Shown here in pieces: positions 1 through 64,000 of a DNA stretch of 64,000 bases (within the stretch, counting starts at the first letter, position 1; every line of letters begins with the position of its first letter). The translations under genes and the position numbers were made by a program. Origin of the DNA: Octopus sinensis. Its lineage: Eukaryota. The stretch spans positions 68,572,001 through 68,636,000 of the forward strand of contig NC_042998.1 of the NCBI RefSeq assembly GCF_006345805.1, in the 5' to 3' direction. Under the pieces are notes generated by a model that was given only the letters and a program-made list of their open reading frames with translations, did no database searches and was not told the origin of the DNA.

Positions 1-205
1 AACACAGAGGGAACAAACAAGGACAGACATAGGTATTAAGTCGATTACATCGACCCCAGTGCGTAACTGGTACTTAATTTATCGACCCCGAAAGGATGAA
101 AGGCAAAGTCGACCTCGGCGGAATTTGAACTCACAACGTAACGCAGACGAAATACCGCTAAGCATTTCGCCCGGCGTGCTAACGTTTCTACCAGCTCGCC
201 GCCTT
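1..205 (-). mobile_element. tRNA-derived SINE, family A (Nin-like core), Tx1-type tail; cut by window edge
   Basis: Minus strand reads ggcggcgagctggtagaaacgttagc...gagttcaaattcc (A/B-box-like head), then core gcctttcatcctttcggggtcgataaattaagtacc, then tail ...ttgttccctctgtgtt. Confidence 0.9.
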
Positions 206-209
206 TTCT

Positions 210-573
210 TACTTAATTTATCGACCCCGAAAGGATGAAAGGCAAAGTCGACCTCGGCGGAATTTGAACTCACAACGAAACCCGACGAAATACCTATTTC
301 TTTATTACCCACAAGGGGCTAAACACAGAGGGGACAAACAAGGACAGACATAGGTATTAAGTCGATTTCATCGACCCCAGTGCGGAACTGGTACTTTTTT
401 AATTTATCGACCCCGAAAGGATGAAAGGCAAAGTCGGCCTCGGCGGAATTTGAACTCAGAACATAGCGGCAAACGAAATATCTATTTCTTTATTACCCAC
501 AAGGGGTTAAACACAGAGACGAAATACGGCTACGCATTTAGCCCGGCGTACTAACGATTCTGCCAGCTCGCCA
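210..573 (-). mobile_element. Nested/composite SINE-A copies
   Basis: Head 572-518, 37-nt tail fragment 517-481, body plus tail 480-296, second body fragment 295-210. Both tail ends are joined to tatttcgt. Confidence 0.85.
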
Positions 574-1374
574 ACACTGAAAAGGCATAGTCTGAGAGCG
601 TGGACTTCAGTCGGTCACGTTACCTCCTGGGTCCAGGAAGATAGCCTGTTTTACGTGATCCAGACCTTTATGAAATTATACAACTACTCTGCCTCTCCAT
701 CTCTGTCGACTTGGAGTTACATATACCTTGTAGCTGTTGACGATGGGCGCGGATGCTCATGACTTGGAAATTCTGGTCACGTTGATGGCTACCACATCAA
801 TATCTGGTAACCAGATATTACTTCCAAGTGAGCTTACTTCCAGTGAGCTTACTTCCAAGGCGACGGTAGCCCACATGCATTCACATTGACTATTCTGAAT
901 AAATCTACATTTACATGAAAGGGGCAAAGTGAGAGTTAGTTGTGGGTGTTTCTACTAGGAAATTCTTTTGTTTACGGTTCCTCGCAAATCTTCCATTTCG
1001 TTGGGTTTTTAGTTTTTACTTTGTTGTAATTTCTTGCATTGATGTTTTAGCATTTGTGAGTTTGTTGACTTGTAATTTTTTTTGACATGATGAAGTCAAC
1101 ATTGGCAATGTATATAGATGGGATTCATTAATTGTTTTGTTACTTGTGCTTACTTTGCGTGGGAGTTGTGTTGGTGTAGCTTTGAATTATGTTGCGTTTA
1201 TCCTTGTAATATTGGTGGTATGTGATGGTAGTAGTGGTGGTGATGGCAGACGTGGTGGCGGTGGTGATGATGATGATGTTGATAGTATTAGTGTTGTTGC
1301 TGGAATGGGTGTTGGGGGTAGCGTTGTTTAAATGCATCTCAATCGTTCGATCGAATTTCCCGGGTTTTCGTTAT

Positions 1375-1885
1375 CTTTTATTTGTTTCAGTCATTAGACT
1401 GTGGCCATGTTGGGGCAGCGGTATGAAGAATTTGTATTAGAATGAATCGACCCCTGTACTTATTTTGTTTTTATTAAAACCTGGTACTTATTCTATCAGT
1501 GTCTTTTGCCGAACCGCTAAGTTAAGGAAAGTAAACAAACCAGCACCGAGTGTCAAGCGTTAGTGGGGGACAGGCACAGACACAAAGACACACACACAAA
1601 CAAACATACACACACACACACACACACACACCACACACACACACATATATATATATATACACATATATATATATACGTACATACATACAAACATATATAT
1701 ATATGTACATACATATACACTCACACGCACACACACATACAACGGGATTCTTTCAGTTTCTGTATACCAAATCCACTCGCAAGGCTTTGATCGTAATGAG
1801 GGTATAGAAGAAGACACTTGCCAAGGGTGCCATGCTGTCGGACTGAACCTGGAACAACGCAGTCGGGAAGTAAGTTTCTTATCAC
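1375..1885 (-). mobile_element. tRNA-derived SINE, family B (CORE-like, internal microsatellite)
   Basis: Head ...gggactgaacc/ttgcccaagg-like, internal (TA)n/(CA)n, 3' half ccgaaccgctaag...cagtcattagactgtggccatg. Confidence 0.85.
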
Positions 1886-2199
1886 TTTTTTTTATTGAAT
1901 GTTGAAACTCGAAACAAATAGACCAATAAATATAATGGCGTATGAAATTTCGGTCAAAACTCTTCAGATACAAAAAAATTGCAGGCTGCCACGGGCGTCT
2001 TTTTCAATTCAATCTTTACATCAGAGGTTCTCAACCGGGGCCTATATGACCCTTTAAGAGTCCATACAAGATTTTGCTGGTAAAATTTTTGAGGAATAAA
2101 TTGGTTTTGCTTCTACAATACACATAATGGTTTAACAATTTTTTGTATACAATTCCTAAAAAATTTAGTTATAAAACTATAATAAAGATTTTTAAGTAT

Positions 2200-2365
2200 C
2201 GGCGCAGGTGTGGCTGTGTGGTAAGAAGCTTGCTTCCCAACCACATGGTTCTGGATTCAGTCCCACAGCATAGCAACTTGTGTAAGTATCTTCTACTATA
2301 GCTTCGGGCCGACCAAAGCCTTGTGAGTGGATTTGATAGACGGAAACTGAAAGAAACCTGTCGTA
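2200..2365 (+). mobile_element. SINE-B 5' half
   Basis: ggcgcaggtgtggctgtgtggtaag...ggattcagtccc...gacggaaactgaaagaa, ending in (TA)n. Confidence 0.9.
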
Positions 2366-2432
2366 TATATATATATTTCGCTAACTCCACAAGTCTTTTT
2401 TATTCTTTCTTTCTGTTTATTTCCTCGAGTTC

Positions 2433-2468
2433 CTTTCTGTTGAAGAGCGTAGGCTCGAAACGTAAAAG
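2433..2468 (+). ncRNA. Minimal type-I hammerhead-like motif (CUGUUGA variant), Penelope-type
   Basis: cttt-CTGTTGA-a-GAGC-gtag-GCTC-GAAA-cgTA-aaag: 4-bp stem I, 4-bp stem II, palindromic ACGT helix III. Confidence 0.5.
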
Positions 2469-2514
2469 ACTTTCTCACCTCTCCGAGCGTCAAACTAATA
2501 CACCTGCTATATAT

Positions 2515-2548
<34 letters not shown>

Positions 2549-2591
2549 ATATATATATATATACACACACATATATACATACATACATACA

Positions 2592-2623
<32 letters not shown>

Positions 2624-2989
2624 CAACACTTATTTTAGTGCTTTTGACACCGCCCGATTGAATGGTGCTGCCCAGGTGGCGAAACCATAATGATATCCGT
2701 GGGGCAGCTGGTGATGGAGGCATGTTGGTTTGTTGGTATGGCTGTGGAATAGTATTATAACACATCCTTTTGATATATATATATATTTATATGGAAAAAA
2801 GTCAAGGTAGAAAATGTTAAAATAATTTTATTAAAAACATTTCAGTACAATTAAATTTTGGAAAAATTAAATGAAAAGTATTTTAAAAGAATATTTTCAT
2901 AGTATTCAAATACAAGGGGCATTTTCCTTGTTTCTGCCTGTCACTGTTTCTCTTGTTTACTCTTGTTAATTTGTTTCCGGAGACCGCTC

Positions 2990-3490
2990 GTAAAGTAGAG
3001 CAATAATGTCCCATAGTAACAATGTTATAAATCGTAATTCGTTCCCAGAAAAATATTTTACCTGTAAAATTTATGATACTCGTAAATAAATGGCAATAAA
3101 ACAACAGTAGAATGTAAAGAATATTTTACGTTAATTATAAAGAATGTCAAGATTATTTATATTAAATATATTACTATTATTATCGTTTTCTGATTCACCT
3201 TCATTTGCAGTTGACTCGCGCACACCATCAGTTGTAGACGCGATCGCCTATTCACATGCACTCGTAGACAGACGTGTAGATTCCTTTAAAAAAAAACAAG
3301 TCTAGAGCTGTTTGCCTAGAAGAAGCTTTTTTTGCTCTATAAATTTCTCGGTAACACGCAAAAGAATTTGTTAGGATGGTAGAAACTTTTGCACTTCATT
3401 CAAAAAATTTCGATCTTCGGCTTGAAAAATAAAATTCGTAAACCTGGGGTCTCGTAAAGCGAGTCATCGTAAACTGAGGTATTATTGAAT
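2990..3490. mobile_element. Degenerate Tigger/pogo-like DNA element remnant
   Basis: Right-end-like ctcgtaaagcgagtcatcgtaaactgaggtattattg and internal cccatagtaacaatg. The left TIR was not found. Confidence 0.3.
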
Positions 3491-3529
3491 GTATATATAC
3501 ATATATGTATGTATATATCTGTGTATGTG

Positions 3530-3765
3530 TCTTTGCGCCTGTGTTTGCCCTTCCTCACCCCATCACCACTTGACAACCGGTGTTGGTGTGTTTACGTCTT
3601 CGTAACTTAGTGTTTCGGCAAAAGAAACCGATGGAATATATACTAAGCTTAAGAAATAAGTCTTGAGATCTATTTGTCCAACTAAAACCCTTCAAGGCAG
3701 TGCTCCAGCATGGCTGCAGTCAAATGACTGAGACAAGTAAAAGAATAAAAGAATAAAAAAGAATC
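3530..3765 (+). mobile_element. SINE-B 3' half
   Basis: ttgacaaccggtgttggtgtgtttacgtc...gtgctccagcatggctgcagtcaaatgactgagacaag plus taaaagaa tail repeats. Confidence 0.85.
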
Positions 3766-3934
3766 CAGTAGCTATGAGGATCCACCTGAGCAAATTTGGA
3801 GTTTAGGGGCCCATAGAAAAAAAAATGACTAAAAAACACTGATTTGCACGCTACTATTTACAGCTATATTGCTTCGAGATCCAACTTTCCAAGAAAGAAT
3901 CATTTCTTATCCTCTCGATGTTTATTAATTCTTA

Positions 3935-4545
3935 CTCTTGTACTTGTTTCAGTCATTTAACTGCGGCCATGTACTTATTGTATCAGTTTCTTTTGCCGAA
4001 CCGCTATGTTACGGGGACGTAAACACACCAGCATCGGTTGTCAAGCGATGGTGGGGCAGAAATACAGACTCATAAACATATATAAACATTATCACTATGG
4101 ACTCCGTGTGGGCAGTCATCTAAAAGTTTTTGTTCGTCATGATGCTGACATAAGTTCCTTGTCTTTCCTGATGAGAAGGCGACATAATGCACCCTTTATT
4201 CCTTCGGAATTAGGAATATGCAGTCTTCGAAACATATGTCGAGAATAAAGAAATTTTGTTAAATCGTCGTTCAACTCCATTCTTTCATTTATATATATAT
4301 ATACACACACACATATATATACATAAATATATATACATATATATATATACATACATACATAGATACATACATATATATATATATGACGAGCTTCTTTCAG
4401 TTTCCGTCCACTAAATCCACTCACAAGGCTTTGGTTACCCCGAGGTTACAGTAGAAGACACTTGCCCAACGTGCCTTGCAATGGGACTGAACACAGAACA
4501 ATGTGGTTGGGAAGCAAGCTTCTTACCACACAACCTCGCCAGCGA
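3935..4545 (-). mobile_element. SINE-B, interrupted
   Basis: 3' half at 3935-4085 and head at 4385-4545, separated by unique sequence and (TA)n. Confidence 0.8.
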
Positions 4546-4569
4546 CTATTATGTAATTTTTTTTTATTC

Positions 4570-5500
4570 TTGCTATTGAGCACTTTTCCATCCAGCTCCT
4601 TCTTCGATCCCTTCACCACGTAGCATCTCTGACTGGCCCGAAGAAGGAGAAAACGTTTTCGAGGTGCGGCTATATTTCTGTTCTGTTTTTCTTTTGGTTT
4701 TTGTTTTGGGGCTAAATGATACTGTTGTTGTCACTGGTGATGGTAATGTCGTAGCACTTGAAGGCAGTATTTCCTCTGTTGCTTTTGTTGTTCATGCTTC
4801 CACTGTTGGTGTCGTTGTTGTTGCCGTCGTAGGTGCTTCTTCTGGGGCTGCAACCTCTGTTACTGCGATTGCGTACCGCTGCTGTTGCTGCTGCGATTGT
4901 TGGCACTTTGGATGCGATGCTGGTTCCAGTCGAGACCATTTTTCAGCTGTCACTTTTGTTGTTGAGATCAGAGGACCTTGAAGTAATCAATGTTCCACAG
5001 TTATGGCATTTAGGCCTTCTACTCTCCACTACCGCTTGCAGTCGCTGCTCCTCAGGAATCCCTGTTAGAGCCGGGACTGAACCCGGAACAGTATGACTGG
5101 GAAGTAAGCTTCTTACCACACAGCTACACCTACGCCTGGTATGTTTGCAATGTTTAACCTGATTGCTTTCGGTCCCAGTTAAATTGGATTCTTCACTTCT
5201 ATGCGGAATGGAGGAATGCATCTGAGCCAGGATGTCCGAGTGAAAGTTCGCTCGGATACAATCCTAATGGCTGATACTTGTAACAAAACCTATGTATTCT
5301 TAAATGATTTTTCAAGCTCGTTTCAGCTTGCTCGGGAGACTCGCATCAGTCTATGCCCCATCGTCGAGATCCATCTATATACCAACGTTCTATTTATTTG
5401 CTTCAGGATCTGCGGTAAATACAGTGAGTGTGATATTTCTACCGAGAATGTTTATGTGTCGCCCAACTTGTTCCCAATATCTAGGTACTGATGCTTTTTA
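4570..5500 (-). pseudogene. Possible non-LTR ORF1 (gag-like) remnant
   Basis: Minus-strand VVESRRPKCHNCG (knuckle start) followed by a T/P-rich low-complexity frame with a stop; interrupted by a SINE-B head at ~5070-5136. Confidence 0.35.
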
Positions 5501-6281
5501 TCAAATAAGACCGAGGCAATGGTTTATGCAATAACAGCAAATGTGTGCCGCTTTACCGTGATTCCACTGTTGCTTTTGCTCTTTCCGTTGTTCTTGTTGA
5601 TGTTGCAGCTGCTATTGCTCGTTATTGGAGTGGATGGCAGTTTGTTGCTATCGAGACGGTAGCGATAGAAATGAACTTTCTTCAGTTGGTGATTTTGTGG
5701 GTATCGGCGGCGGTTTTACTGCAACTATCCGCTACTCTGTCTGACACATCGTTGCTCCTGTTGTTGTTGTTGTTGTTGCTACAGCAGAGGTTGTTGCAAC
5801 TGTTACCATTATTGTCGATGTTACTGATGCTGCTGTTATTGTTGCTGGTCATTACTAGTACAGTATAGCTCAGTTGTGGAAGGTGTTGACCGCGAACGAC
5901 AGTTTCACGTTCAAAGTCCATCACCCCAACGCCATCTATCTCCCTTGCTGCCCGAATGACAGAAACAGAAGTGTCGATAACCAACTTGGAAATTTCTATT
6001 CAAATTTTGTTTCGTGAGGCGACTGAGGAAAGGAAACCCACTAATCCCTTGCAATCCTGGTCGGCTTAACAACAAGATAATGTAATGAAATAAACAAACA
6101 CAAAACTCTAAAAATGAAACCAGGACACAAATTTACGCAGCTTCTAAAGCACATTCAACAATCAGAGTATATAACAACAGCAACAACAACAACAACAGCA
6201 ACAACGACAACAACAATAACAACAGTTGCTAACATAATCAAGACCAGAGAGTTGGATGGATGGATGGATGGATGGTAATAT

Positions 6282-6336
<55 letters not shown>

Positions 6337-6569
6337 GGTGGTGGTGGTAGTGGTGGTGATGGTGGTGAAAGTGGTTGTCGTAGTGATGGTGGTGGTGGTA
6401 TGGTGGTGGTGGTGGTGGCAATGGCGATGATGATGATGATGATGATGGTGGTGGTGATGATGATGGTGATAATGATGACGACGACGACGTCGGCGTTCTT
6501 CTTTTACATTATAATAACAAGGGCGACGATGCCACTAGCGATAATAACGTCGCCTTGCGTTATAGTGCC

Positions 6570-7000
6570 GGAACAGTGAATTTGATGAAAGGCGAAATAA
6601 TTGCTTCGGAGAGAAAAATAAGAAATTATTCATGGAACATTTCATCCGAAGTTATGTGCTAGAAATGTATACATGAAATGGAAGATTGGAAGGAGAAAGT
6701 GTATTAGCAGTTCTGATTGTGCGGATAAAGAACAAAGGTCGGTAAACCTCTAAGTTGCCAAAAATGAAGAAGGATCTACTTCCGCGGAACTTGAAAAGAA
6801 ACCGTACCAAAGCGGAATAATAGTAAAAGAATGGAAATACTAGAAGAACTGCGGTTACATAGACAGTTCGATAGAGACACCGATAATGGGAAAAATTATG
6901 AATCATTGTGGGAATGGTCCGGAATAGAGATTTAAGGAGAATAACGGATGGGTTTGTTGGTAGTTTATCAAGATCGTGTAATAAATACTAATTCAATAAA
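6570..7000 (+). pseudogene. Possible CR1/L2-type LINE 3' remnant (highly decayed)
   Basis: MEILEELRLHRQ... loosely resembles the post-RT LEERRLRxDLIETYKI motif; many stops. Confidence 0.3.
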
Positions 7001-7673
7001 TAAAAATATTTGTTGTGCCGCCTAAACGAATAAATCCTGTTAGTGGAATAAGAGATAGGAAAATATGCAACAAGGAATTTTGTCAGTGAACATGTCGCGG
7101 TCTAAAGCGACGAAAATATTTTGGCAAATTAAATTTAAATGTTGATGTGAATCTAACGGTTTTTGTGTGTTTCTTAAATGGCTTATAAACACCTTCCACG
7201 CTGCAATTGTTTTCGTTCCAGCACACGATCAGGTTACTTGCTATGCAAGTACATCTCCGTAAAAATATTTATTGTATTCTAACAAGTTGTCAATTTAGGT
7301 GTAGAAACAACGCTAGCAACGATAGCTTGGTAAAGTGCCTCTCAATTTACACGGGAAACAAGGTAAACTTTTCAAGGTGTTTTATTTATATAAAGAATGA
7401 ACCACAGTTCAATTAAAGGAAACAGAAAAATTAAATAGACAGAAGTAACAAAAGGTGGGGAGGGAGAGAGGGAGTACACCCTAGATTAAATGGCGTGTCC
7501 AGCCGCGTCCTGCCGACATGACAGTGATGGCGTTGCCGCGGAGAATGGCCAGCGACAATGGCTGCAACAGCCACCCTCACCTCGCGGGTTTCATTATGGA
7601 TCCACTTCAAACAAGTTAAGCAGTCCTGTATAAGAAAAAGCTCTAAGTGAACCTGGTACAACAAAGCCAGAAA

Positions 7674-7890
7674 AATTTCTTTTCTACTCTAGGCACAAGG
7701 CCCGAAATTTTGGGGGAGGGGCAGTCGATTAGATCGATACCAGTACGTAACTGGTACTTAATTCATCGACCCTGAAGGATGAAAGGCAAAGTCGACCTCG
7801 ACGTAAATTGAACTCAGAACGTAAAGACAAACGAAGTACCGCTAAGTACTTCACCCGGCGTACTAACGATTCTGCCAGCTCGCCGCCCTT
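7674..7890 (-). mobile_element. SINE-A, alternative tail
   Basis: Same head and core as 1-205, but the tail reads aaaatttcgggccttgtgcctagagtagaaaag. Confidence 0.9.
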
Positions 7891-8189
7891 AAAAGGAAAC
7901 TATTAGCAATGTGGGACGCCCAGGGACAAAAGTGAAAGTCGTACGAGTGATGATCGAAGTATAAAGTTCAATTGCAAAAACAAAAAGCTATTGTACCACC
8001 AAGAACTTTTCGACCTCGAAACAGAGATGCGATTGCTCTCAAAACCTCGTCCTCCTGGTATACGTCATACTCTCAGAAAGCTAATTTCTGTCTCCGATCT
8101 TTTCTCATGACTTGACAGTTACTCTGAAGGAGAAGAAGAGAAAAAGAAAACAGTTTGCTACATCTATGTGTGCGAAGGATTTTGATTAG

Positions 8190-8381
8190 TTGGCACGCCG
8201 GACGAAATCCTTAGCGGCATTTTCTTCATCGTTACGATCTGAGTTCAAATTCCGCTGAGGTCGACTTTGCCTTTTATTCTTTCGGGGTTGATAAATTAGG
8301 TAACAATGAAACACTGGAGTCGATGTAATCGACTCGTCTCCACCACACACAAACGGCTGCCCTTGCTGCAAAATTTGAAAC

Positions 8382-8385
<4 letters not shown>
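8190..8385 (+). mobile_element. SINE-A, 5'-clipped, ending in (ATT)n
   Basis: gagttcaaattccgctgaggtcgactttgcc...aaaatttgaaacc followed by (att)n. Confidence 0.85.
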
Positions 8386-8767
<382 letters not shown>

Positions 8768-9230
8768 GCCTTTGCACAGTTTCTAACGCTGGAGATGTAC
8801 TACGGTGTCAGCTGTTCACTACCAGTGAACTAAGGTAACACCTTTTATTTTTCGATCACCTTCCGGAGTATTCAAGCGCTTCCAAACAGTACTTTTTTCT
8901 GCAAGTGCTCCACCTTTATTGCAGCCCTTATTTGTTCCATGTATTTCTCGAGATTTTTGCTTACAGTTCCCAGGGCTCCAACAATTAATGGTACTACTGC
9001 TACCTTTTTCATCGACCACAAATGCTTAACTTCCCAAGCTAACCTGTCATATCTCTTGACATTCTTTCTTCCTTATCTCATATGTTGTTATCAGCTGGGC
9101 ATGCTATGTCTATGATCCAGCATAATTTTTCTTTCTCAATTAAGACTATGTCCAGCTTCCTATTCTCTATCTCATGGTTGCACTGAATCATAAAATCCCA
9201 TAGGATCTTTGATTTTCTCTATTCGACGAT
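8768..9230 (-). mobile_element. R4/Dong-clade LINE 3' fragment (RLE domain plus 3'UTR)
   Basis: Minus-strand ILWDFMIQCNHEIENRKLDIVLIEKE...VVPLIVGALGTVSKNLEKYM; both ends abut (TAA)n. Confidence 0.85.
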
Positions 9231-9244
9231 AATATTATTATTAT

Positions 9245-9809
9245 TGAGTGAGAGTGCAGCGCATGCGATCAAAGTGACACTGTGTTACAAATATACGAAG
9301 CCTAATATACCCATCATGACTACCCGTCTGATAAAGGTACACCAGGTACATGCATCACAACCATATGTGCGTGTCATGGTGATCTCATATCAAGATAAAC
9401 AGCACATGACCTTGGAGGTGGGGCCCAGTTAGAATTTTCTTCAGATCGAGGACCCCATCCTACTCAAAAGGTCCCTGAATAAAGGTTGTTTAAGGATGTT
9501 GAATGAATGAAACACTTGTTTCTAAAGGTGAATTATTCAAACCCCCAAAGAATTCCTCTCAACACATGGTTATGATGCCCCCCCCCCAATACTTCTGCTC
9601 GTGATCAGAGATGCACATATCGTCAGCCACTAAGGGAATTGCTCAACTGGTTAAGGTCAAACAACTGACAAGCAAATCTGTGGTATTGAGCAGAATATTT
9701 GCTGTCGCCCATCTTTTATACCAAGACAAAACAATGGTACATGGTAACACTTCCAATCAGTTAAGATCAAAAGGCATGAGCGCTACTGCCTGGTACTGCA
9801 TCAGGGCAT
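9245..9809 (-). mobile_element. Element E: ~560-nt non-coding repeat in (TAA)n, full length
   Basis: Plus strand tgagtgagag...tactgcatcagggcat, homologous to five other copies; TTA repeats on both sides. Confidence 0.9.
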
Positions 9810-9810
9810 A

Positions 9811-9866
<56 letters not shown>

Positions 9867-9873
9867 CATTATT

Positions 9874-9908
<35 letters not shown>

Positions 9909-9927
9909 TATTATCATCATCATTAAT

Positions 9928-9965
<38 letters not shown>

Positions 9966-10009
9966 TATCATCATCATCATTATCATCATCATCTTCATCA
10001 TCATCATCG

Positions 10010-10054
<45 letters not shown>

Positions 10055-10340
10055 ACTTTATCATCTATTATAATAATACTCCTGTGTATTTCTCCGTCAC
10101 ATTTTAAATGAGGAAGGAAGGGATGATAGATGAATAAGGAAGGAATCATCATCATCATCATCATCATCGTCACCATCATCATCGTCATCATCATCATCGT
10201 CATCATTATCGTCGTCATCATCGACACCATCATCAACATCATCATCTTCTTTATCATCTACTATCATAATACTCTTGTTTATTTCTCCGTTACAACCTAT
10301 GAATGAGAAAGGAAGGGTGATAGATGAATAAGGAAGCAAG
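9810..10340. repeat. (ATT)/(ATC) microsatellites with a diverged ~95-bp direct repeat
   Basis: tttatcatcta...gatagatgaataaggaag occurs at ~10055-10143 and ~10250-10337. Confidence 0.85.
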
Positions 10341-10372
10341 GGGTGATGGCAAACTTGGTAGTGGGATTTTGG

Positions 10373-11615
10373 CAGTGGCGGATATACAATATGTTTCAGG
10401 GTCCCAATATTAGGGTTAGGGTTAGGGCTGTAAGCAATATTTGGTATTTAAGAAAGAGTTTGCTCTTTGAGAAAACTAACCAGAATCTCATCACAGTCTG
10501 ACCATTTTCAGTCTTTTTCTTCAAAAATACTTGTTTGAGAAACTTCGATTTTACTGTTTGTGAATCTTGTTGAATTCAATATATACATTATCTAGTTTTT
10601 TATCTTGAAAAAAAAAAACTGATGTCTTGCATTAAACAGTTTTATATGAAACCATTATCAATTGTTACGGGCCAGTTTGTCAGGTTACTGTATTCTTTGA
10701 AATCACTAAATTTGCTTTCTGTTTCCTGTTTCTGCTCTCTCTTTTCTCGAAGTTCTTGACCTCTGCGATCATCATCTGCACCAAAAGTGTCAACAGTAGG
10801 TTGATTATTGCTAAACAGAGCACTCATAATTTGTGCACTATCATTGACTTCACTGGTGCTTTCATGGCTTGTTTCAGTTGCAAGTGATGACAAACTTTTA
10901 CTTGACATCGTAAAATAGTTTGATAGTTTTTGACATTTAGAAATTTCATTAGATTGCTTTTCCTTGAGTTGGCGTTTCTGGTATCTGCTTAACTACTTTC
11001 TTGAAGACATTGCTATTCCTCTTGGGGCCTGGACCTCAGTGAAAAAGTAATTGGGGTAATATTTCCATTAGCCACAGCGAGAAAGAGGTCGATCAAGATA
11101 AGGGTCCACAACTTAATGTATAGTCATAAATGAAGAATTGTTCATTTTGTACAAGGTGATATTCAAACAATTTTTAAAATAGAAAAATGCAAGTCCAAAA
11201 TTAGGAGGCAACTCCTTTCATAGGTTATTAAATAATGGTGGGAAAATAAGAATTCTTGTCTCTACCGTGCTGATTTAGTAATAGACTTATTTAACAATGG
11301 GAAGGGCAGGGACGAAGTTTCCAAAATAATTCAAGTAAAGCGAATTATATGCGAGTGGTTTGTACTTTTAATTTTTATGCTACTCCACACAGACAGAAAC
11401 AGCAGGTGAACAACTCGAGGTTAGACACTGCGTGTCTTGACTCTGCGTAGGGATATGATATGACGTCCACTAAAACTGGTAACAGCAGTCTGCATGGCAA
11501 ATTACAAAAGCAAAACAAAATTGATAGAATGAAACAATTAAGTTGCTTCAGAGGGGCCCCTCCGGGATTAGGCACCCTGAAAGTTATCATTAGTTTTATG
11601 ATAGATCCGCCACTG
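10373..11615 (-). mobile_element. Internally deleted hAT transposon with N-terminal transposase remnant
   Basis: 11-bp TIRs cagtggcggat (10373) / atccgccactg (11605-11615); 8-bp TSD gattttgg / gatgttgg (7/8). Minus-strand peptides FKEYSNLTNWP and RSFSNKYF..ENGQTVMRFWLVFSKSK resemble TTF-type zinc-finger hAT transposases. Confidence 0.85.
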
Positions 11616-11692
11616 GATGTTGGAAGTTCTACGGTGAAAAAAAAATCAAACAGCGTTTCAACTCTGCGTGAGTATATGTGTGTGTTTGTGAA

Positions 11693-11740
<48 letters not shown>

Positions 11741-11930
11741 CACGTGTGTGTGCGTGCGTGCACGTGTGTGTGTGTGTGCGTGCACGTGTGTGTGTGTGTG
11801 TGTGCAATGGAAGTGGGATGATGAACATTCAACGCTGAAACGAAAAATCAAACAGCATTTTAACTCTGAGTATATGTGTGTGTGTGTATAAGAGAAGTAC
11901 GTGAATGTTTGTAGCCGTGATTATTTTGTA

Positions 11931-11991
11931 CCTTATTTATATATAAAATACTCCAATTAACCGTCATTTTTGACGGCATAGGGCTAGCTAG
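11931..11991 (+). mobile_element. Candidate ~60-bp minimal Helitron
   Basis: Hairpin ccgtca-tttt-tgacgg, 11-nt spacer, CTAG|T. Upstream tttatatataaaa matches the 5' end of the Helitron at 50911. Confidence 0.5.
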
Positions 11992-12039
11992 TTATTAGTA
12001 AAAACCATCATCATCTTCATTATTATTAGTAAAAGTATA

Positions 12040-12250
12040 AGACAGTGAGCTAGCAGAGTCGGTAGCGCCCCAGCAAAAATGCCTTGCGGTATTTCGTCCA
12101 TTTCGACGTTCTGAGTTCAAGTTCCGCTGAGGTCGAGTTTGCCATTTCATCCCTTTCCAAGTCGATAAAACAAGTACCTGATGAACACTGTTGTCGACTT
12201 ACCCACTCCCACGAAATTGCCGGTCTTGAGCCAAAATTTTAAATCATTAT
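12040..12250 (+). mobile_element. SINE-A, diverged
   Basis: gagctagcagagtcggtagc...gttctgagttcaagttccgctgaggtcgag...gtcgataaaacaagtacc. Confidence 0.8.
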
Positions 12251-12384
12251 TTGCAGAAGTAGTCGTAGTATCATTAATATTATTGCTATTATTGCTAGTT
12301 AAGAACAATGATGATGATAATAATAATAATTATAAACCTATCATTGATACAAAAATATAAATAAAAAAAAAAGCAAAGAAGGCT

Positions 12385-13200
12385 TGCATGAATAAAATCG
12401 AAGACAGCAGGAAAGGTAAACTCCTGCATGGAAAATACCCTAACCGCCTGTCCAAGCCAGATATTTATCAAAGGCTAACACACCCATGGCTACAAGGGAC
12501 AGGTCTGAAAGGGGAAAAAGAAGGTTTTGTTATTGCAGCGCAACATCAGAGCTTGCCTACCAGAAACTACCATCTTTAAAGATGGATCTGGCCGCTCGTG
12601 CAGAATTTGCAGAAAATTCAGACATTTGATCATGTTGTTTCTAGCTACCAAGTTCTCGCTGAAAAGGGGTACCTCATAAGACATGTCAGGCTAGGGCAGT
12701 ACATCCACTGGAATGCTTGTAAATACTACAAAATTAAATCTCCTCTTTATCATTCCTAACGCACCAATTATTGCTGGTATTATCGTTTGTGATTTCTATT
12801 TGCAGATCTTTATAGTGAGAAACCTTTTCCTATTCCATTATTGAGACATTTTGATATTGTGGGACAGACATTTCTATTAACAGACAAGTTTCTCTGTTGT
12901 AGTCCTTGGTCACAATGTCCGGTCGATTGAGTCAATGTTTCTGTCTGTTTGTACTGGGAAGTTCCAAAAGATGTTGACGCCGTCGCCATTTACTACATCC
13001 TCTGAAAAAACCCTACCACATCCTTAGAAAAAAACCCTATCCATTTAAATATCTGTGTTGTATTACATGAAGATATTTCGCTACTGCCCTTGCCACTACC
13101 CACCCCAAACTTTCAGGTTATACTGGGACATCTCTTATCCTTCACTCGCCCTAGGACGCTGGGTGTGTCTTGGCATGTTATTATAACAAACATGCAGATT
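12385..13200 (+). mobile_element. R4/Dong-clade LINE 3' remnant with inverted middle segment
   Basis: Plus: LLHGKY..GLKGEKEGFVIAAQHQSLPTRNY..QYIHWNACKYY. Minus 13003-12742: EDVVNGDGVNIFWNFPVQTDR..CLLIEMSVP..IIGALGMIK. Plus 3'UTR ccctaggacgctgggtgtgtcttggc, then (TAA)n. Confidence 0.8.
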
Positions 13201-13201
13201 A

Positions 13202-13273
<72 letters not shown>

Positions 13274-13275
13274 TG

Positions 13276-13341
<66 letters not shown>

Positions 13342-13639
13342 GTGCTACTACTACTACTACTACTAATAATAATAATGATAATAATTCAAAAACAATTCAC
13401 TAAACTGCTCCCACGCCACTTGAATCAATAAATGAAATAAGTCAAGCAAATACAAATTCGTGTTGTAACAGTTTAAGAAGGCAATGAAGCTGTTTCTTAA
13501 AGAGCCAGATATAATTTCATCCGGAGCTTGATGTGGAAGATAAGGTGAACGGAGGAGGTAAAGTATTGGAAATGGATGGAGGTAATGAAATTCTGATTAA
13601 ATAATGTCGGAATAGCAACATAGCAGAGGCATCTTTTTG

Positions 13640-14060
13640 TTTTGTTTGTTTTTCATTTGACTTGTTTCCATCATTTTACTACTTCCATGCTGGAGTCTTT
13701 TGCCGAACCACTAAGTTACGGAAACGAATATAAACATCAATTGTGCATCTTCTATCCTTTATTTGTTTCAGTCATTAGACTGCGGCCATGCAGGGGCACC
13801 GCCTTAAAGAATTTTTATCGAATGAATCAACCCAAGTAATTTTTAAAGCCAAGTACCTAATTTGTCGGTCATTTTCCCCGAACCGTTAGGTTACAAGGAC
13901 GTAAACACACCAACACCGGTTTTAAATGGAGGTGGGTGACAAGCACAGATACAAACAGACACACACACATATGTATGCATTCATGTGTGTGTATGTGTGT
14001 CTGTGTGTGTACGACAGGCTTCTTTCAGTTTCCGTCTACCAAATCCACTTACAAGGTTTT
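13640..14060 (-). mobile_element. SINE-B fragments
   Basis: Two partial 3' halves (cagtcattagactgcggccatg) and gacaggcttctttcagtttccgtctacc. Confidence 0.8.
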
Positions 14061-14631
14061 TCGACTGAGAACGAATCAAATTGAGCTGGCATGTATGAAG
14101 TGAAAGCCTAAAGGAAGGAATATAGGAGATGGACATAAGAGGTGTTGGCGGTCGATAGTCAGGCCAAGAAAGAAAGATCATGGCTGACCGGACACCGGTC
14201 ACGTGGAAGGAGGAGAGAGGGTAGGGGCAGCGGGATTGAAGGACACTTGTTACATTCTTGTTGTTTGTATTTGTAATTGTGTACCATGTTCTCCGTTTTT
14301 TTTTTGTTTTTGTTGCCATGCACATTCGCTAGTTTTCTTACAAAAAAATCTTATGCTTTAGCTTTGACTTTTTTGGGGGCAACCAGATCGAACTGTCTCA
14401 AATGTAACTACCCGAAACAGTAAGGACTTCTGGTAACTCGACTGAAGAAAGAAGTCCACGAATACCCGTCTTTTTTCCCCTGCCCTTCTAATTGTTGTTT
14501 CTCCTTCTGCCTTTGTATCATCTATCTGTCCGAATGTTTTATTGTCTCCTATTGCGTTTTTGTTCCATTACATATATATATGTATGTATATATATACATA
14601 TGTATATATATATATTATATATATATATATA

Positions 14632-14689
<58 letters not shown>

Positions 14690-15323
14690 ATATATATATA
14701 ATATATATATATATATTTATATATATCGGTTTTGGATTTTGTTTGCAAGATTTTTTATGTGAGTTCGTGCGTTGCAAGACGCAACGAAAATTTTGGGAGA
14801 AATAAATAAGTAAATGAGTGGAAACTTTAACGGTATGTTAAATAATAAGGCACTAAAAGAGAATGACTCTCCTCAAACACAACAATACACACACACACAG
14901 AGTAAGTGGAGGGATATAATATCCATGCAAATACCGAATTTCTCTGAGTAAAATGCCAAGGCTGATTTCTTCAGATGGTGCATGTTTTGGTAAACTTCCT
15001 TTAGCTCTCATCTGATGTTACTTCTTGACTTTATTTCTTTATTTGTTTATTTCTTGACTTCGACTTCTTAGAGTGTAAAGTACATATCGATAAATAAAGA
15101 GAATGAAGAATTTGAACATTCAAACTTTATGTTTATTTCCAGTTAGTTTATTCATAATATTTGTCTGACACATATTTCGATCGCACTAACTGCATATTGT
15201 TGCATAGTTATACGCAGCGATTTATGCATTGTTAGTACAATCTCTTCAGAGCATATAAGTATGACATTGTTCGAAGAGGAATTTCCCTCCGCTATTAGTT
15301 TGAATTAGGCTTGCTAGTAGTAG

Positions 15324-15360
<37 letters not shown>

Positions 15361-15821
15361 AGTAAACCATAACATTCTTCCATGAGATGTTTTTCTCAAC
15401 TGATTGTATGGGTAAAATTCAGCAGCAGTAGTGATTATTTATAGAATACTTATTTTTGATTGATTCTACATACTTTATAGTCACACGGCGCGTATCGTAT
15501 ATGTAAATATATATATATATATATACTTATTTTTTAAGTTCTATTTTTCCTGTTTGCATCACCAAACCTGTAATTATATATTGTCAGTCGTTCATATACC
15601 CGAAACAGAAATACATTGTGCATTTTTTAGGAAGTTGAAAGTTATGACCAGTCAGAGAGGGACCATTGGTTTCGCATTTATAAAGCGCTTAGCAGTACAA
15701 GCAACACGTCAGGCTCAAATGGTTTCGACGTGCAGTGTGTGTGTGTGTGTGTGTGTTAAATAAGATGAGACAACAAATCCAAGGCCGTGTGGAATTTTCA
15801 GGATATTTATAAAGAGAAAGT

Positions 15822-15873
15822 TAGTCTTACAGCTGTTTCTGAGATATTAGGGATATCCCTTCATCAGAGACTA
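15822..15873 (-). ncRNA. Minimal type-I hammerhead-like ribozyme
   Basis: tagtct-CTGATGA-a-gggatat-cccta-atatctc-a-GAAA-cagctg-TA-agacta: 6-bp stem I, 7-bp stem II, palindromic ACAGCTGT helix III. Confidence 0.65.
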
Positions 15874-16005
15874 TGTGGGATGGTTAATATTTTTTTAAAT
15901 TTCTACATTCATTCTTCTATTTCCTTATATACTCCTTATTTGCTTCCCTTTCCAAAATAACTCCTCATATTGAACTATAAAATTCTCTCTATTTAACCAT
16001 GTCAC

Positions 16006-16055
16006 AGTCTCTGATGAAGGGATATCCCCAATATCTCAGAAACAGCTGTAAGACT
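16006..16055 (+). ncRNA. Minimal type-I hammerhead-like ribozyme
   Basis: agtct-CTGATGA-a-gggatat-cccca-atatctc-a-GAAA-cagctg-TA-agact; predicted cleavage after 16050. Confidence 0.65.
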
Positions 16056-16257
16056 AACTTTATCTTTATTAATGTCCTGTAAAATCCACACAACCTTGGC
16101 TTTGTTGTCTCATTTTATTTAACATGTACATGCTCATACAAAACCGGCATTAAACTCCTCACTAACATTATCGAAACGAGAGTTTAACTACGGTCCTTCC
16201 ATAGAACTCACATAGGGTTACCTGCCACCTTGGGTCTTCTGGATACCAATACCTCTC

Positions 16258-16288
<31 letters not shown>

Positions 16289-16499
16289 TATATATATATA
16301 TACACACACATACATATATTGATAAAAATGAAAAGACAGCAGAAGAATGAAAGAGACCTCGATATTATGTAAATAGAGGAATTTATCTGTATTTTCCCGA
16401 TGGCCGGATAACTGAAGAGATGGCGGCGTAGATTTCTACCTCGGCATCCGAAACTCAGAGTTTTATCATGGCTACCGAATAATTGTCCCATATTACATT

Positions 16500-16569
<70 letters not shown>

Positions 16570-17257
16570 AAGTACGTATGTGTATGTATGTATGTATGTA
16601 TGTATGTATGTATGTATGTATGTATGTATGTATGTGTATATGTATGTATGCATGTATATATGTATAACACCGATTTCAGTATAAATCATTCTTAATTCTT
16701 TTTTAATGAAGGCTGATTTCCTATACTTACTCTGGCATACAAAATTACTCACATACATGAGAGTATACAAAAAACACGTACACACTAAAATTGCACACAC
16801 AAGCTCACACCATCCCCATACACAGAGACTCGCTATATACGCCGTGCACACAGAAAATACAAGATGTAATTGTTTAGTTCGCTTCAATTTCTTGTAGAAA
16901 GTAGATTTACTTGTCAAGAGCTCACTGTTGTTTAATTATTTCCTGTATGAAGAGAGCATAATCAAGTGGAGATAATTAATACAACCGTACAGCATTGCAG
17001 GCAGGTTTATTGTGTTTTTCAAAATTTTTTTATTTCACTATTATTTTAATCATTTTATTTTTTATTTAACTATCTTTTTTTCTTTTTCTTGTTTCTTTTT
17101 TTTTTTTATTTTAGGTGTCAACTTCGAAAAGTGTAAATGACTTTCCAAGATTAATTAGGTTAGGTTATTGTTCAATGCATATTTCGATGGTTGGAAGGAT
17201 GGGCGGATGGATGGATGCATGCATCAAGCTTGCTAGGAACCTGCCTGTCTGTTTGAC

Positions 17258-17344
<87 letters not shown>

Positions 17345-18124
17345 CTACTATCTATCTATCACTCTGTCTATTTCTCTCTCTCTCTCTCTCTCCACACACA
17401 CACACACATATATATATACATCCATACATTTCTCAAGAAAGGAATGGATAAGGAACGCAGATATATCTCAGGAGGGTCATTATACCAATAATAAACACAC
17501 GCTTTGGTTTTATTTCATTTCTTTTTCTGCTTATTTTTCGATTGGTAACTATCTAACCAATTAACTAATCGACTGTTTGATTAACTAACCGTTCGATCAA
17601 TCAGTCAATCAATTAGGCTTGTCTAAGTTATTTCGTTGCCCTCAGTATCTCGTCAATAACATGTCTCTCTACTCCGGCTGAGTTTGAAATCTGTTTGGCG
17701 GCGGCTGGGATGGCGGCGGCGGCGGAGATAGCGATGGGCATGGCGGCGGGAATAGCGGTGGTGATGGCGGCAGTGGTGGGGATGGTGCTGACGGTGGCAG
17801 CCAAGACAGTGATACACATGGCAGTCACTAGTTCAATCCTCGCTGGGTTTGGCTGATCCTTTGACACCCCCCAAGGTCGAGCAGATACACTAATGTATCG
17901 AAGTACTATATGTTGATTTCTTTATTTTTTTTAAATGGGAGCGTTTATGCGATCATCCAGTCTGCTAGAAATAGCAACCAAATCTCCCTCGGATTACAAA
18001 CTATCGTCTTAAAAACAAGAAGAACTCATTGAATGACGTAATCCATAGTAGACTGTGAGACGGGATGCTCATAGATCTACTGAATAAAAGCCAACAAACT
18101 CGTTTTGCAACTACGAGGTTTCTT

Positions 18125-18234
18125 GTTCAATCGCATTGCATGGCATCTTGGGCAAGTGTCTTCTCCCATTAGCCCCGGGACGACCAACACTATGTGAACG
18201 AATAGGGCCGACGGAAATTGTGTGGAATCTTGCC

Positions 18235-18266
<32 letters not shown>

Positions 18267-18775
18267 TCTTTACTCTCTTTTACTTGTTTCAGTCATTTGA
18301 CTGTGGCCATGCTGGAGCACCGCCTTTAGTCGAGCAAATCGACCCCGGGACTTATTCTTTGTAAGCCCAGTACTTATTCTATCGGTCTCTTTTTGCCGAA
18401 CCGCTAAGTGATGGGGACGTAAACACACCAGCATCGGTTGTCAAGCAATGTTAGTCAAACACCGACACACAAACACACAGAAGACACTTGCCCAAGATGC
18501 CACACAGTGGGACTGAACCCGGAACCATATGGTTGGTTAGCAAGCTACTTACCACACAGCCACTCCTGCGCCTATATATATATATATATATAATATATAT
18601 ACATATATATATATATTGTGTGTGTGTGTATGTGTGTTTGTGTTTGTACTCCACCACCGCTTGACAACCGGCGTTGTTTTGTTTATAGCCCCGTAACTTA
18701 ACGGATCAGCAAACGGGAACGAAGGTGGTGCTCCAGAATGGCCGCAGCCCAGTGACTGAAATACGCCAAAGATGA
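18125..18775. mobile_element. Cluster of three SINE-B pieces (+ head fragment, - near-complete, + 3' half)
   Basis: cttgggcaagtgtcttc at ~18147; minus copy 18265-18573; plus 3' half 18620-18775. Confidence 0.85.
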
Positions 18776-19135
18776 AAGACAACAACACCAATAACGATAT
18801 GGAGGAGTTTAATCGCTTTTAACATAGGTACAAGAGCAGAAATTTCAGGGGGGATGCAGTCGATTAAATAGACCCCAATAGTCAACTGGTACCTAATTCT
18901 ATTGACACCAGAAAGATAAAAGACCAAAGTGCTCTCAGCAGGATTTGAAGACAGAATGCAGAGAGCCGGAACGATTACTGCAAAGCATTCTATGCGACGT
19001 TCAAATGCAGAGGGTCTCAACCTTTTTAATATACGGGTCAGATTCAAAACCTGGACTTTGTAAGGAAACGCACACACACACACACAAAAAGGCGAAACAA
19101 ATCATTTAAAGAAAACTGTATTATATTCATAGAAG

Positions 19136-19353
19136 AAGGCGGCGAGCTGGCAGAATCGTTAGCGCACCGGACGAAATGCTAAGCGATATTTCTTCCGTTG
19201 CTACGTTCTGAGTTCATGTTTCGCCGAGGTCGACCTTGCCTTTCATCTTTTCGAGATCGATAAATTAAGTACCAGTTGAGTACTGGGGTTGATGTGATCA
19301 ACTGGCCCTCTCTTCACAAAATTCAGGCCTTGTGCCTATAGTTGAAAGGATTG
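19136..19353 (+). mobile_element. SINE-A full length with 12-bp TSD
   Basis: aaggcggcgagctggcagaatcg...gccttgtgcctatagttgaaagga; tattcatagaag at 19124-19135 and 19354-19365. Confidence 0.93.
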
Positions 19354-19805
19354 TATTCATAGAAGGAAGACCTTCAAGGGCCCCCGGAAGGCTGTTTCAA
19401 GGCAGCATGTAGCTGCACCAAAAAAAAGAAGAAGTAAAACATAAGTCAATTAAAGAAAACTTTATTATATTCATAGAGAGGAAATCCGTCGGTGGCACGG
19501 AAGGATACTTCAAAGGCTACGTGCGGTTGCCTATTTATAATTGGTTTCTCATATTTGACACAAGAGGAAGGTGTCTTCAGCTTTTACGGAACCCTCCTTG
19601 TTACAAGCATTCAGGCCAGGTCTCAGTTTCAGGGTGCCCTCCACTCCCTGTCTCTCGATCCAAGCCAATCTTGGGGGATTTGAGGGAGACTTGGGTTGTG
19701 ATTGAGCCGAGTTACGATCAAAGAATTGTAGGAGTGTGGCTGTGTGCTCAGTCACATTCCTCGGGCAGAGAAATAACGAAAATCTATAAGAAGCTTAATG
19801 CCTGG

Positions 19806-20348
19806 TGATGAAGACGATGACGACGAAGACGAAGAAGAAGAAGAAGAAGAAGAAGAAGAAGAAGAAGAAGAAGAAGAAGAAGAAGGGAAGGAGTAGAAGT
19901 AGAAGAAGTAGTAGTAGTAGTAGAAGAAGAAGAAGAAGAAGAAGAAGAAGAAGAGGGGAAGGAGGAGGAGAAGAAGAAGAAGAAGAAGAAGAAGAAGAAG
20001 AAGAAGAAGATGGGAAGGAGAAGAAGAGGGGAAGGAGAATAATAATCATATAATAAGAAGAAGAATAAGAAGAAGAAGGAGAAGAAGAAAAGAATGGGAG
20101 GAGGAAGAAGAAGGGGATGAGGAGGAGAAGAAGGAGGAGAAGGGGAGGAGAAGGAGAAGGGGAGAAAGAAGAAGAAGAAGAAGAAGAAGGAGAGGAGGAG
20201 GAGGAGGAAGAGGAAGAAGAAGAAGGAGAGGAAGAAGAAGAAGAAAAAGAAGAAGGAGAGCAACAACAACCACAACAACAACCACAACAACAACCACAAC
20301 AACAACCACAACAACAACCACAACAACAACCACAACAGCAACAGCAGC
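19806..20348. repeat. (GAA)/(GAG)/(GTA)/(CAA) compound microsatellite
   Basis: Directly visible. Confidence 0.98.
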
Positions 20349-20848
20349 AACTGTTTTGTCGCTGAGAGGAAACAAGTGGTAGAGTAGCTAGAAGCTGACG
20401 AGTGTCTTTCTCGTTGCAAAGCAAACCGCCAAACCGCCATTGATTGTTTGCAAGAGAAAGGCGAACACGCAATGCTGAGTATTCTTGTTGTTCTCCTAAC
20501 AACGACGGCAACGTGTTCAGTTAGATGTACTATAACAGGTTTGCTGTACATGCACGTGTGCATGTGTGCATCTGTGCATTCATATGTGCATCTGCTATAG
20601 TTTATGGTAGCAGATGAACACAGTGAAGTGATCAGCAGCAGCAGCAGCAGCAGCAGCAGCGGCAACAATTTACGGAACTTTCCGGAAAGAAGATCGTCAT
20701 TTCCCGTAAACCGAAGCCGAACGTTGTTGATTGTGAGGCTGCTAAGATGTGGTGGGTGGTGGTGGCGGTGGCGGTGGCGGCGGTGGTGGTGGTGGTTGAA
20801 GGGGGTGATTTGAGCGTTTTGTGATTGGAGTGTGGGTGGTAGTGATGA

Positions 20849-20882
<34 letters not shown>

Positions 20883-20970
20883 GGTGGTGATGATGGTAGT
20901 GGTGGTGGTGGTGGTGGTGGTGGTTGAAGGGGGTGATTTGAGCGTTTTGTGATTGGAGTGTGGGTGGTAG

Positions 20971-21005
<35 letters not shown>

Positions 21006-21671
21006 GTGGGTGGTGTGGTGGTGGTGGTGTGGTGGTAATGGTGATGTTAACAGTGTTGACGTCGATGGTTGGTGGTGGCAGTGGTGGTGGTGGTGGTTGT
21101 GAGGAGGGCGGGGCGGGGGAACAGTAAAAAGATCGATATTTTCTCTGGCAAATCAGTAGAACGAGATGCAGCATCAGTTAACGAACACACACACACACAC
21201 ATGACGTAGCTTATACCGCCGCCATCAACGCCAGCACCTTTAACGTTTATTCACCACCACCACCACCACCACCACCGCCGCCGCCACCACCACCACGGTC
21301 TTCATCATCATCACCATCATCGTCGTGGTCGTAAACAGCTGGCTACTGTTAAAACCAATAAGCAACAATGTAATTTTGCGAAAAGGTAGACTCAAAACAG
21401 GCGGATTTACTTGAATATACCATTAGCTTAAGCTGCCGGGTGGGATAATAAAGATAACGATTATAATGATGATAACGACCATGATGATAATGACGACGGT
21501 GATGATGATGACGATGATAACGATAATGATGATGAGCCAGTGACATTTAAGGTTCACGGTCTCTCGTCACATTTATATCTCACATCTGTTGGTCTCGCCT
21601 TCGTAGTTCAGTTGTGTGTGTGTTTTTTCTCTTCCTTCGCTGGCCGCTTTCTATCTATATGTTGTTGGCCA

Positions 21672-21881
21672 GGTCAATGCTTTTATCCACGAGCTACAAT
21701 TTACAAATGATTGATATTACATGGAGAGCAACAAGGAAGAGATAGAGCCGACATTTCTTAATCGTTTTTTCAATTCCGGAACAGCGAATAAAATGACAGA
21801 AAAACTAGTAAAATTTTCGCTCAGCGATCTACAAAAGGACAAACTCTGGCCTCATTTCACCTCAGCTGGACGGATCATGGG
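21672..21881 (+). other. Candidate exon (5'UTR plus start?) of an unidentified gene
   Basis: Pyrimidine tract and ccag| at 21671; ATG at 21793 opens MTEKLVKFSLSDLQKDKLWPHFTSAGRIMG; consensus donor GG|GTAAGT at 21881/21882. No partner exon identified. Confidence 0.22.
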
Positions 21882-22046
21882 GTAAGTCGGTCTTTGTTTC
21901 GCTTTTATAATTCACAACTGGACCTTCAACTTATACATGGGGGAAGGTGCATACACACACACACACTCACACATGCGTGTGTTCGTTTGTGTGTATGTGT
22001 GTGTATGTATGTGTATATATATATATATATATACACACACGCACAT

Positions 22047-22077
<31 letters not shown>

Positions 22078-22378
22078 AATGTGTGTGTATATATATATGT
22101 GTGTGTGTGGTGTGTGTATGTATGTCTGTATATGTATATATGTAAAAGTTGCTTAGAGAATAAGTTTACCTCGTAAAGAGATGGTTGCATCGAAGTAAAT
22201 TCTGGTTTTATAGCTAGTACTTTTGGGAAATGACATTTCTTGCTATCAATAGGTGTATATTAAGAATAAACTTCATTTTTAACTAAATGAAGGAAAGAAA
22301 ATGGAGAGTTAAAATAATAATAATTACTTATTATATATATGTATTTCTTTCTTTTTTTCATGTGATCTCTCTCTCTCC

Positions 22379-22432
<54 letters not shown>

Positions 22433-22643
22433 ATGATATAAATACACACACACGCCTTGATACCACCCACACACGTGCATGAGAGTATGTGTATGAATAT
22501 ATGCACATATATGTATATATATATATTTGTATGTGTAAATGTGGGTGGGTATGTATACGTATACACACACACACACACTTATATCCACGGCAACTCCTGA
22601 CATGCGCCCAAATTTAAAAATCACAAACTCAATTGGAGCAAGG

Positions 22644-22742
<99 letters not shown>

Positions 22743-22791
22743 TACACATACATAGACACAACACACATACATAATATATATGTATGTATGG

Positions 22792-22858
<67 letters not shown>

Positions 22859-24167
22859 CACCCTCTTTGCAGTTGTGATTAACAATAATTGAAAATCTAA
22901 AAACGAAATCTGATTTGCTATTTGCTGTCATTTGTTATTGTAAAGCGTGCATGTCAAGAATGGATGCAGGAAACACTTGTATATATATATGTGTATATGC
23001 ATGCTATGTGCGTGTGTATATACATGTACGTGTGTGAGTGTGTGTGCACATATACATATATATACATACATAAATATATATATATTATATATATATATAT
23101 ATATAATATATATATATATAATATATAAGTATATATGTGTGTATGCATATATTATGTTGGTATGACTGCGGTGTCTGTGTTTATATATGTATGTATGTAT
23201 GTATGCATGTATACTTGTATGTATGCATGTATGCTTGTATTTATATATGTATACATTATTTGTATACGTTTCTATGTCTGTCTATATGTGCATGCATGTA
23301 TATGTATATGTATATGTACGGATAGTTGGCTGGATTCACGTATGTATATATGTATATATGCATCATGTATGTTTTATATGTGAATGTCTTGTGTGTATAT
23401 TTGTTCATACACGCGGAGTGACTCACAAACGTATCTATATACATATTCAATCGATTGAATCCTTCAAGACAAACACTTATGCACTTGTTATACATACAGT
23501 AGTAAATGTTCGGAACATATACCACAATATATATATACACACACACATACAAACACATACAAACGACCTTCTCTTTTTCTTTCTCTTTCATTCTCATACA
23601 AGCGCGTGCACCCGTGCACATACCCGCCTACATACATTCATATACACACTCAAATACGTGCGTGCACACAAGCTGACAAAAAGGAATTAGAGCCACACTG
23701 GAAGCCGCTTATTGCGATCACTTCAGGATGAAGCCTTTTCGATAACAGTAACCGATTAATAGCATTAATCAAATATAGAGTGCAGGATCCACTGATTTTG
23801 ATAACAATAACCGGCCGGTAGCATTACCCCGTGATTATAATAAGCGGCTTCCGCTGTATGATGGACTCGTGCACTTTGGTGCAGGAAATACTTTATACAC
23901 ATAGAAACACACAAACACGCACACACATGAATAAACGCTTACATACAGGCAGTCAGGCAGACAGACAGACGTGCCCTTATAATTCTCTGCCTGATGAAAG
24001 ATGTAACCCGTGAAACTCTGAGTGATGTTGATGGCACCAGCCGTGTAAATGAGAAGATCATACTCTACACCTATTGAGAACTTTGCCTCTCGTCTGTCGA
24101 GCTTAAAATATATACACACACTGTGTATATGTATATGTGTGGTGTGTGTGTGTGTGGTGATTTATGA

Positions 24168-24207
<40 letters not shown>

Positions 24208-24223
24208 CGTGTTGTGTGTGTAT

Positions 24224-24270
<47 letters not shown>

Positions 24271-24292
24271 CATATACAACATGTATACATAG

Positions 24293-24338
<46 letters not shown>

Positions 24339-24625
24339 TGTGAGACTGGCCAGATTTTCCAGCTTGCTCGATGGCAAGTGGGCCGCTGCACGATTAGAAT
24401 CTTTATATGGGGACACATGTTAGTATCTAAGGGGTCCATCCTCTCAAGTTTGAGGATTTTTTAAATTCACTCTTGGAAGAATGTATTAATTATTTCATCC
24501 TGGCTGTGATTGCAGGCAGTTGAAAAGAATACTTTTAACAAAAATATTAAATGATAGCATTGTAGTTGCGGCTGGGCCCCCTTAGTCTCCTGGCAACCAA
24601 TATTTTTAGATCCAGTCCGCTACTG

Positions 24626-24664
<39 letters not shown>

Positions 24665-25584
24665 TATAATATATATATATATACGCGTGTGTAAGGCGTA
24701 CGGATCTTCTGTACTTTTTTGCACCTTTACGTAGTCACTCGACATGCTAGAAACTACAGCCAAATTCTTTTCGAAAATGGAAGAAACGATAGATAATGTA
24801 GTTCTTGAAGCACACAAACACACACACGCAAGGAAAAAAAAAACTGGATGATAGATCTGCTGCGATTCGTGTACCGTAGACAATAAAAACCGGATAGTCA
24901 CGGCAGGAATACTTAGAAAAAAATAATCTGCAATGTCCGAGGAATTGGTGATGACCTTTGTCGATATGATTTCTCATTAAAACGTGTTAATCAGGACAGG
25001 AAAGGCAGTATCTCTGACTCTTTACAGAGGTCTTTGTGACTGATTGGATGAAGCGAGGAAGTTATCCCCAACTTAGGAACCTGGTCTGAACCCTTGTAAA
25101 ACACAGAGGAACGTTGAAGACACCTAAAAGGACCTAATACTAGCAAACAGTATAAGATGCCACCGGTTTATCGTCCACTCTGACAATGGTATTTCATATA
25201 GTCTCCATCTACCAAAGTTCATTGAGAAGGTACTTGGTCGAACCTATACGATGGTAGAATATATTTGTCCAAGGTACCACAGTGTAAGTAGAGAATTATT
25301 AAGACAAAGAGAGAAAGACTAGAATTCCGACAGTTTTGGCCAAGTCATTTGTTCCCCAGAGAAAGAATAAAATGAGATATTTATAAAATTGCTACTTCGA
25401 ACCCCGCTGGGACCGGAGTTCCCTTCAGTGAAGAATGTTGTGATCTAGGTTTTTTTAAAGGCTGGTTATCTGGTGTCATGGACACCGGATAACCGACCTC
25501 AAGAGTGGTAGATCTCGAGAAAAGAATTACATAGACACACATGTATTTTAAGAATATGTAATCACGTTTATATGTGTATATATA

Positions 25585-26299
25585 GGCGCAGGAGTGGTTG
25601 TGTGGTAAGAAGCTTGCTTCCCAACCACATGGTTCCATGTTCAGTCCCACTGCGTGGCAACTTGGGCAAGTGTCTTCTATAGCCTCGGGCCGACCAAAAC
25701 CTTGTGAATTCATTTGGTAGACGGAAACTGAAAGAAGCCCGTCGTATGTATGTATATACGTGTGTGTGTATGTGTGTCTGTGTGTATAAACATTTATAAA
25801 TGATTATATAAATGTATGTGTATGTTACATAAAGCTTTTATCTTTTATCTGTTTCGGTCATTTGAATGTGGCTATGCTGGGGCCTTGAAGGGTTTTAGTC
25901 GAACAAACTGACCCCAGGACTTATTTTTGAAAGCCCAATACTTATTCTATTCGTCTCTTTGGCTGAACCGCTAGGTTACGGGGACACAAACACAGCGGCA
26001 CTAGTTATCAAGCAAGGGTGGAGGACAGACACAGACAGAAAGACACGCACACACACACACATACACGCGCGCGCGCACGAACATGTTTAGATCCACTTTA
26101 TTTTATTTTATTTATCTTTAATTTTTTTTGTGTATTTCTTTCAGTCTTAATTAGCGGTCATGCTGGGGCAGTGCCTTCAAAAATTTTTAGTCGAATGAAT
26201 CGATCCCAGTATTCATTATTTTTTATGTCTGCTATTTATTCTATCCGGACATCTAAGGTACGGGGACGTAAACACACCAGCACCGATTGTCACGCGATG

Positions 26300-26339
<40 letters not shown>

Positions 26340-26480
26340 GTGATTGTGAGAAACTAGTTACATGGATACAAAGATATATACTTACATATAGTAGAAGACA
26401 CTTGTCCAAAGTGCTACAGTGGGACCGAACCTGGGACCATGTGGCTGGGAAGGCAATCTTCTTACCACACAGCCACACTT
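25585..26480. mobile_element. SINE-B cluster (+ head 25585-25745; - 3' half 25840-26040; - copy 26125-26480)
   Basis: Family B head and tail motifs. Confidence 0.85.
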
Positions 26481-26561
26481 GCACCCTATCCACACAGCCA
26501 CGCTACACCTATTCTATATGTATACATACATACATACATACATACATACATACATACATAC

Positions 26562-26598
<37 letters not shown>

Positions 26599-26867
26599 GT
26601 ATGTGTATATATATAGCAAGTAAGTTAGGGGTTATGGATGCAACCCATTGAAGGATAATATTTATCCAATATACTGTTGGTATAATACCCAAATTCTCAA
26701 GACACAAGTGTTTTTAATTGCAATGCAATTAACTTATTCATTGTATTAAATGGGTGAAGGTAAAGAAATATTTTACCATTAATTTATAATACAAAAAGAA
26801 AATGGAGAAAACAATTAGTTGGTTTATCAGCTTAATCAACTAAATTGTTTCCCCTTTTCTTATTTTG

Positions 26868-26923
<56 letters not shown>

Positions 26924-27447
26924 TATAGTTTTCAATTTTTTCATTGTTGAATTGATAAAATGTGTTTTTTTTCTAATATATATTATGTGTGTGTGTATGT
27001 ATCTATATATGTGTGTATGTACATATATTCTTACAGACCTTATTCTTTCTCTACATCTGGGTATTCCCATCCATATGTACATCTTAGAATAAATTTTATT
27101 CTAATTATGGGAGGAACCCCCGGGTTTCATACTCCACATTTATCTTTTCTCATTGGTAATGCTTTTCTGTATATATGCGTAAATATAATTGCTTTCCAAA
27201 ATAACTTGCTCTTCATGTTTGAGGCTCTTATGAAGCTATAATGTGTTACTCAGACACTCAGCTACGAATTTGTTATATATAGCGGAAACAGCTGTAAGCT
27301 AATGAAGTTTCATTAGATAGTCTCTTTTTCCTTTGTCATCTCTTTTACCTTTTGAAGCTCTATACTCGTCCAACACTTCGTTTACAAGAAAATGTATAAT
27401 GAGTTGTATACCAGGTAATTAGTAATGCAATGCCTAAGTAAATTAGG

Positions 27448-27495
<48 letters not shown>

Positions 27496-27501
27496 CAGAC
27501 A

Positions 27502-27532
<31 letters not shown>

Positions 27533-27591
27533 TAGACAGACAGACAGGCAGACGGATATATTTTTTATTCTCTGTTTATTTTCTCTTATTC

Positions 27592-27627
27592 CTATCTGTT
27601 GAAGAGCGTAGGCTCGAAACGTAAAAG
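27592..27627 (+). ncRNA. Second CUGUUGA hammerhead-like motif (same repeat as 2433)
   Basis: CTGTTGAaGAGCgtagGCTCGAAAcgTAaaag is identical to the 2437-2468 core; stem I has a mismatch. Confidence 0.45.
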
Positions 27628-27778
27628 ACTTTCTCACATTCCCGAGCGTCAAACAAATACAACTGCTTGTTGTTCATACACCTGTCTTCGTCTTTTGTTT
27701 TTCTATAAATTTCAACTTCATAGTTAGATGGATAGATAGATAGATAGATAGATAAATAGATGGATAGACGGATAGATG

Positions 27779-27818
<40 letters not shown>

Positions 27819-27870
27819 TTATACATATATAAATGTTATATCAAATATTACGTATATGTTTCCTTCTCAA

Positions 27871-28102
27871 GCTATGCCAGGCTCATAAGGGCCGGCTACC
27901 TGGTTTCAGTGGTGTATAAGTTCCCCACCTGGACGGGACGCCGATCCGTCGCAGGATTACTCATTTTTGCCAGCTGAGTGAACTAGAGCATCGTGAAATG
28001 AAATGTTTTGGCCAAAAACACAGCACATCGCCAGGTCCAGGAGTCGAAACCACATTCTTACGACTATGAATTCAGCACCCTAACCACTAAACCACGCGCC
28101 TC
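27871..28102 (-). mobile_element. tRNA-derived SINE, family D head with body variant 1
   Basis: Head aggcgcgtggtttagtggttaggg...ctcagctggcaaaaatgagt, then ggcgtcccgtccaggtgggg body. Confidence 0.8.
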
Positions 28103-28154
28103 GACTATTACGTATATAATATACATGATATTGATATATTTTATGTTTATCCAC

Positions 28155-28185
<31 letters not shown>

Positions 28186-28334
28186 CAACACACACAACGT
28201 ACGTACGTATGTATGTATGCCTGCATATATACAATTATGTATATTAATACACGCATGCATCCACATGTATATTGCTATAAGTTTCTGTTTTAAAGCTGAG
28301 AGAATGCAATTTCAGGTAACGTACTCAATATCAG

Positions 28335-28500
28335 GTGTAGGCGTGTCTGTCTCTCAAGAAGTTTGCTTCCTAACAACATGGTTCTGGATTGAGTCCCTCT
28401 GCGTGGCACATTGAGCCACCATCTTCTATTATCGCCTCCGGACAACTAAAGTTTTGAGAGTGAATTCGGTTGACGGAAACTGAAAGAAGCTTGTCGTGTA
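28335..28500 (+). mobile_element. SINE-B head
   Basis: aggcgtgtctgt...gacggaaactgaaagaagc, ending in (TA)n. Confidence 0.8.
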
Positions 28501-28510
28501 TATATATATA

Positions 28511-28847
28511 TAGGAGACCCCTTCGGTCATGAATGACCATGGGATTGCACCTAGAAAGTTACCCTCCGAGGTACAAGTCCGGGCAAGGTTGTTTATGGAA
28601 GACCAGCAGTCGTCCATGCATACCAGCCTCCCCTCTCCACACCACTGATGTTATCCAAGAGAAAGGTAAAGGGGCCGATACAGCTTGGCACCCGTGATGT
28701 CACAATGCATTTCTACAGCTGAATCAACTGGAGCAACATGAAATAAAGTGTCTTGCTCAAGAACACAACACGCAGCCCGGTCCGGGAATCTAGCTCACAA
28801 CCTCACGATCGTAAGATCGACGCTCTAACCACTGAGCCATGCGCCTT
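28511..28847 (-). mobile_element. SINE family D head with body variant 2
   Basis: aggcgcatggctcagtggttagagc...ttgagcaagacactttatttc...caatcccatggtcattcatgaccgaagggg. Confidence 0.85.
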
Positions 28848-29199
28848 CACACACACACACACACACACATATATATACATACATATGTGTGTGTGTTATG
28901 TATATATGTATGTATGTATGTGTCTTTGTATCCAAATAGCTAGTTTCTCACATTCACCTACACATACGCACACACACACACACTCACACTTCATCGCTTG
29001 ACAACCGGTGTTGGTGTGTTTGCGTCCCAGTACCTTCGATGTCCGGATAGAATAAGTACCAGACTGAAAAAATAATGAATACTGCGGTTGATCCATTCGA
29101 CCCCAGCATGGTCGCAGACTAAGACTGAAAGAAATACACAAAAAATAAAAGATTGATAAAATAAAGTGGATCTAAACATGTTCGTGCACATGTGTGTGT

Positions 29200-29241
<42 letters not shown>

Positions 29242-30021
29242 GTGTGCATGTGTGCTTTTGTGTGTGTGTTTGCGTGTGCGTTTAGATGGCTTTAACAAGA
29301 CTAATCATGTTGCTGATTCCTTAGAATTTGAATTCTAAGGAGAATAGAACGTGACTAGTTTTGTAAGAGTCATCGTCTGAATAAACATGAACACACATGC
29401 ACATACACATATATAATATATAATGAATATATATATATATATACATACATATATATATATATGTGTGTGTATGTGTATATATATATAAACATATATATAT
29501 ATATACGTGCATATATGTGTGTATGTATATATGTATATTTGTAACTGCGAATTGTCTGTATGTCCACTTTGCAAGTAAAAACTACGAAACGAACTTTCAC
29601 AAAACCATATACACTGTAAATCACTATCTCACAGGAAAGTTTGTATAACAATTACTTTCAGAAATGGCAACCAACTTTCCCTCATACTACTTGTCTTTCA
29701 AGAAAGAAGATTTAGAAAGACAAGAGTTTTAAATAAAGCTGAAATATGAACCTTTGTTTCACTATCTCGCTGTGTGGGTGCGAGAAGAGGGAGAGAGAGA
29801 GAGAGTCTGGAGCAATGAAATAGGGAGAGGTAGAGAATAAGAGATACACATAAAAAGACATAGATGGACATAAAACGAGGAAAGGAGGGACTTCAACGAT
29901 AATGAAGATGGCGGCGGTACATTTGTGTCGCGTCAAACTCTCTGTTTTTCTGCCTTCTTCAGTTTTTAAACTTCACTCTTTCTTTATCTGTCTATCTCTC
30001 TATCCCTCTCCCTTTCTCTCT

Positions 30022-30057
<36 letters not shown>

Positions 30058-30399
30058 CCTTCTCGGGCATTGTTGAATACAGAAGACTACAGAATGAACG
30101 ATATGTAGAGATACAGAGTGATGGTGACGATAGCGGTAGATTTAAAACTAAATCAAAAGAGCAGCAATGTTCTATTGAGGAGATATTTTTTATTGGGTGA
30201 AAGCAGATTGTACTCGCATTCTCCAACTTGTACAGTGTTGGAAAAGCTTGCCGGTATATATTCACAGCAATATTAAATAGCACACCAATATACATTAATA
30301 TAATAGTAGTTCTTAAATTTCTAACGATATTTATTTGAAGGATTCAAGTGGTCAGACATGCAACTATCTTCATATATCAATGATTATGTAGACGTTTAG

Positions 30400-30400
<1 letters not shown>

Positions 30401-30477
<77 letters not shown>

Positions 30478-30522
30478 GTCTGTCTGTTTATTTGTCTGTC
30501 TGTCTGTCTATTTGTCTGTCTG

Positions 30523-30599
<77 letters not shown>

Positions 30600-30644
30600 T
30601 TGTCTGTCTGTCTTCTATCTGTCTATCTGTCTATCTATCTATCT
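30401..30644. repeat. (TATC)n/(TGTC)n array upstream of a Tx1 fragment
   Basis: Directly visible. Confidence 0.98.
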
Positions 30645-31161
30645 CAACCGAGAAGGCAAGGCGATGGTGAAAGAATGTGTGTGGTGGACTCGAGCGAAAG
30701 GATTAGAGACAAATACTTACCTCTCTGGCCAATCGCTCGTCAACTTTTTCAAGTACCAATTGAAAAGGAAGGTGAGAATGGAGAGGCAGGTTTTGTCACG
30801 TGAAAATTTCAATAAAAAGTGGGTGGATGTAGCAAAGATGGTGCGTGTGAGTGACGAAACCACTTTGAGCACGATCCTGTAAATCGAAAGAGAGTGAGAG
30901 AGAGAGAGTACTTGTCTCTCATGTGTTTATTCCTTTCCTGCCTGAGGTTACCGTGGTCTTTTCCGTAGGCTTTTCTTTCCACGGATAAACCTAATCTTAC
31001 TTTTTACATTTTTAGAACTCTTCTGTGATACACGATCCCTTTTGATCGGAATGTTACTTTTTTCTTATTTTTTTCTCCTTGTTTTTCATTTTCGAAAAGA
31101 AAAGCTCTACATCTGCATTTGTCCCCTCTGTGTTCAGCCCTGTGTGGTCAATAAAGAAAGT
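30645..31161 (+). mobile_element. Tx1-clade LINE 3' fragment in (TATC)n
   Basis: ORF end [44 protein letters not shown]; 3'UTR ends aataaagaaag then tatctatctatc. Confidence 0.92.
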
Positions 31162-31256
31162 TATCTATCTATCTATTAGTCTGACTGTCAGCTTTTCTGT
31201 CTTGATAACAATCGACACACATTTGCGAATAAACAGAAACAGTTGACTAAGCCACA

Positions 31257-31680
31257 CCACCATGTTACTGTCGGTACCTCTAAACAGACACATCTACGTA
31301 ATCTTTTTAAGCAGTTCATTAATTAAATGAAAGCAAAAATTTCATTGATGAACCGTTATGAATTGGCGTGCTTCATATATCAATGATTATGTAGACGCTT
31401 AGGTATACAATGAAGGATAAAAGGAACATCCACGAGCAAAGACAGACATTGCAAATAACTTATTGAGTGGCCTTCTGAGAAATTTCATCGTGGATTTGAT
31501 TTTGTTCTGTGTCTTATGTGGGCTCATTGTAGGTTTTCATTAGTGCTTACACAAAAATGGAATATTTACCCAAATTCATACTGGTTCATCAAAGAAATTT
31601 TTGTTTTCAGTTAATTTGTGAACTGCTTAATAAGATTACGTAGATATGTCTGTTTAGAGGTACTGACAGTAATATACTGG
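31257..31680. mobile_element. Foldback/long-TIR non-autonomous element (~110-bp arms)
   Basis: ttactgtcggtacctctaaacagac...gatgaacc (31257-31366) is inverted at ~31569-31680. TSD not resolved. Confidence 0.8.
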
Positions 31681-31838
31681 GGTAGTTTCTATTTACCCGC
31701 AAATATGTATCAATTTTTATCAAGACAAAAACCGACTGTCAGACTAATCGATAGATAGACAGACAGATAGATAAATAGATAGATAGATAATTAGACAGAC
31801 AAACGGACAGACAGACAGATGAATAAATAGATAGATAT

Positions 31839-32003
31839 GTTTCTTTATTAGCCACACAGGGCTGCACACACACGGGACAGATTAAAAAGTAGAGCTTTTC
31901 TTTTTGGGGAGAAAAAAAGTGGGGTAGGTTTTCGATCAAAAGGGATCGTAGAAGGGAAAGGAAAAAAAGGGGGGGGAGAAAAAACGATCAATTGGGATCG
32001 TGT
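31839..32003 (-). mobile_element. Tx1 LINE 3'-end fragment in (GATA)n
   Basis: gatagatat|gtttctttattagccacacagggctgcacac...gggatcgtgta|tagata. Confidence 0.9.
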
Positions 32004-32011
32004 ATAGATAA

Positions 32012-32058
32012 GTTTCTTTATTGGCCACACAGGGCTGCACACAGATGGGACAAGTTAC
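32012..32058 (-). mobile_element. Tx1 LINE 47-nt 3'-end fragment in (GATA)n
   Basis: gtttctttattggccacacagggctgcacacagatgggacaagttaca|gatagatag. Confidence 0.88.
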
Positions 32059-32132
<74 letters not shown>

Positions 32133-32156
32133 GATAGGTAGATCGATAGATAGATC

Positions 32157-32189
<33 letters not shown>

Positions 32190-32713
32190 GTAGGTAGGTA
32201 GCTAGGTAGCTAGGTAGCTAGGTAGGTTGGTAGATAGGTAGGTAGGTAGGTAGGTAGGTAGGTAGGTAGGTAGGTTGGTATGTAGAAGTATGTAGGTAGA
32301 CGGACGGACGAATGGATGGATGGATATAATATTCACTTTTTTGAGTACATTTATTTGATAAAATGTATGCCTTATGTACTATATAAATATCTATCTTTAT
32401 ATGAACGTTCTTCCTAAACACCCGGGCATCACCGGGTACCTCAATTTTTTTTAATCTCACTCCCTAACCCTATACGTGTGTATGTGTGTGTGTGTGTGTG
32501 TGCGCGCGAGTGAATGTGAGAAACTAGTTACCACTTTCTAATAATGAACTCTACAGATGAAAATCGCTGAGAATAAATATTTATTTATAAATTTAATGAT
32601 TTGTGACAAACTACAGTATGTTTCGATCTTATCGATCTTATGAAACGAGCGTGGCACAAGATTAAATTAGAGTACACAGTGTAATAGTATACAGTTTCGG
32701 AGACAATGTACTT

Positions 32714-32744
<31 letters not shown>

Positions 32745-32745
32745 C

Positions 32746-32776
<31 letters not shown>

Positions 32777-32777
<1 letters not shown>

Positions 32778-33009
32778 TTTTCTTTATTAGCCACACAAGG
32801 CTGCACACAGATAGAACAAATTACAAGGTATAGCTTTTTCTTTTGAAGGTTTAAAAAAAAATAAAAATAAAAATAAAAAAAAAAAAAATAAAAAAAAAGA
32901 ATAAGAAAAAAATAAAAATAAATAAAAATAAATAAAGGGGGGGTCGATCAGAAGGGGTCGTAAAGGAGAGAAAGAGGACAAAAAAAAAGTGGGGGTTAAA
33001 AAAAAAAAA
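32777..33009 (-). mobile_element. Tx1 LINE 3'-end fragment in (GATA)n
   Basis: (gata)n|gttttctttattagccacacaaggctgcacac...aaaaaat|agatatatagatag. Confidence 0.9.
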
Positions 33010-33150
33010 TAGATATATAGATAGATAGATAGATAGATGATGATGCATACTACATACATACATACATACATACATACATACATACAGATACAGAAACATA
33101 CAGACAGATAGACAGACAGACAGACAGACAAACAATAGATAGATAGATAT

Positions 33151-36100
33151 GTTTCTTTATTAGCCCCACAGGCTGCACACAGATAGAACAAATACAAGGT
33201 AGAGCTTTTCTTTGAGGTAAAAAAATAAAATAAAAATAAAAATTAAAATTAAAAAAAAAGAGGGGGGTCGATCAAAAGGGATCGTAAAAGGAGAGAAAGA
33301 GGACAAAAAAGAGGGGGTTAAAAAAAAGGGGGAGAGGAAAAAATTGATCAAGGGATCGTTATCACAGAAATGTCAATATGAAGTGTAAAGGGAGGACAGG
33401 TGAGGTTTACCCGTGAAAGAAAAGCCTACGGAAAAGACCACGGTAACCTCGGTCAATGAAGTCACATGTTATATTTCTTTTTTTTTTTTTTTTTGCAAAT
33501 AAGCAACTCTCTGTATTAATTTTTACGTTTCATAGAATCATAGTCAAGGTGGCTTCGTCATTCATACGTGCATCCTTGCTACATTCACCCATCTTTTTTT
33601 CAAACATTCACTAGACAAAACTTGCCTCTCTACTCTCACTTTTTTCTTCAAGTGATACTTGAAGAAGTTTGATGAGAGATTGACCAGAGAGGAAAGTGTT
33701 TGTCTCTAATCCTTTCAGACGCGTCCACCAGATACATTCTTTCGCCATAGCCACAAGTATGATAAAAATAGCTCTTCCTTCCCGTTTGAAGGAAGGAGGC
33801 GTGACGATATTAACGATAGACTCGGCTGATAAACCGACACGTCCCACACGTGACAGCAGTCGTTCGACATAAGCCCACAGGTCGGAATTGCTGGACACTG
33901 CACGATTGCGTGCAGAGCGGTTTCGTCGCTCTGCCCGCATCTCGGCAGGTCGGCCCCGTGTGTCTCGAGCCATGCCTATAGAGCTTATCCCGAACGGGTA
34001 GCGCTTCTCGGTGGCACCGCCAGGCCAGGGATCTCTGGAAGTTTTCCATAGGTCCCGGGCCGAAAGTCGTTTGAAACAGGCGGGTCAGGTATTCCTCGTC
34101 GACGCCCAGTTTTGCCCCGAGCTCGTCGTCGTACCTCCCCTCCACTAATCCCCTATAGAATGCTTTGGTTGTGTTGAAGTCACTCAAGGTCGACCCGGGA
34201 CGGCAGAGTTGCTTGAGAGCAACGCGACACTCGCGGTGCCATTCGCCCTTCTTCGGCCTCTTTTTGATCCACGACTGTAGTTCGGTCATGGAGACGAGTT
34301 GCGGAATGCGTGCCTCACAAACGGCGACCACACACTGTTCACCGTCGTCTACATAGAGCCGGAGATGTCGCAGTCTCAGCGCGTGTCTGCGCATCATCAA
34401 CCACGGCATGCCCAGCCCTCCTTTTAACGGGGTTGACAGCAAATGGATCGCCTGACCATCGGGACGCATCCTTTCCACAAGAAGCGGAAGAGGATGCGTT
34501 TCTAGTTTGGTGATGGTAGGTCGGGACAAGGTACGACGGTCAGGCGGTAGTAGATGATTGACGCGATGTACGGCGTCACCACCTCCGCCCGACCTTTTAG
34601 GACAGTTTCCTCTCGGCCCATTGCTGGGCGAGAGTGACCACCCTACCCCCGTTATCTCGTTCCAGTTCTTCTCCATTTGGAGGTCCGGACCGAACCAGAC
34701 CCCGAGCAACTCAACCGGGCCGTCTGTCCAGCGTCCCACGACGGAGGTACTGGTGGACGGCATGGGCTTTGCTTCTCCAGGTGCCGAGCCGCAAGCCCAC
34801 TGACTTTTCCGGTTGATTTTTGCTCCTGTCACCGCTTCGTAGTCTTTCAGTGTCTCGCCGACCCGCTCGATGTGCTCGTGGCTGACACTATGACGGTGAC
34901 GTCGTCCGCGTATGCAGACACGCTCGTCCCGCATCCTAATTCTCGCGGGATGCCCCTCAGAGTCGCCAGCTCCGCAGTAGTGGCTCAAGAGTCAATACGT
35001 ATAGAAGCGCCGAGAGGGGGCATCCCTGACGGACCGAACGTGCAATGTCGAAGGGTCTCGATAGAATGTCCATTTACGCGAATTACCGAACGGATGCCTC
35101 TGTACAAGGCAGCTATCCAGCCGCGGAAGACGGGACCGAACCAGCCGCTCTCAGGACCGCCTCCAAGTATCGATGGTCTACTCTATCAAAGGCTTTCGAT
35201 TGATCCAAGTTGATCAGGGCCCCACCCATGCCGGTTCGTTAACTACCCTGTCTATGATGTAGCGCATCAATGGAGGTTGTCATGGATGCTCCGGCCCGGC
35301 ACGGCGCACGTTTGTGCGTTGTCCACCAGTTTTGTTGGCGTTGTCGACCATGACAAGCCCAACCTCTTGCTAACACCTTTGTCAAAATTTTCAGGTCTGC
35401 CATTGAGCAGAGTGATTGGCCTAAAGTTATCTATAATGTTTCCCTTGTTTGGATCTTTCTTCAGCAGAGTTACAGCTCCTCGACTCACAAAACCGGTATG
35501 CTCCCGTTTTGCTGCCAGTTGCAGTATACCGCTGCCAAGACGTCTCCCAAACAAGTCTGGCATACAATAGTAAACTCGTAGGGTAGACCATCCAAACCTG
35601 GTGATTTGTCCCTCGAGCATTCTGCCATCGCTTCCCCCGCACTTCCGCCGCCGTGATGGCACCTTCGCAGCACCCTGCCTTCTTGTCGAGAGTCGTGGCA
35701 GGCTATGTAGGTAGGCACTGAAGTCTACCCTACTTCTTGCCCTCCACTCGTCCCGAACAGTCGGGCAAAATGCTGCTGAAAGGCCTCACATATTTTACTT
35801 GGCTCGAGCAATTCGCGCCCCTGTTCATCTACCAGTGACCGAATGGTGGCTTTTTTGCCCTGTTGCGCCTCTGCCACCCGGCCTCTCTCGCGGCTCCACC
35901 CCTTCGTTCCTTAGAGCACGCATCCTATCTCTGACAGCACATCCTTCGTGTTTGGCGTTGAAGTGTTGGTCGAGGGCCAACCTCGCCGCCAAAACGTCGG
36001 ATGCGATGCCGCTTCTAATTGCCTCTTCTAGCTTCTTAACTAGCTCACCCTCTACTCTATTTTCTATCTATGGCTAGTGCTTTGCTGTACCTAATCGCTT

Positions 36101-36639
36101 CTGCTTTTACTGCTCTCTTGAGGGCAAACCACCATTTGTTGTTGATGATGGCTCCCGTCAAAGCCCTCTTTACTAGTGTGCTAATCCGGTCTCTGAAAAC
36201 TTGTCTGGACGGGAATGATGCGTTCAGTTTCCAGTACCCAGGACCCTGTCTCTGTGCCTTATCTAAGTCTAGCGTACACGTCACCAATTTGTGATCCGTG
36301 TAGCTGACTGTGTGGAATTGTGGACATCCTAAGTTATCCTTGTCTACTGTCCTACACAGTATCCTATCTAGATACGATCTCGACGACCCACTGCGGTTGC
36401 TCCATGTCCACGTTGGTGCATTTGGGTGGTCGAGTCGGTACCTGTCAGACAGTTGGAATCGTCTGAGCAGGTCTCTGAGGCATTTGCATCCCCTTCTGTT
36501 TCTGTCTCTACCCACGTAGTCTACATGCGTGTCCAAGGTAGCATTCCAATCCCCCACTAAGAGTAAAGGACGAGACGTTCCCAAGAATACTTCTAGACGT
36601 CGAAAGAAATCCGCCCGACCTGTTAAGGGCGGTGCGTAG

Positions 36640-36640
<1 letters not shown>
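33151..36640 (-). mobile_element. Tx1/L1-clade LINE, 5'-truncated, frameshifted ORF2 (APE-RT-zinc knuckle)
   Basis: YAP..GDWN..SYLDRI..TDHK..GYWKLN (APE); NFRPITLLN, DQSKAFDRVDH, RQGCPLSALLY, SAYADDV (RT); C-terminal cysteine-rich region; AATAAA at the 3' end; (GATA)n at both junctions. Confidence 0.97.

Positions 36641-36727
<87 letters not shown>
36641..36727. repeat. (GATA)n array at the 5' junction of the Tx1 element
   Basis: Directly visible. Confidence 0.99.
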
Positions 36728-36729
<2 letters not shown>

Positions 36730-36965
36730 AGCTATAAATTTTTGAGTGATACTTGGGTTAAGAAAAACCCATTGGACAGAAAGGTGTTAAAGGTTGCTGT
36801 CGACATTTTGCATCTAAGGGTTTTTGACTCAGTATTTACCCGCTAACATTCATAGCCCTATCTACTTCAAGTTCCACCGTTGAAACAGAATGAATTATTT
36901 CACGTCTCCCAAAGTATTTGAATTCTTATGAGGTAAACAACACACACACACACACACATAGTACT

Positions 36966-37278
36966 GGCACTCCGTCGGTTACGACGACGAGGGTTCCTGT
37001 TGATCCGATCAATGAAACAGCCTGCTCGTGAAATTAATGTGCAACTGGCTGAGTACTCCACAGACACGCGTACCCTTAACGTAATTCGCAGGGAGATTCA
37101 GCGTGACACAGAATGTGACAAGGCCGGCCCTTTGAATTACAGGTATAACTCATTTTTGCCAGCTGAGTGGATTGGAGCAACGTGGAATAAAGTGTCTTGC
37201 TCAAGGACACAATCCACCGCCGGGGATCGAACTCACGAACTCATGAACTGAATACCCCCAACCACAAAGCCACGCGAC
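36966..37278 (-). mobile_element. SINE family D (CORE-like head, body variant 3)
   Basis: ggcactccgtcggttacgacg...ttgctcaaggacacaa...gatcgaactcacg...aagccacgcg. Confidence 0.9.
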
Positions 37279-37311
37279 TCTATGTATACACATACACATC
37301 CATATAATATA

Positions 37312-37359
<48 letters not shown>

Positions 37360-37513
37360 ATATGGATAAACACAGTTTGATTCAAATTCGTTGCTACTCT
37401 TGAGTTTCAAGCGTGATGCAAGTCGTCAGCCATTTTGAATTTGAATGACAGAAGTTGATTGTTATTACTGTAAGGTGGGGGTTTGAATAGTATATATATT
37501 TGTATAATACATA

Positions 37514-38776
37514 TTGGGTCATCCCATAAATAATATGATTTTTCAATACTTCGTTTATTTTTCAAAATAAAGATAAAGCTGTTGTTTTTCTTTTAATCTA
37601 AAATATACTCTCTTTTATTTTTTACAATGCTCTTCCATCTATCTGGTAGACTTGCAAGGCCCCTCTTCCAAAATTCACTTGTTCGTGACGAAAAATACTC
37701 CTCCAGTACTGCTCCCACTTCGTCTATAGAATTCATAATTTTTCTGTCCAAATGATTTTGAAGACAGCGGAATAAATGATAATCAGATGGGGCAATGTCC
37801 GGTGAATATGATGGACGTGATATCATTTCCCATTCAAACTGCTCCGGCCTTTGGAATGTCATCTTCGCCGTATGTGGCCGAGCATTATGCTGATGGAAGA
37901 ATACCTTTTGTCTTGAAATCAAAGATGGTTGTTTTTTCTTCTAGCGCTGACTTAAACCGCTCAAGCTGCTCGCAGTAGATCCCCTTGCTTAACGTTTGGT
38001 TTGGGTTTAAAAGTTCAAAGTGGACTAAACCTTTCATATCCCATCAAACAGATAACAACACCTTACGTGGGTGAAGACTTTCTTTAGCCTGTGTGCCGGT
38101 GCTTCTCATTTCCCTACCCACGGTCTTCAGCGCTTGACATTTTTGTAGAGAACCCATTTCTCGTCACCAGTCCCTATTCGATCCCAAAAAAGGTTCATTC
38201 GTGACGTGTGGCAGCGAAGAAGATTAGACTCAGAAAGTTTGTGAGGAACCCATTGACCTAATTTGCTGACTTTTTTCTGATGGCACGCAGGTGTCAATGA
38301 ATGGTTGAATGACCAAATCCAAGCTTCTCTTCCTCAACAATTACGATAGGATTTTGTTCCACCAGTGTTTGCAGGATGGCCGCACCGAGGTCTACAGATC
38401 TTCCAGGACGAGGTCTATCTTCTAGGCTGTAGTTTCTCGCTCGTAATTTCTGGAACCACCGTTGACACTGGCTTAGGCTTATTGTCCGATTCCCATATAT
38501 TGCATTAATATTCCTCGCACTTTCCGTTGCGTTGTTGCTTTTATTGAACTCATAAAGCAAAATATGCCGAATATGCTCCTTTGTCGCTTCCATTATAACT
38601 TTGAAACCATAACTGTTAAAATCGAACTACACTCTTCAAAACTTGCACTAAGAATAAGTATAAAGTAAAATTACTACCTGCTTTATAGCAAGTTGATGCA
38701 GGTAGTTTATCCCGTTCCTCTCCGACTTTTAGATCATGCTATTGAAAACAACCGCATTATTTATGGGATGACCCAA
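37514..38776 (-). mobile_element. Full-length inactive mariner (DD34D), 1263 bp
   Basis: 21-bp perfect TIR ttgggtcatcccataaataat; TA on both flanks. Broken ORF 38593-37593 with an HTH start, WVPHKLSE, TGDEKW, HQHNARPH (second catalytic D mutated to H) and SPDIAPSDYHLF. Confidence 0.97.
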
Positions 38777-39138
38777 TATATATATATATACGCACACACA
38801 CATATATATATATATGTATATTTATATTGTATGTATGTAAGTATACATTAAATATAGATATCAATTCATTAATTTGTGCTCCCTTGTATATAAGCATATA
38901 TGTGTGTGTAAATGTGAATGTGTGAGTGCGTGCGCGTGCGTGTGAGCGCGCACGTTCTTGAAAGATAATACGTTAGTACTATATTTTCTATTAGGATTAA
39001 TTAAAATCTTGCTCGAGGTTAACAGATTTTCTGATTAAGTTCAGTATCTCTCCATTGCAGGTAGTTTATTAATCCGGCCATAGAACTTATATGAAGACCT
39101 TCATGAATATGTACGTATGTATGTAATATATATGTATG

Positions 39139-39205
<67 letters not shown>

Positions 39206-40213
39206 TAAAAGGGAAGAAAAGAAAAAAAAATAAATAAAATAAAAAATAAAAAGAATAAAAAGAATAAAAAGAAAAAAAAGAAAAGGAAAAGGAACAAAAG
39301 AAAAGAGAAATGAAAAAAGAAGAAAAAAGGGGAAAAAAAGGGGAAGAGGAAAAAAAAACGATCAATAGGGATCGTGTATCACAGTGTTATGATATATGGT
39401 GTAAAGGGGAAAGCAAGTAAGGTTTATCCGTGGGAAGAAAAGCCTACGAAAAAGACCACGGTAACCTTGGTCAATATTGTTATATGTTACCACATTTGTT
39501 TGCAAGTGGGTAACCCTCTGTTTTCAATTTCTGGGTTCATAGGATTATGCTCAAGGTGGCTTCGTCATTCATACGTGCCATCCTTGCTACATTCACCCAT
39601 CTTTTTTTAAAACATTCGCTAGACAAAACTTGCCTCTCTACTCTCACTTTCCTTTTCAAGTGGTACTTGAAGAAGTTGATGAGAGATTGACCAGAGAGGA
39701 AAGTGTTTGTCTCCAATCCTTTCAGACGCGTCCACCAGATACATTCTTTCGCCATAGCCCCAAGGATGAGGAAAATAGCTCTTCCTTCCCGTTTGAAGGA
39801 AGGAGGCGTGACAATATTGACGATATACTCAGCTGATAAACCGACTCGTCCCACACGTGACAGCAGTTGTTCGACATAAGCCCACAGGTCGGAAATTGTT
39901 GGACACTGCACGAGTGCGTGCAGAACGGTTTCGTCGCTCTGACCGCATCTCGGGCAGGTCGGCCTCAGGTTTCTCGAGCCGTGTCTGTAGAGCTTATCCC
40001 GAACGGGTAGCGCTTCTCGGTAGCGCTGCCAGGCCAGGAATCTCTGGAAGTTGTCCATGGGCCCTGGCCCGAAAGTCGTCCTGAACAGGCGGGTCAGGTA
40101 CTCCTCGTCGACGTCCAGGTTCGCCCCGAGCTCGTCGTCGTACCGCCCCTCCACTAATCCCCTATAGAATGCTTTGGTTGTGTTGAAGTCACTCAAGGTC
40201 GACCCAGGACGGC

Positions 40214-40217
<4 letters not shown>
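39206..40217 (-). mobile_element. Tx1 LINE 3' fragment (~1 kb) in (GATA)n
   Basis: PTCPRCGQSDETVLHALVQCP...MNDEATLSIIL*; GATA arrays at 39140-39205 and 40215-40378. Confidence 0.95.
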
Positions 40218-40291
<74 letters not shown>

Positions 40292-40294
40292 TTG

Positions 40295-40378
<84 letters not shown>

Positions 40379-40587
40379 CACACAGACACACACACAAATG
40401 TGTTACCAATTCAAATATGCTTGTAGCATATTCGAACCAGTAAGAATGTCATTCACTGAATTTTGCCATAGGGAAAATTTCTCGCAGTAGATACATAGGT
40501 ATAAATACACCGAATCAGCTTACAGCGCCCCCTAACCAGAGTGGTCATCTCCTTGAACTTGTAACAAATTTGTACTTATATATATAG

Positions 40588-40803
40588 CCTTTGACTATCG
40601 CGGGTGTTACATTCCAAACCCCACCGCGACAGGTGAAAATCCGCGATGTAGAAACAGAACTGTAGTGTATATTTTTAATTATTACTTTTATAATTTGTAT
40701 ATATTTATTTTATCATAAATGCAAAACAACACCACAGAGAAATCGACGTAAGTTTAAATATTAAACCACGATAGGTGAACCGCGATATAGCGAGGGATTA
40801 CAG
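40588..40803. mobile_element. Tigger/pogo-type MITE
   Basis: Right end cgcgatatagcgagggattacag|ta; degenerate left end gactatcgcgggtgttac. Confidence 0.6.
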
Positions 40804-41342
40804 TATATATATATATATATTAACCTTGAAGCCGCGCTTCGGGCGGTATTCAGACTAGCTCCTGCGGAGTGCACCTTTAAGGCCTTCGGCCCAACAATAG
40901 GGCTGCGTCGAAACTTATTTCTGCAAATGTGCTGAGCACTGATGCTGATCATAGTTTAATCAATAAACGTTGGAGGTAAATGCAGTAAAAATAGTGAGGG
41001 AATAGCAGGGGCCCTTCAGAAATTGATTCTCCTTACGAGACTTCCTGAGAGTTCATTGTATTAAATTCATATGTCATTACTCCGATTTGATCGCCAGTGC
41101 TTTGTATTAGTTTAAAATGCAGTAAAAATAGTGGGGTCAATGGGATCCCAATTAAGCGGCCTTTGAAAAAATAGACCTCCCCTTAGGCCATTACTGGGAT
41201 TAGGGGGAGTTGCTGGTTTCAGTTTCGTTGTCCTTGCTTCTACGGTCTAGGAGGAGTTAACGAAAATAAAAACGTAAGAAACGGACATAGAAATATCACT
41301 CAAATTTATAATAGGATATACATACATACATACATGCATACA

Positions 41343-41375
<33 letters not shown>

Positions 41376-41384
41376 TCTTTTATT

Positions 41385-41596
41385 CTTTTACTTGCTTCAG
41401 TCATTTTGATTGTGGCCATGCTGGAGCACCATCTTTTAGTCGAAGAAATCGACATTTAAACTTATTCTTTGTAAGCCTGGTACTTATTCGATCTGCCACT
41501 TTTGCCGAACCGCTAAGTTTCGGAGACCTAAAACACCAACATCGGTTGTCAAGCGATGGTTGGGGATGGGGCTCAAAAACAGACACAAACTCACAA

Positions 41597-41629
<33 letters not shown>

Positions 41630-41812
41630 TCTATATATATTATATACATATATACATATACGACGGGCTTCTTCCATTTCCGTCTACCAAGTTTACTATA
41701 TATAGCTCTTGTCGGCCCGATATATAGTAGAAGATATCACTTGTCCAAGGTGGCACGCAGTGAAACTGAACCCGGAACCATGTTTAAGATACTTCTTAGC
41801 ACACAACCACGC
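41385..41812 (-). mobile_element. SINE-B, near complete
   Basis: Tail, internal (TA)n and head motifs. Confidence 0.88.
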
Positions 41813-41855
41813 AAATTATATATATATATATATAGATATATATATAGTATGTATG

Positions 41856-41922
<67 letters not shown>

Positions 41923-42011
41923 TATGTATGTATGTATATGTATATGTATATATACATATAATGTATATGTATATATTATATATATATATCTTAAATATAT
42001 ATATATATATA

Positions 42012-42068
<57 letters not shown>

Positions 42069-42159
42069 TATATATATAAGGAGAGAGAGAGAGAGAGAGG
42101 GCAGACAGACAGAGACAGACAGACAGGTTAATTTTTATTATTTGATAGCAGTTTGATGC

Positions 42160-42281
42160 GGCTCGTTTCCGAAAGAATGAAAGGCAAAGGTGACCCCGGC
42201 AGTATCTGAACTCGGAAGACGGACGAAATGCCGCTAAGCATTTTTCCCGCTGTGCTAACCGTTCTGCCAGCTCGCCGCCTT
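42160..42281 (-). mobile_element. SINE-A 5' part
   Basis: ctgccagctcgccgcctt; gaaaggcaaagg. Confidence 0.85.
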
Positions 42282-42434
42282 AAACTGTAATTAAACAATA
42301 CTAAATAAGTCCTACCAAATTTGTTGGGTACTGCTTCCTTTCGGATATTAATTTGTACCTATATCTAGGGATACATACATGCATACACACATACACCCAT
42401 AGGTCTACACTTACAAAACAAACATGTCTTAAAA

Positions 42435-42463
42435 GCCGGCCGATTGGGCGGCTTTTAAGCTAG
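42435..42463 (+). mobile_element. Helitron-like 3' terminus
   Basis: GC hairpin gccggccgattgggcggc, 7-nt spacer, CTAG|T. 5' end not located. Confidence 0.5.
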
Positions 42464-42469
42464 TATATT

Positions 42470-42503
<34 letters not shown>

Positions 42504-42509
42504 TATATA

Positions 42510-42553
<44 letters not shown>

Positions 42554-42769
42554 TGTGTGTATACAGGTACATACAAACACACACATACATAATATATGCA
42601 TAGATGCTTACACGCGAACTCAAATATATGCTCACTTACCCACATATATACATTCATATGGCGAAGAGACAGGATCTTTGGAGCGTTGGGTAAAAGTGCC
42701 TTTCCATATTTGCTCGCTCTCCGATCTGAGTTCAAATTCCACCGAAATCATAACTACCTTTCTCTCTTA

Positions 42770-44300
42770 CTGAATTCGTTAGAAAACGACCAATCCAAGG
42801 TGAAGTATTGGTGGAATGCCAAGAACTGGAACAAGAAGTTACGGTGTGTCTTCTTGTTTTTTACACTCTGACAGCAACACCCGTGACGGCACTGGGTCCA
42901 CGGTGTGTCGGTTGTCTTACTACTGGACACTTTGGTGAAGGTGTAGAGAAGGAGAGACTTACATACTTGGGTAACTGTTGGTATTTCAATAGCAAACCTT
43001 GTCCATGCCTGCATCGAGGGGAAGTCCTCACTTTAAAGTCACGTGACTTCGCGCTCAGTGCCATAGTACGACACTTTGTTAATGAAATATCTTGTATGGT
43101 GTTTGCCATTTTCTCCAGAGATAAAACGGCCATGGCATCTAGTCACATGACCAAACCACTTAACACTTGATTTCCTGCCTTTTGACAACTGGCAGAAAAA
43201 TTCGTTGGTTTGCAATTTCCTCAACAATTTCTTTCTTAACAATGTGGTTTGACCCATGTTATATACATGAAATTCGAATCACCTTCCTACATTTTATTTC
43301 AAAAAGCAATCATCTTTTTTTTTTCCATTCCTTTTCAACATCTCACGTTCATCATTTGCAACTATAAAAATGCAGTTAAAGCCACAATAGTCCTTTAAAA
43401 AACTGTTTTTATTGCAGCAATATTTTTCTAAACAGGATCTAATTTTGCTAAAGCCACAGAAGTTGCTATCGACCAGCATTGCATTATATTTCCTTCTTTA
43501 ATCTCACAAATTCATTAATATGCTTCCCAAATATTTAAATTCACCAACTGTTGTGCGTCTTCAATTGGACTATTTCCTTGTTTTTAATTTGTTCTCATTA
43601 ATTTGCTTATTTCCATTCCGTATCTTTTTGCACCCGCATCATCATGTTGTTAATTAGTCAAATCCTTATGTGAGTTTTATCAATTCAATATCATTGGCAA
43701 AACGGAGATTACCAACTTCCATCATATATCCACCTCTAACATTTCATTAAAAAAACAAAAAAAATATAAACAGAAAGGCTTCCGTCATTTTGTTTTCTAG
43801 AAACACCCTGAAAGGAAATAACACACCCTTGTCTAACACCAACTTTTGTTTTTAAACCAGTTACTTGGTGACTTTCCAACCAAAACCAGACATTTTGCAT
43901 GTTCATACAATAACTTTATAACTTTTACTATTTCTCAGCTGATAATGTTTTTAGTTTTTTTTTCCATAAAAATCTATAATGCCCCATGCCATGGTCAAAA
44001 GCTTTTTAAAAGTCAATGGGGTTGTGATAATAGTTTGACCAGTATTCCAAGTAGTTTTCTGCTAGAATAGAAATGTTAGAGAACTACTCAATACCGATTC
44101 TCCTACTTCTTGGAAACCAGCCGATATTTCACCATCATTTTTATTGTTGGTTTCGTACGAGGAAAGCCATCATTGGATGGCTAATTGAACTAATTGTGTG
44201 GAGCTATATTAGCACTTTTATGGTGTTTCCCCTTGCTTGGCAATAGTATAACAATCGATTCTGTCCATTCAACGACCCTTTCTCCAGTATTTTAAAATAC
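42770..44300 (-). pseudogene. Decayed RTE-clade LINE (RT and C-terminus)
   Basis: Frameshifted DDAG, VNxFKYLGS, ATSVALAKLDP, IAFEIKCRK and KWFGHVTR motifs in RTE order. Confidence 0.75.
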
Positions 44301-44494
44301 TATTAAATACTTTACAAAGTAACTTAGGGACATATTCAGCTTCCTATATTTAACAGGTTTACATTTATGTTATCTGATTCATATAATTTATTACATTATA
44401 TAGGTTCCTAAACCTTGGGTTGTGAGATTAATTCGTTCATTTTTTCCATTTATTTTAATTCTTATTTTTTATCAATAATTTTAACAGGTCACTC

Positions 44495-44590
44495 AATAAT
44501 ATATTCTCCTTCGTTCTTCTCAGCTTCTTGCCAATGTTCCACTAGCTTTTCAATACCTTGACAGTAGAAATCGCTGGATCTTGGGAAGAA
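44495..44590 (-). pseudogene. Mariner transposase C-terminal fragment
   Basis: SSDFYCQGIEKLVEHWQEAEKNEGEYI. Confidence 0.65.
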
Positions 44591-44652
44591 ATGAACGAAT
44601 AATATTCGAAGGAAATGAACGAATTTATCTGACGAGCAAAGTTCACTAATTG

Positions 44653-44942
44653 CTTACATGGATTAATGGTTAAGGTATTTGGCTCACAATCGTAAGGTTA
44701 TAAGTTCGATACCCGGTGGCGTGATGTGTCTCCTGAGCAAAACACTTTATTTCACGTTGCTCCAGTGAACTCAGCTGGCAAAAATGGGTTGCACATTTAT
44801 TTCAAAGGGCCAGATTTGTCGCAATTTGTGTCATGCTGAATCTCCTTCAGGACTTTATTAAGTAGTCTTTATGGCTCAACCACATTCACGTTAATTTCAA
44901 GAGCAGGCTGTTCCATTGACTGAATCAACTGGAACCCTCTGT
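44653..44942 (+). mobile_element. SINE family D, diverged
   Basis: taagttcgatacccgg...ctgagcaaaacactttatttcacgttgctccagtgaactcagctggc. Confidence 0.85.
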
Positions 44943-45126
44943 CCCCTGTTTATGGAGAAGAGCTTTGTTCGAAAAGTAAAACACACTTTCTTTCCTTCTC
45001 TGAGCGTCTGATTAATACTTTGTATGTACCACGTCCTCGCGTTGGTTTTTTCTAGTCTTTTTTTTCTCCGCTTTTTGTGTATGTGTGTGCATATATTATT
45101 TATGTATGTATGTATATATATATTAT

Positions 45127-45226
<100 letters not shown>

Positions 45227-45389
45227 TATACATACATACGTATAGATATTGTGAGAAACTGTGAAGGTATGATGCTACAGTGAATAATGTTTTCACAGCT
45301 ATTGTGTAATTATTTCGGTATTATGCTGAAACGCGTGTATGCCCTATAAATTAAATACCATACCTGTTTTCTGATTATTACCATTATTA

Positions 45390-45457
<68 letters not shown>

Positions 45458-45497
45458 GTTGTTGTTGTTGTTGTTGTTGTTGTTATTATTATTATTA

Positions 45498-45590
<93 letters not shown>

Positions 45591-45591
<1 letters not shown>

Positions 45592-45872
45592 GAGTAGAGA
45601 GCAGTGCATGCCATCAACGTGACACTGGAGTAAAATATACGAAGCCCAGTATATCCATCATGACTACCCGTCTGATAAGGGTACACTAGGCACATGCATC
45701 ACAGCCATATGTGCGCGACATGGTGATCTCATATCAAGATAAACAGCACATAACCTTGCACGTGGGGCCCAGTTAGAATTTTCCTCTGGTCGAGTAACCC
45801 ATCCCGCTCAAAAGGTCCCTGAACAAGGGTTGTTTAAGGATGTTGAATGAAACACCCATGTTTCCTGAGGTG
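45591..45872 (-). mobile_element. Element E, truncated
   Basis: Retains the end at (TTA)n|tgagtagagagcag; lacks the other half. Confidence 0.9.
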
Positions 45873-46605
45873 AGTGAGTGGTGACCGCGTTCGTTTTGTG
45901 TTTCTAAATGTTTATCACATCGCAAGAAAAGTAGATGCATAAATCGAAAAAAAAGTTGATACATAAATACAAACATACATTGTTAGATTAGAACCGGGAG
46001 AATGGAGGGACGCGGAGGAGGTGAAAGAGAAAGAGAGAACGTGAGAGCGACAATAGATACATAGATCCAAAGAAAAGTTGATACGTAAATACGTAGACAC
46101 AGCAATATTAGATTTCACTTTCACTTTTCATTACCACACGAGGATAAAATTAACTCGTAAGTGGCTGAATACAGATGCATATCATTAACGTAGTTCTCAG
46201 GGAGATTCAGCCTCTCACAGAATATGACAAGGCTGGCCCCTTTGAATTACAGCTACAACTCATTTTGGCTAGCTGAGTGGACTCGAGCAGGATAGAGCAA
46301 GTGGTTGGAAGAAAACGAAAAAGATCTTATATAGGAACAGGAAAATCTTTTTAGTCGTTAGGGTCACTGTGGGCGTTAATTAGGTCCTAACAGCGGTATT
46401 TGTAAGTCTCACAGATCTGGAAGTCATGCCCCCAGATAAACACCGATGCACACGCTGTTGTTATCAAACTGAGCGTGAGTCGAGGGCGAATAGATGACGG
46501 AATAGCAATTATTTTGTCTTAGCTTTCACTTCTTATACTAAACACAAGATATTTTTGCCTTATGATATGAAACATTTCCTTTTCTTTCATTCATTTTTTT
46601 AAAAA

Positions 46606-46922
46606 TGACACTCCGTCGGTTACAACTACGAGGTTCCTGTGATCAACGGAACAGTCTGCTGGCAAAATTAACGCGCAAGTGGCTGAGTACTCCACAGATA
46701 TGCATACCATAACGTAGTTTTCAGGGAGATTCAACTTCACACAGAATGTGACAAGGCTGGCTCCTTTGAATTTCAGCTACAACTCATTTTTGCCAGCTAA
46801 ATGGACTGCAGCAAGATGAAGAAGAGTACCTTGCTCAAAACCGCAGCGCGCCGCAGGGTATCGTACTCATGACCATACGATCAGAGACCGAATACCCCTA
46901 CCCACTGATCCATGCACCTTCA
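46606..46922 (-). mobile_element. SINE family D (a further partial copy lies at ~46135-46295)
   Basis: gacactccgtcggttacaac...ttgctcaaaac...catgcacctt. Confidence 0.85.
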
Positions 46923-47439
46923 CTCTCTTAACCGTAGAGAAAAGGAGTGAAGCAATAGAAACAGAGAAAGAAAAGCCTCAGTCATTTATGATTACAAATA
47001 GACTGAAATACGATCAATCTTTTCTCGCTTCTTTACTTTTAACAATGGAGAAGAGGGAAAGACATTTAGTAATGAATAGAGGGAAAGTCTTTTAGGTGTT
47101 TATGCTTTTATTCTGTGAGTTTTAGAATGATCACGCGTTATTTCTCTCTTCTTTCCCCCAACCCGGTACTTATTCGCATTCTTTCATAGTTCTTCATGTC
47201 TTTTAATTGAGGTGGAGGTAGGGAGAAGATCATGTTTTTTTTCAGGCACGTTTAAAGTTTTCTCTACAAACTACAAACAAGCCCCCCCCACCAATGCTTT
47301 TTTTGTCATACAAAAACTAATGCAAATTTCGAACGGGGTATAGCTGTGAAAAGAGCCCAGAAAATTAAGTAATACCCCTTACAAAATAGGTGGGGGAGAA
47401 AATTTGCCAACAGGTGGCTACTCGAGATTCAACTCTATA

Positions 47440-47540
47440 CTTTAAAGAATGTCTTCTACTATAGCCTCGAGCCGACCAAAGTCTCATGAGTGAATTTGGT
47501 AGACGAAAACTGAATGAAGCCCGTCACATATGTGTGTAAG

Positions 47541-47599
<59 letters not shown>

Positions 47600-47822
47600 A
47601 GTATGTGTGTGTGTTTGTGTCTCTATTTGTCCCCTTCAACCATTATTTGACAACTGATGCTGGTGTGTTTGCGTCCTCATAACTTAGCTGTTCGGCAGAA
47701 GAGGCTGATAGAATAAGCACCAGGCTTACAGGGAATAAGTCCAGGGGTCGATTTCTTCGACTAAAGGGCGGTGCTCCAGCATGGCCACCGTCAAAAGACT
47801 GAAGCAAGTAAAAGAATTAAAG
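47440..47822 (+). mobile_element. SINE-B, 5'-clipped
   Basis: gtcttctactatagcctcgagccgacc, (GT)n, tail gtgctccagcatggcc...taaaagaa. Confidence 0.85.
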
Positions 47823-48095
47823 AATACCAGAACATTATGTACCACTAAATCAAGATGGTTCTTTGTATATGTATGATGTATTTTAAGGTTAAATAGTAAT
47901 ACCGTTTACGTTTGCGTAACTGAGATATTTTGGTTGGATTATATAATTATCGGTTTTACACTTCTTTCTATATTCTGTAACTGTCACAATATAGAAACAT
48001 TTCTCATGGCACCAGCACACAATTTACAGATGCTTACATTTTTTAATGTTTTCCGTGAACTTTTCACGGGTCCAGCTAGTGATTATTACTATTAC

Positions 48096-48176
<81 letters not shown>

Positions 48177-48177
<1 letters not shown>

Positions 48178-48320
48178 GAGTGAGAGAGCAGTACATGCCA
48201 TCAAAGTGACACTGGGGTAAAATATATGAAGTTCAGTATACCCATCATGATTACCCGTCTGATAAGGATACACAAGGAACATGCATCACAACCATATGTG
48301 CGCGACATGGTTATCTCATA
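48177..48320 (-). mobile_element. Element E, short truncated copy flanked by (TTA)n on both sides
   Basis: tgagtgagagagcagtac...ttatctcata|ttattattatt. Confidence 0.9.
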
Positions 48321-48416
48321 TTATTATTATTGTTGTTGTTGTTGTTGTTGTTGTTATCATTTTATGTTTTACTTTTGCTTTACATTTGTACAAGTTGGCT
48401 CGAATAATAAAATAAA

Positions 48417-48465
<49 letters not shown>

Positions 48466-48530
48466 TAATAATAATAATAATAATAATAATTATTATATAT
48501 TATTATTATTTTATTATTATTATTATTATT

Positions 48531-50464
48531 ACGTTTTTTTTCTTCTTTCAAATTTCTTCCATTTCTTGCCGAGTGTCTTCCCGACTCCTAGGGCAAAGAA
48601 AAACTCATAGTGTATATTGGTAGGCCATTAAACCAAACTCAGTAGTTCGTTCATTTTTTTTTTTTTTTTTTTTTTAAAGTTAAATTTAAATACATGAGCA
48701 GCAACAGTTCTCACATCGACAATGCTCTTCTCAATACGTGGATGTACCAGTTAAGACAATCTTTTGCACTTCTTGCAGGGATGGTAAGCCAGGGATCATT
48801 CTCATATAATTTTCGGTTCCCTTCTTGATCATTCCTAGTGCTCCTACGATCACTGGTATTGTAACCGCCTTGAGATGCCACATTTTCTCAATTTCAATGA
48901 GTAGGTCTTTATATTTTCTGAGCTTGTCAAACTCTTTCGCTGAGATATTATGATCACAGGGGATGCTCATGTCGATCAATAAGCAAACTTTATTGTTTTG
49001 GTCTTTCACAACAATATCTGGTTTATTGGCCTTGATGGTTCGGTCTGTATGTACTGGAAAGTCCCACAGAATGGTTACATTTTCTCCTTCAGTTACAGCC
49101 TCAGGGTGGTGATTATACCACTTGTCGGCAGTTTTGATATTGTAATGCCGGCTTATTAGCCAGTGGAGATATTGGCCAACTCTGTCATGTCTTAATTTAT
49201 ACTCCACTGGTGCTAAGACTTTACATCCAGAGATTAGGTGGTCCACTGTTTCAATCATGTCGTTGCAGAATCGGCATTTTGGGTCTGCTCCATTTTTCAT
49301 CACATTGGCCTGGTAGTTCCGGGTTAATAGGCTTTGGTCTTGACAGCCAGGATGAAACCTTCGCTCTCTGCTTTTAGCCCTGAGCTCCGCAGCCACTGAT
49401 GGGTTTGCTTCTGGTCAACATCAGCTTGTTTGCTGCGGGTCACATATTTGCCGTGCAGAGGTTTCTCCTCCCACCTATCAGCCAATTGCTCGTGCGCTTT
49501 TTTCATTGCCATGATTTTCACCCTTTTTTGCAACAATAGTTGCCGTACTTCCTCGGGTTGTTCAGTTTGGGTATCCTGCACGAGATCAATAGCAAATTTT
49601 TTGCTTTCCTTGATGATAGAATGAAGCTTCTTTCGTCTCTCGTGATTTTCCACGAGCTTTAGCATCCAGTCATTCGATATTTCGAGATATTTGGCCAGTC
49701 CAATTGTGGTTGTTTTGTAAGCTAGTTCAAATTGGATCAGGCCTCGACCTCCTTGGGCTCTGGGAAGGTAAAGGCGATCTACGTCTGCCTTTGGGTGGTG
49801 CATCCTATTACAACTCAGCAGCTTGCGTATTTTTCTATCTATATTCTTTACTTCACTCATACTCCAGTTCAACACATTGTAGCTATAAGTAACAACTGGA
49901 ACTGCTAAGGAATTTATAGCTAACACCTTGTTACGTGCATTTAGTTCAGATTTCAGGACTGCACGAACTCTCCTATAACATTCCTTCCTGATTTTCTCTT
50001 TCATGCTTGCATGCTGAATACCAGAGCCTTCATTTATCCCTAAATATTTGTATGTTGTTCTTGCTCAAGCTCTCTTATGACTGTGTCAACATCTAACACG
50101 ACTGAATTTGTGGTCTTCACTTTCCCTTTCTGGAAAGTGGCCTTGGCACACTTCTCAAGTCCAAACTCCATCCCGATGTCATCGCTGAATGCTTTCACGG
50201 TGCGCAATAGGCCTTCAAGTTCATTATTGTCTTTACCATAAAGTTTTAAGTCATCCATATAAAATAGATGGCTTATTTTTTTATTGGCAATTTTATACCC
50301 ATACCCTGTTCTGTTTAATTCACTTGTAAGGGGTATTAGGGCTATGCAGAATATTAAAGGTGAAAGTGAGTCACCTTGAAAAATTCCACAGTTGATGTTT
50401 ATATTTTCTGAGGCAAGTACTCCATTAGAGTGGTATAATTTGAGATTCGTATTCCACAACGACA

Positions 50465-50465
<1 letters not shown>
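48531..50465 (-). mobile_element. R4/Dong-clade LINE, 5'-truncated (RT C-half, CCHC, RLE), two frameshifts
   Basis: GIFQGDSLSPL, HLFYMDDLKLY, CRFC..DHLISGC, RHD, WDF..NKPDIVV..LIDMSIP..KYKDL; (TAA)n at both junctions. Confidence 0.96.
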
Positions 50466-50498
<33 letters not shown>

Positions 50499-50499
50499 A

Positions 50500-50539
<40 letters not shown>

Positions 50540-50547
50540 AATAATAA

Positions 50548-50911
50548 CTAGCAGTATCGCCCGGCGTTGCTCGGGTTTGTAAGGGAAATAACTATATAAG
50601 CATTTTTAGAGAGTTATAGCCCAAAAATAGCAAAAAAATGCATTAAAAATAGAAAAAAAAATTATGGTAATTTTTTAAAATCGTTGACTCATCGTAAACA
50701 TTTTAGAGAGTTACTTCCCTTATATAATAGCGAAAAAATGCATTAAAATCGAAAAAAATTATGGTAAATTTTTTTTTTAAATCGTAGACTCATTGTAGAA
50801 TCACGACTATAAGATACCCGGTTTTGGTTAAACTGCACCGCAAAATGTGGGAGTAGTTAGGAATCTAAATCGTAGGAGACAGACACACAACTTGACTTTT
50901 ATATATAAAGA
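50548..50911 (-). mobile_element. Non-autonomous Helitron (364 bp)
   Basis: Minus strand A|TCtttatatataaaa ... cccgagcaacgccggg hairpin ... CTAG|T; two internal ~97-bp tandem units. Confidence 0.88.
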
Positions 50912-50917
50912 TATTAA

Positions 50918-50991
<74 letters not shown>

Positions 50992-50992
50992 T

Positions 50993-51358
50993 TATGTTTA
51001 CTTTTGCTTTACATTTGTACAAGTTGGCTCGAAGTCTCACCCAGAGACCACAAGAGACAACAAGTTGGAAGTTATGCCTAAGGTGCCATATATTTGGTTT
51101 TGTACATAGTGTTGTTTCAGAGAATGTTTAAGAAACCATGAGAAAATTATGTTTGTTTTAAAATTTGAGATCACATAGAAAAGTATTTTGCGTAGGATAT
51201 GAGCAGTTCCCATGAGCACTATCTTTTGAAAGTCTGCCATTTTGGGGTTTCCTGGTATCTGAGCTAGGTAGCAAACAGCCCCTTTTGCTATCATCCCCAG
51301 GGCACCTATGACAACAGGTATTGTTTTAGTCTTCAGGTTCCATATTTTGCTAATTTCT
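50993..51358 (-). mobile_element. Dong-like 3' fragment (copy A)
   Basis: IEISKIWNLKTKTIPVVIGALGMIAKG..KIVLMGTAHILRKI plus 3'UTR; TAA flanks. Confidence 0.92.
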
Positions 51359-51368
51359 ATTATTATTA

Positions 51369-51399
<31 letters not shown>

Positions 51400-51491
51400 G
51401 TTATTATTATTATTATTATTATTATCATCATCATCATCATCACCATCATCATCATCATAATCACCATCATCATCATCATCATTATTATTAC

Positions 51492-52047
51492 TGAGTGAGA
51501 GAGCAGTGCATGCCATCAAAGTGACACTGGGGTAAAAATATACGAAGCCCAGTATACCCATTATGACTACCCGTCTGATAAGGGTACACCAGGCACATGC
51601 ATCACAACCATATGTGCGCGGCATGGTAATCATAGCAAGATAAACAGCGCATGACCTTGCAGGTAAGGCCCAGTTAGAATTTTCTTCTGTTCGAGTAGCC
51701 CATGCTGCTCAAAAGGTCCTTGAATAAGGATTGTTTAAGGATTTTGCACGAACTACCCATGTTTCCAAAGGTGAATTATCCAAATCTCCAAGAATTTCTT
51801 TCAACACATGGCTATGATGCTCCCCCACAACTTCTGCTCGTGATCAGAGATGCACATATTGTCAGCCACTAAGGAACATGCTCAACTGGTTAAGGTCAAA
51901 CAACTGACCAGCAAATCAGTGGTATTGAGCAGAATATTTGCTGTAGCCCATCTTTTATACCAAGACAGAACAATGTACATGATAACACTTCCAATCAGTT
52001 TAGATCAGAAGCCATGAGAGCCACTGTCTGGTACTGCATCCGGGCAT
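51492..52047 (-). mobile_element. Element E, full length
   Basis: Collinear with 9245-9809. Confidence 0.92.
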
Positions 52048-52148
52048 TTATTATTATTGTTGTTGTGTTGTTGTTGTTGTTGTTCTTCTTCTTCTTCTTC
52101 TTCTTATTATTATTATTATTATTATTATTATTGTTGTTGTTATTATTG

Positions 52149-52198
<50 letters not shown>

Positions 52199-52202
52199 GT
52201 TG

Positions 52203-52247
<45 letters not shown>

Positions 52248-52267
52248 TATTATTATTATTATTATTA

Positions 52268-52308
<41 letters not shown>

Positions 52309-52322
52309 TTATTATTATTATT

Positions 52323-52717
52323 CTGTTTGACTTTTGCTTTATATTTGTACAAGTTGGCTCCAAGTTTCACCCAGAGACCTCAAGAGAACAGGGTTGGAAG
52401 TTCATGTTGTTGTTATGCCTAGTGTGCCATATATTTGGGGGGTGGGGATGTTGTACTAATGAATGTCTAAAAAAAAAGTTTTGTTTTTTTTTTTTTTAAA
52501 CCGAAAATTATGTTTGTTTTAAACCTTGAGATTACATAGAGAGTATTTTGCGTAGGATATGAGCAGTTCCCATGAGCACTATCTTTTGAAAGTCTGCCAT
52601 TTTGGGGTTTCCTGGTATCTGAGCTAGGTAGCAAACAGCCCCTTTTGCTATCATCCCCAGGGCACCTATGACAACAGGTATTGTTTTAGTCTTCAGGTTC
52701 CATATTTTGCTAATTTC

Positions 52718-52718
<1 letters not shown>
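52323..52718 (-). mobile_element. Dong-like 3' fragment, chimeric (ORF end of copy A, 3'UTR of copy B)
   Basis: Diagnostic bases switch between ~52543 and ~52590. Confidence 0.88.
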
Positions 52719-52749
<31 letters not shown>

Positions 52750-52853
52750 TATTAGATATTATTATTGTTATTATTATATTATTATTATTATCATCATCAT
52801 CATCATCACCATCATCATCATCATAATCACCATCATCATCATCATTATTATAC

Positions 52854-53409
52854 TGAGTGAGAGAGCAGTGCATGCCATCAAAGTGACACTGGGGTAAAAA
52901 TATACGAAGCCCAGTATACCCATTATGACTACCCGTCTGATAAGGGTACACCAGGCACATGCATCACAACCATATGTGCGCGGCATGGTAATCATAGCAA
53001 GATAAACAGCGCATGACCTTGCAGGTAAGGCCCAGTTAGAATTTTCTTCTGTTCGAGTAGCCCATGCTGCTCAAAAGGTCCTTGAATAAGGATTGTTTAA
53101 GGATTTTGCACGAACTACCCATGTTTCCAAAGGTGAATTATCCAAATCTCCAAGAATTTCTTTCAACACATGGCTATGATGCTCCCCCACAACTTCTGCT
53201 CGTGATCAGAGATGCACATATTGTCAGCCACTAAGGAACATGCTCAACTGGTTAAGGTCAAACAACTGACCAGCAAATCAGTGGTATTGAGCAGAATATT
53301 TGCTGTAGCCCATCTTTTATACCAAGACAGAACAATGTACATGATAACACTTCCAATCAGTTTAGATCAGAAGCCATGAGAGCCACTGTCTGGTACTGCA
53401 TCCGGGCAT
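52854..53409 (-). mobile_element. Element E, duplicate of 51492-52047
   Basis: Shares private variants (ggtaatcatagcaag, gcaggtaagg, tccaaatctccaag). Confidence 0.92.
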
Positions 53410-53684
53410 TTATTATTATTGTGTTGTGGTTGTGTTGTTGTTGTTGTTGTTCTTCTTCTTCTCTCTCTCTTCTTCTTCTTATTATTATTATTATTATTAT
53501 TATTGTTGTGTTATTATTGTTGTTATATTATTATTATATATTTTATATTATTATTTATTATTATTGTTGTTGTTATTAGTATTATATTATTATTATTATT
53601 TATTATTATTATTACTATTATTATTATTATTATTATATTATATTATATTATTATATTATTATTATTATTCTTATTATTATTATT

Positions 53685-54270
53685 CTGTTTGACTTTTGCT
53701 TTATATTTGTACAAGTTGGCTCCAAGTTTCACCCAGAGACCTCAAGAGACAACAGGGTTGAAGTTCATGTTGTTGTTATGCCTAGTGTGCCATATATTTG
53801 GGGGGTGGGGATGTTGTACTAATGAATGTCTAAAAAAAAAGTTTTTTTTTTTTTTTTTTTTAAACCGAAAATTATGTTTGTTTTAAACCTTGAGATTACT
53901 AGAGAGTATTTTGCGTAGGATATGAGCAGTTCCCATGAGCAACTATCTTTTGAACTTCTGCCATTTTTGGGTTTCCTGGTATCTGAGTTAGGTAGCTATC
54001 AGCCCCTTTTGCTATCATTCCCAGGGCACCTATGACAACAGGTATTGTTTTGTCTTCAGCTTCCACATTTTGCTGATTCTATTCAGATCTTTATATTTGC
54101 TCAGTTTTTGGTAGGTCTTGACAGATACGTTTATATCGATTGGGACAGTCATATCATGAGGAGGCATGTTCTTTGTTTGAAGTCTTTCAATATGATGTCT
54201 GGCCTATTTGCATCTATCTTCCTGTCAGTTTGAATGGTGAAGTTCCAGAGGAGTGAGATGTGGAGTGAGA
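53685..54270 (-). mobile_element. Dong-like 3' fragment (copy B, longer RLE part)
   Basis: LWNFTIQTDRK..RPDII(L)KDFKQRTCLL.. with frameshifts; TAA flanks. Confidence 0.88.
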
Positions 54271-54309
<39 letters not shown>

Positions 54310-54990
54310 GATCATCATTATTATTTGGTTCGTATTCTGCACAGTAGTCTCACCTGAGATTGCTGCCTCGCATCTTAATACACAGAACCGATTACTGAGA
54401 CCAATCTTTGGTCACATGTCGAATTCACAGGACCATTATTTTTGCATATGTGGTGGTGGTGGGGATGTAATGTCGTACGAAGCAGCGTGTGATAAAACAT
54501 ATTCGGGTAAAATCATGTCTAACATGTTCGAGTGAGTTAGGACATAAAAAGACCTTTCGCTGCAGAAGTTTTAATAACTTTTCTATTGAAGTTCAATATA
54601 GCATTGAAACTGGAACAGCAACAATAACGATCTATATAACGCAGACAACAAGAAAAATATCACCTCAGATGATTAACCCAACTACTTTATCCTCAACATA
54701 TAATCCCTCTTTAAATTGCTTAGAAGATTATAGGGCGATATAAGAGCAGCTTAAGGATTAAGTGGATCATGCTTTTGTTAGTATTTTATCCCAAAAATTA
54801 TCTCAATTTGATCTGTGCCATAAAAATGATTTAATATTGTAGCTCAGAAAACACAGAAATTAATGTCACAGAAAGTGAAGCAATTTGTCGACAATGAAAT
54901 AAAGATGAGAAATAATTGCTTCATCATGCTAGAGTCATGATAGTTACTGGAAAGAAACCTAACCAATTATAATGATATTAATTTAATAAC

Positions 54991-55039
<49 letters not shown>

Positions 55040-55059
55040 TATATTACTAAGTTTTACAG

Positions 55060-55349
55060 CATAGGTCCTCAAAGTGGGCGTTAAGACAGTCCAGGTGGGC
55101 GTTAAGACAGTCCAGGAGGCGGTAGAGAAAAAGGAGGCGTTGGGAGGAAGGCAGTGGATTAGGGGTCGCTATGAATTTATTTATATTGTATACGAATTAT
55201 ATAATATTATATCAAACATCAAATGATTCATAGTATATACAAATTAGTAAAACATAAAATATTTATTTATACATAAAAATAGGGGTTGGGCACTGAAGGT
55301 AGTATGTGGCTATGAGGGGGCAGTAGCTCAAAACGTTTGAGAACCTCTG
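55060..55349. mobile_element. hAT-type MITE
   Basis: TIR cataggtcctcaaag versus cagaggttctcaaac (12/15); flanks ttttacag / ttttataa (6/8). Confidence 0.5.
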
Positions 55350-55477
55350 TTTTATAAATATACGGGATACATTTACAACCTGGCCACCGAATCTAAATTT
55401 CTATACGTACATACACACAGAGACGGATAGATGGATGGATAGATAAACACACACACACATGTATATAATCGTATTGC

Positions 55478-56208
55478 GGTTGGTTGGTTGGTTGGTTGGT
55501 TGGTTGGTTGGTTGGTTGGCTGGTTGATTGGTTGGTTTGCTGGTTGGTTGGTTGGTTGATTGGCTGGCTGGTTGGTTGGTTGGCTGGCTGGCTGGCTGGC
55601 TGGCTGGTTGGTTGGTTGTTGGTTGGTTGGCTGATTGATTGGTTGGTTGGCTGGTTGGTTGGTTGGTTGGTTGGATGGATGGTTGGTTGGTTGGTTGGCT
55701 GGCATGTTGGTTGGCTGGTTGGTTAGTTGGCTGGCTGGCTGGCTGACTGGCTGGTTGGTTGGTTGGTTGGTTGGTTGGTTGGTTGGCTGGCTGATTGGTT
55801 GGTTGGTTGGTTGGTTGGTTGGTTGGTTGGTTGGTTGGTTGGTTGGTTGGTTGGCTGGCTAGCTGGTTGGTTGGTTGGTTAGTTGGCTGATTGACTGGTT
55901 GGTTGGCTGGTTGGTTGGTTGGTTGGATGGATGGTTGGTTGGTTGGTTGGCTGGCATGTTGGTTGGCTGGTTGGTTAGTTGGCTGGCTGGCTGGCTGACT
56001 GGCTGGTTAGTTGATTGGTTGGTTGGTTGGTGGTGGTTGGTTGGTTGGTTGGTTGGTTGGTTGGTTGGTTGGTTGGTTGGTTGGTTGGCTGGTTGGTTGG
56101 TTGGTTGGTTGGTTGGTTGGTTGGTTGGTTGGTTGGTTGGCTGGCTGATTGGTTGGTTGGTTGGTTGGTTGGTTGGTGGTTGGTTGGTTGGTTGGTTGGT
56201 TGGTTGGT
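55478..56208. repeat. 730-bp (GGTT)n/(GGCT)n array with internal ~250-bp higher-order repeat
   Basis: The marker ggatggatgg...ggcatgttgg...gctgactgg occurs at ~55672 and ~55924. Confidence 0.95.
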
Positions 56209-56328
56209 AAAGAGAGGGTGAAGGAGAAACGTGAGCACAGACAGAGTTAGCATAACAGGGGCTGGTCGGGTACACATATTAGGCATGGTGACAGGCAATA
56301 AGTAAAAGAACGCTACACACACTATAGA

Positions 56329-56385
<57 letters not shown>

Positions 56386-56515
56386 TCGTAGCAAGAAGAA
56401 GGAGGAGGAGGAGGAGCAAATGACAGTATTTCCAACTACCTAACCGAAATAATTCAACTGTAATAATTTTTCTATGTAATGAGTTATGCGCCTCAATATA
56501 TATATATGTGTGTGT

Positions 56516-56556
<41 letters not shown>

Positions 56557-56847
56557 GTGTGTGTGTGTGCGTGTGGTATCCGTTAGTCTTGGAAGATATG
56601 TTTAGAAAGAACCTAATCAAATTACTCAATGGCGCGATCGTTATAATTATATTTAGTATGGTAAATAACTTAGAAACAAAAGGTTTTAGTCGTCAATCTC
56701 GACTTGCCAACTAAGGGAACTAACTTTCGACAAAACAGCTCCTTGCTGCAATACAGTACTTGAAACCTGTGGATACAAGAAGATGAAATAAAATTCTATC
56801 AAATAATAATAATAATAATATAATAATATAATAATAATAATAATAAT

Positions 56848-56982
56848 AAGAAGAAGAAGAGAAGAAGAAGAAGAAGAAGAAGAAGAAGAAGAAGAAGAGA
56901 AGAAGAAGAAGAAGAAGAAGAAGAAGAAGAAGAAGAAGAAGAAGAAGAAGAAGAAGAAGAAGAAGAAGAAGAAGAAGAAGAA
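56848..56982. repeat. (GAA)n array
   Basis: Directly visible. Confidence 0.98.
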
Positions 56983-57079
56983 TTATAATAGCAATAATAG
57001 CCATTGCAACATTATCTGATTTATGCTGTTAAAAACACTTTTTGATTTAATGAAAAGATTCATTAATTAATCACAAATG

Positions 57080-57790
57080 CAAAAATAAAAAGCAATAAAA
57101 TATAAACAACGTTAAACATTATTAGTTATACTAACGATATGAAAATCAAAATAACAACTAACCCAACAAAATTAATCACCTTTAAGTCTACACGTAGAAA
57201 CACAAACATGTCTTTTTAGCCAGTCATACAGGATGTTCAAAAAGTCTCTCCGCAGTAAGTATTTTATTGCAAAATAAATATAAGATGGTATAAGACCACA
57301 AAAGAATATATTAGACTTTACAAGACTTTAAAAAACTTTTTAAGAGGTACTGAAAGCGTCCTCCTTCATTCTCAATACGTAAGTTGACTCTTCTAAATAT
57401 GGTTTGAAATACATCTTGGAGAGAAAAAGAAATCACTGCGGAGAGACTTTTTGAACACCCTGTACAACGGTGAAACGGTTTTATATGTAACAAAAGTCAT
57501 CAGCATCAAATCAAACCTCAACACGGTACTTAAATATTATGTAAGCATGATCGAAGGTAAATTTAAACACCGATGCATCAACTATATTTCATTCAAAAGT
57601 ACAAAAAGAAAGAGGAATGAATACAACAAAACTACCCAGTTATGTTTCGGGTTTAAAAGAATAAGCAACTAATTTTTCAGCACCAACTGGAAGATCCTTG
57701 AATAATGCGGACCCTATAAATAGGGAACAAGACCTTGCGAGTTACGCTTTGCTGGGAAGAACTCTATACTCAGAAAACTTTATATATGTC
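57080..57790 (+). pseudogene. Penelope-like element GIY-YIG endonuclease remnant, interrupted by a MITE
   Basis: ETVLYVTKV..KYYVSMIEGKFKHR..NWKILE*CGPYK*GTRPCEL resembles the PLE YIGxTEGxFKxR..WKIL..PY..CxLC motif. Confidence 0.6.
57229..57462. mobile_element. Tc1/mariner-type MITE (234 bp)
   Basis: 28-bp TIR cagg(a/g)tgttcaaaaagtctctccgcagt (27/28); TA on both flanks. Confidence 0.93.
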
Positions 57791-58670
57791 CGATAAAAAT
57801 CTTATCTACATTTCGTCAGTGCTTAAATCATGGACAGACCAAGCTAACATTGACCTGAATAGAGTGATATTTAACAGGAAATATCACACTTCCTTCCCAT
57901 TCTCTCTTCAGTCTTAACGCATTAAAAGACACTCCAGATCTCCCTAAAACTTATAAATATATTTTGTGTGAGATTTTCAACCCTTTGTCTTTCCTTGTTT
58001 GCTTCTATATAGGAGGCTGGATTAATACTTCACTATTAACCAGAATCATTATCACACTGTCTGTATTTCTCTCTTCCTTTTCTCCCATTATCACTGCACT
58101 TTATAACAATATTTCTTTTGATGCCTTCTACGTTCAACGCTTTCTATATTCATCAACATCAAACAGTATTATTTTCAATCACCTTTTTCCCATTTTCCCT
58201 TTTCCTTGGTCATATTTAAGTCATTTACGTTATATTTTCCTGGCTGCCCAAAGGAAATAACTGCCTTATAACAATATTCCTAAATATATATACATATTAT
58301 GAGTTAATGAGTGGTACTTCTTATATGATATGTATGTGTGTGTTTGTGCATGTGTGTGCAAATATATATGTATGTATGTATGTATGGATGTATGTATGTA
58401 TGTATGTATGTATGTATGTATGTATGTATGTATGAATATGTATATATATATATACATACACATACACATAATCATATATATATATAAACACACATGTACG
58501 CAGATTTGTGCATACATGTACATACATATTTATGCATATATGTATATATATATATTATATATATCTGTATATACATGCATATATATATATATATCTATAT
58601 ATACATGCATATATATATATATATATATATATATGCATATATATATATATATACACACATATATATATAC

Positions 58671-58712
<42 letters not shown>

Positions 58713-58890
58713 TATATATACATATGTGTATATATCTATCTATGTGTGTATATATATATATATGTATATACACATATATATATGTATATATATATATATA
58801 AAAAGATATACATACATATATACATATGTGTATAAATATCTATCTGTATATCTATATCTATCTAGCTATCCATCTCTCTCAGTAAATATA

Positions 58891-58926
<36 letters not shown>

Positions 58927-59368
58927 TGTATGTGTGTGTGTTTGTGTGTGTGTGTGTATGTGTGTGTGTGAATCGTTAGTGTGTTCATTGTCTCGTGAAA
59001 CATTATGTCTGTGTAATGTCAGCCAAGTTTTAGTTTCAATTAGGCAACATAGTTATTGTGGATCTATTGTTAGTCTTTATGCACATCATTGCTTTCACTT
59101 GGCTGTGTGATGAGAAAGTTAGCTTTACGACCACTTGGTTCCGGGTTCGAATCAACAGTGCTATGTCAAGGGAATATGCTTCATACTATGGTTTTACGTT
59201 AATCAATAACACACATGTGCACATACACATACACACATAGACACAATAGCTGAATAGGTAAATGCAAATGGTATGGAAGTCCGTCTGTATGAATGTGTAT
59301 AATATTTTGCCATCCACATATGTATGCATGTATGTATGCTTGTATGTATGTATGCATGCATGCATGTG

Positions 59369-59425
<57 letters not shown>

Positions 59426-59474
59426 GCATACAATTATGTATGTATGTATGTATGTATGTATGTATGTATGTATA

Positions 59475-59636
59475 GGCGCAGGCATGGCTGTGTAGCAAGA
59501 AGCTTGCTTACCAGCAACATGGTTCCGGTTTCAGTCCCACTGCGCGGCACCTTAGATAAGTGTGTTCTACTATAGCCTGGGGCCGACCAAAGCCTTGTCA
59601 GTGGATTTGGTAGACGAAAACTGAAGGAAGCCGTCG

Positions 59637-59698
<62 letters not shown>

Positions 59699-59939
59699 TA
59701 GATAGATAGATAGATAGATACATAGATAGATAGATAGATAGATACATACATAGATAGATAGATAGATAGATAGATAGAAAGATAGATAGATTCAGATGAA
59801 TATGATACTTAAGTTGAGGCACCAGAATTTACTACGGTATTATCCATACTGTTTCAAAATAAGGTGAATAAAATCTTTGTTGCTTATTTTGATTATATAT
59901 ATATATATACTTATATATATATGTGTGTGTGTGTTTATG

Positions 59940-60002
<63 letters not shown>

Positions 60003-60573
60003 CTGAGTGTCTTTTTGTCTGTGTTTGCCCCACCACCACCACCATCGCTTGACAACCGACGCTGGTGTGTTTAAATCCCCACAACTTAGCGGTTCGGCAA
60101 AAGAGACCGACAGAATAAGTACTAGGCTTACAAGAATAAGTCTTGGTATCGATTTCTTCAACTAAAAGGCGGTGCTCCAGCATGGCTGCTGTGAAATGAC
60201 TGGAACAAATAAAAGAATAAAAAAAAATATTTTTCTCTTATTTGTATCAGTCATTTGACTGTGGCCATGCTGGAGCATCGACCCCAGGACTTGTTCTTTG
60301 TAAGCCTAGTACTTATTCTATCGGGGTCTTTTGCCGATCCGCTAAGATATGGGGACGTAAACACACCAATATCGGTGGGGGTGCAGAAATACAGACACAC
60401 ATACACACAAACATATGCATACATATATAGACGACGGGCTTCTTTCAGTTACCATCTACCAAATTCATTCACAAGGCTTTGGTCGGCCCGAAGCTATAAT
60501 AGCAGACACTTGCCCAAGGTGTCACGCAGTGGGACTGAACCCAAGCTACTTAACACACAGTCACTCCTGCGCC
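59475..60573. mobile_element. SINE-B pieces: + head 59475-59637, + 3' half 60010-60222, - copy 60235-60573 (tail to tail)
   Basis: Family B motifs in opposite orientations with only ~10 bp between tails. Confidence 0.88.
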
Positions 60574-60793
60574 TATATATATGCATACACGTTATTAATG
60601 CCAAACGAATGAAAAAGGAGTACTCAAAACACGTTGCAGATGATATGATTCTTTCGATAAATGTGAGGCTGAGAGTTTCTCCCGCGACTTGAGTATCACA
60701 GCAATGAGTTGATTTGGTAGACAGTAGAAACTAAAAGAAGCTCGTTATGTAATATATATATATATATAATATATATATAATATATATATATAT

Positions 60794-60828
<35 letters not shown>

Positions 60829-61057
60829 ATAGAGATAGATAGATAGATAGATAGATAGATACATAGATAGATAGATAGATAGAAGATAGATAGAAAGATA
60901 GATAGATTCAGATGAATATGATACTTAAGTTGAGGCACCAGAATTTAGTACGGTATTATCCATACTGTTTCAAAATAAGGTGAATAAAATCTTTGTTGCT
61001 TATTTTGATTATATATATATATATACTTATATATATATGTGTGTGTGTGTGTTTATG

Positions 61058-61113
<56 letters not shown>

Positions 61114-61880
61114 GTGTGAATGAGTGTCTTTTTGTCTGTGTTTGCCCCACCACCACCACCATCGCTTGACAACCGACGCTGGTGTGTTTAAATCCCCACA
61201 ACTTAGCGGTTCGGCAAAAGAGACCGACAGAGACCGAAAGTAAGTACTAGGCTTACAAGAATAAGTCTTGGTATCGATTTCTTCAACTAAAAGGCGGTGC
61301 TCCAGCATGGCTGCTGTGAAATGACTGGAACAAATAAAAGAATAAAAAAAAATTTTTCTCTTATTTGTATCAGTCATTTGACTGTGGCCATGCTGGAGCA
61401 TCGACCCCAGGACTTGTTCTTTGTAAGCCTAGTACTTATTCTATCGGGGTCTTTTGCCGATCCGCTAAGATATGGGGACGTAAACACACCAATATCGGTG
61501 GGGGTGCAGAAATACAGGACACACATACACACAAACATATGCATACATATATAGACGACGGGCTTCTTCAGTTACCATCTACCAAATTCATTCACAAGGC
61601 TTTGGTCGGCCCGAAGCTATAATAGCAGACACTTGCCCAAGGTGTCACGCAGTGGGACTGAACCCAAGCTACTTAACACACAGTCACTCCTGCGCCTATA
61701 TATATGCATACACGTTATTAATGCCAAACGAATGAAAAAGGAGTACTCAAAACACGTTGCAGATGATATGATTCTTTCGATAAATGTGAGGCTGAGAGTT
61801 TCTCCCGCGACTTGAGTATCACAGCAATGAGTTGATTTGGTAGACAGTAGAAACTAAAAGAAGCTCGTTATGTAATATAT
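59637..61880. repeat. ~1.12-kb tandem duplication (two units)
   Basis: ttcagatgaatatgatac at 59791 and 60907; cccgcgacttgag at 60681 and 61804. Confidence 0.93.
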
Positions 61881-61882
61881 AT

Positions 61883-61933
<51 letters not shown>

Positions 61934-62080
61934 AGAGAGAGATACTTTTGTAAGACAATATATTATTTAATAGTTAGGAGGTCTATTTGTTACTTAGTAT
62001 TACATTTAAGTAAATAAGTTTAATATTAATTGGTATTTTGGTCAATTCTATAAGTGAGTGAAATATTAAATCTATATATT

Positions 62081-62502
62081 ACTCTTTTACTCTCTTTTAC
62101 TCTTTTACTTGTTTCAGTCATTTGACTGCGGCCATGCTGGAGCACCGCCTTTAATCGAGCAACTCGACCCCGGGACTTATTCTTTTGTAAGCCCAGTACT
62201 TATTCTATCGGTCTCTTTTGCCGAACCGCTAAGTGACGGGGACGTAAACACACCAGCATCGGTTGTCAAACAATGCTAGGGGGACAGACACAGACACACA
62301 AACATACACGCACACACATATATATATATACATATATACGACGGGCTTCTTTCAGTTTCCGTCTACCAAATCCACTCACAAGGCATTGGTCGGCCCTGGT
62401 CTATAGCAGAAGACACTTGCCCAAGGTGCCACGCAGTGGGACTGAACCCGGAACCATGTGGTTGGTTAGCAAGCTACTTACCACACAGCCACTCCTGCGC
62501 CT
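62081..62502 (-). mobile_element. SINE-B, complete and well preserved
   Basis: A-box-like tggctgtgtgg, B-box-like ggttcagtccc, CORE-like ccttgggcaagtgtc, internal (TA)/(TG) tract, (taaaagag)n tail. Confidence 0.95.
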
Positions 62503-62728
62503 ATAATATAGTAAGTTTATATAATAGGTGTGTATATTTTCTGTTTTTAATATTTATACCTTGTACTAGCATTATGTATATAAGTTAACATGAAGTTTTT
62601 TTAGTATATATTACTTAATTAGAATAAGATTTAATTTAGATGTTTATTAAATAAATTAATTAATTAATAAAATCGCCTGAAACTATTAGTAGCTCATAAA
62701 AATATAAAAAATATATACTGTTACATTA

Positions 62729-62766
<38 letters not shown>

Positions 62767-62788
62767 CGTGTGTGTAGATTGTGTTGTT

Positions 62789-62845
<57 letters not shown>

Positions 62846-63107
62846 AGCACACACAACGTATGGAGGTTTAGTTCACAGGTGATCTAAACGATTAGGTACG
62901 CTAGGTAATTGCTGTAACGGATTACTACGTCTCCAAGGTTAAAGCCGAGACAATAGATATGGAGCCATTGCAAATTTCCAATACAGCGGATAGAATAAAG
63001 AGGACAACAAACGTTAAAGCAAGGCAAACGCTTCAAGTCCGCCTTTGTATCGACTATCTCACCGAATGTCTTAATGTCCTCCTTTACATTTTTGTTCCAT
63101 TTTTATA

Positions 63108-63150
<43 letters not shown>

Positions 63151-63370
63151 ATTTTATTGGCATTGACTATGAAGTTTCGCTGGTAATGCCACCGTTACTT
63201 TGATGACGCCACTGTCGATGTGACTGTCGTAGTCACCATCCTATAGAATCATTGAAATATTAATAACATTTGACTCTTCTCTTGTAAAATATAAAAACAT
63301 TCTTGAACTCTGTGTGTGCGTATGCCTATATGTGTGCGTACAGGTAAATGAGTGTGTCTGTGCAAAAAAA

Positions 63371-63446
<76 letters not shown>

Positions 63447-63465
63447 TTATTATTATTATTATCAT

Positions 63466-64000
63466 TGAGTGAGAGAGCAGTGCATGCCATCAAAGTGACA
63501 CTGGGGTAAAATATACGAATCCCAGTATACCCATCATGACTACCCGTCTGATAAGGGTACACCAGGCACATGCATCACAACCATATGTGCGTGACATGGT
63601 GATCTCTATCAAGATAAACAGCGCATGACCTAGCAGATAAGGCCCAGTTAAAAGTTTCTTCTGGTCGAGTAGCCCATCCCGCTCAAAAGGTCCCTGAATA
63701 AGGATTGTTTAGGGATGTTGAACGAACCACCCATGGTGAATTATTCAAACCCCAAAGAATTCCTCTCAACACATGGCTATGATGCTCCCCCACTACTTTT
63801 ACTCGTGATCAGAGATGGACATATCGTCAGCCACTAAAGGCCATGCTCAACTGGTTAAGGTCAAACAACTGACAAGCAAATCTCTGGTATTGAGCAGAAT
63901 ATTTGCTGTAGCCCATCTTTTATACCAAGACAAAACAATGTTCATGAAAACACTTCCAATCAGTTAAGATCGATCGAAAGCCATGAGAGCCACTGTCTGG
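63466..64000 (-). mobile_element. Element E, runs off the window
   Basis: (att)n atcat|tgagtgagagagcagtgcatgcc...gagagccactgtctgg. Confidence 0.92.

What the first reader, a model, noticed from the sequence alone, without database searches (positions are those of the whole stretch)
9245..9809. Element E: a ~560-nt non-coding, head-less retroposon confined to (TAA)n arrays
Seen: six copies (9245, 45591, 48177, 51492, 52854, 63466; five independent). All lie in the same orientation relative to the array and share one fixed end (...gcactgctctctcactca then (ATA)n on the minus strand). Two copies are truncated at the opposite end, and the 48177 copy rejoins (TTA)n with microhomology. Independent full copies share the other boundary, atgccc(t/g)gatgcagtacc. 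I see no long ORF, no tRNA A/B boxes and no TIRs. Four copies lie in the same TAA arrays as R4/Dong fragments. Established: one-sided truncation is a TPRT signature, and Dong/Rex6-type RLE elements target TAA repeats. Inference: a non-autonomous partner of an R4/Dong LINE, analogous to R2 SIDEs. Its 3' end does not visibly match the Dong 3'UTRs present here, so the partner is unidentified.
Basis: partly seen in the sequence, partly recalled or inferred. Interest (0 to 1): 0.75.

Follow-up and report, generated by a model that had tools for sequence, protein, structure and literature searches.

The report
Octopus TAA-repeat-specific non-coding retroposon
A roughly 557-base non-coding mobile element in an octopus genome is found only in TAA microsatellites and always in one orientation, like the Dong-type jumping genes beside it, so it is most likely a passenger copied by their machinery: an interesting but fairly ordinary kind of genomic parasite.

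Summary
The window (octopod DNA) holds six copies of a ~557-nt non-coding repeat. Five are independent. The sixth comes from unequal recombination between two flanking Dong-like LINE fragments.

All copies are sense on the minus strand and end at the same base (...CTCTCTCACTCA) followed by (ATA)n. Two are 5'-truncated, to 283 and 145 nt. Full copies share the 5' boundary ATGCCC(T/G)GATGCAGTACC, which also abuts TAA repeats. An Octopus bimaculoides gene model shows the same boundary.

There is no ORF, no Rfam family, no tRNA-like head, no TIRs and no similarity to Dong proteins. The sense RNA folds better than shuffled controls (z -2.2 to -3.8); the antisense does not.

Six restriction-like-endonuclease (R2-superfamily) LINE fragments of at least five 3'-tail types lie in the window's TAA arrays, most of them alongside E. 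They have the same polarity and the same junction type.

Best reading: a non-autonomous, TAA-specific retroposon inserted by target-primed reverse transcription (TPRT), using a Dong-like LINE's enzymes.

The R2-SIDE analogy fails on both defining features. No HDV-like 5' ribozyme was found, and E has no 3' identity to any LINE tail present. The partner remains unidentified, and no genome-wide test was possible.

The parts
9245..9809 (-). E copy 1, full length (565 nt). The 5' end ATGCCCTGATGCAGTACC is at 9809 and the 3' end ...CTCTCACTCA is at 9245.
45591..45873 (-). E copy 2, 5'-truncated to the last 283 nt. The 3' end abuts a 218-bp (TTA)n array. The 5' junction abuts non-TAA DNA, with TCAC microhomology.
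48177..48321 (-). E copy 3, 5'-truncated to the last 145 nt. The 5' junction joins AATAATAATA with 2-4 nt of microhomology. A 49-nt LINE-c tail fragment lies just upstream.
51492..52047 (-). E copy 4, full length (556 nt).
52854..53409 (-). E copy 5, 100% identical to copy 4. It was produced by unequal recombination between LINE-c and LINE-d, not by a new insertion.
63466..64000 (-). E copy 6, cut by the window end (535 nt visible; about the first 16 nt missing).
9811..9929 (-). (TAA)n array (reads ATT on the + strand) directly upstream of the 5' end of copy 1. It continues as (GAT)n to about 10258.
45374..45590 (-). (TAA)n array directly downstream of the 3' end of copy 2.
48082..48176 (-). 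(TAA)n array directly downstream of the 3' end of copy 3.
52104..52322 (-). (TAA)n array upstream of copy 4. It is separated from the element by (AAG)n/(AAC)n variants and a final AATAATAATAA.
63371..63465 (-). (TAA)n array directly downstream of the 3' end of copy 6. It ends in ordinary DNA.
8767..9229 (-). LINE-b: a 5'-truncated restriction-like-endonuclease LINE fragment (C-terminus ...VVPLIVGALGTVSKNLEKYMEQI...). Its 3' end ...GTGCAAAGGCA abuts (ATA)n. It lies 15 nt downstream of E copy 1.
48530..50465 (-). LINE-a: a 5'-truncated LINE running from RT motifs through the CCHC knuckle and KPD..D..K nuclease, with frameshifts. Its 3' end ...AAAACGTA abuts (ATA)n.
50991..51357 (-). LINE-c: the C-terminal and 3'UTR fragment of a Dong-like family that is 82-90% identical to O. 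bimaculoides proteins. It lies downstream of E copy 4.
52322..52717 (-). LINE-c': a chimera with the ORF part identical to LINE-c and the 3'UTR part near-identical to LINE-d. It marks the recombination that duplicated E.
53684..54270 (-). LINE-d: a 5'-truncated fragment of the same family as LINE-c, upstream of E copy 5.
48356..48404 (-). A 49-nt 3'-terminal fragment of the LINE-c family, upstream of E copy 3.
12340..13199 (+). LINE-e: a Dong-like fragment on the + strand ending at the window's large + strand (TAA)n array (13200-13385). It shows that element polarity follows array polarity.

Best explanation
E is a non-autonomous, non-coding non-LTR retroposon of an octopus genome that integrates specifically into (TAA)n microsatellites.

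Proposed cycle:
1. An E RNA corresponding to the window's minus strand is made. It is about 557 nt, has a defined 5' end and carries a (UAA)n 3' tail.
2. The reverse transcriptase and restriction-like endonuclease of a TAA-specific Dong/R4-type LINE nick one strand of a TAA array.
3. The nick primes reverse transcription from the RNA's 3' end (TPRT).
4. Copying either reaches the 5' end, giving full copies with the shared ATGCCC boundary, or stops early. In that case the cDNA joins the upstream DNA by microhomology, giving the 283-nt and 145-nt copies.
5. Each insertion leaves TAA repeats on both sides, which are targets for the next insertion. This explains the same-orientation chains of E and LINE fragments.

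Shown: the copy anatomy, polarity, target and truncation pattern; the presence and nature of the LINEs; and the strand-specific RNA structure.

Inferred: trans-mobilisation, the identity of the enzyme donor, and how E RNA is transcribed. No promoter was identified. Pol III is unlikely because there is no A/B-box head and the sense strand has T4-5 runs.
For: - Copies: six, five of them independent, all ending at the same 3' base followed by ATAATAA.
- Truncation: the two truncated copies both lack the 5' side.
- 5' boundary: two independent full copies in the window share it to the base, next to TAA repeats. A different copy inside O. bimaculoides protein A0A0L8HEN8 reads ...WYCIWA then FIIIIIII, which is the antisense of the same boundary plus (TTA)n.
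- Array orientation: five of five independent E copies and six of six Dong-like LINE fragments have the orientation dictated by array polarity. This includes the one + strand LINE, at the large + strand (TAA)n array.
- LINE junctions: the LINE fragments show the same junction form, unique sequence-A|ATAATAA.
- LINE identity: LINE-a aligns to solved R2 proteins across the RT, CCHC and nuclease regions.
- Published target: (TAA)n is the Dong target in insects, molluscs and cnidarians (PMC7998251; PMC3812793).
- Octopus context: Dong-R4 is among the most recently active LINE groups in O. vulgaris, with 1,129 recently active insertions (PMC13282606).
- Non-coding: E has no ORF and no similarity to 228 Dong-like proteins.
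- RNA structure: the sense RNA of three full copies and of the consensus folds better than dinucleotide shuffles (z -2.15, -3.8, -3.48, -3.83). The antisense does not (z -0.7 to -0.9).
- Age: independent copies differ by JC 0.08-0.14. That is about 0.04-0.07 from a common source, close to the SINE/LINE expansion at JC 0.065 reported for O. vulgaris.
Against: - No LINE 3' tail in the window (five different ones) shares sequence or an obvious terminal hairpin with E.
- No partner, and no LINE 5' end, could be examined.
- The sample is five independent copies in one 64-kb window plus two protein-level traces. No genome-wide census was possible.
- Target-site duplications cannot be read inside a microsatellite.
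- One truncated copy (45591) has ordinary DNA, not TAA, at its 5' junction.
- No promoter or 5'-processing ribozyme was found, so the origin of the precise 5' end is unexplained.
- There are no compensatory changes among the five copies to support any specific RNA structure.
Confidence: 0.72

Rival explanations
1. E is not a separate element. It is the long 3'UTR, or a 5'-truncated 'tail-only' master copy, of a Dong-like LINE family that happens not to be represented in this window.
For: - A related TAA-tailed LINE from an ENA assembly has a 3'UTR of about 580 nt, the same size as E.
- Dong-like families here each have a different 3'UTR, so an unseen family could carry E.
Against: - Three independent copies (two in the window, one in O. 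bimaculoides) stop at exactly the same 5' base, next to TAA repeats. Random 5' truncation of a 4-5 kb LINE would not do this.
- No copy extends into coding sequence.
- E has no similarity to Dong proteins at its 5' end.
- A tail-only master copy would still make E a non-autonomous family in practice.
Confidence: 0.1
2. E carries its own (TAA)n tail and is mobilised by an AP-endonuclease LINE with a TAA tail (I-factor or RTE style). Its insertion into TAA arrays would reflect tail-target annealing rather than a TAA-specific nuclease.
For: - Downstream TAA repeats alone could be an element-borne tail.
- Copy 63466's array ends in ordinary DNA.
- Copy 45591 has a non-TAA 5' flank.
- An AP-endonuclease LINE is present in the window at 33.6-36.6 kb.
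Against: - Three of four visible 5' junctions in the window, plus the O. bimaculoides copy, abut TAA repeats directly.
- The AP-endonuclease LINE here is not TAA-tailed and shares nothing with E.
- All TAA-embedded LINEs in the window carry the restriction-like nuclease.
Confidence: 0.07
3. The copies arose by local DNA-level duplication (unequal crossing-over, satellite-like amplification within TAA-rich DNA), not by retrotransposition.
For: One copy pair demonstrably arose this way. Copies 51492 and 52854 are 100% identical and lie between a chimeric LINE-c/LINE-d recombinant.
Against: - The other five copies differ by 8-13%.
- They have different neighbours.
- They have different truncation points, always on the same side.
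- They are spread over 54 kb.
- A further copy exists at another locus in O. bimaculoides.
Confidence: 0.05
4. E is a solo LTR or another transposon class (Helitron, Penelope-type retrozyme, TIR element).
For: If the first A is assigned to the array, E reads TG...CA, the usual LTR termini.
Against: - Truncation is one-sided and the orientation relative to TAA polarity is fixed.
- The termini are not inverted.
- No gag-pol lies between any pair of copies. The only RT between copies is R2-like.
- There is no TC...CTRR pattern with a 3' hairpin.
- Rfam finds no hammerhead or other ribozyme.
Confidence: 0.03

Closest known systems
Dong (Bombyx mori) and Dong-like R4-clade LINEs, including DongBg of the snail Biomphalaria
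   Same: - Inserts in (TAA)n in one orientation.
- Has a fixed 3' end followed by TAA repeats and shows 5' truncation.
- Sits in chains within TAA arrays.
- Dong-like fragments with identical junctions lie next to E (PMC7998251, PMC3812793).
   Different: - E encodes nothing and shares no sequence with the Dong-like elements present.
- Bombyx Dong has an HDV-like ribozyme cleaving exactly at the TAA/element junction (PMC3774820). None was detected in E.
R2 SIDEs (short internally deleted elements of Drosophila R2)
   Same: Short non-coding parasites of a site-specific LINE with a restriction-like endonuclease. They occupy the same target site as the LINE, in the same orientation.
   Different: - SIDEs are defined by the parent's 5' ribozyme plus identity to its 3'UTR (PMC3774820). 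E shows neither.
- E carries no remnant of an internal deletion of a LINE.
SINEs mobilised by 'stringent' LINEs through a shared 3' tail (for example UnaSINE1/UnaL2; from general knowledge)
   Same: Non-autonomous, a few hundred nucleotides long, inserted by TPRT, with a microsatellite-like 3' repeat.
   Different: - E has no tRNA, 5S, 7SL or snRNA head.
- T4-5 runs in the sense strand argue against pol III.
- No LINE-derived tail is recognisable.
- It has strict microsatellite target specificity.
'Unclassified SINE' and 'Unknown' repeat families in octopus repeat libraries (O. vulgaris annotation, PMC13282606)
   Same: The same genus. That study reports 893 recently active unclassified SINE families, and an expansion age (JC about 0.065) that matches E's divergence. 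E is probably already present as an unnamed consensus in such libraries.
   Different: No paper in the searchable library describes a TAA-specific non-autonomous element or links one to Dong. I could not check the libraries themselves.

Membership tests
Non-LTR retroposon inserted by TPRT | Constant 3' end with variable truncation only at the 5' end | tested here: met
   All six copies end at ...CTCACTCA. The two short copies (283 and 145 nt) lack the 5' side.
Non-LTR retroposon inserted by TPRT | Target-site duplication or deletion at the insertion | not testable with these tools
   Both flanks are TAA repeats, so any duplication is invisible.
Non-LTR retroposon inserted by TPRT | 3' repeat tail | tested here: met
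   Every copy is followed directly by ATAATAA..., from 15 nt to 218 nt.
Dong/R4-dependent (TAA)n-specific element | TAA repeats on both sides of full-length copies | tested here: met
   Copies 9245 and 51492, the truncated 48177 and the O. bimaculoides copy all meet this. The exception is truncated copy 45591.
Dong/R4-dependent (TAA)n-specific element | Fixed orientation relative to TAA polarity, as for the LINEs | tested here: met
   5/5 independent E copies and 6/6 LINE fragments, including the + strand LINE at the large + strand array.
Dong/R4-dependent (TAA)n-specific element | 3' region shared with the mobilising LINE | tested here: not met
   No similarity to the five LINE tails in the window. 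The true partner may lie elsewhere in the genome, which could not be searched.
Dong/R4 clade (for the neighbouring LINE fragments) | RT followed by a CCHC knuckle and a C-terminal restriction-like endonuclease; (TAA)n target | tested here: met
   - Alignment to R2 proteins 9nl2, 9nl3 and 9dou through RT, CCHC and KPD..D..K.
- 3' ends abut (TAA)n.
- Placement within the R4 clade by phylogeny was not done.
R2-type SIDE | HDV-like self-cleaving ribozyme at the 5' end | tested here: not met
   - No Rfam ribozyme model matched at E <= 10.
- My own nested double-pseudoknot descriptor found nothing starting at the boundary.
- The first 102 nt are predicted to form one long hairpin domain instead.
- A cleavage assay would be decisive.
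R2-type SIDE | Derived from the parent LINE by internal deletion (5' and 3' ends identical to the LINE) | tested here: inconclusive
   There are no coding remnants and no 3' identity to the LINEs present. No LINE 5' end was available for comparison.
SINE | Pol III promoter head derived from tRNA, 5S, 7SL or snRNA | tested here: not met
   - ARAGORN found no tRNA.
- Rfam found nothing at the gathering threshold or at E <= 10.
- T4-5 runs occur in the sense strand.
Solo LTR | TG...CA termini, either orientation, truncation on either side, paired copies around gag-pol | tested here: not met
   TG...CA is formally possible if the boundary is shifted by 1 nt. However, orientation and truncation are one-sided, and no gag-pol lies between copies.
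Helitron | 5' TC, 3' CTRR preceded by a hairpin, insertion between A and T | tested here: not met
   The termini are ATGCCC... and ...CACTCA on one strand, and TGAGTG... and ...GGGCAT on the other.

The most novel reading that the evidence does not exclude
E may be the first described non-autonomous parasite of a Dong/R4-clade microsatellite-specific LINE. It would be mobilised without the two features thought necessary for such parasites: a 5' self-cleaving ribozyme and identity to the LINE's 3'UTR. The enzyme would then recognise little more than a (UAA)n tail, perhaps with an RNA fold, and copy it into TAA repeats. This would imply relaxed template choice in a site-specific LINE with a restriction-like endonuclease.
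Probability: 0.22. Interest if true: 0.55.

Novelty: new member of a known kind. Interest (0 to 1): 0.38.

Why it matters
If the reading holds, TAA microsatellites in octopus genomes host a small community: several Dong-like LINE families plus at least one non-coding passenger. Each insertion renews the target for the next.

This helps explain part of the large 'unclassified SINE/unknown' fraction of cephalopod repeats. It also explains why TAA arrays there are broken into chains of same-orientation fragments.

The window also shows these fragments acting as substrates for unequal recombination that duplicates the DNA between them.

For enzymology, a passenger with no visible similarity to its driver would bear on how R2-superfamily reverse transcriptases choose templates. 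That question is of current interest for site-specific gene insertion.

It is not a new kind of element, and a repeat library probably already holds its consensus unnamed.

Tried and rejected
- **Exact-pattern scans.** Two conserved E 24-mers gave 0 hits in JGI metagenome contigs. One of them gave 0 hits in GTDB genome contigs and the other gave 0 hits in IMG/VR.
- **Fetching octopus DNA.** The O. bimaculoides proteins that contain E or LINE-c (P0121, P0123) and a window ORF are not on record with contigs.
- **Penaeus indicus locus.** A locus with a related LINE holds no E.
- **ENA loci.** Three loci with a related LINE hold no E, but they confirm the TAA tail and a 3'UTR of about 580 nt.
- **Transcriptome k-mers.** A search of the stored part of the O. 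vulgaris transcriptome supplement (Petrosino 2022) gave 0 hits.
- **Rfam.** No family matched at the gathering threshold on the whole window or at E <= 10 on E.
- **HDV-like ribozyme descriptor.** Only weak, off-boundary matches.
- **Covariation.** There were no compensatory pairs among the five copies, as expected for young neutral copies.
- **Coding remnants.** blastx of the E consensus against 228 Dong-like proteins gave nothing. The only matches were the two E-derived proteins P0121 and P0122, which were in the same file.
- **Low-stringency blastn.** E against the window gave nothing beyond its own copies.
- **3' end folds.** The last 100 nt of E and of the five LINE tails show no shared motif and no significant structure.
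- **First guess at the organism.** I suspected a penaeid shrimp from microsatellite richness and LINE hits. I dropped this once E-derived peptides matched Octopus bimaculoides and LINE-c matched O. bimaculoides proteins at 82-90%.

Full report
**What is there.** blastn of the reported copy against the window finds six copies, all in the same orientation. They are 9245-9809 (565 nt), 45591-45873 (283 nt), 48177-48321 (145 nt), 51492-52047 (556 nt), 52854-53409 and 63466-64000. The last is cut by the window end.

Read on the minus strand, every copy ends ...GCACTGCTCTCTCACTCA and is followed at once by ATAATAA.... The two short copies lack the other side. Full copies begin ATGCCC(T/G)GATGCAGTACC directly after TAA-type repeats. 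Independent copies are 87-92% identical, JC 0.08-0.14. TAA-type arrays occupy only about 3% of the window, so the association is not chance.

**One pair is a DNA-level duplication.** Copies 51492 and 52854 are 100% identical. The alignment of 50900-52340 with 52240-53700 is perfect, apart from microsatellite length, from inside a LINE ORF through E. The LINE fragment between them (52322-52717) is a chimera. Its ORF part equals LINE-c (50991-51357) and its 3'UTR part is nearly identical to LINE-d (53684-54270). The switch falls in a shared stretch. That is the signature of unequal homologous recombination between two same-orientation LINE fragments.

**Organism.** A search with peptides translated from the E consensus returned two proteins. 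One is Octopus bimaculoides A0A0L8HEN8. It contains the antisense of the E 5' half, ends ...WYCIWA and continues FIIIIIII, which is the same 5' boundary followed by (TTA)n. tblastn shows it is not any of the window's copies. It therefore counts as a further independent full-length copy with the same boundary.

The LINE-c/d family is 82-90% identical to several O. bimaculoides proteins. The window is therefore octopod DNA. The exact species was not determined.

**What E is not.**
- It has no ORF longer than 66 aa within the element. The consensus has stops in all six frames.
- blastx against 228 Dong-like proteins finds nothing.
- ARAGORN finds no tRNA-like sequence in the window.
- Rfam finds no family at the gathering threshold in the window, and none at E <= 10 in E other than low-complexity noise.
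- The termini are not inverted repeats and do not fit Helitron ends.
- There is no gag-pol between any pair of copies. The only reverse transcriptase between them is R2-like.
- The sense strand has T4-5 runs, which is weak evidence against pol III transcription.

**The neighbours.** tblastx with the largest LINE fragment (48530-50465) finds further fragments at 8767-9229, 50991-51357, 52322-52717, 53684-54270 and 12340-13199. There is also a 49-nt tail at 48356-48404.

The conceptual protein of LINE-a aligns to solved R2 retrotransposon proteins (9nl2, 9nl3, 9dou). The alignment runs from the RT through the CCHC knuckle, and weakly through the KPD...D...K nuclease. Every fragment is 5'-truncated and ends with unique sequence followed by ATAATAA, as E does. 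The single + strand fragment ends at the window's large + strand (TAA)n array. Polarity therefore follows the array for six of six LINE fragments and five of five E copies.

(TAA)n is the published target of Dong in insects, molluscs and cnidarians (PMC7998251; PMC3812793). Dong-R4 is among the most recently active LINE groups in O. vulgaris (PMC13282606). A related LINE fetched from an ENA assembly also ends in (TAA)n, after a 3'UTR of about 580 nt.

**Strand-specific RNA structure.** The consensus folded as sense RNA gives -193 kcal/mol against -166 +/- 7 for shuffles (z -3.83). The antisense gives z -0.93. Three real full copies behave the same way: sense z -2.15, -3.8 and -3.48, antisense -0.7 to -0.8. 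The 283-nt truncated copy shows no excess, so the signal comes from the 5' half or from long-range pairing.

The first 102 nt are predicted to form one long hairpin domain closed by nt 3-6 with 99-102, in both independent full copies. This independently marks the minus strand as the RNA strand, in agreement with the truncation polarity. The five copies show no compensatory changes, so no particular helix is proven.

**Mechanism.** The best-supported account is TPRT into TAA arrays using the enzymes of a Dong-like LINE.
- Shown: a discrete unit with a defined 5' end, a fixed 3' end, 5' truncation, TAA on both sides, a single polarity, and restriction-like-endonuclease LINEs with identical junctions in the same arrays.
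- Inferred: that those LINEs (or a relative) supply the enzymes, and how E RNA is made.
- The chains seen at 48-54 kb run LINE-d, E, LINE-c', E, LINE-c, a Helitron-like insert, LINE-a, a LINE-c tail and E. All but the Helitron-like insert are TAA-targeted elements, and all lie in one orientation. They are what successive insertions into one another's TAA tails would produce.

R2 SIDEs are defined by the parent's 5' HDV-like ribozyme and by identity to its 3'UTR. Bombyx Dong itself has such a ribozyme, cleaving exactly at the TAA/element junction (PMC3774820).

In E, no Rfam ribozyme model matches. My own nested double-pseudoknot descriptor finds nothing starting at the boundary. None of the five LINE tails in the window resembles the E tail in sequence or in an obvious terminal hairpin. 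The partner may be a family not present here. I could not reach octopus genomic DNA to look. The stored part of the O. vulgaris transcriptome supplement had no E k-mers.

**Rivals.**
- Plain LINE 3'UTR. A 3'UTR of about 560 nt is plausible for this clade. However, three independent copies stopping at the same base beside TAA repeats argue for a discrete unit.
- Mobilisation by an AP-endonuclease LINE with a TAA tail. This does not explain the TAA repeats at the 5' junctions.
- Local duplication. This explains only the one identical pair.
- Solo LTR. TG...CA is formally possible with a 1-nt shift of the boundary. The one-sided truncation and fixed polarity contradict it.

**Novelty.** The element is a non-autonomous non-LTR retroposon, a known kind. 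I found no description of a Dong-associated or TAA-specific non-autonomous element in the searchable literature. Octopus repeat libraries list hundreds of unclassified SINE families of matching age and probably contain it unnamed.

I rate it a new member of a known kind, of moderate interest. The more novel possibility is that it is mobilised without 3'UTR identity or a ribozyme.

Noticed in passing
window 50900-53700: A tandem duplication of about 1.36 kb, made by unequal homologous recombination between two Dong-like fragments. LINE-c' (52322-52717) is a chimera of the LINE-c ORF and the LINE-d 3'UTR. The duplicated E copies are 100% identical. This is either very recent or an assembly artefact.
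   Followed up: yes
window 12340-13199: A Dong-like LINE on the + strand whose nuclease-coding segment (about 12742-13002) is inverted relative to the rest of the element. The 3'UTR then resumes on the + strand and ends at (TAA)n 13200-13385.
   Followed up: partly
window 50548-50917 (minus strand): A roughly 370-bp non-coding insert between two TAA arrays, with an internal repeat of about 100 bp. Its 3' end is CCCGAGCAACGCCGGGCGATACTGCTAG|T. A GC hairpin followed by CTAG, and a 5' end of A|TC..., look like a short non-autonomous Helitron rather than a TPRT element.
   Followed up: no
window 54310-54992 (minus strand): A roughly 680-bp single-copy non-coding segment lying between two same-polarity TAA arrays. 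It ends ...GAATACGAACCAA|ATAATAAT. It could be another TAA-targeted passenger or simply the original DNA between arrays.
   Followed up: no
window 48403-48531: Downstream of LINE-a the array switches polarity, from (ATA)n to (ATT)n on the same strand. This is an inverted TAA/TTA junction.
   Followed up: no
window 33600-36600 and 39537-40409 (minus strand): A GC-rich (56%) AP-endonuclease LINE, with Exo_endo_phos and zf-RVT Pfam hits, plus a second partial copy of its 3' part. It is not TAA-tailed and is unrelated to E.
   Followed up: partly
window 45874-48081; also 2164-2259, 4449-4535, 5078-5143, 18478-18573, 25581-25679, 62404-62511: An abundant octopus SINE-like repeat. A tRNA-like head with A- and B-box-like motifs lies near 46.9 kb. 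The same repeat forms the C-terminal part of the O. bimaculoides gene model A0A0L8HEN8.
   Followed up: no
window 55478-56208: A 730-bp (GGTT)n array. The whole window is unusually rich in tri- and tetranucleotide microsatellites (68 TRF rows).
   Followed up: no
proteins P0122 and P0125 (external): P0122 (metaclust) starts with the antisense of the E 3' part fused to real-looking coding sequence, so an E fragment is exonised or mis-annotated in some cephalopod transcript. P0125 is labelled 'hypothetical protein, Escherichia coli' in UniRef but is 85% identical to the octopus LINE-c nuclease domain, which suggests contamination of that record.
   Followed up: no
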